Source of the DNA: Atribacterota bacterium | Lineage (GTDB): Bacteria; Atribacterota; Phoenicimicrobiia; Phoenicimicrobiales; Stramentimicrobiaceae | NCBI GenBank assembly: GCA_040767965.1 | Contig: JAXGNR010000004.1 | Location: forward strand, 320,001-384,000 | Direction of reading: 5' to 3' | DNA: 64,000 nucleotides | Shown: one piece after another, positions 1 to 64,000 of the stretch | Numbering within the stretch: position 1 is the first letter of the stretch | Layout of the letters: each line of letters starts with the position of its first letter | The notes under the pieces: model-generated | The model's database searches: none | What the model was told of the DNA's origin: nothing | The model's input: the letters and a program-made list of their open reading frames with translations, nothing else | Program-made: the position numbers and the translations under genes

Positions 1-1
1 G

Positions 2-607
2 GCTTTATTTTATAATAGGAATATTGGAGCTGACTTGGTTGTAATAACCATGGAAGGATATCATAGAGGAATGTCTTATTTGGATACGGGACTTCCTTTT
101 GTCCAAACCTCTCCTAATATTCCTGATTTAACTTCTTTATATGGATATATGGCAACAGGATTAGGAGAAGGAACTGGTGTTTTCCAAAGAGATAAATTTC
201 AATGGATTGGCGGGAAAGGCCTTGATTCAATTCAATTTGCCTCACTGCTTAATAATGCCGGGTTAAAAGGAGTATCTTATATTCCTGAAGATAAAGATAC
301 AGCAGGCGGAGTGCGCTTAGAAATATATGATCCAACATCTTTTAATCCAGCCAGAAGCGGGATTTATGCTTTATCATACGCTTTTATGCTGGGAGATTTT
401 AATGTACCCAAAAGTACTGCTGATAATATTGTTATGTTCGATAAAATAATGGGCAATTCCAAAATAGGCCGTTATCTCGAAAAAAAAGCCAGCCCACTGG
501 AAATTGAATCTTCCTATTATGATGAATTACAAGAGTTTAAAGAAAAGCGCAAGGAATATCTTATTTCTCTTTATGATCCTCCTATTCATCCTATTCATAC
601 TGATTAG
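2..607 (+). CDS. Exo-beta-N-acetylmuramidase NamZ / DUF1343 family protein, C-terminal part (5' end outside window)
   Basis: Frame is open from the window start (ALFYNRNIGADLVVITMEGY...). Motifs M-x-Y-x-DTGLPFVQTSPNIP, EG..RG-like and FDKIMG are typical of DUF1343. Confidence 0.8.
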   Translation, partial: ALFYNRNIGADLVVITMEGYHRGMSYLDTGLPFVQTSPNIPDLTSLYGYMATGLGEGTGVFQRDKFQWIGGKGLDSIQFASLLNNAGLKGVSYIPEDKDTAGGVRLEIYDPTSFNPARSGIYALSYAFMLGDFNVPKSTADNIVMFDKIMGNSKIGRYLEKKASPLEIESSYYDELQEFKEKRKEYLISLYDPPIHPIHTD

Positions 608-628
608 CTAGATAAATTATTATTAACC

Positions 629-1474
629 TTATCTTTTATCAATATGTATTTTTGTTAATTCGGAAGAGAGGTAATTAAACGCATCGTCAACACTGTCACA
701 AAATTTTAACAGATTCAAGTCAGCAGGGCTGATGGTTCCATAATCAATCATTGCCTGCAGATTAATTACCTTTTTCCAGTACTCAGACCCATAAATCACA
801 ATGGGCAAGGGTTTTGTCAGTTTTCTTGTCTGTAACAAAGTTAAAACTTCAAAAAGTTCATCAAGAGTACCAAAGCCACCTGGGAAAATAACCAGTGCTT
901 TTGCTAAAAAAACAAACCAGAATTTACGCATGAAAAAATAATGAAATTCAAAATTCAATTCAGGAGAGATATATTGATTAGGGCATTGCTCCATGGGAAT
1001 GCTTATATTTAAACCAATTGATTTACCATCAGCTTCTTTAGCGCCTTTATTGGCTGCTTCCATCATACCAAAACCACCACCAGAACAAATTATGAAACGA
1101 GAATTATCATTTAATGATTTTGACCAGGTAGTTAATTTTTTCGATAATTCCACCGCATCATTATAATAGTTAGAAAGAAATAGTTGATTCTTTGCATATT
1201 TTAGTTCTCTCTGCAGTTCTTCATTTTTTTTGTTTTCAGACAATCTAATTCTATTTTCAATTTTTTCAAGATATTCCCGAGCATCTGATGGAGATTTAGT
1301 ACGTGCAGAACCAAAAAATACAATTGTGTCGTTTATTTTTTGATTACGAAAACGTTGCATAGGCTCCAATAATTCTGCCAAAATACGAATAATTCTGGCA
1401 TCACCGCTGTTAATAAAACCCAGGTTCTTATATGCTTTTTCAGCTTTAGTTAATTTTTTTTCCATTTTTACCAC
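629..1474 (-). CDS. LOG family nucleotide 5'-monophosphate nucleosidase (TIGR00730-like)
   Basis: FFGSAR, SGGGFGMMEAANKGA, FHYFFMRK and PGGFGTLDE motifs. Confidence 0.9.
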   Translation of the reverse strand: MVKMEKKLTKAEKAYKNLGFINSGDARIIRILAELLEPMQRFRNQKINDTIVFFGSARTKSPSDAREYLEKIENRIRLSENKKNEELQRELKYAKNQLFLSNYYNDAVELSKKLTTWSKSLNDNSRFIICSGGGFGMMEAANKGAKEADGKSIGLNISIPMEQCPNQYISPELNFEFHYFFMRKFWFVFLAKALVIFPGGFGTLDELFEVLTLLQTRKLTKPLPIVIYGSEYWKKVINLQAMIDYGTISPADLNLLKFCDSVDDAFNYLSSELTKIHIDKR

Positions 1475-1637
1475 TTCACTTCCTTTAAGTTTGTATTTAT
1501 TATAACTTAAAAATATTGTCTAACAAAATTATTAATCTTTTTATTATAACTTATTTATTAAAATATTTATTTACATATTTACATACATATTCATATTAAA
1601 TACAAAAAATATTTAAATAAAATTTCTAAGATTAAAC

Positions 1638-1666
1638 TTGCATAATTAAGGTTAACATATTATAAT
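1638..1666 (+). promoter_or_regulatory. sigma70-type promoter for the riboswitch-tupABC transcript
   Basis: TTGCAT-17bp-TATAAT directly upstream of the riboswitch. Confidence 0.65.
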
Positions 1667-1690
1667 CAATACCAAACTAAATTATTTTTG

Positions 1691-1810
1691 TAATTATAAC
1701 TCCGAGCTATGTTACCTAAAAAATAATTTTTCATGGTGCATAGACGAAAGGGAATAAAAGGAAACTTTTATTCCTCCCGTGTTTGGAAAGGAGGCATGAT
1801 AATATAATTA
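1691..1810 (+). ncRNA. Moco RNA motif riboswitch, apparently the P3-less (tungsten cofactor, Tuco) variant
   Basis: CTCCGAGC...CCTAA...ATGG...GAAA-loop hairpin...CTCCCGT..TGGAAAGGAG. Closing stem TAATTATA/TATAATTA. Lies upstream of a tungstate transporter. Confidence 0.85.
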
Positions 1811-1816
1811 TATTTG

Positions 1817-1850
1817 CCAACACCAAACATAGTGTTGGTTTTTTTATTTT
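1817..1850 (+). terminator. Intrinsic terminator (expression platform of the Moco/Tuco riboswitch)
   Basis: CCAACAC-loop-GTGTTGG followed by a T-run, before tupA. Confidence 0.75.
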
Positions 1851-1915
1851 CTGATCTTTTCATAACAAATGTGTTTTTATATTAAACAAAAAAAGAAAGG
1901 GAAAAAGTTATACAT

Positions 1916-2737
1916 ATGAAAAATAATATAATTATAAGATCAATTCTGATAATATTAGCATTAATTACATGTGTTACTCCTATTTATGCAGAGGATGTTA
2001 CTATAAAATTAGCAACAACAACCAGTACTGAAAATTCCGGATTACTAGATATTTTACTACCACCTTTTCAAGAAAAATATAATATTAAAGTTGACGTTGT
2101 TTCAGTGGGGACTGGAGCTGCTATACAATTAGGCGAAAATGGGGATGTTGATGTAGTTCTGGTTCATGCTAGAGAAGCTGAAGATAAAATGGTAGCTGAC
2201 GGATATGGAATAAATAGAAGAGATGTTATGTATAATGATTTTATAATAGTTGGACCTGCAGATGATCCAGCAGGCATTGGCATTGAAATTGATGCAGCTT
2301 CAGCTTTATCCAAGATTGCCTCTTCTGAAAAGTTAGTTCATTTTGTATCTCGTGGTGATAATTCTGGAACCCATATGAAAGAATTAGAATTATGGAAAAG
2401 TGCCGGTATCGAACCTCAGGGAAACTGGTATCTGGAAATCGGACAGGGAATGGAAGCAGCCTTACTGGTAGCTAATGAAAATATGGGATATGTACTGGCT
2501 GATAGAGGAACTTATCTGGCAACTAAAGATAAACTGGATTTGGTAATACTATCAGAAGGTGATGCACGACTCTTCAATCCGTATGGTATTATTGCAGTTA
2601 ATCCTGCAGTACACCCTCATGTTAAGTATATGGAAGCTATGCAATTGATTGCCTGGATTACTTCAATAGAGGGTCAAAAAATTATTGGTGAATTCAAGGT
2701 TCAAGGCGAGGTTTTGTTTTTTCCAAATGCTATCTAA
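1916..2737 (+). CDS. tupA: Tungstate ABC transporter substrate-binding protein
   Basis: Signal peptide; LATTTSTENSGLL, GTGAA, SRGDNSGTH and DRGTY motifs. Confidence 0.93.
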   Translation: MKNNIIIRSILIILALITCVTPIYAEDVTIKLATTTSTENSGLLDILLPPFQEKYNIKVDVVSVGTGAAIQLGENGDVDVVLVHAREAEDKMVADGYGINRRDVMYNDFIIVGPADDPAGIGIEIDAASALSKIASSEKLVHFVSRGDNSGTHMKELELWKSAGIEPQGNWYLEIGQGMEAALLVANENMGYVLADRGTYLATKDKLDLVILSEGDARLFNPYGIIAVNPAVHPHVKYMEAMQLIAWITSIEGQKIIGEFKVQGEVLFFPNAI

Positions 2738-2779
2738 CAAATGATATGCTCTCACTGTTATTTAAATTAAAACTAGGGT

Positions 2780-2823
2780 AAAATGTTTTAGGGCGAGTAG
2801 AAATACTTGCCCTAAAACATTTT
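2780..2823 (+). terminator. Long stem-loop between tupA and tupB (partial terminator or mRNA stabiliser)
   Basis: 20-bp arms AAAATGTTTTAGGGCGAGTA / TACTTGCCCTAAAACATTTT with a GAAA loop. Confidence 0.7.
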
Positions 2824-2857
2824 AATTAAAGATAAATATTCTGGTTGAGGTGTTAAG

Positions 2858-3550
2858 TTGAGATTTATATTAGATGGCCTGCAGAAAGCTGTTATCTTAA
2901 TTTTTTCATTCGATAAAGAAATATATCAAATTGTTTTATTCTCTTTAAGAGTATCTTCATTTGCAATTGTCTTAGCTTCATTTTTTGGAGTTCCTATAGG
3001 TTTTTTAATGGCAATAAAAGATTTTAAGGGTAAAAATATTAGTTTAATATTATTAAACAATGCTCTGGCGATTCCTACCGTGGTGATTGGCTTGCTTATT
3101 TATTCTTTTATTTCTAGAGTAGGCCCATTAGGCTACTTTGGTTTAATATACACTCCTACTGCTGTGATAATCGGACAATTTGTTCTTTCTTTGCCCATTG
3201 TTATTGCCCTTACCAATTCAGCAATACAGGGAATAGATATCAAGGTCCGTAATACTGCTTTAACTCTGGGTGCTACAGAATTGCAGGCTGCCTGGACAGT
3301 TATCAAAGAGGCTCGATATGCAGTTATGTCAGCAGTAATTGTAGGGTTTGGTCGAAATATTGCAGAAGTTGGTGCTGCAATGATGTTAGGAGGAAATATA
3401 AAAGGTTCTACTCGAACAATGACCACTGCAATCTCATTAGAAACCTCTAAAGGAGAATTTGGTTTCGGTATCGCACTGGGAATCATTTTATTATTTATTT
3501 CTCTAAGTATAAATATATTTTTAAGTTATTTACAAAATAAAAAACTATAG
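2858..3550 (+). CDS. tupB: Tungstate ABC transporter permease
   Basis: Hydrophobic; GFGRNIAEVGAAMMLGGNIKGSTRTMTTAI signature. Confidence 0.92.
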   Translation: MRFILDGLQKAVILIFSFDKEIYQIVLFSLRVSSFAIVLASFFGVPIGFLMAIKDFKGKNISLILLNNALAIPTVVIGLLIYSFISRVGPLGYFGLIYTPTAVIIGQFVLSLPIVIALTNSAIQGIDIKVRNTALTLGATELQAAWTVIKEARYAVMSAVIVGFGRNIAEVGAAMMLGGNIKGSTRTMTTAISLETSKGEFGFGIALGIILLFISLSINIFLSYLQNKKL

Positions 3551-3565
3551 TAAAAGGTAACAGAA

Positions 3566-4585
3566 ATGCCTGCAGAAAAATTATTAAAAGTAAAAAATTT
3601 ACAAAAAATATATCAAGAAAGAATTGTATTGGATATTGATGATCTTTATTTTGAAAAAAGCAAAATATATGCAATAGTTGGCCCTAATGGCTCAGGCAAA
3701 ACTACCTTGATTAATATTTTAAATCTTTTAGATAAGCCCACATCGGCTCAACTATTTTTTAAAGGAAAAGATGTTTTTAAATCTTCCTCTTCTGAGATTC
3801 TTAAAATTAGAAGGCAAATGACTCTAGTGCATCAAAGACCTTTTTTGTTTCAGACTACTGTCTTTAATAATGTTGCTTATGGTTTGAAAATTCGCGGTTA
3901 TTCTGTTGAAGAACAACAAAGAAAGGTCAGGGAAGCTTTAAAGATAGTCGGATTGCTTGAATTTGAAAACAGAGATGCCCAAAAACTTTCTGGAGGAGAA
4001 GCTCAAAGAATAGTAATTGCCAGATCTCTGGCCGTAAACCCGGATATTCTTTTTATGGATGAGCCTACTTCTAATATTGATCAGCGTTATATAGATGTAA
4101 TTGAAAGGATAATAAGGAAGATAAACCAAGAAATAAAAACAACAGTTATTTTTACTACTCATGATCTTTCTCAGGCTTATCGTTTGGCCGATAAAATAAT
4201 ATCTTTACTAGATGGAAAAATTGTAAGCCATGTTCCTGAAAATATTTTTAAAGGGACCATTATCCATGAGAATAACCAGCAATGGTTGAGTGTACATGAA
4301 AAAATAAAATTTTCAATAGTTACCCATAAGTATGGTACTGCATACATTTATATTGATCCCAGCGATATAATCTTATCATGTGAACAATTTTCTTCCAGTG
4401 CCAGAAATTCCTTTCAAGGGAAAATTGTCTCTATCTCTGAACAAAATAATTTAATAAGACTAGCAGTTGATATTGGGGTACACTTGGTAAGTGTTATTAC
4501 AAAAGAATCATTTAAAGAAATGAATTTGAATATCGGTAGAAAAGTTTGTTTGACTTTTAAAGCCTCTGCGGTAAAATGCTATTAA
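3566..4585 (+). CDS. tupC: Tungstate ABC transporter ATP-binding protein with C-terminal TOBE domain
   Basis: GPNGSGKT, LSGGEAQR and DEPTS; C-terminal SSARN...LTFKASAV TOBE motif. Confidence 0.88.
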   Translation: MPAEKLLKVKNLQKIYQERIVLDIDDLYFEKSKIYAIVGPNGSGKTTLINILNLLDKPTSAQLFFKGKDVFKSSSSEILKIRRQMTLVHQRPFLFQTTVFNNVAYGLKIRGYSVEEQQRKVREALKIVGLLEFENRDAQKLSGGEAQRIVIARSLAVNPDILFMDEPTSNIDQRYIDVIERIIRKINQEIKTTVIFTTHDLSQAYRLADKIISLLDGKIVSHVPENIFKGTIIHENNQQWLSVHEKIKFSIVTHKYGTAYIYIDPSDIILSCEQFSSSARNSFQGKIVSISEQNNLIRLAVDIGVHLVSVITKESFKEMNLNIGRKVCLTFKASAVKCY

Positions 4586-4645
4586 CTGGAAAAATATTTT
4601 TCCTGTAATATTATGGATAAAGATAAAAAATAAAAGGAGCAAGAA

Positions 4646-4933
4646 ATGATTAGAATTGTATCAAAATCCAACATTAAAGAAGGTAAAAAAGAAGAATTTA
4701 AAAATCTGGCTGCTGAGCTGATAAAAGGAAGCCAACAAGAACCAGGATGTGTATCTTATGATTTATATGAAGACATAAATAATGTCAACACAGTAGCATT
4801 TATTGAAGAATGGAAAGACTTGGCAGCAATCGAAGGCCACAGAAAATCTCCACATTTTACAAAAATAGTACCTCAATTAGCAGAACTTCGAGAAGGAAAA
4901 CCTGAATTAAATTTATATAAGCCAGTTTTTTAG
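4646..4933 (+). CDS. Putative quinol monooxygenase (ABM domain)
   Basis: EPGCVSYDL, EEW and H..SPHF pattern in a 95-aa protein. Confidence 0.85.
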   Translation: MIRIVSKSNIKEGKKEEFKNLAAELIKGSQQEPGCVSYDLYEDINNVNTVAFIEEWKDLAAIEGHRKSPHFTKIVPQLAELREGKPELNLYKPVF

Positions 4934-5079
4934 ATATTTATTTATATTTAAGCTAAATAATAAAATATAATTATCTTTGCATATTTCAAAGATATTATAA
5001 GACTTTTACTTGTTTTATTAAAATTAAAATATTTAGTAATTCCAGTATATTTTATATTTTCTCAAATACAGGGGGTTTC

Positions 5080-5847
5080 ATGTTATTTGATCTTTTTTCT
5101 TTAAAAGGGAAAAACGCTTTAATAACAGGCTCCAGTCGGGGTTTAGGTTTTAATATTGCCAGAGGATTGGCTATGGCTGGAGCTAAAATCATTCTTAATG
5201 GTAGAAACCAGGAAAACCTGGATAGAACAGTTAGTGAATTGAAAAATGAAGGTTTTGAAGTATTTGGTTCTGTTTTTGATGTTACCGAAAAGAAACAAAT
5301 CAATATACAAATAGCAAGCATTGAGCAAAAAATAGGACCCATTGATATTCTTTTTAACAATGCAGGTATACAAAGAAGAAAGTCCTTGCAGGAACTTGAC
5401 GAAAAAGACTGGCAGGCAGTAATAGATACTAATTTAACAGGTGCTTTTTTGACAAGTCAGCAAGTGGTTGCCAGTATGATCAGAAGAAAAAAAGGTAAAA
5501 TAATTAACACTTGTTCGCTTATGAGCGAACTGGGGAGAGAATCTGTAGGAGCTTATAGTGCTTCTAAAGGTGGTTTAAAAATGCTCACCAAAAATATGGC
5601 TACCGAATGGGCAAAATACAATATTCAAGTAAATGGTATTGGACCAGGATATTTTGCAACTGAGATGACCCGCCCATTAAGAGAAGATCAGGAATTTGAT
5701 CACTGGTTAAAGAAAAGGACTCCTGCAAACCGTTGGGGAAATCCTGAAGAATTAATCGGGACCGCTGTTTTTTTAGCCTCTTCAGCATCTGATTTTGTTA
5801 ATGGACAAATAATTTATGTGGATGGAGGTGTTTTGGCTGCGATATAA
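5080..5847 (+). CDS. idnO: Gluconate 5-dehydrogenase-like SDR
   Basis: TGSSRGLG, NNAGIQRR, YSASKGG, NGIGPGYFATEMT and RTPANRWG. Confidence 0.8.
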   Translation: MLFDLFSLKGKNALITGSSRGLGFNIARGLAMAGAKIILNGRNQENLDRTVSELKNEGFEVFGSVFDVTEKKQINIQIASIEQKIGPIDILFNNAGIQRRKSLQELDEKDWQAVIDTNLTGAFLTSQQVVASMIRRKKGKIINTCSLMSELGRESVGAYSASKGGLKMLTKNMATEWAKYNIQVNGIGPGYFATEMTRPLREDQEFDHWLKKRTPANRWGNPEELIGTAVFLASSASDFVNGQIIYVDGGVLAAI

Positions 5848-6748
5848 AAAACATATTGAATGGCTAATAATTAGCTTCCTTTTTTTAGGGATGAGTTACT
5901 TTTTTAATCCCTATATTATTTTTAATTCATGGTCAGATGGGTTATTTTTAAATGCTGAAATATTTCTGAAAATTATCCTCACGGGTTTAATTTGTGTTAT
6001 TTTCAGTAATTTTTTTCTATCGGCAATTGTCTTTCGAAGCGTGAAAAGTATAGCTGATGAAAAAATAGAAAAACTTCTTCATCAAACAGCAGAAAGATTA
6101 AATTATAATAAAAAGATACCTAAAGTATTAAAAATAAACACCAGTCAATTAAATGCCATATCATTTAATATAATTAATAATCACTGTCTTGGATTGACTA
6201 CCGGTCTTGTTGATGCATATCAAAATGAACAACTTGATGATAAGGATATGGAATATATATTACTATATCTATTATCATTTCATCTCTATAAAAATACTTA
6301 TAAAAGGTATCTTCTCTCTGGTATTACAAATTTATACTCAGCTATTGGTTATATTTTTATTTATTTTGGTCGTGGATTTATGCGGTTAGCAGATTTTACA
6401 AAACAGATAATTTCTAAATGCGTTGCCTGTGTATTGGGCAGTATTTTCTTATTGATTGGCAATATATTAAAAATACCAGAAAAGATTGGTTTTTTATTTG
6501 CCAGGCAGCTAATTAAAAAATTTCAAAAAAATGCAGATCATCTTGCTATGAAATATATTGACCAGGATTTCATGCAAGAGACATTACAAAAAATAGATGA
6601 GAAAAATAAATATATTGCCCAAGATAAAAAAGTAGCTATTTTACCTTATCCGGAATATTGGTTTGTCCAACCACTCCAATTGGCAACTGTAGACAAATTG
6701 TTTCTTTTTCCCAATAATCATACGAAAAAAAATCAGGAAAAAAACTAA
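5816..6748 (+). CDS. Membrane protein with degenerate HtpX/M48 peptidase-like fold (no HExxH)
   Basis: N-terminal TM helices; LNAISF...LTTGLV...LDDKDMEYILLYLLSFH and KNADHLA align with M48 motifs. True start is uncertain. Confidence 0.55.
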   Translation: MWMEVFWLRYKKHIEWLIISFLFLGMSYFFNPYIIFNSWSDGLFLNAEIFLKIILTGLICVIFSNFFLSAIVFRSVKSIADEKIEKLLHQTAERLNYNKKIPKVLKINTSQLNAISFNIINNHCLGLTTGLVDAYQNEQLDDKDMEYILLYLLSFHLYKNTYKRYLLSGITNLYSAIGYIFIYFGRGFMRLADFTKQIISKCVACVLGSIFLLIGNILKIPEKIGFLFARQLIKKFQKNADHLAMKYIDQDFMQETLQKIDEKNKYIAQDKKVAILPYPEYWFVQPLQLATVDKLFLFPNNHTKKNQEKN

Positions 6749-6765
6749 TATCTAAGGAAATATTT

Positions 6766-7023
6766 ATGACAGAAAAAAAACAGGAAAATAATCAACTAAA
6801 AAAGAAAACGCCTCTATGGTGGCATGGATTTATAGGCTTTATCGGCTTAATGGGAATACAGGGTTTTGTTCATAAAAATCCGTATGAACTATTGTTTTTT
6901 TCTTTTTTTACATTTTTTGCCTATTTTAAATATTTAAAAAAGGAATTGGAATATTTAGGACTTTTGGGTGTTATTGGAACAGGAATAGCAATATTAGGAA
7001 TATTTGGAATACTTCCTCTTTAA
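6766..7023 (+). CDS. Small membrane protein (GFIGFIG motif, possibly DUF3796-like)
   Basis: RBS; three short hydrophobic segments. Confidence 0.6.
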   Translation: MTEKKQENNQLKKKTPLWWHGFIGFIGLMGIQGFVHKNPYELLFFSFFTFFAYFKYLKKELEYLGLLGVIGTGIAILGIFGILPL

Positions 7024-7073
7024 CTGGGGAAAATTATTAGAGTAAAATTATTTTAAATTTATGAGGAAATTAT

Positions 7074-7763
7074 TTGTATTATAAGAATGTTGTTTCTGGA
7101 ATATTTATTGATAGACCAAATCGTTTTTTGGCACATGTAAAAATAAACAAAAAAATAGAAATTGTGCATGTTAGGAATTCAGGCCGCTGCAAAGAAATAT
7201 TAATACCCGGCACAAAAGTGTATCTTGAAAAAGTTGCCAAAAGCAAGAAAAGAAAAACTCAATATTCTCTAATAAGTGCGTATAAAAATTCCTGTTTAAT
7301 AAATATTGATTCGCAAATACCCAACCTGCTGGTGACTAATGCTATCCAAAATAAAGATATTTTACAGATAAATCCATTATTAAAACTCAAAAGAGAAGTC
7401 AGTTATTGCAGTTCACGCTTCGATATAATGTATGAAAATATATCCCAAAAGGGATTTATTGAAGTAAAAGGAGTTACTCTTGAGAAAGACTGTATAGCTC
7501 AATTTCCGGATGCTCCTACTATTAGAGGAACAAGACATATTCAGGAACTTATCAAGTCTTCCCAGGAAGGTTATAATAGTTATATAGTTTTTGTAATCCA
7601 AATGAAGGGTGTTAAATATTTTTGCCCTAATGATAAAATGGACCCTGAATTTGGAACAGCATTAAGAAGGGCTCATTCTCTTAACGTAAAAATAATGGCT
7701 TTTGATTGTACGGTTGAAAAGGATTCCATAGCGATAGACCAACCAGTTGAAACAATTTTGTAA
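7074..7763 (+). CDS. sfsA: DNA/RNA nuclease SfsA
   Basis: RPNRF, HVRNSGR, SRFD, IEVKGVTL and FPDAPTIRG.RH motifs. Confidence 0.93.
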   Translation: MYYKNVVSGIFIDRPNRFLAHVKINKKIEIVHVRNSGRCKEILIPGTKVYLEKVAKSKKRKTQYSLISAYKNSCLINIDSQIPNLLVTNAIQNKDILQINPLLKLKREVSYCSSRFDIMYENISQKGFIEVKGVTLEKDCIAQFPDAPTIRGTRHIQELIKSSQEGYNSYIVFVIQMKGVKYFCPNDKMDPEFGTALRRAHSLNVKIMAFDCTVEKDSIAIDQPVETIL

Positions 7764-7832
7764 TAATATATTATTATTACTATAATGGGAGATGATCAAG
7801 ATTTTAAAAAAAATGTAGAAAAATAACTAACA

Positions 7833-7861
7833 TTGACAGAACATTTATTTATTTGTATTAT
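7833..7861 (+). promoter_or_regulatory. sigma70-type promoter of the T-box-proBA transcript
   Basis: TTGACA-17bp-TATTAT. Confidence 0.75.
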
Positions 7862-7884
7862 GCTTTATAATAATTTTAAAAATA

Positions 7885-8142
7885 GAGACTTAGAAAGAGA
7901 ATAGTAGAAATATTAAAAAGGATCAGAGAGTATAGCCTATAAGCTGAAAGGCTACACACTTATATGAATATTTCAAAACCCACTCTTTTGATTTATTTTT
8001 AACATTTACGGTCTTCTTCCTTTATCAGGGAAGTAGCATGTTAATACTTCAATACAAACTTATTTCATATAAAAATAATAGGGTGGTATAGCGAACAATC
8101 TTTTCGCCTCTATTAAAAGAGGTCGGGGAGATTGTTTTTTTT
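7885..8142 (+). ncRNA. T-box riboswitch, proline specifier (CCC)
   Basis: Stem I with AGTAG, AGAGAG and GCTGAAAG. Specifier AAAA-CCC-ACTC at 7979-7981. T-box AGGGTGGTATAGCG at 8080-8093. Antiterminator and terminator with T-run to 8142. Confidence 0.9.
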
Positions 8143-8210
8143 GAATTGATGAAAAAGTTTATAAAATTCGACTTTGAAAACAATTAGAGAAAAAAAGAAA
8201 GGTAATTCAA

Positions 8211-9026
8211 ATGATTGATTTTAAAGATTGCAAACGGCTCGTATTAAAGATTGGAACCTCAACTATTATGAAAAGTAATAAAAAAATTAATATATCAATT
8301 TTGGAAAAAATTTCTGAAGTAATAGCTGCTTTACATAAAGATGGCAAAGAAATAGTTGTTGTATCTTCCGGGGCTATTGGAGTTGGTTCCAGCCGTATGT
8401 CTTTTACCGAAAAACCTAAAAAATTAGAAGAGAAACAGGCAACCGCTGCAATTGGACAAGGAGTTTTGATGAATATTTATGAGAATCTTTTTGGTAAACA
8501 CAATATTACTGTTGCTCAAATATTGTTAACCAGACAAGCTTGTGAAGATAGTATTCAAAGACTAAATACTACCAATACCTTCAATGCTCTTTTTAGATTT
8601 AAAGCAGTTCCGATTGTTAATGAAAATGATACTATTGCCGTGGAAGAAATTGTTTATGGGGACAATGATACTCTATCTGCAGTAGTAGCAGTATTGATTA
8701 AGGCAGATTTATTGATAATGTTGTCAGATACAGATGGACTTTATTCCGGAGATCCTCGGCAGGATAAAGATGCCCAGAAAATACCTCTTATAGAATGTGT
8801 TGATGAAAGAATTAGTTCTTTTGCTTATGGGACTGGATCTGCTTTTGGGACCGGGGGCATGAAAACAAAAATATCTGCTGCCAAATTAGCAACTAATAAT
8901 GGGATACATGCAGCTATTATTCATGGAGAAAAACCCCATCATATAATAGAGCTCATTCATGGACAAAATAATGGCACAGTATTTTTAAAAGGCAACAATG
9001 AAAAGGAGAATTGTAAAAATGACTGA
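8211..9026 (+). CDS. proB: Glutamate 5-kinase (no PUA domain)
   Basis: KIGTS, VSSGAI, NENDT, GDNDTLSA and GTGGMKTK. Confidence 0.95.
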   Translation: MIDFKDCKRLVLKIGTSTIMKSNKKINISILEKISEVIAALHKDGKEIVVVSSGAIGVGSSRMSFTEKPKKLEEKQATAAIGQGVLMNIYENLFGKHNITVAQILLTRQACEDSIQRLNTTNTFNALFRFKAVPIVNENDTIAVEEIVYGDNDTLSAVVAVLIKADLLIMLSDTDGLYSGDPRQDKDAQKIPLIECVDERISSFAYGTGSAFGTGGMKTKISAAKLATNNGIHAAIIHGEKPHHIIELIHGQNNGTVFLKGNNEKENCKND

Positions 9027-10263
9027 TATTAAAAGTATTTGTAGAAAAGCTAAAACAGCATCATCAGAAATAGCAAAATGCTCTTCTGCCAAAAAAGAAG
9101 AAGCTATTGACAGAATTGCCCGAAAATTATTGGAAGAAAAAGAATATATTTTAGAAAATAATAAAATTGATTTACAAAATGCCCGGCAACAAAATAAACC
9201 CGCAGCTTTTATTGACAGATTGGTGTTAGATGACAAAAGAATAGAATCTATGTGTAGCGGCTTAAAAATGGTGGCTCAATTGCCTGACCCAATAGGGAAA
9301 GTTGATGGTATGATTAAAAGACCAAATGGTCTATACATTGGTAAAAAAAGAATTCCACTGGGTGTTATTGGTATAATTTATGAATCCAGACCTAATGTAA
9401 CCATTGATGCCTCTTCTTTATGTTTCAAAGCTGGTAATGCTGTTGTTTTAAGAGGAGGGAGTGAAGCAATTAACTCTAATAAGGCTTTAGTTAAAATATT
9501 TAGAGATGGTTTACAGGAAACTGGTATTAGCCCAGAAGTAATCCAATTAGTGGAAAATACTAGTCGTGCTGTTGTTTTAGAAATGATGAAAGAAAGGGAT
9601 TTTATAGATGTGCTTATTCCCAGAGGTGGCAAATCGTTAATATCAGCAGTTGTAAACAATTCCCTCATTCCGGTTATTGAAACAGGGGAGGGTAATTGCC
9701 ATATTTTTATAGACAAAGATGCTGATAAAAAAATGGCAGAAGAAATAGTTGTAAACGCTAAAACAACCAGACCAGCAGTTTGTAATGCTGCAGAGAGCTT
9801 ATTAGTATCTGCAGACATTGCTCCAAAAATACTGGTAAGGATAATTAAAAAATTACAAGACCATAATGTGGAAATAAGAGGGTGTGAAAAAGTTAAAAAA
9901 TATTATCCAAATTGTCGACTGGCCACAGAAGATGACTGGTATACTGAATATTTAGATTATATTATTGCAGTCAAAGTAGTACAAGATATTGATGAAGCAA
10001 TTAAACATATAAATAAATACAGTACTCACCACTCAGAAGTAATTGTTACCAATAATTACCAAAATGCCCAAAAATTTTTAGAAGAAATAGATTCTGCAGC
10101 AGTTTTTGTGAATGCCTCCAGCAGATTTACAGATGGGGCAGAGTTTGGTATGGGAGCAGAAATTGGTATTAGTACTCAAAAACTGCATGCCCGGGGACCA
10201 ATGGGTGTGAATGAATTAACTACTTACAAATATATTATCTATGGTAATGGACAAATACGGTAA
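9019..10263 (+). CDS. proA: Glutamate-5-semialdehyde dehydrogenase
   Basis: IYESRPNVT, LRGGSEA, catalytic VCNAAE and GISTQKLHARGP. Start moved to the ATG after AAGGAG. Confidence 0.95.
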   Translation: MTDIKSICRKAKTASSEIAKCSSAKKEEAIDRIARKLLEEKEYILENNKIDLQNARQQNKPAAFIDRLVLDDKRIESMCSGLKMVAQLPDPIGKVDGMIKRPNGLYIGKKRIPLGVIGIIYESRPNVTIDASSLCFKAGNAVVLRGGSEAINSNKALVKIFRDGLQETGISPEVIQLVENTSRAVVLEMMKERDFIDVLIPRGGKSLISAVVNNSLIPVIETGEGNCHIFIDKDADKKMAEEIVVNAKTTRPAVCNAAESLLVSADIAPKILVRIIKKLQDHNVEIRGCEKVKKYYPNCRLATEDDWYTEYLDYIIAVKVVQDIDEAIKHINKYSTHHSEVIVTNNYQNAQKFLEEIDSAAVFVNASSRFTDGAEFGMGAEIGISTQKLHARGPMGVNELTTYKYIIYGNGQIR

Positions 10264-10309
10264 ATGTATGTTAAGGTATTTTTAAAAAAATTCCAGCAAA
10301 GAGAAAAAA

Positions 10310-11275
10310 GTGAGAATAAAAAAGAAAATAATTGCTCAAAATTGTCTAAAACAATTGACACTGAATTCCATAATACTCATCCTTATTTGTTGCTCTTTTT
10401 TTATGATTGATAGATCATTTGCAGCCGAAGCTTTCCTTAAGAAAGATATATTATTTGAAATAAATGAAAATATAATTTTACAAGAAAATGAAATAGCTTC
10501 TAATATCTTTTCCTTGAATGGCCAGATAGAAGTAAATGGAATTGTTGAAGGTTCTGTTTTCTCTATAGGGAAACCTGTTTATATTAAAGGATTAGTTGAA
10601 GAAAATGTGATTGTTTTAGCCGGGGATATTGTTTTATTGGAAAACAGTTCCGTTAGAGGGAATGCCATTGCAATTAATGGTGATGTATTGCAAAGTTATG
10701 GCTCTATGGTCTGGGGAGGAATAAAAGAAGTAAAAATTATTCCAGATTTATCAAAATTTCCACTATTTAAAAATGTCAATAAATTTTCTTGGCATCCATT
10801 TTATTATTTGGAATTGCCAATACTTTCTCTTGTTTTTCAGTTTATAACAAAATTATTTTTAGCCATTTTCTTTGTTCTTTTAATGCCTAACAAAATAATG
10901 TATTATGCCAGATCAGTTCAGGAAAGACCATGGAAAAATCTTTTTCTGGGGATAATAGTATTATTCAGTATGCCAATTCTCATTATTTTTTTAGGGTTAA
11001 CCATTCTAGGCATACCCCTTATTCCAATATTAATTTTACTTTCTTTATTTATTGGATATCTGGGTGGATTAGCAATAAAATATGCATTAGGAGATATCTT
11101 ATTAAATAAAATCAATATTAAAAATAAATCTCCCATATTAATAATGTTTATTGGCCTGTTAATATTGGAATTATTTATGATTACTCCAATTTTAAGGATA
11201 ATCCTACCTGTTTTTTATTTCCTGGGGCTGGGAACAATTATTAATAACTTGTTTTTTAGCAAGGAAAGGGAATAA
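10310..11275 (+). CDS. Membrane protein with N-terminal bactofilin-like (polymer-forming) beta repeats
   Basis: Signal-like helix, repeated 'V.G.V' units and a C-terminal multi-TM region (LTILGIPL). Confidence 0.65.
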   Translation: MRIKKKIIAQNCLKQLTLNSIILILICCSFFMIDRSFAAEAFLKKDILFEINENIILQENEIASNIFSLNGQIEVNGIVEGSVFSIGKPVYIKGLVEENVIVLAGDIVLLENSSVRGNAIAINGDVLQSYGSMVWGGIKEVKIIPDLSKFPLFKNVNKFSWHPFYYLELPILSLVFQFITKLFLAIFFVLLMPNKIMYYARSVQERPWKNLFLGIIVLFSMPILIIFLGLTILGIPLIPILILLSLFIGYLGGLAIKYALGDILLNKINIKNKSPILIMFIGLLILELFMITPILRIILPVFYFLGLGTIINNLFFSKERE

Positions 11276-11365
11276 GCATATTTTAAAAATATTTGATTTT
11301 TTTCGTTGTTATCTATAGAATAGTTGCAATTAAATATTTTGCAATCAAAAACAAAGGTTAATAAA

Positions 11366-12016
11366 ATGGTAAAAATATTAACAGATAGAACAACTATTAT
11401 TATTGTCAGGCATGGAGAATGTAAAGGGAATAGAGAAGGTTTGTTTCGAGGCAGAAGTGACTTCCCTTTAAATAAAACAGGAATCAAACAGGCTCATTCT
11501 CTTGCAAAAGAAATGATATCTTTCAAACCCCAAAAAATATTTACCAGTCCTCTGGCTCGAGCAAAGCAGACTGCTGAAGCAATCAGGTTACAGTGCAATG
11601 TAGAAATAGAAGAAAGAACTGACTTAAATAATATTGAATTGGGTCCATGGGAAGGAAAATCAAAAGATTATATTGCTCAGGAATATCCTCATGATTGGCA
11701 AATATGGTTAACAGAACCTGAGACCTTAAATTTACCGGGAATGGAGTCACTTATTCAAGTACAGAAAAGAGCCAGAGAGGGTCTTGATAAAATCGCAAAT
11801 GATTATTTCGGAAAAACAGTAATATTAGTATCCCATCGAGCTGTTATTAAACCCTTGATTGCTTCCTGTATAGGAATGAACAGCCCTTATTTCTGGCATA
11901 TTCATCTGGATACTGCATCTTATAGTATCGTTCATTATCATAAAAAAATTGGCTTTATTTTAGTTCAATTGAATCAAAATAAACATCTGACAGAGTATAT
12001 TTCTGAATGGCAGTAA
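11366..12016 (+). CDS. Histidine phosphatase (phosphoglycerate mutase family)
   Basis: RHGE, SPLARAKQTA, GPWEG, PGMES and VSH motifs. Confidence 0.9.
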   Translation: MVKILTDRTTIIIVRHGECKGNREGLFRGRSDFPLNKTGIKQAHSLAKEMISFKPQKIFTSPLARAKQTAEAIRLQCNVEIEERTDLNNIELGPWEGKSKDYIAQEYPHDWQIWLTEPETLNLPGMESLIQVQKRAREGLDKIANDYFGKTVILVSHRAVIKPLIASCIGMNSPYFWHIHLDTASYSIVHYHKKIGFILVQLNQNKHLTEYISEWQ

Positions 12017-12048
12017 ATTATGAAACGTTCTATTTTGAATAAATATCA

Positions 12049-12243
12049 ATGAGGAAAAGAATGATCAAAATTAATTTTAAAAATATCAAAAAGCCTTTAT
12101 TTATTTTTATTGTATTGATTCTTACAAGCCTGACAGTACCTTATTTATTACCATCCACTTTTACTGGTTCATATTTGCTCTGGATTATCTTGCCGGTAAT
12201 AACTATATTATATGGACTTATAGTGCTTGGAGGTATAAAATGA
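12049..12243 (+). CDS. Small two-TM partner of the solute:sodium symporter
   Basis: Two hydrophobic helices; ATGA overlap with the SSS gene. Confidence 0.65.
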   Translation: MRKRMIKINFKNIKKPLFIFIVLILTSLTVPYLLPSTFTGSYLLWIILPVITILYGLIVLGGIK

Positions 12244-13676
12244 CACGCTCATCAATTATGCTTTTAGGAATTTTTATTTGGTTTGTTATAGGTTGCTATA
12301 TTTCTTTTACTGCCAGGAAGAAGACCGGACCTGGAATTGCCGAGTATTTTATTGCAAATAGAACAATTGGTGGTTTTGTGGCAGCCATGACTTACAGCGC
12401 CACAACCTATAGTGCTTTTATGATGGTGGGATTGGTGGGAATGACTTACACTTTTGGCATTAGCACAATGGGATTCGAATTATCATATCTAATGGGGACA
12501 ATCTTATTGCTTGTTTTGTTTGCCCCTTATTTCTGGTCAATGAGCAGAAAATATAATTGCATTACTCCATCTGAATTGCTTGGCAAAGCTTACGGAAGTC
12601 AGTTGTTAGGCGGAATCACTACAATATTTTCCCTTTTAATGTTAATACCATATATGTCTGTTCAATTTACCGGGATTGGCTATTTATTGGAAACATTAAC
12701 TGGTATCTCTTATGAAAGAGGTGTATTTCTTACTTTGATAATCGTGCTTGTTTTTACCTTATGGGCAGGAATGCGCTCAGTAGCCTGGACAGATACCCTA
12801 CAATCACTTATCATGTTTATTTCATCAATTATTCTTTTAATATATGTGATGAATCACTTTTTTGGAGGTTTTAGCCAGTTTTTTCAGATTATGCAAAATG
12901 AGCATGCTGATATGTTAAATGCCAGTAAAATGAATTATCAAAGATTTCTTGGTTTAACCATACCATGGTTATTTTTTGCATTAACTAACCCGCAAGTAGC
13001 CCAAAGAATGTTTATTTCTCGTAATAAAAAGAGTCTGAAAATTATGATTGCCGGTTTTTCTATTTTTGGTTTGTTTTATACTCTTATAGTGGTGCATTTA
13101 GGATTAGCAGCTAAACATATTTTCCCGCAAATTACTAATACCGATTTGATAACTCCCATGATTTTGGAAAAAACACCTGTTTTTTTGGCGCTGGTAGTTT
13201 TTTTAGGAATCGTAGCTGCCTCTGTTTCTACAGTTAATTCTATCATCCTTACTTTAAGCTCAATGTGCACGGTAGATATTTATGGAAAATTGTTTTCTGC
13301 AGGAGAAGATAAAAGATTGTTATTTGGGAAAATAATGGTACCTGTCATTTCTATGGCAGCATTTTTCTTTTCCTTGGGAAGATTTGGTATTATTGTAGAA
13401 TTATCTGTAATGTCTTCAGCAGGCTTATTAGCATTGGTCCCTAGTTATTTTGGCATTTTCTGGCAAAAAGGGGATAAAGTAGCAGCAATTAGTAGTATTA
13501 TAAGTGGTGGTCTGGCGACAATTACAATGTATTTTACCGGCTATTTTCCGTTAGGCATCTGGCCTGGTATCTGGTGTTTAATAATATCAACCCTGGTATT
13601 TATATTAATAAGCCAAATACGTTTTGACAAAACAGCTTTTAATATGAATGATGCGGAAGAGATAAAAATATATTAG
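12240..13676 (+). CDS. Sodium:solute symporter family protein (PanF/PutP-like)
   Basis: EYFIANR, SATTYSA, GMRSVAWTDTLQ and AASVSTVNS. Confidence 0.9.
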   Translation: MTRSSIMLLGIFIWFVIGCYISFTARKKTGPGIAEYFIANRTIGGFVAAMTYSATTYSAFMMVGLVGMTYTFGISTMGFELSYLMGTILLLVLFAPYFWSMSRKYNCITPSELLGKAYGSQLLGGITTIFSLLMLIPYMSVQFTGIGYLLETLTGISYERGVFLTLIIVLVFTLWAGMRSVAWTDTLQSLIMFISSIILLIYVMNHFFGGFSQFFQIMQNEHADMLNASKMNYQRFLGLTIPWLFFALTNPQVAQRMFISRNKKSLKIMIAGFSIFGLFYTLIVVHLGLAAKHIFPQITNTDLITPMILEKTPVFLALVVFLGIVAASVSTVNSIILTLSSMCTVDIYGKLFSAGEDKRLLFGKIMVPVISMAAFFFSLGRFGIIVELSVMSSAGLLALVPSYFGIFWQKGDKVAAISSIISGGLATITMYFTGYFPLGIWPGIWCLIISTLVFILISQIRFDKTAFNMNDAEEIKIY

Positions 13677-13686
13677 CTTGTAATGA

Positions 13687-13740
13687 CCATATTTAAAATG
13701 CAGTTACATTAAGAATAATATAACTGCATTTTAAATATGG
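13687..13740. terminator. Bidirectional terminator-like inverted repeat between convergent genes
   Basis: CCATATTTAAAATGCAGTTA ... TAACTGCATTTTAAATATGG (20-bp perfect arms). Confidence 0.75.
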
Positions 13741-13751
13741 CGGGTAATGCA

Positions 13752-14918
13752 TTAGTGTTGCTGGAAGTATTTTTGTAAGCGATTCATTCCTTCTTCAATT
13801 TTATCCATAGATGTTGCATAGGATATTCTTACATAACCTTCAGCATTTTTTCCAAAATCAATACCCGGAGTAAGAGCGACTTTAGCTTTTTCTAAAATAT
13901 CAAAGGCTATTTTAAATGAATCATTTGAATATTTTTTAATATTAGCCAAAACGTAAAAAGCACCGGTTGGCTCAGACTTGACAGGAATGCCTATTTCTTG
14001 CAACTTTTTCAGCAGATAAATACGTCTTTGATTATAAACCACATTCATTTTTCTGACATCTTCATCACATTCTTTTAATGCAGCCAGACCAGCAGTTTGA
14101 GCGAAAGAGTTTGCGCAAATAAAGAAATTTTGTTGTATTTTTTGCAGAGGGCGAATATATTCTTTAGGAGAAACCAAATACCCTAAACGCCATCCAGTCA
14201 TTGCATATCGTTTAGAAAACCCATCTAAAATAAAAGTATTTCCAGTATATTCAAGCATAGAATGTTCTTCTCCCTGGTAAACCAGACCATGATATATTTC
14301 GTCTGAAAGAACATAATAACCTAAACCAGCAATAGATTCCATTTCAGCAGCAGTGTAAACTGTGCCTGTGGGATTGCCAGGAGAATTAACCATAATCATT
14401 TTAGTTTTTGGCGTTATATATTTTTTTATTCTTTCAATATCATATTTAAAACCGTTTTCTTCGAAAACAGGTACAAAAACAGGTGTTGCTCCCAAAAAAC
14501 TGATGATTTTTGGATAGCAGGCATAATGTGGATCTGGTAGGATTACTTCATCTCCTGCTTCTAAAACTGAGGAAAAAATAAGATACATGGCTGGAGAAGT
14601 ACCTGAGGTAACTATAATTTGTTCAGGAGAAATATTTGCCTGGTATTTTCTTTGGTAGTATCTGCAAATTTCTTCTCTAAATTCAAGCTTTCCCATGCTG
14701 TTAGTATAATGAGTATCACCTGTTTTAATTGCTTTAATTGCTGCCTTTTTGATAGCTTCTGGGGTTTCAAAATCAGGCTCTCCAACTTCCATGTGGATAA
14801 TGTTCTGCCCGTTTAGTTCTAATTGCTGAGCTTTTTCCATAACATCCATGGCAATAAAGGAGGGAATTGCAGCAGCTTTTTGGGTAATTTGAAAATCAGG
14901 TCCTTTCATGATTATCAC
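13752..14918 (-). CDS. PLP-dependent class I/II aminotransferase (aspartate aminotransferase-like)
   Basis: GEPDF, NSPGNPTG, SDEIY and GFSKRYAMTGWRLG. Confidence 0.92.
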   Translation of the reverse strand: MIIMKGPDFQITQKAAAIPSFIAMDVMEKAQQLELNGQNIIHMEVGEPDFETPEAIKKAAIKAIKTGDTHYTNSMGKLEFREEICRYYQRKYQANISPEQIIVTSGTSPAMYLIFSSVLEAGDEVILPDPHYACYPKIISFLGATPVFVPVFEENGFKYDIERIKKYITPKTKMIMVNSPGNPTGTVYTAAEMESIAGLGYYVLSDEIYHGLVYQGEEHSMLEYTGNTFILDGFSKRYAMTGWRLGYLVSPKEYIRPLQKIQQNFFICANSFAQTAGLAALKECDEDVRKMNVVYNQRRIYLLKKLQEIGIPVKSEPTGAFYVLANIKKYSNDSFKIAFDILEKAKVALTPGIDFGKNAEGYVRISYATSMDKIEEGMNRLQKYFQQH

Positions 14919-15323
14919 CTTTCCTACAAAATAAAATCTTTTCAGTATCTACATAGCTAATAATATTTTTGTATAATTTTACTATTTTAATATATTTTCT
15001 TCTGTTATGAAAGTAAAATCTATATTTTTTTAAAAATAATTAAAAAATAAGCAGTTTTTTTAATTACCAGGCAGTAGAAATGAGGAATATTTTATGGTAA
15101 ATTAGGTTAAAATTTAATCATTTCAGAATAAGATTTTTAAATAATATTATTAATTATATATTTAATAACATAATATTCGGGAGAAAAGGTTTGATACGAA
15201 ATACCTGTTGCTAAAAGAACAAGAAGTAAGGTATAATAAATGTTTAATTTTTATAGTGAAACAATTAAATTAATAGAATAATTAATAGCTGTTAATAGGC
15301 TATCTTATGGAGGAATATATTAT

Positions 15324-16988
15324 ATGAAAATAAGCTTTTTAGGCGCAAACCGTTTAGTGTCTGGATCATGCTATCTAATCCAGACTAAATATAAAAAATT
15401 TTTAATTGACTGTGGTTTATTCCGTGGAGATGAAACAATTACCAGGTTAAACTATGCACCTTTTCCATTTCGACCTGAAGATCTTGATTTTGTTATATTG
15501 ACTCATGCTCATATAGATCATTCTGGAAAAATCCCTCAACTTTTCAGAGAAGGTTTTCACGGCAATGTATATTGCACTAAGCCAACAATGGAATTATGCT
15601 CAGTAATGCTCCCAGATAGTGGACAAATTCAGGAGGAAGATGCTGAAGAAGAAAACCAAAGAAGATTAAGATCTGGAGAACCTTTTATTGAACCACTATA
15701 TGATATTGAAGATGCGCTAGACAGCCTTCTGCTCTTCCGGGATATACCATATCAATATAAAATCAGGATTGATGAAAATATAAGCTTCAGACTGCAGGAT
15801 GCCGGGCATGTATTAGGGTCTGCCATAATAGAATTATGGGTCAGGGAAGATGATAAAGAATGCAAATGGGTTTTTACAGGGGATATAGGGAGAAAAAATA
15901 AACCATTTCTACGCAATCCCCAACGTATTAAAAATGCAGATTATGTTGTGATAGAGTCAACTTACGGCGGAAGAAAACATAGACCTTACAAGCAAGAGGT
16001 AAAAAAATTCTTTTCTATCATTGATAAGACTTTAAAGAGAGGTGGAGACGTAATTATCCCTGCTTTTGCCTTACAAAGAACACAGGATATAATTTATGAG
16101 CTTAGTCAGTATTATAATATGCAAATTAAGCCTTTGAAAGGCAAGGATAAAAAGCTAAGAAAATTGAGATTCTATTTAGATAGTCCTTTAGCAATCGCAG
16201 CAACTAAAATATATAGAAATAACCCTCAAGAGTTTGCAAAAAAGAATTTAAAAATAATGGAATCAAGCAATCAATTGCTTGATTTTCAACCATTCAGAAT
16301 GACCAGAACCAGTAAGGCTTCTAAGAGAATCAGCCGGTCCAAGAGGAGTAAGATAATTATATCTGCTAGTGGAATGTGTGATGGAGGTAGAATACAATAC
16401 CATCTTAGAGATAATCTTTGGAGAAAAAAATCTTCAATAATTTTTGTTGGTTATCAAGCAGAGGGAACCATTGGTAAAAAATTAATCAGTGGAGAAAAGA
16501 TTTTGGATATAATGGAAGAGATGGTTGATGTAAAGGCAGAAATATATTATCTTGATGGCTTTTCTTCTCATGCTGATAAAGATGAGCTGATATGGTGGTT
16601 GAAAGGATTTCAAAATAAACCTGCTAAAGTTTTTATTGTACATGGTGAAAAAAGTGAATCAGAAACAATGGCAGAAAATGTCAATGAACAATTATCCTAT
16701 GATACATATATTCCGGCAATTGGAGAAACATTCCTAATCCAGGAAAACCACATTGTAACTCAAGGATTACTTAGAGATGAAAACAAAGTATTACAGTTAG
16801 ATGAAATTGTTAGAGAAGTAAGAAAAATCAGACATAAATTTAACCTTTTATTGGCTGATATGGAAATTTCAGGAGTGGAATTAAAAGAAGAAAATTTATG
16901 TTACAAAATAAAACAACAGTTAGAGCAAATACAGCAAGACATAAAGAAAGTAAAACATTTAATTAAGGAAAATGAACTGGAAGTATAA
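15324..16988 (+). CDS. MBL-fold beta-CASP ribonuclease
   Basis: THAHIDHSG, AGHVLGS, ESTYG, SASGMCDGGR, FSSHAD and VHGE; C-terminal coiled coil. Confidence 0.9.
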   Translation: MKISFLGANRLVSGSCYLIQTKYKKFLIDCGLFRGDETITRLNYAPFPFRPEDLDFVILTHAHIDHSGKIPQLFREGFHGNVYCTKPTMELCSVMLPDSGQIQEEDAEEENQRRLRSGEPFIEPLYDIEDALDSLLLFRDIPYQYKIRIDENISFRLQDAGHVLGSAIIELWVREDDKECKWVFTGDIGRKNKPFLRNPQRIKNADYVVIESTYGGRKHRPYKQEVKKFFSIIDKTLKRGGDVIIPAFALQRTQDIIYELSQYYNMQIKPLKGKDKKLRKLRFYLDSPLAIAATKIYRNNPQEFAKKNLKIMESSNQLLDFQPFRMTRTSKASKRISRSKRSKIIISASGMCDGGRIQYHLRDNLWRKKSSIIFVGYQAEGTIGKKLISGEKILDIMEEMVDVKAEIYYLDGFSSHADKDELIWWLKGFQNKPAKVFIVHGEKSESETMAENVNEQLSYDTYIPAIGETFLIQENHIVTQGLLRDENKVLQLDEIVREVRKIRHKFNLLLADMEISGVELKEENLCYKIKQQLEQIQQDIKKVKHLIKENELEV

Positions 16989-17009
16989 TTTTTATAATAA
17001 GAGGATATA

Positions 17010-17789
17010 ATGAAACATGATATTTTGGAAAGCATGATTAGTATTTCCTTAAGGGCTGGAAGTTTGGTTCAGCATCACTATCAAAGTCGAGAATTTGGTG
17101 TATCTATCAAAAAAGATAAACATGATTTAGTAACTGATATAGATCGGGAATCTCAAAGAATTATTAAAGAAGAATTGCAAAAAAGGTTCCCTGATATTCC
17201 TATAATTGGTGAAGAGGATAACCAGATAATAAAAAATGAACATGCTTTTATTATTGACCCAATAGATGGAACTCTAAATTTTGTAAAACAAATACCGTTT
17301 TTTACTATTTCTATTGGTTACTGGAAAAAAAATCATCCTGTATGCGGTGTGGTATATGACCCTCTCAGGAATGACTTATTTTATGCCAGAAAAGATCAAG
17401 GTGCCTATCAAAATGGCAAAGAAATTAGTGTGCTTAGTTTAGAAAATAATAGGCCTATTTTAGCGTCTGATTGGGGACATGAACCAAAGCTTTACCAAAA
17501 AAATATAAATATATTACAAAAATTAATGAAGGTTGACAGATATTTATTTCGGTTTCTGGGTTGTGCCAGTTTAGCAATTTGTTATGTTGGAGCTGGTATT
17601 TTGGATGGATACTGGCATTATCAGCTCTCTCCCTGGGATATGGCCGCAGCAGTTTTAATTGCTCAAGAGGCTGGAGCAATTGTTACCAATATTAAAGGTG
17701 AACAGTTTGATTTATGGGGTAAATCTATTCTAACAACTTCACCAGCTATAAAAAAAGATGTACAAAAGGTATTTGCCAGTATTGATTGA
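17010..17789 (+). CDS. suhB: Inositol monophosphatase family protein
   Basis: IGEE, IDPIDGTLNF and WDMAAA. Confidence 0.85.
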   Translation: MKHDILESMISISLRAGSLVQHHYQSREFGVSIKKDKHDLVTDIDRESQRIIKEELQKRFPDIPIIGEEDNQIIKNEHAFIIDPIDGTLNFVKQIPFFTISIGYWKKNHPVCGVVYDPLRNDLFYARKDQGAYQNGKEISVLSLENNRPILASDWGHEPKLYQKNINILQKLMKVDRYLFRFLGCASLAICYVGAGILDGYWHYQLSPWDMAAAVLIAQEAGAIVTNIKGEQFDLWGKSILTTSPAIKKDVQKVFASID

Positions 17790-17829
17790 TTGATATTGTT
17801 TCTATACTGTTAATGTTTTGGAGATATGC

Positions 17830-19641
17830 ATGAAAAACAATAATGAAAACGAAAATAAAATCCCTAACAGAGAGGAAATTCCATTAGAATCCCGCTGGGA
17901 TATACAATCATTGTATTCGTCATTAGAGGAATGGGAAGAAGACTGTCAGCGGACAAAAAAACTTGCTGATGAATTACTCAAATACAAAGATAGTTTTACA
18001 GAAGAAGCAACTTCTTTCATAAAATGCCTGCAATCAAGAGACAAAATATTGGATCTAGCCCATCAGGTCTATACTTATGCCCATATGCGAAAAGATGAAG
18101 ATAATAACGATACCCAAAATCAATCAATTTATAATAAGGCTTCTAGTTTATTGGTAGAAATTGAAGATAGCTTGTCATTTATTCAGCCGGGGATATTGTC
18201 CCTGAATGCTAAAACTATTGGGAAATGGATAGCTGAAAATGAGCAATTGAAAATATATCAGCATCATCTGCAAGGTATTTTTCGCAAAAAAAAGCACATT
18301 CTTTCCCCTGAAAAAGAAAAGATAATCGCACAGGCTGGGGAAATGAGTATGATTCCAGAAAACACTTTTGGTCTTTTAAGTAATGCAGATTTAAAATTTC
18401 CTTCAGTAAAAAATCATAATGGAGAATATATAGCCATCAGTCAGGGTAATTTTGTCTCTTTGTTACGAAACAAAGATCGGAATTTTCGGAAACGAGTTTT
18501 TCGGAAATATTACCAGCAATACTTTCTACATCGCCATACCTTTGCTTCTTTATTAACAGGCAAGCTAAAAAAAGATCGATTTTTTAATAAGGTAAGGAAA
18601 TATAAAAACAGTTTATCTGCTGCACTTTTTGAAGATAATATTCCTATCGCTGTTTATGATAATTTAATTAATATTGCCCATAAAAATGTTTCATTGTTAC
18701 AAAAATATATACAGTTGAAAAAAGAGCGGCTGGGATATAAAAATTTTTATATGTATGATATGTACACTGCTTTATCTGAAAAAACAGACCGGATAGAATA
18801 TTCAAAAGCCCAGGAATTAATTCTTGCAGCACTTCAGCCTCTGGGAAGTGAATATTTAGAAATAGTTAAAAAAGCATTTAAGGAAAGATGGATTGATGTA
18901 TACGAGAATAAGGGAAAATCAAGCGGGGCTTATTCTACTGGAAGCTACAAGAGTAAACCATATATTTTACTAAACTACCAGGGCACCATGGAAGATGTCT
19001 TTACTTTGGCGCATGAGTTAGGCCATTCTTTGCATAGCTTTTATACCAATAAAGAGCAACCTTTTATCTATAGTGGTTACCCGATATTTTTAGCTGAAAT
19101 TGCATCTACTACCAATGAAGCCTTATTGATTAATTACATAATAAAAAATAATGCTGAAAGCAAAAAGGATACACTTTTAATATTAAATAATTTTTTGGAG
19201 CAATTCAGAACAACATTTTTCAGACAAACCATGTTTGCTGAATTTGAAAAAATTATTCATCAATACGAGGAAAAGGGTGGTTCCTTAACTGCAGAATGGT
19301 ATTCTCAACAATATGCTGATTTAATTTATAAATATTATGGAAATAGCGTTGTAATAGATAAAGAAATTCATATGGAATGGGCGCGACTTCCTCATTTTTA
19401 TTATGATTTTTATGTATATAAATATTCTACTGGCTTTGCATCAGCTATTGCACTTTCTCGCAGAATACTTCAAGAAGGAAAAACTGCTGTAGATGAATAT
19501 CTGAGATTTCTTGGTAAGGGAAGTTCAGAGTATCCAATTACTATTTTAAAACAAACTGGGGTAGATATGATTTCCTTGAACCCATTAACAGAAGCAATGA
19601 ATTTATTTGCTGAACTTTTAGAACAGCTGGAATCAATTTAA
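17830..19641 (+). CDS. pepF: Oligoendopeptidase F
   Basis: WIDVYENKGKSSGAYS, HELGH, AEIAST and HFYYDFYVYKY. Confidence 0.95.
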   Translation: MKNNNENENKIPNREEIPLESRWDIQSLYSSLEEWEEDCQRTKKLADELLKYKDSFTEEATSFIKCLQSRDKILDLAHQVYTYAHMRKDEDNNDTQNQSIYNKASSLLVEIEDSLSFIQPGILSLNAKTIGKWIAENEQLKIYQHHLQGIFRKKKHILSPEKEKIIAQAGEMSMIPENTFGLLSNADLKFPSVKNHNGEYIAISQGNFVSLLRNKDRNFRKRVFRKYYQQYFLHRHTFASLLTGKLKKDRFFNKVRKYKNSLSAALFEDNIPIAVYDNLINIAHKNVSLLQKYIQLKKERLGYKNFYMYDMYTALSEKTDRIEYSKAQELILAALQPLGSEYLEIVKKAFKERWIDVYENKGKSSGAYSTGSYKSKPYILLNYQGTMEDVFTLAHELGHSLHSFYTNKEQPFIYSGYPIFLAEIASTTNEALLINYIIKNNAESKKDTLLILNNFLEQFRTTFFRQTMFAEFEKIIHQYEEKGGSLTAEWYSQQYADLIYKYYGNSVVIDKEIHMEWARLPHFYYDFYVYKYSTGFASAIALSRRILQEGKTAVDEYLRFLGKGSSEYPITILKQTGVDMISLNPLTEAMNLFAELLEQLESI

Positions 19642-19666
19642 ATATTTATAAATTAAGGATATTTTT

Positions 19667-20383
19667 ATGCAGAATAAATCTGCTGTGCTACTTTTGATAT
19701 GTCTATTATCCATCTTTTCTATTGCTTTTACAGGTTGCTGGAAGACAGGTGAATTAACCGAAAGCACTGTCCAAATCGAATTAGAAGAAGTAGAAACAGT
19801 AGAAGCAAAGGTAGTAATTTATAAAGGAAATTTACATATTACCGGTGTACAACAACTGCAATTGTTAAATTCCAAATTTTCATCTAATTTGGAAAAATGG
19901 AATCCTCAGGTTATTTATTCAACAGAAGGACATAAAGGGAAATTGAAAATTCTACAAACAGATAAGCAAAAAAATATTTCTGCTACAATAGAAAGTGATT
20001 GGTTTTTGTTTTTTAATAATATGATTCCTTTGGAATTAGATCTTATTGTTGGAAATGGAGATAATCAGCTAGACTTCAGTGAAATCAATCTTACTTCTTT
20101 AAAAGTGGCCATTGGTACTGGAGATAGTACTATTAATTTGACTGGAAACTATCGGGATGATCTTATTGTACATTTAATGGGAGGGATCGGAAACACTATT
20201 ATTGATTTACCAAAAGATACAGGTGTATGCTTACTGATTGAAGGGTTTATAAACAAAATTAATTGCAATGATTTTTATAGAATTGGCAGCTTCTATTATA
20301 ACACTTCTTTTGACTTTGCAAAAAAAAATATATTTATCACAATTTTTTCAGGATTAGGTAAAATTAATATAAATTTAGTATAA
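19667..20383 (+). CDS. Putative lipoprotein with beta-rich adhesin/'toast rack' (DUF2154-like) domain
   Basis: Lipobox-like FTGC; repeated G.G...IDL beta units. Confidence 0.6.
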   Translation: MQNKSAVLLLICLLSIFSIAFTGCWKTGELTESTVQIELEEVETVEAKVVIYKGNLHITGVQQLQLLNSKFSSNLEKWNPQVIYSTEGHKGKLKILQTDKQKNISATIESDWFLFFNNMIPLELDLIVGNGDNQLDFSEINLTSLKVAIGTGDSTINLTGNYRDDLIVHLMGGIGNTIIDLPKDTGVCLLIEGFINKINCNDFYRIGSFYYNTSFDFAKKNIFITIFSGLGKININLV

Positions 20384-20443
20384 TAATAAAAAATGCTAGT
20401 TAAAGTAAATATTAGATTCAATAAATAGGAGAATTAAATAAAG

Positions 20444-21037
20444 ATGAAAAAAAACAGTTACCTTTTCCTCATTATCCTTTATTTGTTTTTATTGTTTATT
20501 TTCACTGGATCCTCTATAGCACAAGAAGAAAAGCTTCAGACTGAATCCAGCTGGTCTTCAATAGACGATGTTTTTATTAAACAGGAAAAAAATTTTTTGT
20601 TAAATCCTATAGATGTAGATGGTTCCATTAAAATTGGATTTACAGTGAAAGAAGTGCAAAAGATTATGGGTATCCCTGATAAAATAGATATAAAAAAATA
20701 TATCTACTATTATCGAAAATCTCCTGTTTATTTTAACAATGAATGGAAAGTTCAATCATGGGATAACCGGTATGGAAATTTACGGGTAACCCATGAGATG
20801 AGCAAAATAAGCTTAGGTGCACATATATCAGAGGTATTTAAAGAAAAAGGGTTTCCACAAAGAGCAATAAAATTAAAGAACAGTTACCAACTGGAATATT
20901 CTGATTCTACAATCTATTTTAATCACAAATGGAATGTAGAAGCTATTCAGGAAAAAAATAAACCTGCTTACCGGTCAGATAGGGAAAATATGTCTTTAGA
21001 CGATTTTTTAGAAGAATACCATCAATTTTTAGAGTAA
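20444..21037 (+). CDS. Exported protein with two SmpA/BamE-like repeats
   Basis: Signal peptide; IKIGFTVKEVQKIMGIP and ISLGAHISEVFKEKGFP repeats. Confidence 0.55.
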   Translation: MKKNSYLFLIILYLFLLFIFTGSSIAQEEKLQTESSWSSIDDVFIKQEKNFLLNPIDVDGSIKIGFTVKEVQKIMGIPDKIDIKKYIYYYRKSPVYFNNEWKVQSWDNRYGNLRVTHEMSKISLGAHISEVFKEKGFPQRAIKLKNSYQLEYSDSTIYFNHKWNVEAIQEKNKPAYRSDRENMSLDDFLEEYHQFLE

Positions 21038-21075
21038 ACTTAAAATTAGGTTATAAAAATTAAAGTTAAAAAATC

Positions 21076-22653
21076 TTAAAAAACATTTATTTTACCATCT
21101 AAAAAGGTATCTTTACTTAATTGTATTTGTCGAAAAATCTGCATAGCTACCGGAAGACAGTTCATTATATCACTAGCAATCATGCCGTCTTCACCTTTTT
21201 TTCTGGCAGCAAGATCTCCTGCAAATCCGTGAATTAAAACGGCTTCTCTGACAGCTGATTCAAGAGGGAGACCTAAACTGAATACGGCAGCGATAATCCC
21301 TGTAAGCACATCGCCCGAACCAGCAGTAGCCATGCCGCTGTTACCAGTCAAATTGAGAAAAACTTTGCCTTCTGGTGTGCATATTAGCGAATGGGCTCCT
21401 TTTAAAACAGCAAAACAATTATGCTTTTGGGTAAAATCTTGCATAAAGTTAACAGCTTCCACTTTAATTTCATCAGTTGATTTTTTAAGCAGTCTTGACA
21501 TTTCCCCTATGTGTGGAGTTAAAATAGTTGGAGAAATACGATTGTTCAGAATATTGATATTCTCACTTAACACTGTTAAGGCATCTCCATCAAGTAAAAG
21601 AGGTTTTTCAATATCAATAATCAATTTTTTTATTAATTGCCTGGTTTCATGTTCAACAGACAACCCCGGCCCCAATACCACCATATTTGATTCTGCTGAC
21701 CTTTTTAGCAATTCATCATAATTTTCAAGAGCAATAGTACCGCTATTGGTTTCTTTTTGAGGCAAATACACAACCTCTTTAGCCTGTGTACCAATATAGG
21801 GGACAATAGAAGATGGTGCGGCTAAGAGTGAATATCCGCCACCACATTTTAAGAAAGATAATGATGAAAAAACAGGAGCTCCAAGATAGTTTCTAGCACC
21901 TGATATAAAAAGAGTTTTACCAAAAGTACCTTTATGGCCATTTACTGGCCTTGCAGGCAGAGGAGAAGGGGTATTTAGTTCTATTTTCAATTCTTCTTTA
22001 TTATATAAAGCTGGAGGGAAAGAAATATGAGAGATATGTAATTTCCCACAATAAGAAAAACCCGGGTAGAGGAGATTGCCAATCTTAGGTAGGCCAAAAG
22101 TTATAGTATGATCAGCCTTTATGGCAATTCCCATTATTTGACCATTATCTCCGTTAATACCTGAGGGTATATCTATACTGATTACTGGTTGTTTATGATG
22201 GTGATTAATAAAACTGATAATCTGATAATAGATTCCTTCGATATCTTTTTGTAAACCGGTACCAAACATTGCATCAACAATAATACTGTTTGGGTTAATG
22301 TTTGCTTTTGCTGTTTCCAATACTATTTTGGTAAAGACAGGTATTTGTAATTTCTTTACTATTTCCCAGTTTTTTAAGGCAGCTCTTCTATATTTAAGAG
22401 GATCATTAATAATAAATAAGCATACTTTTGCGCCACATGAATGTAATTTCCTGGCTAAAACCAGACCATCTCCGCCATTATTGCCAGTTCCGCAAAAAAT
22501 AGAAAAAGAAGTATTTTTGATTTTAAAATATTCAGCTATTACCTGATATGCTGCCAAGCCGGCGTTTTCCATTAAAATATCTTCAGTAAAGCCATATTTA
22601 TTGATAGCCTCCTGATCCATATTTTGCATTTCTCTAACAAATGTTAATTTCAT
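21076..22653 (-). CDS. nnr: Bifunctional NAD(P)HX epimerase/dehydratase
   Basis: LMENAG, GNNGGDG, DAMFGTG, DIPSG, GPGL, TPHIGEM and GSGDVL. Confidence 0.95.
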   Translation of the reverse strand: MKLTFVREMQNMDQEAINKYGFTEDILMENAGLAAYQVIAEYFKIKNTSFSIFCGTGNNGGDGLVLARKLHSCGAKVCLFIINDPLKYRRAALKNWEIVKKLQIPVFTKIVLETAKANINPNSIIVDAMFGTGLQKDIEGIYYQIISFINHHHKQPVISIDIPSGINGDNGQIMGIAIKADHTITFGLPKIGNLLYPGFSYCGKLHISHISFPPALYNKEELKIELNTPSPLPARPVNGHKGTFGKTLFISGARNYLGAPVFSSLSFLKCGGGYSLLAAPSSIVPYIGTQAKEVVYLPQKETNSGTIALENYDELLKRSAESNMVVLGPGLSVEHETRQLIKKLIIDIEKPLLLDGDALTVLSENINILNNRISPTILTPHIGEMSRLLKKSTDEIKVEAVNFMQDFTQKHNCFAVLKGAHSLICTPEGKVFLNLTGNSGMATAGSGDVLTGIIAAVFSLGLPLESAVREAVLIHGFAGDLAARKKGEDGMIASDIMNCLPVAMQIFRQIQLSKDTFLDGKINVF

Positions 22654-22682
22654 TTTAGACCTTTAAGTCATTATTTTAATAA

Positions 22683-22907
22683 TTAATGATTGCATGATGA
22701 ACAGTTTTTACTGTGACAGGAAGCACAGTCTGAAGTATTGGTTGACAAATTGTTTCCTTTACATAAACCAAATCCGTCAAAAATTCTCTTAATGTGATGA
22801 CTACCGCATTTATCACAAATAAAATCACCTTTTTCCATATCTTTTATTGATGCCTTTATTTCTGTTTTAGCAAAACAATCCTGACATTGAAAAGTATAAT
22901 TAGGCAT
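22683..22907 (-). CDS. FmdB-family zinc-ribbon protein
   Basis: MPNYTFQCQDC...CDKCGS; Cys-rich tail; GGAGG RBS. Confidence 0.85.
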   Translation of the reverse strand: MPNYTFQCQDCFAKTEIKASIKDMEKGDFICDKCGSHHIKRIFDGFGLCKGNNLSTNTSDCASCHSKNCSSCNH

Positions 22908-23063
22908 ATCTTAACCTCCAAAGTTAAAGAAAGGGAAATCATACCGCTTAATTTATAATTTTATATTAACTAAAACAAAAATACAATATTTAGAAAATAA
23001 TAGTAAAATCATCTTATTATATTGTGTTTTACAAGAAGAACCACAGTCATTTTTTATAAAAAT

Positions 23064-23079
23064 AGGCATTTGATTTGCT
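23064..23079 (+). promoter_or_regulatory. Possible sigma54 (-24/-12) promoter upstream of the giant gene
   Basis: AGGCAT-TTGAT-TTGCT with GG-N10-GC spacing. A sigma70-like TTGCTA...TAAAAT overlaps it, so the call is ambiguous. Confidence 0.4.
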
Positions 23080-23146
23080 AACCAGGATAAAGATAGTAAA
23101 ATAGTATTATAATAATTATATTTTTAAGATAAGCAGGAAAAGAAAA

Positions 23147-26100
23147 ATGCAATTATCAAAGGATGATCAAGAATTAAATTTAACCTCAATTGATATCTTA
23201 CAATATTTGAATAAAGATGAAATCCTATTAAGGCATGGCTTAAAACAAAAAGATATTACCGTAATAAAAAAAGATGCTAATTTTAACAAAACCTTAAATA
23301 ATCTGATACAACAAAAAAAATTACAGGCAAAAGATATTTTAAGTTTAGTTATTGGTAAATTGAGGGAAATAGATGAAAATCTTAATACAAAGCAATGGTT
23401 AGAAATGATTTATTATTACTGTCAATTTTTGTCTTTTCCTGAAACAAGCCCGGCAGTTCAAAATATAAATCTTCCCACGAAAAAAATATTTACAATTTTT
23501 CTTTTATTTTATCGATTCCTGGTAATCGAACCTCATCAGCTTCAGAAGAAGTATTCTGCTTCCAGTTATCCTTTATTATTTTTAACTGAGAAAGAAATTT
23601 CTTCCCTGGAACAGCCTGCTGAATATCAAAAATTTTTAGAGGCATATAATAGATTGTTTGTATACGAAATGATGGTCTTAGGAAAAGAGATATTTGGGTA
23701 CAATACATGTGATCATATCTGTGGTGTGCATACTCTAGCTTTAAGCCTGGCGAGACAATTAAAAAGCCAGGGACTGTTTCTGGATTTAGGTATCATATCC
23801 GGAGCCGCTGCCGGACACGATATAGGTAAATATGGGTGTAAAAGCAACGAACAGGAAAAAGTTCCATATTTGCATTATTATTACACTGATATCTGGTTTC
23901 AGAGGCAAAATATTCCTTATATAGGCCATATTGCAGTTAATCATTCTGTTTGGGATCTGGAATTAGAAAACCTTTCTTTAGAGTCCTTGATATTAATATA
24001 CTCAGATTTTCGGGTAAAAAATATTCCCCAAACACAGGAAATGTATATTTATTCCTTACAGGATTCATTTCGAATAATTTTAGAAAAATTAGATAATTTA
24101 GACAGACAAAAAGAGAGAAGGTACAAAAGAGTTTTTGCCAAATTACAGGATTTTGAAGAATTTTTGATTGAAAAGGGGATAGAAACCTGTCCAGTCCTTT
24201 CTGATAACACAAAAAAACAAAAAACAAAAAACAGTGTTTCCTATTCTTTACTGCATGGTGAAGAAATTATTAAACACCTCAAGCAACTGTCTTTAGAGCA
24301 CAGTTTTAATTTAATGTATCAGCTGAGAAATGAGCCTGCTGTTAATTCAATATTAGAACTTGCTCGAAGTGAAAAGAATTGGCAGAATATTCAGGATTAT
24401 TTAAGAATATTTTCTGAATATTCAACTTACCTTAATCAAAAAGAAAAATTATTCACTTTAAGATTTTTATATGAAAAACTAATTTTTCCGGAAGAAGGAA
24501 TAAGAAGAAGAAGTGCTAAATTAATTGGCTATTTAATTGCCGGTTTTGATGAAAAATATCGTAAAGAGATACCTGAAAATGTAGAGATAATATCATCTAA
24601 AATAAAAAGCTATAACTTGTTAGGGAAATATATTCAAGAAATTATTGAGCCTAAACATAAGGTTCCTGAAATGATTTATGCCAGAGTAAGAGAAAATCTT
24701 GCTTTTGTATTTGAGGCCTTGTTTGAGAAAAGTCAGGGACGTCAAATAAGGGATTTCAGAAGGGTTATCAATGGAATATATAAAAAGTATACTTATAAAC
24801 AGATTTCTAAAGATAAGGCAGTTTGTCTATTACAGGCTATCAGATATATCCCGTTCTTATTAAATGAAAATATAGATTCTGTTTTAGTAGATTTTCTAGA
24901 CCAATTTATCGAACATAAAGATGATATTTTGAGATTGAATTCCCTCTCTGTTATTGAAGAAATTATAGATAAATTACCGGAAAAAGATCCTTTTCGAGAA
25001 AAATGTCAATTTCTATTAATTAATAAACCTGACAAATCTGTTTTCCCTGTAGAAAATTATCTATGTTACAAATTGCTAACCAAGACAAAGAATAATCAGT
25101 ATTTGCCTAAACGTTTTCAAGAGTATTGTCAGCAGGACAAAGAGAAAATTGATCGAATGTATTTAACCAATTTAAAAACATCTACTGACCCTATAATCAA
25201 AAAAATACAAATTGACATACTTCTAGAAAAGGCAAAAACGGACAGAAAAGAAGCTGTCTATACAGCTCTGCATTTTTGTAATATCCTGAAAGTAAGTAGT
25301 CATGAATCTATCAGAAATTATGCTGGTAAATCCTTAATTAAAATTATCCCATATTTAAATATGGAACATAAAAATGATATTGCAATTGAATTGTTGAAGG
25401 CTTTGGAGATTGATGACTATCAGTATACAAAATATATTCCATATTATTTAGGACAATTAATTCCTTTCTTGCCGCCTGGTGAGATAGATGAATTTATTGC
25501 TGAATTTGAGCAAAAAACAAAAATATCCGATCAGTGGATCAGTGTTCTGCTTTTGAGAACAATTGCTGTGGCTATTAGCAGGTATGCTCCTTATCAAAGC
25601 AGATATAATGAAAGTTCAGAGAAGGTAGAAGATAGATTAAAGAGAATGTTAGGGATTTTGATGAATGGTTTGGTACATCAGGATTCACCGGTAAAAAGGA
25701 TTACTTCACATGCTATAGGCAGAGAGATATTTGCCTCAGAGCATCTCACTCTCAGGGAAAAGAGTGTTATTTTACGTTTTATCGCAAAAAAATTATTAAA
25801 TCTATTGTCCTCTATCTCAATTCAGGACTCACTATTATTTTTTACAAATACTGTTGCATTGCACCAGATATATGTATATATGTCTGATTATATCTTTTTT
25901 GAAGGCTCCTTAAAGCTGGCAGTTCCTACCAAAGTGGCCTTTTTCCCAGGGTCATTTGACCCTTTTTCCACCAGTCATAAAGAAATAGTAAAAGAAATTG
26001 AAAAGATGGGAATAGAAGTATATTTGTCTGTAGATGAGTATTCCTGGTCTAAAAGAACCCAACCTCATCTTTATAGAAAAAATTTAATTAATATGTCAAT

Positions 26101-28144
26101 TGCTGATGAATTAGATGTTTATTTATATCCTGAAAATCTGCCTAATAATATTGCAAATCCTACTAATCTTAAATTACTGAAAAAGCAGTTTCCATTTTCA
26201 AAAATATACATTGTTGCCGGAAGTGATGTATTGTTAAATGCTTCAGCTTATTCAGAAAGCAATAATATCGATTCTATAATGCATTTCCCTCACATTATCT
26301 TTAGCCGAAAACCTTTTCATTTAAGCAGTGAACAAAAAGATAAATATTTATCAATAATGAATAAAATAAAAGCAGAAGTTATTCAATTAAATTTAGAAAC
26401 TCCTTTTGAAGAAATAAGCTCAAGCCTGATAAGAAAAAATATTGATAATCACCGGGATATAACCGGGTTAGTTGATCCTCTTGCAGAAAGATTCATCTAT
26501 CAACACAGTTTATACCAGCGTGAACCCCAATTCAAGGCAACACTGCAAAAAGTTTTTACTGAAATAGAAATAATAGAGAAATTTAAAGATTCTTTTATCC
26601 AATCTTTAGTTGAAGATATATTCCCTGATAATTTGAAGTCGGAAGTGGAAAAATGCTTAAAATTATTAAGGAAAAAACAAAATCCCCGGCTCATTATATT
26701 AAAAGATACTCTCAAAAAAGAAAGGAAACTTGGTTTTGCAGCAGTACACTGGGTAAGGTCAAGTTTGTTTTATCACGAATTTCAGGATAACAATATTACC
26801 CAGTTTATAAGAGATTATGCTACTGGGAGAACTATTATCATAGACGGAGTTTTTATAACAGATAGCATCAAAGATGAACTACATTTAAACCAGCTAAGGC
26901 AAATCATATTAACCCAGACGCTTACTTTTTGTGTGCAAAAAGATTATGATTATGCCATTTTTAAAAATATGATTCCTTTAATGGACAACAAAGGCTTAGT
27001 GGAATTAATGGAGTTGTATGGTTTTACAGAGATACCGGTCAGCAATAAGAATTATCCTATTCTGGCAGTTGATATCCGTAAGCCTAGCACAGTAAATCTG
27101 GATATAGAAACTCTTATAAAAGAGCCTTTTGTAAAGAATAAGAGAATAATTCAGGCAATATACAATGCTCGTAAAAGTATGCTGAAGGCGATGACTCAAT
27201 TATATCCAGGTCATTTGTTGATACCTTTTAATATGGATATTGTTAACCAGTCAATTGTAAAAAAAGTATGTCATGAAAATGGTGTTTCGATTGTACAGAG
27301 CGAAGTTAATGCATCAGGCCCATTGATGTGTGTTCCTTTTGGAAAAATATTACATAAAATGGTTGTCCCCAATACAGTTACAAAGTCATTACATACTGAT
27401 AAAATATTTACACCAGATATGCAACATTTTAAAATCGATGCATTTTCTAATTATATGAGTTTGGAAAACCAGGTAAAAATGATCAAGTCTTTCAATAAGC
27501 CGGTACTATTAATTGATGATTTACTGCACAAAGGATATCGCCTTAAGGCAATCAGTCCTCTTTTACAGAAAGAAAAAATAAAAGTTCATAAAATTATTGT
27601 TGGCTTAATATCAGGAAGAGGAAAAGAATTGGCCATGATGCAAAAACGTTCTGTAGATAGCGCTTATTTTATTCCTAATTTACGAGTATGGTTTAATGAA
27701 AGTGATCTATGCCCTTTTATCGGAGGAGATGGTTTGTTTCGTCAGGAACCGGATCAGGGGAATTTGGTTCGTTCAATCAATATGATTTTACCATATGCCT
27801 ACCCAGTCTTTCTAAAAGGAGTTAAATCAGAGACTATTTATCGTTTTTCTGAAATCAGTATTGAAAATGCCATCAATATTATTCTGGCTTTAGAAGAAGA
27901 ATACCAGGAAATCTATCATCGCAAGTTAACATTAGGACATTTGGGAGAAGTATGCATCTATCCCAGGTATCCTGATCAGGGTAAAAGCATTCACTATGAT
28001 CTTGCCCTGACTGTATCTCTTTACCTGGAAAACAATCTGGAATTATTGCAGAGAAGCTGGGAAAGAGAAAAGAAAGCAAAAAAGGAAGATATGCTACTTT
28101 ATCCCAATTCCCAGGAATTTTCTAATAGAAAGGAGGTTTTATGA
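23147..28144 (+). CDS. Giant multidomain protein: HD domain, HEAT-like repeats, NadD-like nucleotidyltransferase, GNAT-like segment, PRTase-like C-terminus
   Basis: H190..GHDIGK(H224/D225)..H243..H266..D287; FPGSFDPFSTSH (G935-H944), IVAGSD, ISSSLIR (~aa 1090); VLLIDDLLHKG (aa 1453-1463). Confidence 0.75.
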   Translation: MQLSKDDQELNLTSIDILQYLNKDEILLRHGLKQKDITVIKKDANFNKTLNNLIQQKKLQAKDILSLVIGKLREIDENLNTKQWLEMIYYYCQFLSFPETSPAVQNINLPTKKIFTIFLLFYRFLVIEPHQLQKKYSASSYPLLFLTEKEISSLEQPAEYQKFLEAYNRLFVYEMMVLGKEIFGYNTCDHICGVHTLALSLARQLKSQGLFLDLGIISGAAAGHDIGKYGCKSNEQEKVPYLHYYYTDIWFQRQNIPYIGHIAVNHSVWDLELENLSLESLILIYSDFRVKNIPQTQEMYIYSLQDSFRIILEKLDNLDRQKERRYKRVFAKLQDFEEFLIEKGIETCPVLSDNTKKQKTKNSVSYSLLHGEEIIKHLKQLSLEHSFNLMYQLRNEPAVNSILELARSEKNWQNIQDYLRIFSEYSTYLNQKEKLFTLRFLYEKLIFPEEGIRRRSAKLIGYLIAGFDEKYRKEIPENVEIISSKIKSYNLLGKYIQEIIEPKHKVPEMIYARVRENLAFVFEALFEKSQGRQIRDFRRVINGIYKKYTYKQISKDKAVCLLQAIRYIPFLLNENIDSVLVDFLDQFIEHKDDILRLNSLSVIEEIIDKLPEKDPFREKCQFLLINKPDKSVFPVENYLCYKLLTKTKNNQYLPKRFQEYCQQDKEKIDRMYLTNLKTSTDPIIKKIQIDILLEKAKTDRKEAVYTALHFCNILKVSSHESIRNYAGKSLIKIIPYLNMEHKNDIAIELLKALEIDDYQYTKYIPYYLGQLIPFLPPGEIDEFIAEFEQKTKISDQWISVLLLRTIAVAISRYAPYQSRYNESSEKVEDRLKRMLGILMNGLVHQDSPVKRITSHAIGREIFASEHLTLREKSVILRFIAKKLLNLLSSISIQDSLLFFTNTVALHQIYVYMSDYIFFEGSLKLAVPTKVAFFPGSFDPFSTSHKEIVKEIEKMGIEVYLSVDEYSWSKRTQPHLYRKNLINMSIADELDVYLYPENLPNNIANPTNLKLLKKQFPFSKIYIVAGSDVLLNASAYSESNNIDSIMHFPHIIFSRKPFHLSSEQKDKYLSIMNKIKAEVIQLNLETPFEEISSSLIRKNIDNHRDITGLVDPLAERFIYQHSLYQREPQFKATLQKVFTEIEIIEKFKDSFIQSLVEDIFPDNLKSEVEKCLKLLRKKQNPRLIILKDTLKKERKLGFAAVHWVRSSLFYHEFQDNNITQFIRDYATGRTIIIDGVFITDSIKDELHLNQLRQIILTQTLTFCVQKDYDYAIFKNMIPLMDNKGLVELMELYGFTEIPVSNKNYPILAVDIRKPSTVNLDIETLIKEPFVKNKRIIQAIYNARKSMLKAMTQLYPGHLLIPFNMDIVNQSIVKKVCHENGVSIVQSEVNASGPLMCVPFGKILHKMVVPNTVTKSLHTDKIFTPDMQHFKIDAFSNYMSLENQVKMIKSFNKPVLLIDDLLHKGYRLKAISPLLQKEKIKVHKIIVGLISGRGKELAMMQKRSVDSAYFIPNLRVWFNESDLCPFIGGDGLFRQEPDQGNLVRSINMILPYAYPVFLKGVKSETIYRFSEISIENAINIILALEEEYQEIYHRKLTLGHLGEVCIYPRYPDQGKSIHYDLALTVSLYLENNLELLQRSWEREKKAKKEDMLLYPNSQEFSNRKEVL

Positions 28145-29412
28145 TTTACTACTATCGATATTCCAATAAATTACTTTTTTCAAAGTATAAAATAAAGAAA
28201 CTGGTAACAATAAAAAATGATGATCCGGTTGTCCACCAAAAAAAATTTCTCTATTATCTGGATAGGCAAGAATGGGGAAAAGTAAGTCCTAAAAGCGTCT
28301 TGATTCACCCTGGTCAGTTGAAAGGACAGGAAGATATAAGTATATTAAAAAATACTTATGGTGATAATGATGATTTTGACTGTTTACCTGGCTGGATTAA
28401 AAAAAAGATAAAAGATAGAGAAATTGGCTTTATAAATTATAATCATCCTGGATGGAAGAAAATTCTAAAATGGGAAAAACCGGCCAGGTGGAAGGTAAAT
28501 ATTATTGGTTTAGGTAATGTAGGTGGTACTTTGTTGACTGCATTGCGCTTGATTGGAAGTGAAAAAATTACTGAAATAGGCATTTTTGATACAAATGAAC
28601 AAGCTCTTTCGCGTTGGGAACAAGAAGTAAATCAGATAGTAGATAGCTCCTCAAAAATTGACATGCCTAATGTAAAAATAATTAAAGAAAATAAAATATT
28701 TGAAGCAGATATGGTCATATTCTGTATTTCTATAGGGGTTCCTCCACCAGGACAAAAAATAAAAGATGTTAGAATGATGCAATTTACTGCCAACTCAGGA
28801 ATTATTAATATCTATGCCCAACAAGCTAGAAAGTTAGGTTATAACGGTATTTTTGCAGTTGTTTCCGATCCTGTTGATTTATTGTGCCAAAGTGCTTTTT
28901 TAACAAGCAATCGGAACGAAAAAGGCATTTTGGATGGGGAAGGTCTTAGCCCTGATCAAATTAGAGGATTTGGATTAGGAGTAATGCATGGCAGGGCTGT
29001 TTATTATGCAAATAAAAATAAAAAGACCAGACTTTATCTTGAAAAAGGCCGTGTATTTGGCCCTCATGGAAAAGGGCTGGTTATTGCAGACAATATGGAA
29101 GATTACAACCATCAACAATCAATTGTTTTATCTAAAAAGGTACTGCAGGCAAATATTGCCATCAGAAGAACTGGTTTTAAACCATATATTGCACCGGCTC
29201 TTTCTTCTGGAGCTTTGTCAGTACTGGCTTTAATAAGTGGAGACTGGCATTATAGTGCAGCTTTTCTGGGAGGAATATTTTGGGGTGCTAAAAATAGACA
29301 AACCTCTCTCGGTTTGGAGTGGGAGCAGAACAGCATATCAACGGATTTATTTGAAAGAATAAACAATAGTTATCAATATCTTAAAAAATTAGCCCAAAAT
29401 TTGGAAAAATAA
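28141..29412 (+). CDS. Divergent lactate/malate dehydrogenase-fold protein with N-terminal extension
   Basis: IIGLGNVG, GIFD, VVSDPVD, GLGVMHGR and FGPHG; AAGGAGG RBS and ATGA overlap with the upstream gene. Confidence 0.8.
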   Translation: MIYYYRYSNKLLFSKYKIKKLVTIKNDDPVVHQKKFLYYLDRQEWGKVSPKSVLIHPGQLKGQEDISILKNTYGDNDDFDCLPGWIKKKIKDREIGFINYNHPGWKKILKWEKPARWKVNIIGLGNVGGTLLTALRLIGSEKITEIGIFDTNEQALSRWEQEVNQIVDSSSKIDMPNVKIIKENKIFEADMVIFCISIGVPPPGQKIKDVRMMQFTANSGIINIYAQQARKLGYNGIFAVVSDPVDLLCQSAFLTSNRNEKGILDGEGLSPDQIRGFGLGVMHGRAVYYANKNKKTRLYLEKGRVFGPHGKGLVIADNMEDYNHQQSIVLSKKVLQANIAIRRTGFKPYIAPALSSGALSVLALISGDWHYSAAFLGGIFWGAKNRQTSLGLEWEQNSISTDLFERINNSYQYLKKLAQNLEK

Positions 29413-29480
29413 AAAAATAACATATAATAAAAAAACTAAAAATAAAAAACTTGTCATAAAGGAATTGTCAGGAGGGGAAA

Positions 29481-30020
29481 ATGAAAGCTTTATTGATAAT
29501 TGATGTGCAAAATGATTTTATTAGAAATGGTTCTCTTGCAGTCAACAAAGCTGAAAGGATTATTCCAATTATAAATAAGTTATTACAAAAGTTTGATTAT
29601 AGTATGGCCTCTAAGGATTGTCACCCCCAGGAATCTGTTCATTTTAAAAAATGGCCACCTCATTGTGTTGCAGGTACAACAGGGGCTGCTTTCCCTTTTG
29701 ATTTAGATCAAGAAAAAATAAATCAAATTCTATATAAAGGAACCAGCAATAAAGATGATGGATATTCAGCATTTGAGGCCAACAATATAAACTTGATAGA
29801 ACATCTACAAGAAAAAGGAATAACTGACTTATACATTTGTGGAATAGCATTAGAGTTTTGCGTGAAATCCACAGTTCTGGATGCCTTAGAAAAAAGACTT
29901 AATGTCTATATGTTAAAAGATGCCATTGCTCCTTTTTCTGAAAAAGAAGAAGAGATTAAACAGTATTATTCTGAATTGGAAAATGCAGGTGCAAAAATTA
30001 TTTCCTCAACAGCAGTATAA
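29481..30020 (+). CDS. pncA: Nicotinamidase/pyrazinamidase
   Basis: IIDVQNDF..GSL, KDCHP, WPPHC, KG...YSAF and GIALEFCV. Confidence 0.88.
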   Translation: MKALLIIDVQNDFIRNGSLAVNKAERIIPIINKLLQKFDYSMASKDCHPQESVHFKKWPPHCVAGTTGAAFPFDLDQEKINQILYKGTSNKDDGYSAFEANNINLIEHLQEKGITDLYICGIALEFCVKSTVLDALEKRLNVYMLKDAIAPFSEKEEEIKQYYSELENAGAKIISSTAV

Positions 30021-30145
30021 CGATACAATTAATATAATGGGATACTAGGATACTTATCCAAAGGGATAGAACAATAAAGTGGAAAGATGTTAGTAAAGAC
30101 TAAGGGAAAATAGGATATAGTAAATGTACAAAGAAAGAAATTAAA

Positions 30146-30790
30146 ATGAATTCTTCAGTTAAATACCAACAAACTATTGAGATGCCGGTACAAATAAAAA
30201 ATATCATTAAAAAAAGCCGTTTTATAGCAACAGTAAAAGAAGTTGAAAAAGAAGATGAAATAAAACAGTTTTTAAAAGAAATAACACAGGAATTCCCGGA
30301 TGCAAATCATCATTGCTGGGCCTATCAAATTGGCTATACCAATAGATCCCTGTCCCATTATTCTGATGGGGGAGAACCAGCTAATTCTGCTGGTCCTCCT
30401 ATTTTACAAGCGATTAGAAAAGAAATGGTAACAAATGTAATGGTAATTGTAACCCGTTATTTTGGAGGAATAAAACTGGGAATCAGCGGACTAATCAAAG
30501 CTTATAGGGAAACAGCGTTAATAGGCATTCAATCAGCAGGAAAAATTAAAAAATATCCCCTGAGAGAGTACATTTTCGAAAATATTGATTATCAAATTCT
30601 GGGTAATATAATACAGTTAATAGAAAGTCAGTCTGGCAGAATAGAAAAAATAGATTACCGAGAAAAAGTAAAAATAATGGTTCTTCTGCCAGACAATTTA
30701 AAGGAATGGCTTGTCAGTAATCTTTATAATTTTTCTCAGGGCAATATACATATTAACCAGGGAGAGATTCATTGGTTCAGTAAAAAATAA
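30146..30790 (+). CDS. yigZ: YigZ/IMPACT family protein
   Basis: IKKSRF, ANHHCWAY, DGGEP and VTRYFGGIKLG. Confidence 0.9.
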   Translation: MNSSVKYQQTIEMPVQIKNIIKKSRFIATVKEVEKEDEIKQFLKEITQEFPDANHHCWAYQIGYTNRSLSHYSDGGEPANSAGPPILQAIRKEMVTNVMVIVTRYFGGIKLGISGLIKAYRETALIGIQSAGKIKKYPLREYIFENIDYQILGNIIQLIESQSGRIEKIDYREKVKIMVLLPDNLKEWLVSNLYNFSQGNIHINQGEIHWFSKK

Positions 30791-30855
30791 AATAATAAGT
30801 AAATATTTAAAATAAAATAAATATTTCAAACTGGATCTGATTAGAGGTAAAAAAG

Positions 30856-31347
30856 ATGAAAATATTAATAACATATTATTCTCGTTCCGGTAAGACAGAA
30901 AAAATCGCTGAACAGGTTGCTCTTAAAATTAATGCAGAACTCCAAAAAATTAGTGATCAAAAAAACAGGGCAGGCATTTTTGGTTTTATTTCCAGCGGTA
31001 ATGAAGCTTATCTCAAACAAACAACAACTATTGATAAATTAGAAAAAGATCCGGCTAATTTTGATCTAATAATTATAGGTACCCCCGTTTGGGCTGGCAA
31101 TGTATCATCTCCTGTGAGAAGTTTTTTACAGGAATACAATTCTAAATTTAAAAAAGTTGCCTTCTTCTGTACCAGTATGGGTTCAGATCCCGGTCCGATA
31201 TTTTCAGCAATGGAAAAGCTGGCAACTCAAAAGCCCCTAGCCGTTATGAATGTTACAGCCCGTGACATGAAAAAGCATTTTCAGAAAGAACTGATCGCCG
31301 ATTTTGTTGCTTTAATTGGAAAACAAAGCAATGATGGATATATATGA
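30856..31347 (+). CDS. Flavodoxin family protein
   Basis: YYSRSGKTEKIA, GTPVWAG and KKVAFFCT. Confidence 0.88.
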   Translation: MKILITYYSRSGKTEKIAEQVALKINAELQKISDQKNRAGIFGFISSGNEAYLKQTTTIDKLEKDPANFDLIIIGTPVWAGNVSSPVRSFLQEYNSKFKKVAFFCTSMGSDPGPIFSAMEKLATQKPLAVMNVTARDMKKHFQKELIADFVALIGKQSNDGYI

Positions 31348-31374
31348 TAAGAAAGATGAGAAAAACAATATGTT

Positions 31375-31779
31375 ATGATAAGTAAAAAAGAATTTGAAGA
31401 ATTAGTGGAAAAAGCTATAAGTGAACTGCCATTCTATTTTAGAGAAAAAATGGAAAATATTGCCATCTATGTAGAAGAGTTTCCCGATCAGGATATGCTC
31501 CAGAAGCTTGGGCATAAATCTCCATATTCGCTTTTGGGTATCTATCAGGGAGTTCCAGTAACTCGCCGTGGAATTCATTATAGGAATGTCATGCCTGATC
31601 GGATTACTATTTTTCGTAAACCAATCTTAAGAAAAAACAACAATATTGCAGATCTTAAAAATGATATAAAAAGAGTAGTTATGCATGAAATCGGTCATTA
31701 TTTTGGATTAAATGACTATGATCTCTTTTTAATAGAAAAAGAACATTTCAATAAAAACAATTCCAGCAATGAAAGCTAA
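31375..31779 (+). CDS. Zinicin-like metallopeptidase (DUF1025 family)
   Basis: LLGIYQGVP, PDRITIFR and HEIGHYFG. Confidence 0.88.
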   Translation: MISKKEFEELVEKAISELPFYFREKMENIAIYVEEFPDQDMLQKLGHKSPYSLLGIYQGVPVTRRGIHYRNVMPDRITIFRKPILRKNNNIADLKNDIKRVVMHEIGHYFGLNDYDLFLIEKEHFNKNNSSNES

Positions 31780-31782
31780 AAA

Positions 31783-32358
31783 CTATGATAAAAATTTTCT
31801 GCTGCCAGGCTTAACCGGCTTACTGCCTTGCTGGCAAAGTGGACAGTCTTTTTCATCATATATTTTAATATCAAGCTGTATTCCGCTAAAAACAGGTACG
31901 CCAAGGTCTTCATGCTTTGATCTTCTGTCTACAATACAGGCTACACCCAGGACATTCCCTCCTAATTCAGAGACTAAATTTTTCACCTCTAAAGTAGATT
32001 TACCAGTGGTGACAACATCTTCACTTATCAAGATATTAGATCCTTTCTTTACTGTAAAACCTCTTCTGAGAGTAACTGTATTGTCAACCCTTTCAGTGAA
32101 AATTGTTTCCACATTCATTTGTCTACCCATTTCATATGAAGTAATAATTCCTCCAATGGCTGGTCCCACTATCAGATCAATTTTCAAATCACTTATTTTT
32201 GCACATATTATTTTCATTATCTGCTCCGCATGCCAGGGGAACCTTAAGGCTTGTGCACATTGCACATACTGACGGGAATGCTTGCCTGAAGAAAGCAGAA
32301 AATGGCCTTCTAGTAAAGCACCAGTTTCTTTCAAAATATTCAAGATTTTGGTATTCAT
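31783..32358 (-). CDS. pyrE: Orotate phosphoribosyltransferase
   Basis: GHFLLSSGKHS, EDVVTTG and KPGSR. Confidence 0.95.
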   Translation of the reverse strand: MNTKILNILKETGALLEGHFLLSSGKHSRQYVQCAQALRFPWHAEQIMKIICAKISDLKIDLIVGPAIGGIITSYEMGRQMNVETIFTERVDNTVTLRRGFTVKKGSNILISEDVVTTGKSTLEVKNLVSELGGNVLGVACIVDRRSKHEDLGVPVFSGIQLDIKIYDEKDCPLCQQGSKPVKPGSRKFLS

Positions 32359-32383
32359 ATTATTCTCCTTATTATCCTTACTA

Positions 32384-33289
32384 TTAAATTATCCCAACTA
32401 TTTCTTTAAGAGTAGAGATTTTGTTTGTTTCTAAATAATTATATAAGTCTATAAGTATTCTTTCACCAATGTTAGGATTAATAAAATTTGCTGTTCCTAT
32501 CTGGACAGCTTGTGCTCCTGCCATCAGGAATTCTAAAACATCCTCTGCACTCATAATTCCTCCAATACCCATTACCGGGATAGAAATATTATGCGATACT
32601 TCATGTACCATTCTCAGGGCAATCGGTTTAATACATGGACCTGACAATCCTGCATAGGTATTCTCAAAAACCTTTCTTTTTTGGATTACATCTATAGCTA
32701 AAGACCTGACAGTGTTTATTAGTGAAACAGCATCAGCCCCTTCTTCCTGGCACACCTGGGCAATTCTGACAATATCATCGGCATCGGGACTTAATTTTAT
32801 CATTAAAGGGCAGTTTACAACATTTCTGGTTTCTTTAACTACTTCACGGGTAGTATTTTCTTTAATACCAAAAGGAATATTATTTTCCTTTATATTGGGA
32901 CAGGAAATATTTAATTCAATCATATCTACTTTTTCCAGGGATATTTTTTCACACGCTGAAATATAATCATTTAAACTGGAACCACTTATATTTATTACAT
33001 GTACCAAGTTTAGTGATTTCATATAAGGAAGCTCTTTTTGTATAAACTGCTCAATTCCTGGATTTTCCAATCCTACACTATTCATCATTAAAGACTCAGT
33101 TTCCCAGACACGGATACCTTTGTTGCCGGATCTGGGTTGCAGAGTTAAACCTTTGCTGACAATTCCGCCTAATTTTTCAATTTCGTACAATTCAGCATAT
33201 TCACGACCAAAACCGAAGGTACCTGAAGCCATAAAAAGAGGGTTTTTTAATAAAAAATTTAAAAAAGGTAATTGTAAGGGGTTATTCAT
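32384..33289 (-). CDS. pyrD: Dihydroorotate dehydrogenase B, catalytic subunit
   Basis: ASGTFG, NSVGLENPG, ELNISCPN, KLSP and GLSGP. Start set at MNNPL. Confidence 0.93.
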   Translation of the reverse strand: MNNPLQLPFLNFLLKNPLFMASGTFGFGREYAELYEIEKLGGIVSKGLTLQPRSGNKGIRVWETESLMMNSVGLENPGIEQFIQKELPYMKSLNLVHVINISGSSLNDYISACEKISLEKVDMIELNISCPNIKENNIPFGIKENTTREVVKETRNVVNCPLMIKLSPDADDIVRIAQVCQEEGADAVSLINTVRSLAIDVIQKRKVFENTYAGLSGPCIKPIALRMVHEVSHNISIPVMGIGGIMSAEDVLEFLMAGAQAVQIGTANFINPNIGERILIDLYNYLETNKISTLKEIVGII

Positions 33290-33989
33290 AAAAGATATCC
33301 TTTCCCAGAAAAACAGGTCCATCTTTGCATACTCTAGCATTACCATTTTTTGTTTGACAGGAACAAACCAAACAAGCCCCTACTCCGCAAGCCATTCTCT
33401 TTTCCAGAGAAAGATAATGTTTGATATTATAATTTCGGGCTTTTTCTTCTATTTTTCGCATCATGATTTCTGGTCCGCAACTGAAAATTATATTATATTT
33501 CTGATATGGAATATAATCTGTAATATATCCTCCATAGTTTATCTCCAGAAGATTGGATAATTTTTGAAAATAAGATTCGAAAACATTTTTTTGCTGTAAA
33601 CCTAAGAAAACATCAATGTTTTTAACTTCAGGATTACCTTGTAATTTTTTTAAAGCATAGAAGAGGGGGGCAATACCTGTTCCTCCTCCAACCAAAGCTA
33701 GATTTCCTGATATATTTGTGGGGAATCCGTTACCATATGGGCCATTAATAGTAATTTCATCACCAATTCTACATTTTGCTAAAACAGCCGTTCCTTTGCC
33801 GCTTATGCAGTAGAGGAAGGTAACTCCATCCTCCTCTAAATCATAAACACTCATTGGCCGGCTTAAAAACATTTCCTGACTATTTTTTCTAATCATAAAA
33901 AATTGCCCTATCTGAGCATGGTATTTACCTGCAATTTTTAAGAGATAATAATTATTTTTCAAGGGTTTATTAAAAGAAACTAGCGCCAT
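33282..33989 (-). CDS. pyrK: Dihydroorotate dehydrogenase electron-transfer subunit
   Basis: RPMS, GPYGNGF, GGGTGIAP, CGP and MACGVGAC..C...C.DGPVF. Confidence 0.93.
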   Translation of the reverse strand: MALVSFNKPLKNNYYLLKIAGKYHAQIGQFFMIRKNSQEMFLSRPMSVYDLEEDGVTFLYCISGKGTAVLAKCRIGDEITINGPYGNGFPTNISGNLALVGGGTGIAPLFYALKKLQGNPEVKNIDVFLGLQQKNVFESYFQKLSNLLEINYGGYITDYIPYQKYNIIFSCGPEIMMRKIEEKARNYNIKHYLSLEKRMACGVGACLVCSCQTKNGNARVCKDGPVFLGKDIFYE

Positions 33990-34837
33990 TGGCTTATATC
34001 CTTTTTCATTTTCAAAACTTTTTCTCTGGTAATAGTAACAAAATTGTCTGTTTCATCAAGACCTTTATGAGCAGCAATTATCCCACGAGATGAATTGATA
34101 ACTGCATTAATATTATTTTTAAATATTCTGGAAAAGTCTTTCCCGGTACCTCCCTGTGCTCCATAGCCAGGAATAAGGAAAAACGTGTGCCGGGCTACGT
34201 TTTTTATTTTGATGAATTCTTCAGGGTAGGTTAATCCTACCACTGCCCCAATGGTACTATAATTGTACTTACCTCTAAATTTCTCTCCCCATTCCTCAAT
34301 TTTCCTGGCAACATGCAGGTAAAGAGGTTGTCCTTCAACTACTAATTCCTGGAAGTCTTGTGAGCTTGGATTAGAAGTTTTTGCTAGGATAAATAATCCT
34401 TTTTCTCCATTATCTAAATATGGGAAATAAGGTTCAATAGCATCTAGTCCCATATATGGGTTGATAGTAAGAAAATCTGCCTCAAAATCACCTGAAAAAT
34501 GACCTTGCGCATATTCTTGTGCAGTAGAAAAAATATCACCACGCTTAACATCGGCAATAACTATATTTTCTTTTTTTCTAATATGTGCCAGGGTTTTTTG
34601 ATAAGCCTGAAGTCCCAGGATGCCATGTGCTTCATAACAGGCAATTTGTACTTTATAACAAGCAGTAATATCCGAAGTGTTATCAATAATAGCTTTATTA
34701 AAAAGAAATAATTTGTCTGCAATACTTATGTCCTGTTTACAGGCAAGAGAATCTGGAAGATAATCTAATCTGGTGTCAAGCCCTATGCAGACCGGCCCTC
34801 TTTCTTTTACTAATTCATAAAGTTTATCTATTATCAT
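33980..34837 (-). CDS. pyrF: Orotidine-5'-phosphate decarboxylase (long subfamily)
   Basis: CIGLD, DVKRGDI, KTSNP, LIPGYGAQGG and NSSRGI. Confidence 0.95.
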   Translation of the reverse strand: MIIDKLYELVKERGPVCIGLDTRLDYLPDSLACKQDISIADKLFLFNKAIIDNTSDITACYKVQIACYEAHGILGLQAYQKTLAHIRKKENIVIADVKRGDIFSTAQEYAQGHFSGDFEADFLTINPYMGLDAIEPYFPYLDNGEKGLFILAKTSNPSSQDFQELVVEGQPLYLHVARKIEEWGEKFRGKYNYSTIGAVVGLTYPEEFIKIKNVARHTFFLIPGYGAQGGTGKDFSRIFKNNINAVINSSRGIIAAHKGLDETDNFVTITREKVLKMKKDISQWR

Positions 34838-35987
34838 ATTTAATTTTTCCTTCTTTAAAAGTCATCAAAATTTTTCCATATACCACTTGTCCTAAAAAAG
34901 GTGTATTTCCTGCCTTAGAATGTAGAATATGCCTATTTATTTCATATTTTTTACTTAAATCGATAAGAACAAAATTAGCTTTAGAATAAATTTCAGAAAG
35001 AAAACTGGTTTTTTCAATCCCTAATAGTTTTGCTGGTTTTTCTGACATTAATTTACTCAGCAATTGAATACTGATATTGTATTTTTTGAAAAGAGTATAC
35101 ACAAGAGAAAAAGCGTGATCGAACTCAATTAAACCCCGGGCACCTTTAAGTTTATCTTCACTGCTATGAGGAGCATGATCTGTAGCAATAATGTCAACAG
35201 TTCCATCCAGCAGTCCTTCCAGTAAAGCTTCAGCATCTTCTTTCTTGCGAAAGGGGGGATGTACCATATAATCCAGATCATAGCTGAACAGATGATGTGG
35301 TGTAACTTCACAGCTAAATTCCAATCCTTTGCTTTTTGCCTTTCTTATAATCTGAAGGCTGTCTTTTTTGCTAACATGGCAAATATGTAAATTACCTCCG
35401 TATAATTTAAGTAACTCCAAATCCCGGGTAATTATTTCTGTTTCAGGTTCACAATGAGTGAGTATTTTAAAGTTATACTTTGTTGATGCCTGCAATGCTT
35501 TTATCATAGTATTTTCATCTTTTATAGGGATCCCATCATTGGAAAAAAGTCGGGTATAGGTAATCATTTTCTCAAAATCTACCAGATTAGTGGTATCAAG
35601 TCCATAAGTAACTGCTGAAATGGGGATTACATTACACAATCCCAGTTTTTGTGCCTTGTTTATAATATAATTGATTGTTTCTGGATTATCGCAAACAGGC
35701 AGAGTATTTGCCATACAGCAAATGGTGGTAAAACCGCCGGCCAAAGCAGCCTGTTGTCCACTTTCCAGATCTTCCTTATAAGTATATCCGGGATCTCTTA
35801 AATGGCAATGCAAATCTATAAAAGAAGGAAGTAGACCCCAATTCTCACCTGGAATAATTTCTGTGATAGATTCATTATTGACATTATTATCTTCCAGTAC
35901 TATAAAATTACCCTTCTTAATTAATATACTGGCAATCCTATCAGTATCTGAATCAATTATTCTAATATTCTTTAATAATACAGACAT
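34824..35987 (-). CDS. pyrC: Dihydroorotase
   Basis: DLHCHLRDPG, CEVTPHHL and ATDHAPH. Confidence 0.92.
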   Translation of the reverse strand: MSVLLKNIRIIDSDTDRIASILIKKGNFIVLEDNNVNNESITEIIPGENWGLLPSFIDLHCHLRDPGYTYKEDLESGQQAALAGGFTTICCMANTLPVCDNPETINYIINKAQKLGLCNVIPISAVTYGLDTTNLVDFEKMITYTRLFSNDGIPIKDENTMIKALQASTKYNFKILTHCEPETEIITRDLELLKLYGGNLHICHVSKKDSLQIIRKAKSKGLEFSCEVTPHHLFSYDLDYMVHPPFRKKEDAEALLEGLLDGTVDIIATDHAPHSSEDKLKGARGLIEFDHAFSLVYTLFKKYNISIQLLSKLMSEKPAKLLGIEKTSFLSEIYSKANFVLIDLSKKYEINRHILHSKAGNTPFLGQVVYGKILMTFKEGKIKYDNR

Positions 35988-35996
35988 TTCAATTAC

Positions 35997-36419
35997 CTAA
36001 ATTCTTGTTTTTTCATGACAATATTCACATTGATATTCCCCAATAGCAGGGTTAACCAGAGTAAACTCGATATCGCCAACATTTTCAACAGTGCTAATGC
36101 ATCTTGGATTTTTACATTTTAAAATACCATAGACCTTTTTGGGTAGTTCAAGTTTTATCTTCTTTTTCCTTTGTCCGTTTTCTATAATATTAATGGTGAC
36201 TCCTGAGTCTATTAATCCTAAGACAGTTAAATCAAGATAAATATCATTTTCTATTTTGATAAGGTCTTTTACTCCCATTTTAGTAGAAGGAATGTTCCTA
36301 AGCAATACTACGGTATCATCTAATTTATCCAGGCTTAACTGGCTAAATATTTTATATCCATTTCCAGACTTGATATGATCTATTACAATCCCTTTTTTTA
36401 ATTTGGAAACATTTATCAT
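35997..36419 (-). CDS. pyrI: Aspartate carbamoyltransferase regulatory subunit
   Basis: [14 protein letters not shown] and CKNPRC...CEYC. Confidence 0.93.
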
Positions 36420-37339
36420 AAATTATCTCCTTTCCCAAGTATCTTGGATATCAAAGCCATTCTAATAAACATTCCATATCTTGCTTGTTTGAAGTAAACT
36501 GCTCTTTCATCATCATCAACTTCAGCGGCTATTTCGTTAACTCTTGGCAGAGGATGCATAATGAGCATATCTTCATTTGCCATTTTTAAAATTTCATTGT
36601 TTAAGATATAAGAGTCTTTTAAACGCAAGTATTCCTGCTCACTAAAAAATCTTTCTTTTTGGATTCTGGTCATATAAAGTATGTCCAATTTGCCGATACT
36701 ATTTTCCAAAGAATTTGTTTCCTGATAGGATTCTTTACCAATTCCTTCTTTTATATAATCAGGAATACGTAATTCTTCTGGAGATATGAATACAAAATTA
36801 ATATTCGGGTATCTGGAAAGAATTTTAGTTAAAGAGTGGGTAGTTCTGCCAAACTTTAAATCTCCGCATAATCCAATTGTAAAATTGCTGATTGAACCTT
36901 TTAATTGTTTGATAGTCAGTAAATCTGTTAAGGTTTGGGTTGGGTGCTGATGACCGCCATCTCCGGCATTTATGACAGGTACCCTAGAATGTTTTGAAGC
37001 AAGTTTAGGTGCTCCTTCTTTTGGATGTCTGATAATAATTAAATCAGCATAACCAGAAATTGTCTGTATTGTATCTACTAGACTTTCTCCCTTAGAAACA
37101 GAAGAAGACATTGCATCTGCAAAGCCAATTACCTGTCCTCCTAATCTCAGGATAGCCGATTCAAAACTAAATTTTGTTCTGGTAGATGGTTCATAAAAGA
37201 GAGTAGCAATTAAATTGCCCTTGCAAAGGTTGGAATAATCATGTTCATTTTTTATAATTTCTGTTGCATAAGAGATCAGATCATCTATTTCCTCGAAAGA
37301 AAAATCATTTACTTCAATTAAATGCTTTCCTTTTATCAT
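36416..37339 (-). CDS. pyrB: Aspartate carbamoyltransferase catalytic subunit
   Basis: [19 protein letters not shown] and HPLPR. Confidence 0.96.
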
Positions 37340-37348
37340 ACAAATCCT

Positions 37349-37379
37349 CCTTTTCAGTCTCTCCAGGACTAAATTAAAG
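37349..37379 (-). ncRNA. PyrR-binding RNA site overlapping the pyrB ribosome-binding site
   Basis: Minus strand CUUUAA-UUU-AGUCCUGGAGAGACU-GAAAAGG(AGG) resembles the ARUCCnGnGAGGYU consensus. Confidence 0.8.
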
Positions 37380-37389
37380 TTTTTTACAT

Positions 37390-37420
37390 AAAAAAACCTT
37401 TTCGTATAAAACGAAAAGGT
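37390..37420 (-). terminator. Attenuator terminator in the pyr leader
   Basis: Minus strand ACCTTTTCGT-loop-ACGAAAAGGT followed by a T-run. Confidence 0.8.
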
Positions 37421-37478
37421 AAATTTGAATTAATCTTTATTATTCTATGCTTTAAGAAGAAATATCTCATGAGTATAG

Positions 37479-37508
37479 CCTTTCTAACATCTCGTGTTAG
37501 TTTAAAGA
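37479..37508 (-). promoter_or_regulatory. Degenerate PyrR-type binding loop (anti-antiterminator)
   Basis: Minus strand CUUUAA-A-CUAACA-CGAGA-UGUUAG-AAAGG; same CUUUAA/AAAG frame as PyrR loops. Confidence 0.5.
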
Positions 37509-37517
37509 TTCCACAAA

Positions 37518-37546
37518 ATAATATATCATCGCTTTCAGATTGTCAA
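37518..37546 (-). promoter_or_regulatory. sigma70-type promoter of the pyr operon
   Basis: Minus strand TTGACA-17bp-TATTAT. Confidence 0.75.
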
Positions 37547-37714
37547 TAAGAGAGTCTAATTTTTTAAATAATGATTTTTTAAGAATAGTGCTTCAAATAT
37601 ACTATAAATTGAAATATTACTATGAAAAAAATCAGTTATTGTAATATAATAAAAATTATTATTATTATTTATTAATTGGATAAAAACTTTAAATAAAAAC
37701 AACCCAGAGAAAGG

Positions 37715-38488
37715 ATGAGAAAAATCAGTACACAATTTATTGAGACGCACGCCCACCTAGATATGATAAAAAGGAAATCTTCAGATGTTGTGCAAGAGGC
37801 CCTGACAAATGGTGTTTTTAAAATAATAACTATTGGAGTAGATATAGAATCCAGTGAAGATAATTTACTTTTATCTGAGAAATTAGAAAATGTCTATACC
37901 GCTATTGGCTTCCATCCGCATGAGAGCAAAAAAATGAACTCAGATGAATATTTTAAGTTGGAAAAAATGCTTTTAAATCCTAAAAATGTTGCACTTGGGG
38001 AAATTGGATTAGATTATTATTATCAACATAGTACTATTGAAGAACAAAAAACAGCTTTTCGTGAGCAGATTGACCTGGCAAAAAAATATGATTTACCTAT
38101 CATAATCCATGATAGAGATGCCCACCAGGATACTATGGAAATCCTGAAGGAAAAAGGGAAAAACTTAAAGATAGTTTTCCATTGCTTTTCTGGTGATCGT
38201 CAAATGGCTCAATGGTGTATAAAAAATAATTATTATTTTGGTATTGGCGGAGTTGTGACTTTCAAAAATGCGAAAAATTTAGTACAGATAGTTAAAGAGA
38301 TACCGCTGAAGAATATACTTTTGGAAACAGATTCACCTTTCTTAACTCCAATTCCTTATAGAGGCAAACCTAATGAACCAAAGTATATTCCGATAATTGC
38401 TGAAAAGATTGCTGAAATAAAAGGGATAAAAATTGACGAAGTTGGAAAGGTTACCACTGAAAATGCCCGAAAAATTTTTAATTTCTAA
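37715..38488 (+). CDS. tatD: TatD family hydrolase
   Basis: ETHAHLD, GFHPH, GEIGLDY, IHDRDA, HCFSG and ETDSPFL. Confidence 0.93.
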   Translation: MRKISTQFIETHAHLDMIKRKSSDVVQEALTNGVFKIITIGVDIESSEDNLLLSEKLENVYTAIGFHPHESKKMNSDEYFKLEKMLLNPKNVALGEIGLDYYYQHSTIEEQKTAFREQIDLAKKYDLPIIIHDRDAHQDTMEILKEKGKNLKIVFHCFSGDRQMAQWCIKNNYYFGIGGVVTFKNAKNLVQIVKEIPLKNILLETDSPFLTPIPYRGKPNEPKYIPIIAEKIAEIKGIKIDEVGKVTTENARKIFNF

Positions 38489-38591
38489 TTAAGAAATTAA
38501 GAACAAAGGAATTATATAGCTGGCGTGATGGAGATTTCACCAGTTGTTAATTTAGTTAATTAAATTGAAAAAATATTTCTTGCAACTTCCG

Positions 38592-38620
38592 TTGACTTTT
38601 TTATATTTAACAGGTATTAT
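38592..38620 (+). promoter_or_regulatory. sigma70-type promoter of the attenuated ABC operon
   Basis: TTGACT-17bp-TATTAT. Confidence 0.7.
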
Positions 38621-38658
38621 ATTTTTAACATTTAAAAATACTGAAAAGATAATAAATT

Positions 38659-38852
38659 ATGAAAACAAATAATATAATACAACAATTTTATAATTATTTT
38701 TACTACTATTATATTCCGGGGTAAGTGCCTAGCGGTTTGGTAGTAGTAAGAAAAAATCATTTTGATAAAATATACCACAGGCATTTACCTCAGAAAAATG
38801 CCTGTGGTTTTTTGTTTGCAACCACGGGTGTATAAAACATTCGTGGTTTTTT
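38659..38852 (+). promoter_or_regulatory. Tyr/Phe-codon leader and transcription attenuator with two tandem terminators
   Basis: Leader frame MKTNNI*QQFYNYFYYYYIPG*. Antiterminator 38720-38736 pairs with 38774-38789. Terminators at 38774-38813 and 38821-38852. Confidence 0.75.
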
Positions 38853-38965
38853 ATATTTAAAAAAGAAAGGAGATGATTGATAGCCAAATAATTAGATCAA
38901 AAGATGATTGTTCAAAGCAAAACAAGTATGAAACTGTTCTTTAATAAAAAAAAGGAGGAAATAAA

Positions 38966-39988
38966 ATGAGAGCAAAAAATAATAGATCAATGATTTTTAC
39001 AGCAATTATTCTTGTGTTTACTGTAATTTTCTTATTCACCGGGATTTCTGCCCTGGCCAGTCCTTTAAAAATTGGAGTGAGCCAGATAGTAGAACATCCT
39101 GCTCTTGACAATTGTCGGGATGGCTTTGTAGATGGACTAGAAAAAGCAGGCTATGTTACAGGTGAAGATGTTGTTTATGATTTCCAAAATGCACAGGGAG
39201 AATTTAGCAATGCAATTTCTATTGCTCAGAAATTTAAAGATGATAAGGTAGATATGATTTTTGCAATTTCTACACCTATTGCCCAGGCGTCTGTCCAGGT
39301 TACTAACGATATTCCTATAATAATCTGCGCTATTACTGATCCGATAGCAGCGAATATTGCTGAAAGCTGGGAAAGCTCAGGAAATAATGTTACTGGAATG
39401 TCTGACGCAGCCCCCAATGAAGCACAATTAAAACTGATACCAAGATTTTTCCCTCAAGCAACGAAGGTGGGAACTATTTATAATGCAGGGGAGGCTAATT
39501 CTGTTGTCCAGGTTGAACTTTCCAGAGAAATATGCAAAGATCTAGGTTTAGAATTAGTCGAAACTACAGTCAGTAATTCTAATGAAGTTTTGATGGCTGC
39601 TCAATCCTTGGCTGGCAGAATTGATGTTTTTTATATTGTCACAGACAATGTTGCTGTTTCTGCTATCAGTTCAATTGTTAAAGTTTCTTTAGAGGAAAAA
39701 ATACCTATAATACTTGCTGATCCAACTAATGTTCCTGATGGTGGATTTGCCTCTTTTGGAATAGATTACTATACATTAGGGCAAAAAAGTGCTGAAAAAG
39801 CTGTCCAGGTTATTGAAGGAGCAGCCCCCAAAGAGATTCCTATCGGAAAACTCGATAAAGCTGATGAATTAAAATTTGTTATCAATATCGATGTAGCTCA
39901 GGAAATAGGAATTGCCATACCTGAAGAAATTTTACAGGAAGCTGATACTATTATTTTTAGTAGTACTAGCTGGAATCGCAGTGAATAG
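38966..39988 (+). CDS. ABC transporter substrate-binding protein (PF04392/TrpX-like; probably Tyr or other aromatic amino acid)
   Basis: Signal peptide; QIVEHPALD, NAQG, AITDP, NVTGMSD and EANS; Tyr-rich leader upstream. Confidence 0.88.
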   Translation: MRAKNNRSMIFTAIILVFTVIFLFTGISALASPLKIGVSQIVEHPALDNCRDGFVDGLEKAGYVTGEDVVYDFQNAQGEFSNAISIAQKFKDDKVDMIFAISTPIAQASVQVTNDIPIIICAITDPIAANIAESWESSGNNVTGMSDAAPNEAQLKLIPRFFPQATKVGTIYNAGEANSVVQVELSREICKDLGLELVETTVSNSNEVLMAAQSLAGRIDVFYIVTDNVAVSAISSIVKVSLEEKIPIILADPTNVPDGGFASFGIDYYTLGQKSAEKAVQVIEGAAPKEIPIGKLDKADELKFVINIDVAQEIGIAIPEEILQEADTIIFSSTSWNRSE

Positions 39989-40026
39989 ATTAAAGATATG
40001 TTAAAAAGAGGAGGAGTTAACATAAA

Positions 40027-40956
40027 ATGAGTTGGAGCTTAGTATTTCATGCAATAGAACAGGGACTTGTTTTTGGTCTGATGGCTTTAGGTGTTTATAT
40101 CACTTTTCAGGTTTTAGATTTCCCTGATTTGTCTGTTGATGGCAGCTTTCCTTTGGGTGCTGCTATTGCAGCCAAAATAATATTCTCAGGAGGACATCCT
40201 TTGGCTGCTATATTATTTGCAGTAATTGGTGGTATAATGGCAGGAGGTTTGACTGCTTTTTTCCATACCCGTCTTAAATTTACAAATCTTTTGTCTGGAA
40301 TATTAACTATGACTTTGTTGTATTCAGTAAACTTGAGGATTATGGGGAAATCCAATATTCCTTTATTAGGGAAAATTACTATTCTTGATAATATTAAAAG
40401 TTTGTTTCCTTTTTTGTCAACAGACCAGTTAACTCCTTTACTTTTTCTATTTATAGTAATTTTAGTAAAGTTATTACTTGACTATTTTTTATCTACAGAA
40501 ATTGGCATGACTATCAGGGCCACTGGAGATAATGAACAAATGATTCGCAGTCTGGGAGTAGATACAAAAGTAACCAAAATAATAGGATTATGCTTATCTA
40601 ATGGTTTAGTAGCATTTTCCGGAGCTTTATTTGCCCAATATTCTGGTTTTTCTGATGTTGGAATGGGTATAGGAACTATTGTATCAGGTCTGGCTTCTGT
40701 AATAATTGGAAGAAGCATAATTAAAAATGGTAGCATCTTTTGGATGACTACCAGTGTAATTATAGGTTCGATAATTTATCGTGCAACTGTAATGATTGCC
40801 TTAAGATATGGTTATCGTCTTGGGTTCCAACCAGGAGATTTAAAACTGATTTCTGTTGTTCTGGTAGTTATTGCCCTAACTTTCCCAATGGTCAGAGGGA
40901 GTGTAAATGCTATAATTGCCTCAAATGGTTCAGATACCACAGAAAAAGAAAAGTAA
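40027..40956 (+). CDS. ABC transporter permease (TrpY-like)
   Basis: FPDLSVDGSFPLG, LLSGIL, RATGDN and GMGIG. Confidence 0.9.
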   Translation: MSWSLVFHAIEQGLVFGLMALGVYITFQVLDFPDLSVDGSFPLGAAIAAKIIFSGGHPLAAILFAVIGGIMAGGLTAFFHTRLKFTNLLSGILTMTLLYSVNLRIMGKSNIPLLGKITILDNIKSLFPFLSTDQLTPLLFLFIVILVKLLLDYFLSTEIGMTIRATGDNEQMIRSLGVDTKVTKIIGLCLSNGLVAFSGALFAQYSGFSDVGMGIGTIVSGLASVIIGRSIIKNGSIFWMTTSVIIGSIIYRATVMIALRYGYRLGFQPGDLKLISVVLVVIALTFPMVRGSVNAIIASNGSDTTEKEK

Positions 40957-40972
40957 GAGGAGGATAATAACT

Positions 40973-41764
40973 ATGCTGCGTTTAAAGTCAGTATATAAAT
41001 GTTTTGCAAAAGGAACCACTTATGAAGTAAATGCTTTAACAGGTATTAGTCTAAAAATATCTGAAGGTGATTTTATAACTATAATCGGTAGTAATGGAGC
41101 AGGTAAATCTACTCTTTTAAATATTATATCAGGGACTATGTTACCGGATCGGGGAATCATTAAAATCAATAACCAGGATGTAACTAAGAAACCCGAGCAT
41201 TTTCGGGCAAAATATATTGGTAGAGTATTCCAGGATCCGTTAATGGGGACTGCACCATCTATGAGCATAGAAGAAAATCTTGCTCTTTCTATCCAGCGTT
41301 TTGGCAGAAGCTTAAGATTAGGCTTAAACAGTGAACGTAGGGAATATTTTCGAACAAAATTGGCAGAATTAGGACTAGGGCTAGAGGGAATGCTAAATAA
41401 GAAAGTTGCTTTATTGTCTGGAGGACAAAGACAAGCACTTACTATACTAATGGCTACCATGTTCGATCCCAAGATACTACTACTGGATGAACATACTGCT
41501 TCTCTGGATCCAGGTATAAGCAAAAAAATACAATCAATTACCCAGGAAATAGTAAAAGAAAAAAAATTAACTACTATTATGGTAACTCATAATATGCAAG
41601 AAGCATTGAGATTAGGCAATAGGACTATTATGATGGATCGTGGACGAGTTATTCTAGATATTTCCGGTAAAGAAAAAGAAAATGTTACAATTGATTATTT
41701 ATTGAAACAGTTTGCTAAGTTAAGAAAAGAAGAATACATCGAAGATGAATTAGTACTGGCTTAA
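40973..41764 (+). CDS. ABC transporter ATP-binding protein (TrpZ-like)
   Basis: GSNGAGKS, RVFQDP, LSGGQRQ and LLDEHTA. Start at the ATG after GAGGAGG. Confidence 0.9.
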   Translation: MLRLKSVYKCFAKGTTYEVNALTGISLKISEGDFITIIGSNGAGKSTLLNIISGTMLPDRGIIKINNQDVTKKPEHFRAKYIGRVFQDPLMGTAPSMSIEENLALSIQRFGRSLRLGLNSERREYFRTKLAELGLGLEGMLNKKVALLSGGQRQALTILMATMFDPKILLLDEHTASLDPGISKKIQSITQEIVKEKKLTTIMVTHNMQEALRLGNRTIMMDRGRVILDISGKEKENVTIDYLLKQFAKLRKEEYIEDELVLA

Positions 41765-41852
41765 TTTATAAATAAATTTCATACAGACAGATTAACCTAC
41801 AAAGTAATTATTTTGTTGTTTAAAAGAATTAATAAAAAGAATAAATAGACAT

Positions 41853-41885
41853 AAAAATCCCCGCATAATTTTGGGGATTTTTTAT
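41853..41885 (+). terminator. Intrinsic terminator after the ABC operon
   Basis: AAAAATCCCC-loop-GGGGATTTTT. Confidence 0.7.
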
Positions 41886-41979
41886 TTATGGTAAAATATA
41901 CTAAATAATTAAAAAAAGTTATAAGTTATTTTATTCAAATTTTTTAAGAAATGAAAAAGCAGAAAGTATCGGGGGACAC

Positions 41980-43182
41980 ATGACTAAAAAATTATACCAT
42001 CTGGACTCTTATCAAACTGAATTTAAAGCAGTTATTTTAGAAAAAAAATTAGAAAATAATAGGACTTATTTAATATTAGATCATACATATTTTTACCCCG
42101 AGGCAGGTGGACAATTATGTGACAAAGGTTTTATTGAAGGAATACCAGTCATTGATGTACAAGAGAGGAACGGGGAGATCTTGCATTTTTTAAAAGAGGA
42201 AATTGATAGCAATCCTGGTAGTACAGTAAAAGGAGAAATAGACTGGGAAATACGTTTTGATCATATGCAGCAGCATACCGGACAGCACCTTCTTTCAGCT
42301 GTCTTGCTGGATTTGTGGAATCTGGATACGCTTTCGTTTCATATGAGCGAAGATGTGTGCACAATAGATATTAATGATACTGAGATTGATGAAGCAAAAT
42401 TAAAATGCCTGGAAAAAAAAGTGAACAGCATTATTTATGCCAATAAGCCTATTTTAAATTATTATCTTGAAGACCAAAAAGAAAACTCAGGCAGTATTAA
42501 TATTAGAAAAATAGCTTCTCTACAGGAAAAAATGCGTATAATTGAAATTGAAAATGTTGATAAAAATGCCTGTGGAGGAACTCATTGCAAGGCAACTGGT
42601 GAAATAGGTGTAATAAAAATAATCAACTGGGAACACCGAAAAGAGAAACTAAGATTATATTTTTTGTGTGGCAAGAGAGCCTTACTGGATTATCAGCAAA
42701 AACACCAGATTACTAAACAATTAGCCAATTTCTTTACCACTGGTATTGATCAATTAATAAAGAAAATATTACAGATTAGCCAGGAACAAAAAAATCTAAG
42801 TAAGCAGTGCCGGGCACAAGAAAAAAAATTATTTTATTTAGAAGCAGAGAATCTGATAGATAAATACTGTGAAAAAATGGATGACTATTTTTTGATAAGC
42901 AATATATATTCAGAGATGTCTTTGGATAATATACGGCGAATAGTTTCAATATTGCTGAATAAATCAAATAACAAATACCTGATATCCATTGGGGCAAAAC
43001 AACCAGAACCTATTATTTGTTTAGCTTGTTTTCAAGGCTATCAAATAAATATGGGTGAGTTAGTTAAAAATATCTTATTAACTATTGACGGAAAAGGTGG
43101 AGGTTCTGATTATTTAGGAATTGCAAAACTTAAAAGAGTTAGCGATATTCCCTTGTTTATACAGAAAGCCTCAGGGAATTAG
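41980..43182 (+). CDS. Alanyl-tRNA editing protein (AlaX-L type, DHHA1-like C-terminus)
   Basis: FYPEAGGQ, HMQQHTGQH, CGGTH and GKGGG. Confidence 0.88.
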   Translation: MTKKLYHLDSYQTEFKAVILEKKLENNRTYLILDHTYFYPEAGGQLCDKGFIEGIPVIDVQERNGEILHFLKEEIDSNPGSTVKGEIDWEIRFDHMQQHTGQHLLSAVLLDLWNLDTLSFHMSEDVCTIDINDTEIDEAKLKCLEKKVNSIIYANKPILNYYLEDQKENSGSINIRKIASLQEKMRIIEIENVDKNACGGTHCKATGEIGVIKIINWEHRKEKLRLYFLCGKRALLDYQQKHQITKQLANFFTTGIDQLIKKILQISQEQKNLSKQCRAQEKKLFYLEAENLIDKYCEKMDDYFLISNIYSEMSLDNIRRIVSILLNKSNNKYLISIGAKQPEPIICLACFQGYQINMGELVKNILLTIDGKGGGSDYLGIAKLKRVSDIPLFIQKASGN

Positions 43183-43249
43183 TTAAAGTTAAGCAATAAC
43201 AAAATATTTCAATATCTAAAGATATATTAAAAAATATGAGAGAATAATA

Positions 43250-44392
43250 ATGTTTTCACCAAAGTACATTAAATATAAAATAGTAATTTTCCTTGCCTTA
43301 GCATTATTGATGCCATTTATTTCGATTAATGTTTACTGTTCGGACCGTGATTTTGAAAAAGAAGAAAAAATTGGACAGAAAATGGCAAACAGAATTGAAA
43401 AACGGTATGAGATAGTAGAAGATAAAGAAAATTTAGCCAGAATAAAAGAGATAGGATCTAACCTTATAAAAATATCAGATTTAAAAGAGATAAATTACCA
43501 GATTAAAATAATTGATAGAGAAGGACCGAATGCCTTTGCTTTCCCTGGTGGTTTTATTTATTTAACTGCTGATTTATTTGATCATATCCATTCAGATGAT
43601 GAATTAGCAGCAATTATAGCTCATGAGATGGGGCATATTATTCACCAGCATTCGATAAAACAGATGCAGGATAATCGAAAATTAAAATTAGTTGAATTAT
43701 TTGCTATTTTATTAACAGGTGATCCCGCAATCGGCTTGTTAAGTGAATTGACCACCATAACCATATTGAATTCATATAGTAGAGAATATGAAGAAGAAGC
43801 TGATTTTACCGCATTAGAGCTGTTAAATAAAAGTTCAAAATATAGTCCGGTAGGGCTATTGACCTATTTTGAGAGAATAAGCAGCGAACGATTTTTAAAA
43901 CCTACTGTTAATATGGGAATTTTTCAAACCCATCCAGAAATGAAAGAACGCATTAGAAGAGTTCAACAATTCTTGGATGAGAACAACATTCATATTGATA
44001 GAAGAAAAACCACAAATTATCTTACTGTTTCCGGGGTGGTGGATATTTTTAAAGATATTTCTATAGCGAGGATATTGATTGATGAAGAGGAAATTTTACA
44101 ATTTTCCGGTAAAGAAAGCACCGCCTATCAAAAAATAGATCAGATTTTGAAAAGATTAGACGAATCTTTAAAAATAAGTTTAGAACCTTATCAGATAACA
44201 CTATACACTGATACCAAGAGCAATACCTGTACTATGCGTATAGGTAATAATGTTATTATTTCTTTAGCAGATGAAGAGGTAGAATACCAGGGATTTACTT
44301 CGACAGAAGCGTTGGAAAAAACAAAAAAGAATATCTCTAATATCTTATGGAAGTTAAAATTAAAATTACCTGCTTTATTGCTAAATAGTTAA
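43250..44392 (+). CDS. M48 family metalloprotease (exported)
   Basis: PNAFAFPGG, HEMGH, YSREYEEEAD and THP..ER. Confidence 0.9.
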   Translation: MFSPKYIKYKIVIFLALALLMPFISINVYCSDRDFEKEEKIGQKMANRIEKRYEIVEDKENLARIKEIGSNLIKISDLKEINYQIKIIDREGPNAFAFPGGFIYLTADLFDHIHSDDELAAIIAHEMGHIIHQHSIKQMQDNRKLKLVELFAILLTGDPAIGLLSELTTITILNSYSREYEEEADFTALELLNKSSKYSPVGLLTYFERISSERFLKPTVNMGIFQTHPEMKERIRRVQQFLDENNIHIDRRKTTNYLTVSGVVDIFKDISIARILIDEEEILQFSGKESTAYQKIDQILKRLDESLKISLEPYQITLYTDTKSNTCTMRIGNNVIISLADEEVEYQGFTSTEALEKTKKNISNILWKLKLKLPALLLNS

Positions 44393-44412
44393 AAAAGTAA
44401 AAGGGATTAAAA

Positions 44413-44464
44413 AAAGAACAAAACCCGGGAGTCATTTTAAAATGACTCCCGGGTTTTGTTCTTT
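44413..44464. repeat. Perfect 52-bp palindrome; probable bidirectional terminator
   Basis: AAAGAACAAAACCCGGGAGTCATTTT|AAAATGACTCCCGGGTTTTGTTCTTT between convergent genes. Confidence 0.85.
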
Positions 44465-44501
44465 AAATATGTGCTAGTAAAAATTAACAATCATTATAAG
44501 T

Positions 44502-45845
44502 TTAGCCAAGTAAACCTACGCTATTTAAAAAGACCACAAATACAGCAATTGGAACTACATATTTAATCAAGAAAGAATAACTGGAGCCAATTTTAGTTTT
44601 AGCACCATTATTAGCTTCTTCTACAGCCTTATCAGTTCCCCAGAACCATCCTATAAACACTGCTATCAGTAATCCGCCTAAAGGAAGTAAAATATTGTTG
44701 GCAAAGAAGTCAAAAGAGTCCAGGATGTCAAACCCTTTAATTAGTTTTACATGTGAAAGGGTACTATATCCCAGAGATGGGAAGATTCCAAGTATCCAGA
44801 TTGCTATTCCCATTCCAATTGTCGCTTTTTTACGATTCCATTTAATTTCGTCAATAAAGTAGGCGGCAACAACTTCCAGGAGAGAAATTGCAGATGTTAA
44901 GGCTGCTACAGTTAACAGGATAAAGAATATAGTACCAAAAATGTGACCAGCGGCTCCCATTTGGGAAAAAACTGCCGGTAATGTTATAAATGTAAGGCCA
45001 GGTCCTGTGGCAGGTTCCAATCCAAAAGCAAACACTGCAGGGAAAATTACAAATCCTGCTAAAAGGGCAATAATGGTATCAAAAGTAACTACATATTTAG
45101 CATTTAATGGTATATCTTCGTCTTTTTTCAAATAACTGCCGTAAGTTATCATACAACCCATTCCCAGGCTTAAAGTAAAGAATACCTGTCCCAGAGCTGC
45201 TAAGAAACCTTCGGCATTAAATGCGCTGAAATCCGGTCTCAGATAGAAGGACAAACCTTCTCCAGCGCCAGGTAAAGTCACAGAACGAATTATCAGTACT
45301 ATAAGCAACAAAAACAATACAGGCATTAAAATTTTTGACCATTTTTCAATCCCATTTTCAATTCCGCCATAGACAATACCAATGCAGATAGCCATAAAAA
45401 GAGTGTGCCAGAAAATACCACCAAAGGTAGAGGCAATTGAACCAACAAAGATATTAGCGGCATCAGAACCGGCGGCCATATAAGCACCAGACTTAAAGAT
45501 ATAAGAAAGAGACCATCCCGCCACTACTGAATAGTAGGAAAGGATGATGAATCCAGCAAGGACACCCATAAATCCAACGATTATCCATGGACTACCTGGC
45601 GAAAGGGCACTATAAGCACCAACAGGATTCTTTTCAGTTTTACGTCCTAATAACAACTCAGAGGTCATAACCGGATAACCAATAAAAATTAACAACAGGA
45701 TATAAATTAATACAAATGCTCCTCCACCATATCTACCAGTGATATAGGGGAAACGCCAAATATTTCCCAGCCCGATAGCTGAACCGGCAGCTGCAGCAAT
45801 AAATCCTGCACGTGACTGCCAATGTCCTCTTCCATTTTCACTCAT
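44502..45845 (-). CDS. Sodium-dependent transporter (NSS/SNF family)
   Basis: GSAIGLGNIWRFPY, GQVFFTLSLG and GPGLTF. Confidence 0.93.
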   Translation of the reverse strand: MSENGRGHWQSRAGFIAAAAGSAIGLGNIWRFPYITGRYGGGAFVLIYILLLIFIGYPVMTSELLLGRKTEKNPVGAYSALSPGSPWIIVGFMGVLAGFIILSYYSVVAGWSLSYIFKSGAYMAAGSDAANIFVGSIASTFGGIFWHTLFMAICIGIVYGGIENGIEKWSKILMPVLFLLLIVLIIRSVTLPGAGEGLSFYLRPDFSAFNAEGFLAALGQVFFTLSLGMGCMITYGSYLKKDEDIPLNAKYVVTFDTIIALLAGFVIFPAVFAFGLEPATGPGLTFITLPAVFSQMGAAGHIFGTIFFILLTVAALTSAISLLEVVAAYFIDEIKWNRKKATIGMGIAIWILGIFPSLGYSTLSHVKLIKGFDILDSFDFFANNILLPLGGLLIAVFIGWFWGTDKAVEEANNGAKTKIGSSYSFLIKYVVPIAVFVVFLNSVGLLG

Positions 45846-46541
45846 TTTTTCATCTCCTTATTAATATTAATAATAAAATATAAGAATGCAATTTTAGTAA
45901 AGTAAATAATGTAACACAAGTAATAGAAATATTTTAAAAATTCTTTTTATTATCTAAATTAACACCTCCTTATTGCTATTATTTAATTAATATACTATAT
46001 AATATTCATATTCTCGTTTTCCCAATTAGCAAATTAATAAATAAGTATATTAAGTATATTTTGATATGTTAAGTCAAAAAAGTAATAAATGCAAGAGGAT
46101 ATACAAAAAATTATAAAGAACATAATAAACAAGCAAAGCTAGATAGTATTATAAAATTACTTTTCATTCCCTTAAATTATTTGTATTTTTTATCGAAAAG
46201 GCCAGTAAAAACTGCTTTTCGGATTATTAGAAGGTCATATTTATATAATTAATTTCAAAGTTTAGCACCTTTTATTGTTAATGTCAAAAAGAACTAAAGA
46301 CATTTTTATACTGCGATAAAATAAAAGTAAGCCAAGAAAATTGACATGATCAAAAAATTGTTTTAACAAACAGAAAAACACAATTCAAGAATCAGCTGTA
46401 ACAGAGTTTAATTATTGTTGAATTGCTATTCCTCTCTTGGTATATTATTAAACCAACTTTAGTTATAATTGAAAAGAAAAGAAAAAACTAGAAAATTTTA
46501 ACTCATTTTTTTTATTAAAAAATAAATAATAGGAGAATATT

Positions 46542-46862
46542 GTGTTAAAAGATCATTTTCAAGATAATAATTCTGAACATAATGATAATGATCTAGTAGG
46601 AGCCCTGGTGACAGTGAAAGGTAGGGTTCAGGGGGTTGCTTTTCGATATTATGCCCAAAACCAGGCAAGAAGGTTAGGCATAAAGGGATGGGTAACTAAT
46701 CTGATAAATGGAGATGTAGAATTACTGCTGGAAGGCAAAAAAAAATCAGTCTTGCAGATGATTCAATGGTGCAAAGAGGGACCCCGACTGGCAATTGTAG
46801 AAGATGTACAGATTGACTGGCAATTTTATTCTGGCAAATATTTTGATTTTAAAATAAGATAA
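46542..46862 (+). CDS. acyP: Acylphosphatase
   Basis: VKGRVQGVAFR, GWVTN and GP..A.V. Confidence 0.88.
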   Translation: MLKDHFQDNNSEHNDNDLVGALVTVKGRVQGVAFRYYAQNQARRLGIKGWVTNLINGDVELLLEGKKKSVLQMIQWCKEGPRLAIVEDVQIDWQFYSGKYFDFKIR

Positions 46863-46912
46863 AATTAAGAATATATCGAGAAAATAAAAAAATAACTATA
46901 AAAGGAAGAAAA

Positions 46913-47629
46913 ATGTTAGCATATCAAGAAGTTTCATATTTTGCAGCATTTCTAGCAGGATTGCTGTCTTTCTTGTCTCCTTGCATATTGCCTCTAGTGC
47001 CTGGATACATATCTTTTATTTCTGGAATCTCCCTGGAGGATTTAAACAAGAACGATAATAGAGACAAACAAACACTTTATCGTGTTTTATTAGGAGCATT
47101 ATTTTTTATACTAGGGTTTTCAGTGGTATTTATTTTATTAGGAGCATCAGCTACTTTTTTAGGGCAATTTTTACAGCAATATTCTGATTGGTTTAAAAGG
47201 GCAGGTGGAATAATTATAATTGTTTTTGGGCTGCATATGATGGGCATTATTAACATCCCCTTTTTGAATATGCAAAGAAAGTTTCAAACCAATTCCGAGT
47301 TCTCTTTTAATTTATTCTTCACTCCCTTTGTTATTGGCTTTGCTTTTGCTTTTGGCTGGACTCCCTGTATTGGCCCTATTTTGGCTACCATTCTGCTGTA
47401 TGCTGGAACTCAGGATACTGTTTTAAAAGGAATGAGCCTGTTGGCAGTTTACTCGCTGGGGCTGGCAGTTCCTTTTTTATTCACTGCGTTGGCAGTAAAT
47501 AAATTTTATCAGATAAGTGTTCAAATAAAGAAGTACTTCAGAATAATAGAATTGATTGGCGGAATAATGCTTATCTTAATTGGGATTTTTATTTTTAGTG
47601 ATAGTATAGTTAGTTTGCCTTTTCTGTAA
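46913..47629 (+). CDS. ccdA: CcdA/DsbD transmembrane electron-transfer protein
   Basis: LSFLSPCILPLVPGY and WTPCIGPIL. Confidence 0.9.
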   Translation: MLAYQEVSYFAAFLAGLLSFLSPCILPLVPGYISFISGISLEDLNKNDNRDKQTLYRVLLGALFFILGFSVVFILLGASATFLGQFLQQYSDWFKRAGGIIIIVFGLHMMGIINIPFLNMQRKFQTNSEFSFNLFFTPFVIGFAFAFGWTPCIGPILATILLYAGTQDTVLKGMSLLAVYSLGLAVPFLFTALAVNKFYQISVQIKKYFRIIELIGGIMLILIGIFIFSDSIVSLPFL

Positions 47630-47711
47630 GGCCATAGATTTGACACCGGAAAGTTATATTGTATAATATAATACAACGTAACAAGTATCATTTAAAAAGG
47701 CAGGAAATAAA

Positions 47712-48254
47712 ATGAAAATCATAAAAGAAAAACTAAAAGATAATTTTTTATTATTTTTTTTTCTAATAACAATACTTTTTATTATTTTTACAATAAACAC
47801 AGCAGGACAGTCAGATAGAGGAGTTGAAACTTTCAGCTGGTTACCATATGATCAAGCTTTGGCTAAGTCAAAAATAGAAAATATCCCTACTTTGATTTAT
47901 TTTTATGCTGAAAATTGTAGCTGGTGCAGGAAACTGGAAAATGAAACTTTTACCAATGAACAAGTGTATCAGATAATGAAAAATGATTTTTCCCTGGCAA
48001 GAGTTAATAGCAGTTCTGATAGCCTCTTAAAAAATAATGGAAGAAGTATGACTGAAAGACAATTATCAGAACAAATTTATCAGGTTAGAGGAAATCCGAC
48101 TGTCTGGTTTTTAGATAGCAAAGAAGAAAGAATTGCCCCTTTACCAGGATTTGCTCCAGCAGAAGATTTTATTCATATTTTAACTTATATAAAAGAAAAT
48201 CATTATGAAAAATACACTTTTCCAGAATACATGGAAAATATAACAAATAAATAA
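47712..48254 (+). CDS. Exported thioredoxin-fold protein (SoxW-like)
   Basis: N-terminal TM; CSWC; VRGNPT; follows ccdA. Confidence 0.85.
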   Translation: MKIIKEKLKDNFLLFFFLITILFIIFTINTAGQSDRGVETFSWLPYDQALAKSKIENIPTLIYFYAENCSWCRKLENETFTNEQVYQIMKNDFSLARVNSSSDSLLKNNGRSMTERQLSEQIYQVRGNPTVWFLDSKEERIAPLPGFAPAEDFIHILTYIKENHYEKYTFPEYMENITNK

Positions 48255-48326
48255 TTAGTTAATAAATATAAATATGTAAATTATTGACAGCAATATTTTT
48301 AGATTTTTTAAATATATTGTAAAATT

Positions 48327-48366
48327 AAAAAAGAGATAGTTGCAGATTGTAAACTATCTCTTTTTT
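48327..48366 (+). terminator. Intrinsic terminator after the thioredoxin gene
   Basis: AAAAAAGAGATAGTT-loop-AACTATCTCTTTTTT. Confidence 0.7.
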
Positions 48367-48442
48367 AATAATCGTAAATTATTAATTTCTATAAATTTAG
48401 TTTTCTTTAATTGAAAAAAACTAAAAAAAGAAAATTAGGTAG

Positions 48443-49414
48443 GTGGTATTATTGTCCTCAATTGAAATAGAGATAGGGCACATAATAAAAGGAATTAGAG
48501 AAATTTTACAAAATCAGAGAGCGGTAATAGCTTTTTCTGGAGGAATGGATAGCACCGTAGTATTACATCTGGCTAAAATAGCACTAGGTGCTGATATGTT
48601 GACAGCTGCAAATATAGAATTTGGCATTTTTACTTATCAGCAAGCCAGAAAAAATGTAGAAAGTATCACTCATTCTTTGCAAATCAAACTTACCTCTATT
48701 TCCGGAGAAAAAGAGCAGGCCGCCATTATGAAGCATGGCCCAGACTGTAATCTTTGTACCAGAAAAGTTAAACTGGGCCTGATTAAAAATAATTTTCCTC
48801 AAAATGTTATTTTAACCGGATCTAATCAAAGTGACAGCTGGGGAAGTTATGGGCTTGCATTTCATTCTGGATATTATGCTCCATTATTAAATTATAAAAA
48901 AGATACAATAGAAGATATTGCCCGGTATTTAGGAATAAGCATTAAGAGAATAGGAGAGAATAACTATCGTGAAGGATGTAAGCTAAAACATTTATTGAAA
49001 CCGATGGTAAACAAAGAATATCATGGTCTGGCAGTCAGTAAAGCTAACGAGATATTATTGTCTAGAATTAAAGAGGATGGATTTTCTACCAGAATTGCCA
49101 ATGTAAAAGTTATGGGTCCTTTAAGTAAAAATATTGCCCTGGTGAATATAGACCCAATGCCATCTAAAAAATGGTTAGCCGGGATTAAAAATGAAATAGA
49201 AAAATTAGCAGAGATTGAAGAATGTCAGGTGGTTGATAAACCTTTGGAAATATTAATCAAGGCTAACAAAGGACAATTTAATAATATGCGTTCAAGATAT
49301 TGGATTGAAAAAGGAAGGCTGCAGCCGGAATTTACTTTCCCTTTACAATGCAAATGGCTTCTGACTACTAATCACAGGTTGAAAACATTTCAAGTAGTTG
49401 ATTATAATATATAA
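48443..49414 (+). CDS. PP-loop ATPase, LarE/QueC(ExsB)-like
   Basis: AFSGGMDS, CNLC, GSNQSD and EGCKL. Confidence 0.7.
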   Translation: MVLLSSIEIEIGHIIKGIREILQNQRAVIAFSGGMDSTVVLHLAKIALGADMLTAANIEFGIFTYQQARKNVESITHSLQIKLTSISGEKEQAAIMKHGPDCNLCTRKVKLGLIKNNFPQNVILTGSNQSDSWGSYGLAFHSGYYAPLLNYKKDTIEDIARYLGISIKRIGENNYREGCKLKHLLKPMVNKEYHGLAVSKANEILLSRIKEDGFSTRIANVKVMGPLSKNIALVNIDPMPSKKWLAGIKNEIEKLAEIEECQVVDKPLEILIKANKGQFNNMRSRYWIEKGRLQPEFTFPLQCKWLLTTNHRLKTFQVVDYNI

Positions 49415-49480
49415 TAATCACTAAAAACAGATAATATTGAATTAAAATGATGAATAAAAAAATAAAAAAGGAGATTTATT

Positions 49481-50023
49481 ATGAGTAACCAATTAGGCTA
49501 TATTAACCCTGAAGATGTTGTTCGAAATGCAGTAGAATTAATGGCTTTATCAGCCCGAACCGCTCCTAAATCTGCAGGACAGGATTTCGTGGAGGTTAAG
49601 ATAATATATGGTGATAATGTCAAAAAATTAGGAGAAGAAATGATAAAGTATGGGCTGGAAAATAAAAAACGCAATTTTGACCGGGATGGCGAAAATGTAA
49701 AAAATTCTCCGGTAGTACTATTAATCGGCTTGAAAGATGCTGCACCTTTAGGTCTTAATTGTGGAGCATGTGGATATGATACTTGCGAAGAATGTAAAGA
49801 GCATGCCGGACCTGAATTTGACGGCCCCCAATGTGCTTTTAGAGTATTGGATATGGGCATAGCAATTGGATCAGCTGCTAAAATGGCCGGAATTTTAAGT
49901 ATAGACAATCGTATTATGTATAGAGCAGGGGCAGTTGCCAAAAAAATTGGGATAATAGATGCTAGTTTTGTAATGGGTATTCCGTTTTCAGTAACCGGAA
50001 AAAGTATTTATTTTGATAGATAA
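49481..50023 (+). CDS. Ferredoxin-domain protein (DUF2148 family)
   Basis: ARTAPK, NCGACGY..C, DMGIAIGSA, DNRIMY and KSIYFDR. Confidence 0.85.
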   Translation: MSNQLGYINPEDVVRNAVELMALSARTAPKSAGQDFVEVKIIYGDNVKKLGEEMIKYGLENKKRNFDRDGENVKNSPVVLLIGLKDAAPLGLNCGACGYDTCEECKEHAGPEFDGPQCAFRVLDMGIAIGSAAKMAGILSIDNRIMYRAGAVAKKIGIIDASFVMGIPFSVTGKSIYFDR

Positions 50024-50035
50024 ACTATCTTGAGA

Positions 50036-50083
50036 TGGGAAAAAAATTCACATATTATAATATAAGTAGGAAAATATTTCACA
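50036..50083 (+). promoter_or_regulatory. Two 17-bp putative enhancer (UAS) boxes
   Basis: TGGGAAAAAAATTCACA (50036) and TAGGAAAATATTTCACA (50067), 31 bp apart, upstream of a sigma54 promoter. Confidence 0.6.
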
Positions 50084-50231
50084 TTTAGATCAATAATTCA
50101 AGGAGAAATACTTTTAAAAAACCCAAAAAATAATTTGATTAGTTGTTAAGAATCATAATGTTGAAGCAAAATCTAGAGATAATCATAATATTATAAAAAT
50201 ATTAAAAAATTATTTGCAGAATAAATAATTG

Positions 50232-50247
50232 TGGCATAGGAATTGCT
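50232..50247 (+). promoter_or_regulatory. sigma54 promoter of htrA
   Basis: TGGCAT-AGGAA-TTGCT matches TGGCAC-N5-TTGC; a bEBP is encoded downstream. Confidence 0.78.
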
Positions 50248-50417
50248 TATTATTTAAGATAAGAATAAAAAATTATTTTAAAAAAGGAGATGATTCTTAT
50301 GTCAGAGGATTTTTATGATAAATAATATTTTTACAATTTGTTGCTTTTTTATAAAAAACATATCGAATTAAAAAACAGATAAATTTAAATTTCGATTAAA
50401 ACTAAGGAGGAAATATT

Positions 50418-51833
50418 ATGATAATTGATAAAATTAAAAAGAAACATAAACTTTGTATTGTATTATTACTTTTCTTGTTATCTTTTTCAAGCCTAAGTTT
50501 CGCACAACAATCACTAAAATCTCTTAGTGATGATATTGCTCGAATTTCTGAAACAGTTGGACCTGCAGTAGTAAATATTGATGTGGTACGCTATGTTGAT
50601 ACTTCACCTTTTAGCAGTAGATTCAGAGATCCTTTTTTTGATAGGTTTTTTGAACAGTTTGAAGAATTTAGAAGAAGAATTCCTCAAAAAGGTGCAGGAT
50701 CAGGTTTTATTGTAGATACCGAAGGTCATATTTTAACAAATGAACATGTCGTTCATAACGCAGAAGAGATAAAAGTAACTCTATCAGATGGAAGAGAATT
50801 TATTGGTGAAGTTATAGGATCTGATATGACTTCTGATATGGCTATTGTAAAGATTGATGCAAATGATCTCCCGGTTGCAAAACTAGGAGATTCTGATGCC
50901 TTAAGAGTTGGAGAAATAGTTATTGCTATTGGTAATCCTTATGGACTGGAAAAAACAGTTACCATGGGTGTGGTTAGTGCGAAAGATAGAAATATAAATG
51001 CTGGTTCAGAAGGTCAGGAGTACCGTAATCTTATTCAGACAGATACTGCTATTAACCCTGGCAATAGTGGAGGACCACTATTGAACACTGACGGAGAGGT
51101 TATCGGAATTAATACTGCTATTATCCCTTATGCTCAAGGTATTGGTTTTGCAATTCCTGTGAATGTTGCCAAAAGAAATCTGGAAGATCTAATAACTCTT
51201 GGAAAAGTAAGACGATCATGGCTTGGTGTTTATATTCAGGAAGTTACTCCAGAAATTGCTCAGCAGTTTGGCTTAGAAGAAGCTGAAGGCGTTTTGATAG
51301 GAGATGTAATTCCTGATAGCCCTGCTGAAGAATCTGGATTAGAAAGAGGAGATGTGATTGTATCGGTGAATGGAATTGAAGTTAATAATCCTCAAGAGCT
51401 ACAGGATGCTGTTCGTGATATTGAAATAGGACAACAAGCTCAGTTGTTAGTTAAGCGAGATGGCAGAGAATCAACTTTTTTAGTGGAAATTGCGGAAATG
51501 CCTTCTGATGAAAGAATAGAAACAAAAGAAAAAGTATTTTCAGTACAAACAGGATTACGGGTAGAAAAAGTAACTCCTGAAATAGCTCAGGAAGCCAATT
51601 TGCCCTGGGTTAAGGGATTGGTCATAACAGATGTTGTTCCTGGCAGTTCTGCTGATGAGAGAGGATTAAGAAGCGGAGACATAATATTGGAAGCAAACAG
51701 AAGAGAAGTTTCTAACCTGGAAGATTGGGAGGAAATAATTAGCGGTTTGAAAGCCGGAGATACCTTCCTTTTGCTTGTTTACAGGGATAGTCATACATAT
51801 TATGTGCCTGTAAAAATAGAAGAGCTAGAGTAA
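50418..51833 (+). CDS. htrA: Do/DegP family serine endopeptidase with two PDZ domains
   Basis: Signal peptide; GSGF, TNEHV, DMA and INPGNSGGPL; two PDZ domains. Confidence 0.93.
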   Translation: MIIDKIKKKHKLCIVLLLFLLSFSSLSFAQQSLKSLSDDIARISETVGPAVVNIDVVRYVDTSPFSSRFRDPFFDRFFEQFEEFRRRIPQKGAGSGFIVDTEGHILTNEHVVHNAEEIKVTLSDGREFIGEVIGSDMTSDMAIVKIDANDLPVAKLGDSDALRVGEIVIAIGNPYGLEKTVTMGVVSAKDRNINAGSEGQEYRNLIQTDTAINPGNSGGPLLNTDGEVIGINTAIIPYAQGIGFAIPVNVAKRNLEDLITLGKVRRSWLGVYIQEVTPEIAQQFGLEEAEGVLIGDVIPDSPAEESGLERGDVIVSVNGIEVNNPQELQDAVRDIEIGQQAQLLVKRDGRESTFLVEIAEMPSDERIETKEKVFSVQTGLRVEKVTPEIAQEANLPWVKGLVITDVVPGSSADERGLRSGDIILEANRREVSNLEDWEEIISGLKAGDTFLLLVYRDSHTYYVPVKIEELE

Positions 51834-51848
51834 AAGTAATTTTTTCCT

Positions 51849-51883
51849 AAAAAAGAGAACTGGTTTTGCCGGTTCTCTTTTTT
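51849..51883 (+). terminator. Intrinsic terminator after htrA
   Basis: AAAAGAGAACTGG-loop-CCGGTTCTCTTTT. Confidence 0.75.
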
Positions 51884-51950
51884 ATTAATTTTTGATTATT
51901 AAAATTATTTAAATTTCTGAGTAATGAGAAAATATAATTAGATCAGTGTT

Positions 51951-53639
51951 ATGTTAAATATAAAAATTACAGCTCAAAAAAATAATATATATATTGTGAT
52001 AATCTTTGCATTGCTTTTTATCTTCATATTAGGTTATATAAGTTATTATGAGCTACAAAGGGAAAAAAATTACTTATGGGAATTAGCCCGAGTTGAAGGG
52101 TTAAATATTGCCTTTTCGATACAAACACTTGGCTCAGAATTTATACTGGATAGGGATATCTTATTAGAAGTGCTGGATTTGTTCCAGAAGGAAGGAATAA
52201 CCTTTATAGATGTGGTGGACAGGAGTGGTTCTGTCAGATTAAGCACTTCAGAACAAAGGGTAAATCATAATATAAAAATTAATTATCCAGGGACAATAAA
52301 TTATTTGCAAACAGTTGGTGCAGATAATCAAAGAATTCTACAAATTATCAAGCCTTTCGATTTTGATGATCGTTTTTCCTCTGATCTGTTTGGATACTTG
52401 TTTTTGAGAGATAAGTATTTATTAATTGGCATTAACATGGAAAGTTATTATGCTCGCTATGACCAGATAAAGCAAAGAATTTTCTTCAATTATCTGGTCA
52501 TTTTAATTATGTTATTATTTGGAATTTATACGATATTTAAATTACAGGAAAATCTCGTAGTAAAAAGGACTTTGCAAAATATTCAGGATTATACTACAAA
52601 ACTACTGGAAAATATGGATAGCGGAGTAATATCAGTAGATGAAAACAATATTATAAGAACTTTCAACCAGAAAAGTGAACAAATATTTCAGTTGACAAGA
52701 TCTGAAGTTCTGGGAGAAGATGCTGAAAAAGTATTGCCTATCAAAATATTGGGAACATCTCTTTATCAGTTAGGTTTGCTGGAAAAAAAGAAAATTGAAC
52801 AGGAAATTGAACTAAAAACAAACTCCAGCAGTAAAAAAATATTAGAAATAAACACATCTCTACTAACTGGAGAAAATGGAAAAAATAATGGAATGGTAAT
52901 TTTAGTAAGAGATATAAGTCAAATTAAAAAATTAGCAGAAGAAATTAACAGGAACAAAAGACTTACCTCTCTGGGGAAATTATCAAGTGGAATTGCTCAT
53001 GAAATAAGAAATCCTCTTAGCTCTATCAGGGGTTTAACTCAGTTCTTGCAGCAATCTTTTGCTGAAAATGATGAAAGGAAAAACGATGCCCGCATTATCC
53101 TGCAGGAAACAGACAGACTAAATCAATTAGTAACACAAATACTGGATTATTCACGACCAAAAAAATTGAGTATTAATGATTTTGTTCTAGCGGAAATGTT
53201 AGATGAATTAATACATTTATTGCAATCAGAAGAAAAAAATAAAGAGATTTCTTTTCAATTAAAAGAAAAACAAAAAAGTATCCATCTGGAAGGAGACCAG
53301 GATCAATTAAAGCAGGCATTCCTTAATATCATTATCAACTCAACTCAGTCTATAAATGGGAAAGGGGATATTATCATCTCCCTGGATAAACAGCTTATTG
53401 AAGAAAAAGAGATGGTATATGTTACAATTAAAGATAATGGTATTGGAATAGCCAGCCATGATTTAGTCCATATTTTTGATCCCTTTTTTACCAGCAAAGA
53501 AAACGGTTACGGTTTAGGCTTATCCATAGCTTATAATATAATAGAAACACATCAAGGCAGCATCAAGGTTGAATCAGAAAAAGGAGCAGGCACAAAAATA
53601 GAGATTATTCTGCCTGCAAGGAGCACAAGAAATGAATAA
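51951..53639 (+). CDS. Sensor histidine kinase with PAS domain (ZraS/AtoS-like)
   Basis: Two TMs, PAS, AHEIRNPL, N box, DNGIG, FDPFFTSK and GLGL. Confidence 0.92.
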   Translation: MLNIKITAQKNNIYIVIIFALLFIFILGYISYYELQREKNYLWELARVEGLNIAFSIQTLGSEFILDRDILLEVLDLFQKEGITFIDVVDRSGSVRLSTSEQRVNHNIKINYPGTINYLQTVGADNQRILQIIKPFDFDDRFSSDLFGYLFLRDKYLLIGINMESYYARYDQIKQRIFFNYLVILIMLLFGIYTIFKLQENLVVKRTLQNIQDYTTKLLENMDSGVISVDENNIIRTFNQKSEQIFQLTRSEVLGEDAEKVLPIKILGTSLYQLGLLEKKKIEQEIELKTNSSSKKILEINTSLLTGENGKNNGMVILVRDISQIKKLAEEINRNKRLTSLGKLSSGIAHEIRNPLSSIRGLTQFLQQSFAENDERKNDARIILQETDRLNQLVTQILDYSRPKKLSINDFVLAEMLDELIHLLQSEEKNKEISFQLKEKQKSIHLEGDQDQLKQAFLNIIINSTQSINGKGDIIISLDKQLIEEKEMVYVTIKDNGIGIASHDLVHIFDPFFTSKENGYGLGLSIAYNIIETHQGSIKVESEKGAGTKIEIILPARSTRNE

Positions 53640-54987
53640 AATACTGGTAGTAGATGATGAAATAAATATTCGCCTGATGTTAAAAAGAGTTCTTTCTCAG
53701 GAACAATATTTAATAGACGAAGCATCCAATGGTGAGGAGGCATTGCAAAAAATATCCCGGGAAAAATATAGCGCTATTTTACTAGATTTAAAAATGCCAA
53801 AATTGAATGGTTTGCAGGTTATTGCCAGAATGAAAGAATTGGATATCAATATACCTGTTGTCATGATGTCTGCTTATGGTACTGTACCGGAAGCTGTAGA
53901 GGCGATGAAATTAGGAGCATTTGATTATATAGTAAAACCTTTTGATTTGGATGAATTAAAAATATCTCTAGCGCGCATGCTTACCCAATATGATTTAAAA
54001 AATGAAAATCAATATTACAGGGAAGAAGAAGACAAACGTTTTAATTTTAAAGAGATTATTCATCAAAGTAGTGCCATGCAGAAAGTATTGGAAATGATAA
54101 AAAAGGTAGCTCCTTTGCCCACTACGGTTATGATAAATGGTGAAAGCGGAACAGGTAAAGAATTAGTGGCCAGAGCTATCCATAAAAATAGTCCTCGAAG
54201 AGAAAAACCATTTGTGGTAGCTAACTGTGTTGCTTTTTCCCCCAGCATTCTGGAAAGTGAATTATTTGGTCATGAAAAAGGAGCATTTACTGGAGCTAAT
54301 AGCAGAAGGATCGGTAGATTTGAAATTGCCCATAATGGGAGTATCTTTTTAGATGAAATTGCTGAAATAAGTTTACTGACACAGGCTAAATTATTAAGAG
54401 TTGTTCAGGAAAAAGAATTTGAAAGAGTCGGGAGTTCAACTAGTATAAAGGTAGATACCAGAATTGTAGCTGCAACTAACAAGGATCTGAAAAAAGAAGT
54501 AGATGGCAAAAAATTTCGAGAAGATCTATATTATCGTTTGCATGTTTTTCAAATAACGATACCTCCTTTAAGAGAAAGAAAAGAAGATATACCCTTATTG
54601 GTTTCCCATTTTATTCAAAAATACAACCAGATTTTAAATAAACGTATTGGTGATATTTCTCCAACAGCTCTGACCTCTTTGCTTAGTTATTCTTTTCCAG
54701 GCAATGTAAGAGAATTAGAAAATATAATTGAAAGAGCTATGATAATGTGCAGCCAAAATATTATTGAGCAAGACTTGCTTTTCTTCTATGATACGGCAGG
54801 TACTTCTCTGACAAACAACCATTCAAGTCTATCTTTAAAGGAAATGGAAAAGGAAATGATTAAAAAACAGTTGCAGGAAAACAAAGGAAACCGTACTAGA
54901 ACAGCACAAATACTGGGAATCAGCAGAAGGAGTTTACATTCAAAAATAAAAGAGTATCATATTGATATACCTAAAGCTAATGAATAA
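53632..54987 (+). CDS. sigma54-dependent response regulator (NtrC/ZraR family)
   Basis: Receiver VVDDE...LLDLKMP; GESGTGKE, ESELFGHEKGAFTGA and PGNVREL; Fis-type HTH. Confidence 0.95.
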   Translation: MNKILVVDDEINIRLMLKRVLSQEQYLIDEASNGEEALQKISREKYSAILLDLKMPKLNGLQVIARMKELDINIPVVMMSAYGTVPEAVEAMKLGAFDYIVKPFDLDELKISLARMLTQYDLKNENQYYREEEDKRFNFKEIIHQSSAMQKVLEMIKKVAPLPTTVMINGESGTGKELVARAIHKNSPRREKPFVVANCVAFSPSILESELFGHEKGAFTGANSRRIGRFEIAHNGSIFLDEIAEISLLTQAKLLRVVQEKEFERVGSSTSIKVDTRIVAATNKDLKKEVDGKKFREDLYYRLHVFQITIPPLRERKEDIPLLVSHFIQKYNQILNKRIGDISPTALTSLLSYSFPGNVRELENIIERAMIMCSQNIIEQDLLFFYDTAGTSLTNNHSSLSLKEMEKEMIKKQLQENKGNRTRTAQILGISRRSLHSKIKEYHIDIPKANE

Positions 54988-55021
54988 AAAGTCTATCTTG
55001 TCAATCAATAGGAGAAATAAT

Positions 55022-55789
55022 ATGTTATTAGTAATTGATGTGGGAAACACTCATACCGTAATAGGAATATATAAAGATAAAAATTTAATAGGACATTGGC
55101 GCATCTCTACGGACTTAAAAAAAACTGAAGATGAACTGGCCATGTTATTTATAAACCTGTTAAACCAAAAGGGATTATCCTACAATAATATAAAGGCAAT
55201 AGCCATCTCCTGTGTAGTTCCTTCTTTAACATGGACATTAAACAAGATGGCGAAAAATTATTTTCAAGTCCGGCCGATTTTGGTAAATACTGACCTAAAA
55301 CTAAATATTAATATCAAAACAGATTACCCGCAAGAACTAGGTGCTGACAGAATAGTAAACGCAGTAGCCGTCTCCTCTTTATACAGTTTGCCTGCAATTA
55401 TAATTGATTTTGGAACTGCTACTACTTTTTGTGCCCTTGATAAAGATAAAAACTATATTGGCGGAGCCATTGCTCCTGGATTATATTTATCAGGAGAGGC
55501 CTTATTTAAAAGGACTGCCAAACTACCTGAAGTGGAATTAACCAAGCCAGCCCAGGCTATTGGTAAAAATACGATTCATTCCATTCAATCAGGAGTGTAC
55601 CTGGGCCATATTGGATTAGCCAAAGAAATTGTTTTGCTCTTTAAGCAAGAGCTGGATGGGGAACCCCTGGTAATTGCAACTGGCGGACTGGCTGAATTAT
55701 TTGCTAAAAGCTGCACAGTAATTAGTATAGTTGATCCCTTCCTAACTCTTAAAGGATTGCAGATAATCCACCAATTGAATAGTCAATAG
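55022..55789 (+). CDS. coaX: Type III pantothenate kinase
   Basis: IDVGNT, LGADR, IDFGTATT and GGAIAPG. Start set after AGGAG. Confidence 0.95.
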   Translation: MLLVIDVGNTHTVIGIYKDKNLIGHWRISTDLKKTEDELAMLFINLLNQKGLSYNNIKAIAISCVVPSLTWTLNKMAKNYFQVRPILVNTDLKLNINIKTDYPQELGADRIVNAVAVSSLYSLPAIIIDFGTATTFCALDKDKNYIGGAIAPGLYLSGEALFKRTAKLPEVELTKPAQAIGKNTIHSIQSGVYLGHIGLAKEIVLLFKQELDGEPLVIATGGLAELFAKSCTVISIVDPFLTLKGLQIIHQLNSQ

Positions 55790-55825
55790 TTAACGGAATA
55801 ATAGTATATTATGATAGCTATTTAA

Positions 55826-55854
55826 TTGACATCTAAATTGATAAAAGATAAGAT
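55826..55854 (+). promoter_or_regulatory. sigma70-type promoter of guaB
   Basis: TTGACA-17bp-TAAGAT. Confidence 0.6.
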
Positions 55855-55919
55855 AGATAAAAATTTATTCAAAAACAAATTATCATTAAATATAAATTTT
55901 TGAAGAAGGGATTATAAAT

Positions 55920-57386
55920 ATGTGGAAAGATAAATTGATCAAAGAAGAAGGGCTAACATTTGATGATGTGCTTTTAATTCCGCAATACTCTAAATTGATT
56001 CCAAAAGAGGTCGATCTAACCACATCACTATCCAGACATATTCAACTAAATATTCCTTTATCCAGTGCTGCCATGGATAAAGTAACCGAATCAAGACTAG
56101 CTATTGCTTTAGCACGTGAAGGAGGCATTGGAATCATTCATAGGAATATGCCTATTGAAAAACAAGCTCATGAAGTTGATAGGGTAAAACGTTCAGAAAG
56201 TGGAATTATATTTGAACCTATTTCTTTAACTGAAGATAAAAAAGTCAAAGATGCTTTAGCATTGATGCAGCATTATCACATTTCCGGTATCCCGATTATT
56301 AATAAAGATAATCTGCTGGTGGGGATATTGACAAACAGGGATATCCGCTTTTTAGAGGATCTTGAAACACCCATCGGTGAAGTAATGACCAGAGAGCCTC
56401 TCATTACCGGGCAAGTGGGAACCACTTTAGAAGAAGCGAAGAAAGTATTATATAAAAATCGTATTGAAAAATTACCCCTGGTAGATCAGAATTATATTTT
56501 AAAAGGATTAATTACCATCAAGGATATTGAAAAAGTAAGACAATATCCCAATGCTTGTAAGGATAAAAATGGAAGATTAAGGGTAGGGGCAGCAGTTGGT
56601 GTATCTGTTGATACCATGCAAAGAGTGGAAGCTCTTGCTAAAGCACATGTTGATGTAATAGTAGTTGATACTGCCCATGCAGATTCTAAGAGAGTATTAA
56701 ATACTATTAAAGAAATTAAAAAGAAGTTTACCATAGAGCTGATCGGGGGAAATGTTGCTACTTATGAAGGTTCTAAACGCTTAATTGAAGCTGGTGTAGA
56801 TGCAGTTAAGGTAGGCATTGGACCTGGCTCTATTTGTACTACCAGAGTTGTAACAGGAGTTGGAGTACCTCAGGTGTATGCCATCAAAGAGTGTTCCAAA
56901 GCCTGCAGGGAAAACAATGTACCATTGATTGCTGATGGCGGTATCAGATATTCAGGTGATATTGCTAAAGCTATTGCTGTTGGAGCAGATTCAGTAATGA
57001 TAGGAAGCCTTTTTGCTGGCACTGAAGAAAGTCCTGGTGAAGTTGTACTTTACAAGGGAAGAAGTTACAAGGAATATCGAGGCATGGGTTCAGTAGGAGC
57101 CATGAAAGAAGGAAGTAAAGACCGTTATTTCCAGGAAGATAATGAAAATGCTAAGTTAGTACCAGAAGGCATTGAAGGAAGAGTTCCTTATAAAGGTTCA
57201 TTATCTAATTGTGTTTTACAAATGATGGGTGGACTAAGAGCAGGGATGTCTTATTGTGGGGCAAAAAACATAGAGGAAATGCATGAAAAAAGCCGTCTTT
57301 TAAAAATATCTAATGCCGGACTGAAAGAAGGACATCCTCACGATATTATCATAACCAAAGAAGCTCCTAACTACGAGATAGAATAA
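55920..57386 (+). CDS. guaB: IMP dehydrogenase (with CBS domains)
   Basis: [30 protein letters not shown] and VPEGIEG. Confidence 0.97.
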
Positions 57387-57440
57387 AACTTTGATATGAA
57401 TTCCCTTAAAATTAAAGTAAAAAGAAGTGTTCACTAAATA

Positions 57441-58004
57441 ATGAATAAAAAAAATATTATTTCAACTAAAAACATAGCAATTGTTGGCCTTTTAATAGCA
57501 ATGAGTATAGTGCTTACCCGATTGGCCAGTATCAGAATTGCAATTGGAGGAGTAGAAGGTATTCGAATTGGTTTTGGAAAACTACCCATTGTTCTTGGCG
57601 GATTTATCCTTGGACCTGTCTATGGAGCATTTATTGGAGCTATTGCTGATATTGTAGGGTATATCATTCAGCCTATAGGCCCTTATATGCCACACTTTTC
57701 AGTTATTTCAGCATTAAATGGTTTTCTACCCATAACAATTCTGCATTTAATTGGAGGAGAAGAAGATTATCAGCTATTTAAAATGGCTGTTGCTATCGGA
57801 ATAAGTATTTTTGTAAACGATTTACTTTTTCTGCCATACTCTTTGCATTTGCTTTTCGGTATTCCGTGGAATATACTTATAATTCCACGATTGTTTAGTG
57901 TTCCTGTGACTATTGTTTTGTATACCTATATAGCACATGTATTTAAAAATAGGAATGTTATCCAGTTTAAGCAAAATCATCAACGCTTTAGAAGTTTTTT
58001 CTAA
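57441..58004 (+). CDS. folT: ECF transporter S component, folate family
   Basis: AMSIVLTR, IRIGF, GPVYGA.IGAIADIVG and GPYMPHF; six TMs. Confidence 0.75.
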   Translation: MNKKNIISTKNIAIVGLLIAMSIVLTRLASIRIAIGGVEGIRIGFGKLPIVLGGFILGPVYGAFIGAIADIVGYIIQPIGPYMPHFSVISALNGFLPITILHLIGGEEDYQLFKMAVAIGISIFVNDLLFLPYSLHLLFGIPWNILIIPRLFSVPVTIVLYTYIAHVFKNRNVIQFKQNHQRFRSFF

Positions 58005-58188
58005 AATAATCAAAGATCATATATAATTTTTTTGAAATAATTTGAAATAATCTGAAAATAAATATCATTTTTATTAGAAATTTAGTATAATATTTGTTAT
58101 AATTAATAAAACTTTACAAAAGAAATTTTTTTTTAACTTTAAATTAGTACTAGCTACTAATAGAACAATATAATAACAGGAGGAATAT

Positions 58189-58614
58189 ATGGCAGAATTT
58201 AATTTAAAAAAAGGATTAAAGGGATTAGCGCAAATAGTGGTTAATTATGGCAATATGGCTGGTAGATTTTCTAATCCTATGCCACAATCTTTTGCTACAC
58301 CAATGCTGGTATCTTTATTCGATAATGCTGCTATTGAAGCAGTAAAAAGAAAGTTGCCCGCAGAATATATTACAGTCGCTACTTCTATTAACATTAAACA
58401 TTTTACTCCAACTCCGGAAGGTATGACTGTAACCGCTGAAGCTGAATTAAAGGAGATCATCCAAAATAGGCTGATTTTTAAGGTAGAAGCTTTTGATGAA
58501 TTGGAAATAATTGCTACAGGAGAAGTTGAAAGGCATATTATCAACCTGGATAAATTTACCAAAAATGTAATAGAAAAAAAGAAACATCTGGAAATTCCAT
58601 CTCTGGTAACTTGA
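58189..58614 (+). CDS. Hot-dog thioesterase (FlK/fluoroacetyl-CoA thioesterase family)
   Basis: FATP, IKH..PTPEG and F.VEAFD. Confidence 0.8.
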   Translation: MAEFNLKKGLKGLAQIVVNYGNMAGRFSNPMPQSFATPMLVSLFDNAAIEAVKRKLPAEYITVATSINIKHFTPTPEGMTVTAEAELKEIIQNRLIFKVEAFDELEIIATGEVERHIINLDKFTKNVIEKKKHLEIPSLVT

Positions 58615-58675
58615 CTGGCTTTGTAAAACTAATTACTGTGTAATAAAGTATTGCCTTAAGAAGAGGTCCAGTTTT

Positions 58676-59593
58676 ATGGCCAAAAAATTTAAAATCGGCC
58701 TTGCTTTAGGTGGAGGAGGAGCTCGAGGGCTGGCTCATGTTGGTATTATTCAGGAATTGGAAAATTCAGGCATTCCTATTGATTTTATTGCAGGTACTTC
58801 AGTTGGTTCAGTAGTAGGGGTTTATTATGCGCTTTATCAGGATAGCAAACAACTAAAGGCAACGGCCTTGCAGATAGCCCAACAGCTGTCACAGATCAGT
58901 AATCAATTTGATTTTAGCCAATTGCAACAGAAAGATAGAAAAACTCTACCATGGGGAAGATTAACCGAGTTTATTAAAAAAGGCTATTATTTACATTCCG
59001 AGTTAAGGAAAATATGTTTGAATGATGGTAGAGTGTTAAAAAATCTTTTAGATAAGTTTTTGAAAGACTACCAATTTTCAGATACTAAAATACCTTTTTA
59101 TGCAGTAACTGCTGATTTGATAAGCGGAAAAGAGGTAGTTCTTAAAGATGGTCCACTTGTAAAAGCTATTTTAGCCAGTTGCGCTATACCTGGAATATTT
59201 CCTCCGATAGAATACCCAGACCAATTGCTGATTGATGGAGGAATTGTTAATAATGTGCCTGTGGATATTGTAAAAAATATGGGTGCAGATTTTGTGATTG
59301 CCTGTAATTTAAATAGAGAACTAAAAAGAAAGACCACATTTAAAAATGCCATCGATATTTTGTTTCGTTCTGAAGAGATAACTTCTAAAAAATTGAGAAA
59401 AATTCAACTACAGAATGCAGATTTTATAATAGCTCCGGAAATCCACCACATTGACTGGTGGAATTTTAGGAAACCGGAGCATTGTATTTTATTAGGGGCA
59501 GAAGCAACCAGAAAAATGGTTCCATATTTACAGAAGGTTTTGCAGAGTAGAATGCGTTCTGCAAGTATAAGAAGGTTTTTATTTAAGTATTAG
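58676..59593 (+). CDS. Patatin-like phospholipase (RssA-like)
   Basis: [24 protein letters not shown] and DGG. Confidence 0.92.
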
Positions 59594-59891
59594 TGCTAGC
59601 TGTTTCTTTCTTTGTTTTACCAGTCACAGATTTGCCTTCAGCAATTGCCTTGTCATTATTTTTTTCAGTTTTTTTGCTTGTTGAAAGTTTATTGTCTTTA
59701 GGAATACTGGATTTTCGGTTATCAGTACTATAATAACCGCTACCTTTTAAAATAAAACTACCATTTTTACTTATTAAGCGACATACTTCACCATCACACT
59801 TAGGACATTTTTTTAAAGGATTTGCCTTGATGGATTGAAATTTTTCAAAAACATGACCACATTTTTTGCATTGATATTCATAAGTTGGCAT
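59583..59891 (-). CDS. FmdB-family zinc-ribbon protein
   Basis: [13 protein letters not shown]...CPKC...KGSGYYSTD; Lys-rich tail. Confidence 0.9.
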
Positions 59892-60110
59892 ATTCCTTGA
59901 TTCCTCCCATTCTTATCTAAAAATCTTTCCGTATCTCTCAAATATAAAATATTATTCCATTTTGTTTTATTTGTCAAGATACATTATGGCTTTGCCTTAT
60001 TTGAAGCTAGAGAATCAAAAAAGACTATATTTTATTTAATATACGCCTTTGTTAGGCATTGAAACATTTCATTTTTAGTAAAAAACAAAAAGAATACCCA
60101 AGCAAATATA

Positions 60111-60139
60111 TTGACAATAATCTAGTAATTTATTATTCT
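60111..60139 (+). promoter_or_regulatory. sigma70-type promoter of the TAXI-TRAP operon
   Basis: TTGACA-17bp-TATTCT. Confidence 0.6.
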
Positions 60140-60190
60140 AAAAAGAATAGAAAAGAATATTTTATCAAAAAAAAGAAGGAGGAATATTAA

Positions 60191-61183
60191 ATGTTTAGCA
60201 AAAAAAGTTTTTCATGTTTACTGTTAGTTTTACTGCTGATTGCTAGCGCTACTTTTGCTGTAAGCGCACAGAGTAACCAGAGAATTGTTGTTTCAACAGG
60301 AGGGACCGGTGGCGTTTACTATCCTTTAGGTGGTGCAATGGCAGATATTTGGTCTGATAAGGTTGATGGTGTTTTGGCTAGCTCAGCATCCTCAGGTGCT
60401 TCAGTAGAGAATGTAAACCTGCTACATCATGGAGAAGTACAACTTGCTCTTATTCAAAACGATATAGCCTATTATGCCTTTAATCAGGAAGAGATGTTCG
60501 CTGCTGAAGGACCTTCTGCTGTTCCAGAACCCTTGAATAAGCTGCGCTGGTTAGCTAGTCTTTACCCTGAAGTAGTACAGGTAATTGCTTCAGCAGATGC
60601 AGGTATTGACACTATTAGTGATTTAAAAGGAAAAAGAATTGCCGTTGGTGCCCCTGGTAGCGGTCATGAAGCAAATGCCCGTCAAATTTTGATGGCTCAT
60701 GGATTCAGTTACGATGATTTTGCCAGAGTAGACTTTATTATGCATACAGAAGCAGGAGATGCAATTAAAGACGGTCATTTAGATGCTTATTTTACAACTG
60801 CCGGGATTCCAACAGCCAGTGCCGTAGATATTTTCAGCACTCACGATGTTAAGCTGGTCAGAGTTGAAAATGAAATGGCAGAAAATATTGTAGAAGAATG
60901 GCCATTTTATGCTAAATTTACCATACCTGCAGGAACTTATAGCGGTCAGGATGAACCAGTAGAAACTCTGGCAGTAATGGCTGCTTTACTTATCAACGCT
61001 GATGTTGAAGAAGACCTGGCATACAACTTAACTAAAGCCCTATTTGAAAACCTGGATGTAATGGCAGCAACACATCAACGTGGTGCTGATATTACATTAG
61101 AGGGAGCCTTGGAAGGACAGGCATTGGAGCTACATCCTGGTGTTGCTAAATATTATGAAGAAGTAGGAGCCTTAAACAAATAG
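60191..61183 (+). CDS. TAXI family TRAP transporter solute-binding subunit
   Basis: TGGTGGVYYPLG, GASVEN, LYPE, DLKGKR and LHPG. Confidence 0.93.
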   Translation: MFSKKSFSCLLLVLLLIASATFAVSAQSNQRIVVSTGGTGGVYYPLGGAMADIWSDKVDGVLASSASSGASVENVNLLHHGEVQLALIQNDIAYYAFNQEEMFAAEGPSAVPEPLNKLRWLASLYPEVVQVIASADAGIDTISDLKGKRIAVGAPGSGHEANARQILMAHGFSYDDFARVDFIMHTEAGDAIKDGHLDAYFTTAGIPTASAVDIFSTHDVKLVRVENEMAENIVEEWPFYAKFTIPAGTYSGQDEPVETLAVMAALLINADVEEDLAYNLTKALFENLDVMAATHQRGADITLEGALEGQALELHPGVAKYYEEVGALNK

Positions 61184-61249
61184 GCTTTTTCAATGAATAA
61201 TAGCATAGGTCAGAAAAAAAAGAACTGGTTTCTTGATAAAGTTTGCCCT

Positions 61250-61714
61250 ATGCTATTATATTTTTTGAATCTTCTATTTATAGTGTCTTTATTTTTAATT
61301 TTTCTGCTTTCGCCTGTGTCTTATCTAAGAATAGCAAATAAAGACAATCAGGAATTATTTTCTAAAAAAAATGTTTCTGAGTTTCAAATAACACACATTC
61401 ACTCTGTTGCCAAATCTCTGGTAAAAGATTTTTACGAAATACATGATTATTCTTCAATTATCCAAAACAGAATGGAATATCATGATTATGGAGCTGGCTT
61501 ACCTACTGCCATTGATAATGGAAATTTTCAAATAATAAATGAAACAATGGTATTGTCTGATTTAAATTATGAGTTTAACGAAATAAGAATTATGGTAGGG
61601 CGTTATTCTGATCAAAAAATTGTCTTTACTGATGAAATAATCACTCTTAGTGAAATTGCAGATCCAGGTCAACTTTTAATTCTGAAACCTGGAATGACAT
61701 TTAAAGTATTTTGA
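61250..61714 (+). CDS. DUF1850 domain protein (TAXI-associated); start may instead be at 61193
   Basis: HIHSV and YGAGLP motifs; lies between the TAXI SBP and the fused permease. Confidence 0.8.
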   Translation: MLLYFLNLLFIVSLFLIFLLSPVSYLRIANKDNQELFSKKNVSEFQITHIHSVAKSLVKDFYEIHDYSSIIQNRMEYHDYGAGLPTAIDNGNFQIINETMVLSDLNYEFNEIRIMVGRYSDQKIVFTDEIITLSEIADPGQLLILKPGMTFKVF

Positions 61715-61968
61715 AATTTATTTTTTATATATTCTTTTGCTCAAAGATATTCTATACTATAATAAATTATAATAATTAATTATAGTAATTATTATAATTA
61801 TGATAAAAGTATACTGAAATAATAAATTTAAGAAAATATATTTTATTTCAGCAATATTTTTATATTGTTATTTTTTATTATTTTATATTATAAGCATGGT
61901 AAATACTCACATAAGATGAGCGATTGCCCCTCAGATTGATTTGCCAAAAAGAAAGGTGGAAAACTAAG

Positions 61969-64000
61969 TTGGATAAAAAAGACAAAAGACTAGATGCCAG
62001 TAAAAAGGAAGAAAAGAAGCTAACAAAAAATATACAGGGCAATAATACCGGGAATATTGTTGATGAAGAAAATAATAATATTGATACCAAAAATACTGCA
62101 GAGAAAACAATTTCTAAAGCTGAACTGGAAGAGATGCTTGATCCAACCAGGGATGTGCAAGGCATTTCTAAAAAAATAATATTTATAATAGCAATAACCA
62201 TGTCTTTATTTCATCTTTACACTGCTGGTTTTGGTCTTTTGCTCTCAGCAATACAGCGTTCTTATCATCTGATGTTTGTTTTCGCATTAGGATTTTTACT
62301 TTACCCTGCCAGCAAAAATTCTTCTAAAACAAAAATACCTTTTTATGATTGGGTACTGGTAGCGGTTGGAATTGCAGTTACTTATTATATTCCAAACAAT
62401 TATGAACAGTTAATAAGAAGAGGAGGATTACCTACCCAGATTGATGTTGTAATGGGAGTCCTTTGCATCCTTCTGGTTCTTGAATTAACCAGAAGAGCAG
62501 TAGGAATAGCTTTGCCTTTAATCGCTATGGGGTTTTTATTGTATGGCCATTATGGGTATATTATTCCAGGAAGATTAGGGCATATTGGCTACAGTGTAAG
62601 ACGTTTAGTAAATCAAATGTATATGACTACTGAAGGTATATTCGGTACCCCACTAGGGGTGTCGGCCACCTTTGTTTTTATGTTTATTTTATTTGGCTCT
62701 TTTCTGGAGATAACAGGAGTAGGTCAATTTTTTATAGATATTGCTTTTGCTGCAGCAGGTCATATGCGTGGAGGACCCGCTAAGGCGGCTGTTATAGCAA
62801 GTGGTTTTATGGGTTCAATTTCTGGAAGTTCTGTTGCCAACACGGTTACTACAGGTAACTTTACTATCCCTCTCATGAAGAAAGTAGGATATAACCGTAA
62901 CTTTGCCGGAGCAGTTGAAGCGGCTGCCTCAACTGGTGGTCAGATATTGCCTCCTGTAATGGGCGCAGCTGCTTTCATCATGTCTGAATTTACCGGTATT
63001 GCTTATATAAAAATTATTATATCTGCTGCGATTCCAGCTTTATTGTATTATGCCGGCGTTTTAACCATGGTTCACCTGGAAGCCTGTAAACAAGGGTTGA
63101 AGGGTTTACAGAAAAAAGAATTACCCAACTTTAAAAAAATATTTAAAGATGGATTTCATTTAATTTTACCGATAGTTGCGCTATTGTATTTTTTAGTGAT
63201 ATATTCTCCTTTAAGAGCTGCTTTTTTAGCTATTGGTCTTTCTATTCTATGCAGTTTACTCAGGAAACATACAAGAATTAAATTTACTGATTTATTTATA
63301 GCTCTTGAGGATGGAGCTAGAAAAGCTATCGGTGTAGCGGTCGCCTGTGCCTGTGCTGGAATTATAGTGGGGGTTGTTACTTTAACAGGATTAGGGCTGG
63401 CATTTGGTGGCGTTATTGTGAGATTGGCATCAGGAATGTTACTGCCAACTTTAATTTTAACAATGTTAGCATCTATAATACTAGGGATAGGATTACCAAC
63501 TACCCCTAAATATATTATCCTGGCAACCATGGCTGTTCCGGCTATAATTTCATTTGGTGTTCCAATGCTGGCAGCCCATTTGTTTGTTCTGTATTTTGGA
63601 GTATTAGCTGATGTAACTCCTCCAGTTGCACTGGCTGCTTATGCCGGTGCAGGAATAGCTGGCGGTAATCAGGTTAAAACAGGTTTAATTGCTTTAAAAT
63701 TAGCCATGGCTGGTTTTATAGTTCCCTTCGTTTTTGCCATTAAACCAACCATGCTACTTGTTAACGTAACATTTTTCGATGCTGCTCTGGCAGTTGTAAC
63801 TGCATTTATTGGAGTAGTTGGATTGGGTGCAGCTGTAGAAGGATATTTGATAACTTATACCAGAATACATGATCGTCTTTTGTTATTATTGTCTTCTTTA
63901 ACCCTTCTTTTTCCGGGCATTGCCTCAGATATAGGCGGGTTCATCTTTTTTGGACTGGTTATTTTAATTCAAAATAAGAGGGTAAAAGACGAAAAATTAA
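61969..64000 (+). CDS. TRAP transporter fused 4TM/12TM permease (3' end outside window; absent from the ORF track)
   Basis: TTG start after GAAAGGTGG; frame open to the window end with GGPAK, SGSSVANTVTTG, ASTGGQILPPVMGA, GLPTT and DVTPPVALAA. Confidence 0.92.
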   Translation, partial: MDKKDKRLDASKKEEKKLTKNIQGNNTGNIVDEENNNIDTKNTAEKTISKAELEEMLDPTRDVQGISKKIIFIIAITMSLFHLYTAGFGLLLSAIQRSYHLMFVFALGFLLYPASKNSSKTKIPFYDWVLVAVGIAVTYYIPNNYEQLIRRGGLPTQIDVVMGVLCILLVLELTRRAVGIALPLIAMGFLLYGHYGYIIPGRLGHIGYSVRRLVNQMYMTTEGIFGTPLGVSATFVFMFILFGSFLEITGVGQFFIDIAFAAAGHMRGGPAKAAVIASGFMGSISGSSVANTVTTGNFTIPLMKKVGYNRNFAGAVEAAASTGGQILPPVMGAAAFIMSEFTGIAYIKIIISAAIPALLYYAGVLTMVHLEACKQGLKGLQKKELPNFKKIFKDGFHLILPIVALLYFLVIYSPLRAAFLAIGLSILCSLLRKHTRIKFTDLFIALEDGARKAIGVAVACACAGIIVGVVTLTGLGLAFGGVIVRLASGMLLPTLILTMLASIILGIGLPTTPKYIILATMAVPAIISFGVPMLAAHLFVLYFGVLADVTPPVALAAYAGAGIAGGNQVKTGLIALKLAMAGFIVPFVFAIKPTMLLVNVTFFDAALAVVTAFIGVVGLGAAVEGYLITYTRIHDRLLLLLSSLTLLFPGIASDIGGFIFFGLVILIQNKRVKDEKL

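Follow-up and report, generated by a model that had tools for sequence, protein, structure and literature searches.

In the Preiss-Handler logic, a phosphoribosyltransferase (PRTase) step and a NadD-type nucleotidyl transfer follow one another directly. The known nicotinate PRTase is a type II enzyme. NadD carries two nucleotide-binding motifs, G.F.P.(H/T)..H and ISST..R, and the HIGH-motif cytidylyltransferase/NadD class acts on small phosphorylated molecules; GlnE and GlnD use a different fold. YqeK is an HD-domain hydrolase usually encoded beside nadD. The PRPP motif of type I PRTases consists of a hydrophobic strand, two acidic residues and an (S/T)-G-x-T-type phosphate loop. Catalysis by lactate dehydrogenases (LDHs) relies on a loop arginine, an Asp-His dyad and a substrate arginine. 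Here, we describe a locus from an Atribacterota bacterium in which domains related to several of these enzymes are joined on one very long chain. The analyzed stretch of contig JAXGNR010000004.1, 64,000 nucleotides in full, is referred to as the window.

A conserved operon and its distribution

The giant gene opens a self-contained operon, which comprises the giant gene, a gene for an LDH-like protein and, in most genomes, a third gene for an FMN_red-type protein. In the window, the genes of the locus and the junction are as follows:

21076..22653, minus strand: divergent gene for an NAD(P)HX epimerase/dehydratase (Nnr); YjeF_N E 7e-51, Carb_kinase E 1e-45
23147..28144, plus strand: giant gene, 1665 aa, from the open reading frame list and translation
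28128..28144, plus strand: AAGGAGG ribosome-binding site and ATGA stop/start overlap, read directly from the sequence
28141..29412, plus strand: gene for the LDH-like oxidoreductase, 423 aa; Ldh_1_N above the Pfam cut-off
29481..30020, plus strand: nicotinamidase-like PncA gene, 179 aa, with an Isochorismatase domain

The junction between the first two genes reads AAGGAGG-TTTT-ATGA, the stop of the giant gene overlapping the start of the LDH-like gene. Both the reading frames and the junction confirm the arrangement first described for this DNA, a 1665-aa gene with an ATGA overlap and a strong ribosome-binding site, followed by a pncA-like gene. Measured as longest ORFs, the giant and LDH-like genes of 64 related loci are mostly -20 to +25 nt apart, and these short gaps, together with the ATGA overlap, point to translational coupling. 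The linkage of the two genes, whose constancy the original prediction had put forward for checking, proved tight and conserved: the LDH-like gene lies downstream in 69 of the 71 loci with enough downstream DNA. The third gene comes next in 65 of 67 related loci. The next commonest neighbor cluster reaches 9 of 80 loci, and the neighbors are otherwise varied housekeeping genes.

Searches with the giant protein returned 811 relatives at E<=0.001; of the 120 listed, 116 have lengths of 1623-1669 aa. Giant-gene loci were confirmed in at least 585 species genomes, distributed over Clostridia, one Atribacterota order and a Calditrichales genome. Length and architecture are constant within the family, and neither gene order nor protein length shifts between phyla. 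Among the shorter matches listed for residues 1126-1665 there was no clear stand-alone form; these are mostly short-contig or partial-labeled proteins, consistent with fragments of giant genes. Existing database labels for the giant read only “cytidyltransferase” or “nicotinate-nucleotide adenylyltransferase,” and no published study of the family was found in the full-text literature, as judged from search listings, in line with the earlier statement that no characterized protein has such an architecture. In the ESM Atlas, clusters with PF00156 (for the C-terminal part of the giant) and PF01966 (for the N-terminal part) came up as leads. Cultured carriers exist among the related loci (Sedimentibacter saalensis, Anaerovorax odorimutans, Clostridium tagluense, and Fusibacter paucivorans), so the role of the module is directly testable.

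The PncA-like gene is a lineage-specific neighbor that lies outside the conserved set. Its product matches the Isochorismatase Pfam family (E 2.9e-26, 93.1 bits vs. a cut-off of 27) and the nicotinamidase model PRK11609 (E 1.2e-34, 120 bits, below the cut-off of 174). It had been put forward as a member of the system, yet tblastn matches to pncA occur at only 2 of the 80 giant loci, both from close Atribacterota relatives, and the conserved third member is instead the FMN_red-type protein. The start of pncA falls within 10 nt of the end of the third-gene ORF in locus L001 and ~50 nt from it in L002, which hints at a pyridine link in that lineage. Similarly, nnr lies upstream of the giant gene only in L001-L003 among the 80 loci.

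No riboswitch was found in an Rfam scan of window positions 20000-32000, the sole match being a sub-threshold RAGATH-19 inside a coding region, nor in seven related loci, where the sole match was a T-box far downstream in locus L023. Promoter-like sites are not in excess (42 vs. 43.9 in shuffles). Terminator-like sites number 12, vs. 4.7 expected from shuffles, and most fall within coding sequence.

Domains of the giant protein

The proposed order of an HD domain, a HEAT region of ~520 aa, a NadD/NMNAT-type nucleotidyltransferase (NTase), a GNAT fold and a type I PRTase fold, to which a helical cap is added, was borne out, all five domains being recovered by profiles, family conservation or structure models. 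The features are:

23684..24166, plus strand: HD phosphohydrolase domain, residues ~180-340 (boundaries approximate), from PF01966 in relatives
24344..25921, plus strand: HEAT-repeat region, residues 400-925, from PF02985 in relatives
25928..26521, plus strand: NadD/NMNAT-type nucleotidyltransferase domain, residues 928-1125; PF01467 above cut-off
26549..27082, plus strand: GNAT-fold domain, residues 1135-1312; AF2 model m774b2d6df971, pLDDT 89.7
27212..27712, plus strand: type I PRTase-fold domain, residues 1356-1522; model m7416edfc0039, pLDDT 91.9
27713..28096, plus strand: C-terminal helical subdomain packed after the PRTase core, residues 1523-1650, from the models

The HD family PF01966 matches the giant of the window at E 0.066 (14 bits against a gathering score of 22) and is matched by 30 of 40 giant-family members at E<=1 (best 3.6e-7). 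H190, H224, D225, H243, H266, and D287 are invariant in 40 giant sequences, and the H...HD...D metal set of the HD superfamily is present. A kinship of this domain with YqeK, as originally suggested, could not be demonstrated. YqeK (TIGR00488) and the giant have in common that an HD-superfamily domain is linked to a NadD-type one, but hhalign gave only 7.7% probability over 42 columns, with the H..HD segment alone aligned. TIGR00488 was not among the matches listed for the giant at E<=0.1, and hhalign of giant profiles against single sequences (the YqeK of the genome and the PyrE of the window) found nothing. Of 41 genomes sampled from the phylum, 39 have YqeK, and lineages without the giant gene are part of that sample.

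The HEAT region is predicted from matches to PF02985 in 35 of 41 family members (E<=1, best 3e-9), along with matches to other HEAT/ARM families. When residues 400-925 and the LDH-like protein were modeled as a complex, the score was 0.00, which speaks neither for nor against contact.

The NTase domain matches Pfam CTP_transf_like (PF01467) over residues 932-1097 (E 1.5e-6, 28.9 bits vs. a cut-off of 21) and the NadD model TIGR00482 over positions 2-194 of 194 (E 7.8e-12), with 45.6 bits, below the equivalog cut-off of 112.45. NadD chains in the PDB match it down to E 1.9e-5. Both NadD nucleotide-binding motifs are present, as PGSFDPFSTSH and ISSSLIR, and P934, G935, F937, D938, P939, H944, I1090, S1091, S1092, and R1096 are invariant in 22 sequences. 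Matches are restricted to cytidylyltransferase-like, NadD and CoaD families; the GlnE/GlnD-type class is not among them.

In the GNAT superfamily, the loop that binds the pyrophosphate of acetyl-CoA reads Q/R-x-x-G-x-G/A. The fold predicted for the giant is well matched by structure, with a best Foldseek E of 2.3e-6 and a VIA Z of 13.9 (rmsd 2.8, 147 residues aligned to 1wwz_B), and all listed rows of both searches are titled as acetyl- or acyl-transferase-type. No such loop motif was found in residues 1236-1249, the segment after the fourth strand, where column conservation is 0-2 out of 10. Of the GNAT assignment, then, the fold stands and a conserved cofactor loop does not, and to judge by its sequence the domain looks non-catalytic.

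The PRTase fold was recovered by structure prediction. The Foldseek rows listed for the modeled domain are without exception type I PRTases or PurR (best E 3.1e-5, probability 1.00), and the top 18 VIA rows are PRTase-family proteins at Z 8.2-10.8 (best rmsd 4.0, 125 aligned). At the sequence level, PF00156 is matched by 22 of 41 family members at E<=1 (best 0.0037), with 12.8 bits vs. a cut-off of 26.3, and a GNAT+PRTase profile run against PDB sequences met only HPRT, at the PRPP loop (E 0.83). The core is near-totally conserved and among the most conserved parts of the giant; D1457, D1458, G1463, and R1465 are invariant. At the PRPP loop, HKGYR stands in place of an (S/T)-G-x-T-type sequence, and the domain may thus only bind a ligand. 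Both models show residues 1523-1650 as long helices at high pLDDT, a part that the fold searches barely cover.

The LDH-like partner and the third protein

The LDH-like protein matches Ldh_1_N (E 1.4e-8, 35.3 bits vs. a cut-off of 27) and an L-LDH from the PDB (E 1.8e-10), and hhalign aligns it to canonical LDHs at 96.8% probability. The L-LDH model TIGR01771 gives 38 bits vs. a cut-off of 303, and no match to Ldh_1_C was found on this protein. The hhalign alignment supports the altered active site that had been noted from the sequence: R211, R285, and H309 are kept, and an invariant methionine, M282, stands at the position of the dyad aspartate, leaving the catalytic set incomplete. D243 stands at the asparagine of TNPVD. 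The retained carboxylate-clamp arginine and catalytic histidine suggest that the enzyme acts on a carboxylate-bearing substrate. By sequence, the partner family, which has its own N-terminal extension (~115 aa), is a separate clade.

A small second family has an LDH-like domain within proteins of 944-1005 aa (four full-length and two partial closer representatives, and five more distant ones). A phmmer search with a fused relative gave 153 representatives at E<=0.001, whose lengths fit the partner or the fused family, an assignment made by length alone. Weak HD matches occur in 3 of 10 aligned members of the fused family, and no similarity between this HD and that of the giant was detectable.

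The third gene encodes a ~350-aa FMN-reductase-type protein with a cysteine cluster, which in locus L001 forms a compact four-cysteine motif. FMN_red (PF03358) is matched at E 1e-18 to 4e-22 in related loci, and no family match was found for the extra N-terminal domain. Within the order, 42 genomes have the giant and 37 of these also the third gene, which is in 0 of 10 genomes that lack the giant; these counts come from related and not independent genomes. A search of the window and its genome did not find it, and it has been lost from the source genome. It is absent also from G046, G071, G073, and G074 and from loci L049 and L079, and is thus dispensable.

Candidate functions and relation to known systems

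The source genome encodes a separate canonical nadD (179.3 bits) with yqeK beside it (143 bits), as well as a nicotinate PRTase of type II (478 bits), and each of the three scores clears its cut-off. The giant is thus an accessory paralogue and not the NAD-building line of the cell, and as the only NadD or nicotinate PRTase of the genome it was ruled out. The module is patchily distributed and absent from complete genomes of the same genus (e.g., G077), and so it cannot make an essential cofactor. Housekeeping NAD genes elsewhere, together with this patchy distribution, mark it as an accessory system.

What survives of the first of the two originally proposed functions, a line for NAD or a related dinucleotide, is the dinucleotide part, which remains our best guess. 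From the domain content, we tentatively read the module as an accessory line beside ordinary NAD salvage that would make and turn over an NAD-like dinucleotide. That one chain holds both a PRTase and a NadD-type transferase suggests consecutive steps, because this is the relation of the two in Preiss-Handler logic. The PRTase-fold domain would join a base to PRPP, or at least bind a 5-phosphoribosyl compound, and the NadD-like domain would adenylylate the resulting mononucleotide to the dinucleotide. Turnover would come from the HD domain, which would hydrolyze a phosphoester or anhydride bond in the product or in an intermediate. Scaffolding or ligand sensing may fall to the HEAT region and the GNAT-fold domain, and redox steps that act on the base or use the product would be the work of the LDH-like enzyme and the flavoprotein. 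Counting for this reading are the architecture, the catalytic-looking conservation in the NTase, HD and PRTase domains, the linkage and coupling of the genes, the co-occurrence of the third gene with the giant in the order, the separate housekeeping genes, an LDH-like active site that is for the most part preserved, and the closeness of pncA to the third gene in L001 and L002. Several observations count against it: the PRPP loop is altered, the HD, PRTase and NadD model scores of the giant in the window are below curated cut-offs, the GNAT domain looks non-catalytic, the adjacency of pncA and nnr is confined to the closest relatives, regulatory RNA gave no clue to a ligand, and the third gene is dispensable.

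A bolder proposal, in our estimate quite improbable, is that a non-canonical dinucleotide, serving as cofactor or signal, is both built and used by the three-gene module. Here the type I PRTase-fold domain would ribosylate an unusual, probably carboxylate-bearing base, the NadD paralogue would adenylylate the resulting compound and the HD domain would recycle the product, while the LDH-like protein and the flavoprotein would form the base or use the product. If true, this would be an undescribed redox cofactor pathway common to amino-acid-fermenting Clostridia and Atribacterota.

A second, regulated Preiss-Handler-type line with ordinary substrates, boosting or buffering NAD supply in anaerobes, is an explanation that we consider unlikely. 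Nicotinate from PncA and PRPP would give NaMN at the PRTase, ATP would then give NaAD at the NadD-like domain, and the HD domain would trim by-products. NadD is indeed the best match of the NTase and aligns along its whole length, the module is flanked by pncA and nnr in the source lineage, and pncA closely follows the third gene in L001 and L002. However, the known nicotinate PRTase is of type II and is already in the genome along with nadD, the NaMN-site motif differs from that of E. coli NadD (SWSK vs. PPHR), pncA occurs in 2 of 80 loci only, and the near-obligate LDH-like and flavoprotein partners are left unexplained. The class of the NTase weakens the other function first proposed, a GlnE/GlnD-like protein modifier in which the NTase would adenylylate the LDH-like partner and the HD domain would remove the group. 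The two genes are tightly coupled and a pairing of writer and eraser is conceivable, but a domain of the HIGH-motif cytidylyltransferase/NadD class, not of the GlnE/GlnD class, makes such a role very unlikely.

The altered PRPP loop and the unconserved GNAT cofactor loop count in favor of a metabolite-sensing regulator or a writer/eraser of a small signal, a possibility to which we give a low probability. The PRTase-fold and GNAT-fold domains might sense ligands of the PRPP, ppGpp or acyl-CoA type and control an opposing NadD-like synthetase and HD hydrolase acting on a dinucleotide signal, with the LDH-like protein and the flavoprotein reporting redox state. This would be analogous to RelA/SpoT, where hydrolase, synthetase, and sensor domains share one chain. 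A hydrolase and a transferase do share a chain with a long HEAT scaffold, PurR and ppGpp-bound XPRT are among the structural neighbors of the PRTase domain, and the family with an LDH-like domain on a 944-1005 aa chain has weak HD matches in 3 of 10 members, but its HD is without detectable similarity to that of the giant. Moreover, few parts of the giant are as conserved as the PRTase core with its catalytic acidic pair, the LDH-like protein keeps catalytic residues, and no DNA-binding or output domain was seen in Pfam/NCBIfam matches. An anti-phage or counter-defense system that depletes or rebuilds NAD is highly improbable. NAD-related domains are present, but for all four proteins PADLOC gave no family at a meaningful score, only one weak match at the PRPP loop to the PRTase-domain protein ShosT (E 0.0042), and the varied housekeeping neighbors and the gene order and protein lengths held across phyla also speak against it; a role in defense was set aside.

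Solving the module could bring to light a new dinucleotide, a new means by which strict anaerobes control their pyridine-nucleotide pools, or a new role for the LDH fold. Compared with NadD/NMNAT enzymes, the NTase of the giant aligns over its full length to NadD models and PDB chains and keeps G.FDP...H, ISS..IR, and G.D. It differs in having SWSK at the mononucleotide site, in being embedded in a 1665-aa chain and in scoring far under the equivalog cut-off, in a genome with a separate true NadD. With type I PRTases (XPRT, APRT, HGPRT, OPRT, and UPRT) and with PurR and PyrR, the giant shares the core fold and a hydrophobic strand followed by an invariant DD and a glycine-containing loop, but it has the HKGYR loop, ~130 aa of extra helical cap and a Z of only 8-10.8. 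The partner resembles the L-lactate/malate dehydrogenase family in its Rossmann domain and in the aligned loop arginine, substrate arginine and histidine; unlike these enzymes, it has a methionine for the aspartate of LIDSxR, an aspartate for the TNPVD asparagine and the ~115-aa extension. FMN_red flavoproteins include the iron-sulfur flavoprotein (Isf), and the third protein is like this family in its FMN_red domain and four-cysteine motif (L001), whereas its extra N-terminal domain of ~160 aa sets it apart. Every domain comes from a known superfamily, and the fixed five-domain chain and its near-obligate LDH-like and flavoprotein partners together make up a conserved module.

Architecture and distribution of the giant protein family

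The giant protein of 1,665 aa belongs to a real, large family, so far uncharacterised, whose architecture is unusual and fixed and whose gene lies in a conserved three-gene module. A word-indexed search returned 811 relatives at E ≤ 0.001, and among the matches listed 116 of 120 are 1,623–1,669 aa long, with 43–65% identity over 94–100% of the query. The source labels of the relatives read "cytidyltransferase" or "nicotinate-nucleotide adenylyltransferase". At least 585 loci were confirmed in a scan of species genomes, and the best 80 of these span Atribacterota, many Clostridia and a single genome of Calditrichales. Loci L024 and L034, on two contigs that share a record prefix, seem to be two giant genes of one metagenome-assembled genome, of which one has both partner genes and the other lacks both inside 8 kb downstream.

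Within the phylum the gene occurs in 42 of 86 genomes surveyed, all from one order (14/21 in family f1, 27/30 in family f2, plus the genome of the window), and in 0 of 34 genomes from five other families. In one genus it is found in 3 of 9 genomes, and the absentees include a 98%-complete genome. Given this patchy occurrence, the giant gene is accessory. The statement in the original prediction that no characterised protein with such an architecture is known agrees with a full-text literature search (subscription journals and supplementary files lay outside its coverage), which returned no report on the family.

Family-wide evidence for the domains is much stronger than scans of the window's own protein, in which the sole library match above cut-off is Pfam CTP_transf_like (residues 932–1097). 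NCBIfam added a NadD match that spans the full model yet stays sub-threshold (E 7.8e-12), together with weak matches to HGPRT and HD. Among 40 aligned relatives, 30 match the HD model PF01966 at E ≤ 1 (best 3.6e-7), and residues H190, H224-D225, H243, H266 and D287 are invariant, a pattern typical of two-metal HD enzymes. A HEAT repeat model is matched in residues 400–925 by 35 of 41 relatives (best 3e-9). Solved NadD chains align over the whole nucleotidyltransferase (NTase) domain, whose invariant positions are PG.FDPF...H944, G1025.D1027 and ISS..IR1096.

An AlphaFold2 model of residues 1126–1665 (pLDDT 89.7, pTM 0.89) contains a GNAT fold at 1135–1312 (Foldseek best E 2.3e-6; VIA Z 13.9, rmsd 2.8 over 147 aligned residues). 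The least conserved part of the region is the segment where GNATs bind acetyl-CoA. Because GNAT matches filled both structural match lists, residues 1320–1650 were folded separately (pLDDT 91.9). All Foldseek rows listed for this second model are type I PRTases or PurR (best E 3.1e-5), and in VIA the first 18 rows belong to the PRTase family, aligned to model residues 37–203 with moderate Z values of 8.2–10.8. Structure prediction therefore recovered the PRTase fold. The predicted type I assignment rests on these fold matches, on an invariant DD pair and glycine loop, and on weak PF00156 matches at the PRPP loop in 22 of 41 members. The originally proposed order HD-HEAT-NTase-GNAT-PRTase was thus borne out by family-wide profiles, the NadD alignment and the fold matches.

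Conserved partners and the locus

Features of the locus and of the related families
23147..28144, plus strand: giant gene, ORF of 1,665 aa
28141..29412, plus strand: LDH-like gene, ORF of 423 aa
29481..30020, plus strand: pncA (nicotinamidase-like), ORF of 179 aa
L001:14213-15304 (locus of a close relative): third gene, ~350 aa, FMN_red-type
P0244-P0248, P0336, P0353, P0358, P0362, P0373 (alignment A9): members of a separate family with an LDH-like domain

The sequence confirms that the giant and LDH-like ORFs share an ATGA overlap with a strong ribosome-binding site (AAGGAGG, four bases ahead). The pncA ORF has its own AGGAGG site and is preceded by a 68-nt AT-rich spacer. A divergent gene for a bifunctional NAD(P)HX epimerase/dehydratase (nnr) lies upstream of the giant gene; downstream are a YigZ/IMPACT protein and a flavodoxin, followed by the pyr operon on the opposite strand. 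The latter is an ordinary pyrimidine biosynthesis cluster (31783-37339, minus strand) encoding a PRTase-domain protein, dihydroorotate dehydrogenase B and its Fe-S subunit, OMP decarboxylase, an amidohydrolase, PyrI and aspartate carbamoyltransferase. A 74-aa ORF (22683-22907, minus strand) with its own GGAGG site and two CxxC pairs separates nnr from the giant gene and looks zinc-ribbon-like. A 197-aa ORF (20444-21037, plus strand) had zero matches in Pfam and NCBIfam scans and is kept at the same position in loci L001–L003 at 48–51% identity. At least half of the sampled words from 26500-30100 are present in each of eight DNA-type runs from eight studies, labelled as landfill, soil, bioreactor, anaerobic digester and biofilm metagenomes; the run with the largest share may stem from the source sample.

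The predicted co-occurrence of the giant and LDH-like genes holds. Among the 71 of 80 loci with at least 1300 nt past the giant gene, tblastn placed an LDH-like gene downstream in 69, within 800 nt in 68 and 5.4 kb off in one; none was detected downstream in L025 and L034. In the 64 loci where the LDH-like ORF starts −20 to +400 nt from the giant ORF end, most starts fall between −20 and +25 nt. Clustering of all flanking ORFs from the 80 loci revealed a third conserved gene, located ≤400 nt past the LDH-like gene in 65 of 67 loci with enough DNA (exceptions L049 and L079). The C-terminal half of its product matches FMN_red (E 1e-18 to 4e-22); the protein has a compact four-cysteine motif, and family scans gave zero matches for its N-terminal domain of ~160 aa. 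Order-wide it occurs in 37 of the 42 genomes that carry the giant gene and 0 of the 10 that do not, statistics that are inflated by kinship among the genomes. In G070, G052 and G055, all from this order, in-frame stops interrupt the third-gene match.

The next commonest neighbour cluster appears in 9 of 80 loci, the flanking genes being varied and housekeeping. Matches (tblastn) to pncA and nnr were found in 2 and 3 of 80 loci, all in the closest relatives. Both are lineage-specific neighbours, and pncA drops out of the system as originally proposed. The third gene is missing between 29412 and 29481 and from the rest of the window's genome (98% complete), where the only FMN_red match is weak and of 203 aa. 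The window carries a reduced two-gene version of the module, plus the lineage-specific pncA.

The profile of the LDH-like protein matches solved L-LDHs in the NAD domain alone (best E 1.8e-10). Ldh_1_C has no match in the protein or the genome, and the protein carries a family-specific N-terminal extension of ~115 aa. Aligned at a probability of 96.8% over 176 columns to eight canonical LDHs that other families of the same phylum encode, the profile matches R211 to the loop Arg, R285 to the Arg of LIDSxR and H309 to the His of GEHG. The anticipated alteration is seen at invariant M282, paired with the Asp of LIDSxR, and invariant D243, paired with the Asn of TNPVD. In LDHs the loop Arg, the substrate Arg and the Asp-His dyad make up the catalytic set. 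With three of the five residues kept and two changed, the protein appears to be a rewired yet active oxidoreductase of the 2-hydroxyacid type. Canonical L-LDH (TIGR01771) occurs in 11 of 86 genomes, all in the module-free families f3 and f4, and in 0 of 52 genomes of the module-carrying order; this pattern may reflect plain phylogeny instead of functional replacement.

The separate family (944–1005 aa; four full-length and two partial closer representatives, five more distant) has a homologous LDH-like domain near its N-terminus (28% identity, E 4e-24), a middle of 250–300 aa without family match and, in 3 of 10 aligned members, a weak HD match near the C-terminus. Similarity between this HD region and that of the giant protein is not detectable, so the family is a weak Rosetta-stone hint.

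Ordinary NAD metabolism and possible roles

In the window's genome a canonical nadD (179 bits against a cut-off of 112) adjoins yqeK (143 bits). A nicotinate PRTase of the PRK08662 type (478 bits against 243) and NAD synthase-like matches are also present; NadA was not found. With separate nadD, yqeK and nicotinate PRTase genes present, the giant protein is a paralogous addition. The parallel first drawn with nadD-HD (YqeK) pairs is not supported: profile-profile comparison of its HD domain with YqeK gave a probability of 7.7% with alignment limited to the H..HD segment, and the domain does not appear to be specifically YqeK-like. Of 41 genomes sampled from the phylum, some of them from lineages without the giant gene, 39 have YqeK itself.

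Architecture, conservation, operon layout, paralogy and accessory occurrence are established; the chemistry is an inference from them. We tentatively favour an accessory line that would make and turn over a dinucleotide. The PRTase fold would join a base and PRPP into a mononucleotide, from which the NadD-type transferase would form a dinucleotide with ATP; their presence on one chain suggests consecutive steps, and an HD hydrolase within the same polypeptide points to turnover. The strong conservation of the PRTase core favours a functional site there; the degraded GNAT loop speaks for a structural or sensing role of the GNAT domain. The redox-type partners, LDH-like protein and flavoprotein, may perform redox chemistry tied to the product. 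The riboswitch scan found none, hence no ligand clue.

A redundant line for ordinary NaMN and NaAD is a less likely explanation, and we consider a sensor, or a writer and eraser of a signal, similarly doubtful. Nucleotidylylation of proteins seems very improbable. So does a role in defence, for which a PADLOC search gave no meaningful match.

Compared with known systems, the giant protein is assembled from known enzyme superfamilies. Both C-terminal folds of the original prediction stand; the GNAT cofactor segment is poorly conserved, and the PRPP loop is altered, reading HKGYR in contrast to the threonine-rich loop usual in type I PRTases.

Follow-up and report, generated by a model that had tools for sequence, protein, structure and literature searches.

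The locus described here raises the question whether a very large protein acts as one hydrolase under the control of ligand-sensing domains or as an enzyme with several working parts. It lies in a window of 64,000 nucleotides of an Atribacterota genome, in which an ORF on the forward strand (23147 to 28144; product P0001) runs over 1665 codons without interruption and encodes 1665 aa plus a stop codon. At a G+C content of about 31%, the stop share of random codons is about 8% by arithmetic, and an ORF of this length is therefore no product of chance. Full-length homologues have 1623-1669 aa and show 43-65% identity. Their database names include 'cytidyltransferase' and 'nicotinic acid mononucleotide adenylyltransferase'. 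Literature searches gave no study of this domain architecture, and a term search of PMC9503650 gave no mention of it.

For identification of the domains, AlphaFold models of the two halves of the protein were compared with known structures by Foldseek. The order from the N- to the C-terminus is helices, HD domain, HEAT solenoid, NadD/PPAT-class nucleotidyltransferase, GNAT-like fold, PRT-like module and again helices (Table 1). The domain list of an earlier note on this DNA was correct, and all motifs quoted there were found at their positions, including H190, H224, D225, H243, H266, D287 and H944. The best Foldseek matches of each half, about 50 in number, are dominated by NadD for the C-terminal half and by solenoids for the N-terminal half. 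Residue conservation was analyzed in two alignments, one of 53 full-length homologues and, separately, one of the window copy with 52 locus genes. Invariant columns are most frequent in the HD domain (24.3%) and the nucleotidyltransferase (19.5%), followed by the PRT-like module (15%), the HEAT region (8.3%) and the GNAT-like fold (4%). In the N-terminal helical region 3 of 124 columns are invariant, and 10% of the columns are so in the C-terminal one (aa 1551-1650).

Table 1. Features of the large gene and its surroundings; positions refer to the window.
Feature	Residues	Positions	Strand	Evidence
NAD(P)HX repair gene (YjeF_N + Carb_kinase), divergently oriented		21076..22653	-	Pfam
N-terminal helical region	1-124	23147..23518	+	helices in AF2 model of the N-terminal half; poorly conserved
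HD phosphohydrolase domain	125-350	23519..24196	+	proposed ligands H190, H224-D225, H243, H266, D287
HEAT/ARM-like alpha-solenoid	351-925	24197..25921	+	AF2 pLDDT 87.5, paired helices; Foldseek
NadD/PPAT-class nucleotidyltransferase	926-1130	25922..26536	+	GSFDPFSTSH 935-944, ISSSLIR 1090-1096
GNAT-like fold without acetyl-CoA loop	1131-1330	26537..27136	+	AF2 beta/alpha pattern, Foldseek
Type-I-PRT-like module	1331-1550	27137..27796	+	loop VLLIDDLLHKGYR at 1453-1465; HPRT 4rqa match
C-terminal helical region	1551-1665	27797..28141	+	AF2 helices at 628-719 of the model of the C-terminal half
Gene junction		28131..28144	+	AGGAGG 28131-28136; partner ATG 28141-28143 overlaps TGA 28142-28144 of the large gene
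LDH/MDH-like NAD-binding partner (P0242)	423 aa	28141..29412	+	Ldh_1_N 35.3 bits, cut-off 27
Nicotinamidase-like isochorismatase		29481..30020	+	Pfam Isochorismatase; nicotinamidase/pyrazinamidase NCBIfam E 1.2e-34, under cut-off

The N-terminal half is dominated by the solenoid. Between residues 372 and 919 its model (pLDDT 87.5) consists of helices only, which are stacked in pairs. The best PDB folds for this region are a designed repeat protein, CAND1, SF3B1 and importins (E 5e-6 to 7e-4). At E<=0.001 the PDB gives 69 matches; those listed are solenoid proteins. Their global TM-scores are low (0.1-0.4), which is expected for flexible solenoids. The HEAT family PF02985 is precomputed on some homologues. 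The HEAT-like units pointed out before, PEEGIRRRSAKLIG (aa 448-461), KDDILRLNSLSVI (591-603), SHESIRNYAGKSL (718-730) and QDSPVKRITSHAIG (845-858), are supported by this predicted all-helical solenoid and its HEAT/ARM fold matches.

The HD site had been described as intact, and this was upheld. All six proposed metal ligands are invariant in both alignments (53/53 for the window copy and the 52 locus genes). The metal motif H...HD...D of the HD superfamily is formed by H190, H224-D225 and D287, with H243 and H266 in addition. At E<=1, Pfam HD (PF01966) recognizes 31 of the 37 family members (best 1.2e-5). With 14.8 bits, the domain in the window lies under the gathering cut-off of 22. NCBIfam matches of the region are DVU_1551 NTP transferase (35/37 members), TIGR00295 (34/37) and HDIG (15/37). 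At E<=1 the 37 members match 15 NCBIfam families, none of them named YqeK. The HD profile found just 1xx7 and the unrelated sugar-binding protein 2ioy in the PDB at E<=10, marginal or chance matches with no YqeK structure among them. By these profile matches the HD domain is not YqeK-like in sequence.

The nucleotidyltransferase shares its fold with NadD and PPAT (CoaD) of the nucleotidyltransferase alpha/beta phosphodiesterase superfamily. Pfam CTP_transf_like (PF01467) matches residues 932-1097 with 28.9 bits, above its gathering cut-off of 21. For NadD TIGR00482 the E-value is 7.8e-12, yet the score of 45.6 bits stays far under the equivalog cut-off of 112.45, and the other four NadD equivalog models, PRK00071 among them, reach 19-39 bits against cut-offs of 150-197. 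In Foldseek a NadD/NMNAT structure matches with E 2e-7 and a TM-score of 0.73 on the target, the range for NadD/PPAT being 0.64-0.76. The GxFDPx(H/T)xGH-type and ISSTxxR-type motifs align as well: FPGSFDPFSTSH falls on GGTFDPVHYGH of E. coli NadD and on FPGSFDPMTNGH of PPAT, and EISSSLIR on NISATIIR and HVSSSLLK, respectively. STSH (aa 941-944) had been taken as an altered motif, but the domain does not look degenerate. STSH stands opposite TNGH of PPAT, and the residues G935, D938, [ST]941, H944, [KR]969, R977, G1025, D1027, Y1035, S1091, S1092 and R1096 are kept in 53/53 sequences (window and 52 locus genes). The first motif position is Ser or Thr in 53/53, the third is Gly (S/TxGH) in 12/53, and most relatives have SxSH. 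In this respect, and by its position inside a protein of 1665 aa, the domain differs from NadD and PPAT. Judged from the alignments, STSH departs only mildly from (T/H)xGH. Although not the canonical form, it stays inside the variation found in active PPAT/NadD enzymes and is compatible with activity. The share of invariant columns comes near that of the HD domain. Y1035, which is invariant, aligns with the Trp in the TWYEY segment of NadD, a residue that stacks on the pyridine ring.

The following domain was assigned by its fold only. LGFAAV, IIIDGVF and MELYGF begin at aa 1195, 1230 and 1288 and span DNA positions 26729-27025; the GNAT-like stretch had been placed at 26690-27030, and the predicted fold argues for it. 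Over this part the AF2 pLDDT is mostly >85. The acetyltransferase NatD (4ua3, E 4e-6) takes rank 21 of the PDB matches, and about 25 named acetyltransferases are found in the top 50 matches of the viral library (TM 0.5-0.68 on the target). No Pfam GNAT family matched at E<=1, and the PDB profile search gave no sequence match. In GNATs the acetyl-CoA pyrophosphate loop (Q/R)xxGx(G/A) is located at the beta4-alpha3 junction. At this junction the pattern is absent in 37/37 members, and its three occurrences in the domain sit elsewhere. The GNAT-like domain is also the least conserved part of the protein.

For the PRT-like module, the match to hypoxanthine PRT 4rqa covers 120 residues with E 8.5e-4. 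Like type I PRTs (HPRT), it has an acidic pair (DD) at the end of a core beta-strand (VLLI), and behind it a loop with Gly and then a helix. DDLLHKGYR (1457-1465) stands opposite EDILETGTT of HPRT. The altered PRPP loop seen before is real: the module has KGYR where HPRT has TGTT and departs from DDxxxTGxT. It thereby differs from type I PRTs, PyrR and PurR, which show (E/D)DxxxTGxT, by Lys and Arg at both phosphate-binding Thr positions. PRPP chemistry is doubtful because of these replacements. D1457, G1463 and R1465 are kept in 53/53 sequences and K1462 in 52/53. Pfam Pribosyltran (PF00156) matches 21 of 37 members at E<=1, all under the cut-off (best 0.002); the module in the window scores 13.8 bits against 26.3. 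Its Atlas neighbours are PRT-domain clusters with a score of 0.93; a first Atlas search with the C-terminal part had given only unnamed clusters of the family itself. In the PDB search the family profile matches HPRT just at E 0.64. Among the Foldseek matches listed, one PRT-domain protein appears, at rank 41 with a probability of 0.69. Comparison by hhalign with the orotate-PRT-like gene of the window showed no similarity (probability 0.2). From these comparisons the PRT assignment is a weak one. The module has conserved motifs of its own, namely VPFGKIL, PNTVTK and W..ES..PF.GGD, and a C-terminal helical extension. Taken together, the altered PRPP loop and the missing cofactor loop of the GNAT-like fold make it possible that both modules bind ligands without catalysis.

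Members of the family are common in Clostridia and Atribacterota, and 847 stretches were confirmed in a collection with one genome per species. Eighteen divergent relatives do not contain the HD domain. Of these, 17 start with Met, have 1050-1310 aa and retain the HEAT, nucleotidyltransferase, GNAT-like and PRT-like parts; the three examined for their position lie well inside contigs of 28-133 kb. The HD step is therefore dispensable in some lineages, and with 17 Met-started relatives devoid of it the HD domain is not supported as the indispensable output. The catalytic His of the nucleotidyltransferase is changed to Asp in six HD-less relatives, all Met-started, in which the GSD and ISST motifs have decayed. 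VDD..HKG.R, VPFGKIL, SGRG and W..ES..PF.GGD are kept in 18/18. By these motifs the PRT-like module is the sole module conserved across the HD-less branches, including those without the nucleotidyltransferase His. At E<=1e-3 its profile finds 425 representative proteins (clusters at 50% identity), and in each of the best 150 the module is located C-terminally. Accepting the motif and profile matches, the entire superfamily has the PRT-like module with its fixed non-canonical phosphate loop as its common core. A search for stand-alone relatives, made with the C-terminal 535 residues, gave 126 matches in proteins of 294-937 aa; the 120 listed have E <1e-72 and were taken as fragments of the same family because of their identity, their names and their mostly short contigs.

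The large gene is the first of a conserved cassette. An LDH/MDH-like gene is located downstream in 50 of 52 assessable loci; at 49 of these the gap measures -65 to +450 nt, and at one the distance is 5.4 kb. The two genes are often translationally coupled, and the 4-base ATGA overlap of the window recurs in loci L002, L003, L018, L033, L040 and L056. Like L-LDH/MDH, the partner P0242 has a NAD-type Rossmann domain, and in the hhalign alignment with canonical LDH R211, R285 and H309 take the Arg/Arg/His positions. It differs by a Met at the Asp position (M282), the lack of a Pfam Ldh_1_C match and an N-terminal extension of 115 aa. M282 is invariant in the partner and stands where LDH has the Asp partner of its catalytic His; the His-Asp pair of LDH is thus incomplete. 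Against LDH/MDH models P0242 scores 35-38 bits, the cut-offs being 283-339. After the partner, an FMN-reductase-like third gene follows in 45 of 48 loci, for which no useful match was obtained in PDB and NCBIfam. It is absent in this window; therefore its contribution is either not needed here or supplied from elsewhere. The conserved downstream partners had gone unmentioned in the earlier note. The remaining neighbours vary between loci.

From these results we tentatively conclude, with a probability of roughly 0.4, that the gene encodes the large subunit of an enzyme system which is conserved in anaerobes and handles nucleotides, and that it is neither a housekeeping NadD nor a hydrolase run by dead sensors. 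Judged from the conserved motifs, the parts of the protein resemble functional enzymes more closely than passive sensors. The nucleotidyltransferase would be active and transfer an adenylyl group to a small phosphorylated compound, for which a mononucleotide is the most likely candidate. By analogy with NadD and its HD partner YqeK, the HD domain would hydrolyse this dinucleotide-type product or wrong by-products. The PRT-like module may bind or make a phosphoribosyl compound and thereby feed or gate the nucleotidyltransferase. The domains and the redox partners would be kept together by the HEAT solenoid, and the GNAT-like fold is probably structural. In Firmicutes and mycoplasmas, NadD (NaMN adenylyltransferase) is fused to or clustered with YqeK, an HD-domain hydrolase of Ap4A and NaAD analogues. 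Here, too, an HD phosphohydrolase and a NadD-class transferase are found in one polypeptide, a precedent for an HD domain which cleaves products or by-products of the fused transferase. According to a preprint, the YqeK domain hydrolyses NaAD and its C/U analogues (bioRxiv 10.1101/2021.12.01.470718). The H..HD..H..H..D pattern of the protein fits a two-metal site like the di-iron site of YqeK described there. In contrast to NadD-YqeK, the domain order is reversed in the 1665-aa protein and a HEAT solenoid of 575 residues lies between HD and transferase; moreover, the HD domain has no YqeK-named match, the transferase stays far under the NadD cut-offs, and two extra modules (GNAT-like and PRT-like) and two conserved redox partners are added.

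The model of the earlier note, in which the HD domain is the sole catalytic output and pseudo-enzymes of the nucleotidyltransferase, GNAT and PRT type sense ATP/NAD, acyl-CoA and PRPP and steer the hydrolase through the HEAT scaffold, is unlikely. PRT folds serve as sensors in PyrR and PurR. Such reuse would fit the PRPP loop without TGxT residues and the GNAT-like fold without acetyl-CoA loop in 37/37 members, and the His to Asp change in 6/18 HD-less relatives indicates that the nucleotidyltransferase fold can persist without catalysis. To this extent the model is partly supported. Against it stand the nucleotidyltransferase, whose signature residues are kept in 53/53 HD-bearing members and whose motif is within the active PPAT/NadD range, and the HD-less relatives, in which the supposed sensors would have no output. 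With 4% invariant columns the GNAT-like domain is also unlike a specific ligand sensor. It seems rather improbable that the cassette makes and polices an undescribed dinucleotide-type metabolite or cofactor of anaerobes by a full PRT-NadD/PPAT-HD-redox chain on the HEAT scaffold. The PRT-like module would then provide an unusual phosphoribosyl mononucleotide, by formation or by capture, for adenylylation by the NadD/PPAT-class domain. Trimming or proofreading of the product would fall to the di-metal HD domain, and the LDH-like and FMN-reductase-like partners would catalyze its redox reactions or draw on them.

A fused enzyme for pyridine salvage in two steps appears distinctly improbable. Here the PRT-like module would make nicotinate or nicotinamide mononucleotide from base and PRPP and the NadD-like domain would adenylylate it, in place of PncB/NadV and NadD, with proofreading by the HD domain as in YqeK. 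Both by fold and by sequence, the nucleotidyltransferase is best matched by NaMN/NMN adenylyltransferases, the partner is a NAD-type Rossmann protein, and in this lineage the cassette is flanked by nicotinamidase-like and NAD(P)HX repair genes. Among 59 loci these neighbours occur at just 2-3, however, the former only in L002 and L003 and the latter only in L001-L003. Known pyridine PRTs are type II enzymes, whereas the module is type-I-like with an altered PRPP loop, and the NadD equivalog score is far too low (45.6 against 112 bits). A reversible protein-nucleotidylylation switch we regard as very unlikely. GlnD and Rel/SpoT, which both set and erase a nucleotide mark or signal, unite a transferase with an HD hydrolase and further ligand-type domains in a single chain, and the 1665-aa protein has a layout of this kind. 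By this analogy AMP would be put on a HEAT-held protein, perhaps the LDH-like partner, and removed by the HD domain, as in GlnD/GlnE or Rel/SpoT systems, while the PRT- and GNAT-like modules would read metabolites. HEAT solenoids as in the fold matches are protein-binding scaffolds, and the partner is linked tightly and almost universally. The transferase folds of these systems differ, being a pol-beta-type nucleotidyltransferase in GlnD and a synthetase domain in Rel, and the protein has no ACT or TGS domains. To our knowledge, NadD/PPAT-class enzymes use small-molecule acceptors only; an invariant aromatic residue opposite the Trp of TWYEY would fit a ring-bearing small acceptor, and HD-less relatives would have no removing activity. 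Several names in the databases would make the protein simply the nicotinate-nucleotide adenylyltransferase of the organism, its other domains being decoration; this is extremely improbable. The names and CTP_transf_like above its cut-off agree with it, but all five NadD equivalog models are far under their cut-offs, about 1460 of the 1665 residues lie outside the domain and are conserved, and some relatives lost the catalytic His and kept the rest.

Members of this family are long, strongly conserved and organized in a fixed cassette, and are labelled only 'cytidyltransferase' or 'NadD' in databases; the current NadD annotations are unfit for metabolic reconstructions. If nucleotidyltransferase and HD domain of the nucleotide-handling system act on one compound, the make-and-proofread idea of NadD-YqeK would be extended to a far larger machine. 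If the PRT-like core has a chemistry of its own, a nucleotide or cofactor pathway of Clostridia and Atribacterota may come to light through the cassette. Proteins with HD, proteins that lack it and proteins that have lost the catalytic His form a natural series, by which the roles of the parts can be dissected.

In addition, we searched for defence functions and regulatory elements. PADLOC models matched the large gene only with ShosT (E 0.0042, over the PRT loop), and the partner and the third gene gave no match. Known RNAs or riboswitches were not detected at E<=1 in 22600-23200, nor adjoining the gene in 7 loci. Rex-type operator half-sites gave best matches in 53 upstream regions that were no better than in shuffled sequences, and a promoter scan of 22400-30200 found sites at the level of shuffled controls, which carry no information in this A+T-rich DNA. 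In the same region 12 terminator-like sites were counted against 3.5 (sd 2.0) in shuffles, most of them inside the ORF.

The large gene is a single open reading frame of 1665 codons, and since the G+C content across the window is only 28-37%, a chance open frame of this length can be ruled out. All residues and motifs which the earlier note had quoted for its product were found in place. In Pfam, only CTP_transf_like was recognized (aa 932-1097, 28.9 bits against a cut-off of 21), and NCBIfam returned NadD models with an E-value of 7.8e-12, far under their cut-offs, with HGPRT (E 0.0046) and HDIG (E 0.14) as further hints. A sequence search of the PDB gave NadD (E 1e-4) and the HPRT 4rqa (E 0.013). 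Sequence models by themselves thus told little. The protein was described from structural models of its two halves (1-925 and 926-1665), calculated with a 53-row alignment as input, and the domain limits were taken from the secondary-structure and confidence tables of these models. The N-terminal half is predicted to be entirely helical (pLDDT 87.5, pTM 0.85), its top PDB fold matches being HEAT/ARM solenoids, e.g., CAND1, SF3B1 and importins. The C-terminal half (pLDDT 82.6, pTM 0.84) is modelled as four parts: a NadD/NMNAT fold, which matches PDB entry 5lm3 (E 2.3e-7, TM 0.73 on target), a GNAT-like beta/alpha domain, a phosphoribosyltransferase (PRT)-like alpha/beta domain and a helical tail.

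The protein belongs to a large and well conserved family. The search revealed 811 homologous proteins of 915-2914 aa at E ≤ 1e-3, the best 120 of which are 43-65% identical, except for one partial sequence that covers 69% of the query at 100% identity. A length of 1600-1699 aa was recorded for 117 of the 121 stored sequences (these 120 and the query). When one genome per species was scanned, at least 847 stretches of the family were confirmed, corresponding to about 400-850 genes because two of the scan patterns fall within the same gene. Conservation was analyzed in 53 full-length sequences and in a second set formed by the window gene and 52 genes from homologous loci. Invariant columns are most frequent in the HD domain (24.3%), followed by the nucleotidyltransferase (19.5%) and PRT-like domains (15.0%), the C-terminal helices (10%), the HEAT region (8.3%), the GNAT-like domain (4.0%) and the N-terminus (2.4%).

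The earlier note had read the nucleotidyltransferase motif as altered and the domain as a possible sensor. The motif is indeed STSH in place of the HYGH of NadD, but the conserved signature residues and the alignment to NadD and PPAT contradict the status of a pseudo-enzyme. In HMMER alignments, FPGSFDPFSTSH lies opposite GGTFDPVHYGH of E. coli NadD and FPGSFDPMTNGH of a PPAT, and EISSSLIR opposite NISATIIR and HVSSSLLK. As the PPAT motif aligns to the STSH region, the superfamily tolerates Thr at the first motif position, which is Ser or Thr in 53 of 53 sequences; the third position is Gly in 12 of 53. G935, D938, [S/T]941, H944, [K/R]969, R977, G1025, D1027, Y1035, S1091, S1092 and R1096 are all kept in 53/53 (window and 52 locus genes). 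Y1035 aligns opposite the Trp of the TWYEY segment of NadD, a residue that stacks on the pyridine ring. Based on these alignments, the residue conservation and the position of Y1035, we infer that the domain is a working transferase with a ring-bearing phosphorylated acceptor.

The completeness of the HD metal ligands, noticed before from the single sequence, holds across the homologues: all six are invariant in both sets (53/53 in each). A six-ligand H..HD..H..H..D pattern is typical of two-metal HD enzymes. Among 37 family members, the closest curated models are the DVU_1551-family NTP transferase (35/37, best E 8.6e-6), TIGR00295 (34/37) and HDIG (15/37). None of the 37 matched a YqeK-named NCBIfam model. 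The only HD protein found by profile search of the PDB was 1xx7 (E 0.097).

For the PRT-like module, the fragment alone matched HPRT 4rqa with E 8.5e-4 across 120 residues, with PLMCVPFGKI opposite PLVCVGILKG and NKPVLLIDDLLHKGYR opposite NKDVLIIEDILETGTT. The closest named clusters in the Atlas are PRT-domain proteins (score 0.93), and D1457, G1463 and R1465 are present in 53/53 of the window and locus genes. The assignment is weakened by the Pfam scores, which were all under the cut-off (21/37 members at E ≤ 1), by the match of the family profile to HPRT with an E-value of only 0.64, and by hhalign, which detected no similarity to the orotate-PRT-like gene of the window itself. The fold of the GNAT-like domain is supported by NatD 4ua3 at rank 21 of the PDB fold search and by many acetyltransferases in the viral library. 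The acyl-CoA sensing suggested for it found no support, however, since the (Q/R)xxGx(G/A) loop at the beta4-alpha3 junction is absent in 37 of 37 members and the domain is the least conserved one of the protein. A structural role is the simplest reading.

A profile of the PRT-like module was compared with 1.84 billion representative proteins and gave 425 matches at E ≤ 1e-3 (320 at 1e-10, 197 at 1e-30). In the best 150 of these, it is always the C-terminal module of the same superfamily or a fragment thereof. Among the same 150 matches, 17 Met-started proteins of 1050-1310 aa (e.g., P0304, P0316, P0330, P0332, P0340, P0346 and P0376) have no HD domain. Their aligned segments share 22-41% identity with the window protein, and the alignment begins only at residues ~354-409 or ~647-929 of the latter. 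Clusters of seven such proteins were examined and three forms lie well inside long contigs, which rules out truncation as their origin: one of 1301 aa on a contig of 133 kb, whose cluster includes a named member from Lachnospiraceae, one of 1199 aa from Tissierellia on contigs of up to 28 kb and one of 1100 aa on a 34.8-kb contig. In an alignment of 18 HD-less rows, one of them without a Met start, VDD..HKG.R, VPFGKIL..P.T.T, SGRG and W..ES..PF.GGD are kept in 18/18, whereas 6/18 have Asp in place of the nucleotidyltransferase His, together with decayed GSD and ISST motifs. Judged from these alignments, the PRT-like module is the common core of the superfamily and the HD domain an addition or a part that was repeatedly lost, and the transferase is able to decay. 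P0374 is an outlier which carries the HD domain but no PRT loop.

The HD-less relatives that keep the PRT-like core argue against the HD domain as the output which all other parts serve. The earlier model, in which sensor domains control this hydrolase through the HEAT scaffold, is thus contradicted for the HD domain as a necessary output and for the transferase as a sensor; the PRT-like and GNAT-like parts could still act as sensors. Among documented systems, the nearest is NadD, to which the HD protein YqeK is linked by fusion or gene clustering. NaAD, as well as its analogues with cytidine or uridine, is reported to be hydrolysed by the YqeK domain, which the authors propose to be a proofreader of NadD (bioRxiv 10.1101/2021.12.01.470718). 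By analogy, we propose that the large protein extends this logic on a bigger frame: the di-metal hydrolase would act on the same dinucleotide-type compound as the adenylyltransferase, which would be active, the atypical PRT-like core would bind or make a phosphoribosyl partner, the HEAT scaffold would keep the three together and two redox proteins may cooperate with them.

In most loci, these redox proteins are encoded next to the large gene. The partner gene of the window begins with an ATG that shares bases with the stop codon TGA of the large gene and is preceded by AGGAGG. Of the 52 loci with sufficient downstream sequence, 50 contain a homologue of the partner, which is the immediate downstream neighbour in 49 of them and lies at a distance of 5.4 kb in L011. 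Compared with canonical LDH, two Arg and the His are kept in the partner (R211, R285, H309) and an invariant Met occupies the Asp position. Behind the partner, 45 of 48 assessable loci have a third gene (~350 aa, FMN_red domain, Cys-rich insert), among them the two nearest relatives of the window (L002:14213-15304 served as comparison copy). In the window it is absent between partner and nicotinamidase-like gene, and tblastn found no copy in the 64 kb. L029 and L050 lack both genes; L050 and L054 are two large-gene copies of one assembly, of which L054 has both. In L029, L050 and L054 every checked catalytic-type residue of the large protein is kept. The remaining neighbours differ among loci, and the NAD-related flanks are common only to the closest Atribacterota loci (window and L001-L003). 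No known RNA element, Rex-type box or defence-system signature was found for the cassette.

Features of the window in and around the cassette
Feature	Position	Strand	Description
Riboswitch	1688-1809		molybdenum/tungsten cofactor type, 77.6 bits, ahead of the ABC transporter
ABC transporter	1916-4585		PBP_like_2 binding protein, permease, ATPase with TOBE domain
197-aa ORF	20444-21037	+	51-55% identity in L001-L003
NAD(P)HX repair gene	21076-22653	-	upstream flank
Large gene	23147-28144	+	1665 codons
Partner gene	28141-29412	+	423 aa, LDH/MDH-type NAD-binding domain, Ldh_1_N 35.3 bits
Intergenic region	29413-29480		68 bases
Nicotinamidase-like gene	29481-30020	+	downstream flank
Pyrimidine biosynthesis operon	31783-37339	-	orotate-PRT-like, dihydroorotate dehydrogenase B and electron-transfer subunit, OMP decarboxylase, dihydroorotase, aspartate carbamoyltransferase regulatory and catalytic chains; strand opposite to cassette

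All folds in the large protein are already known, and the proteins stand in databases under generic names. As far as the literature searches show, nothing has been published on this combination of domains, on the fixed but non-canonical PRT loop, on the cassette or on the natural series of domain losses.

The evolution of the cassette was analyzed with a quickly computed maximum-likelihood tree (63 rows, several of them long-branched), comparing loci L001-L010 and L036 with those of Bacillota. All nine copies from Atribacterota group in a single clade (support 100), which in this tree, rooted by midpoint only, is nested inside Bacillota and adjoins Tepidibacter and Alkalithermobacter (support 98). 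This nesting suggests a horizontal transfer of the cassette from Clostridia to Atribacterota. Clostridia-like copies among the Bacillota branches were also seen in L025 (record titled Lutibacter sp. B2, Bacteroidota) and L016 (Calditrichales bacterium), which reflects either contamination or mis-binning, or a recent transfer.

In eight Clostridium-type loci (L021, L023, L028, L034, L035, L037, L051, L055), a DUF4883 gene lies directly upstream on the same strand; this count refers to the upstream genes scanned, and separate clustering gave a nine-member cluster. In five loci (L016, L017, L018, L019, L024) a divergent pseudouridine-synthase gene is located upstream instead. For the 197-aa ORF of the window, Pfam gave no match and NCBIfam none above chance level. 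The riboswitch-preceded ABC transporter is likely responsible for the uptake of molybdate or tungstate.
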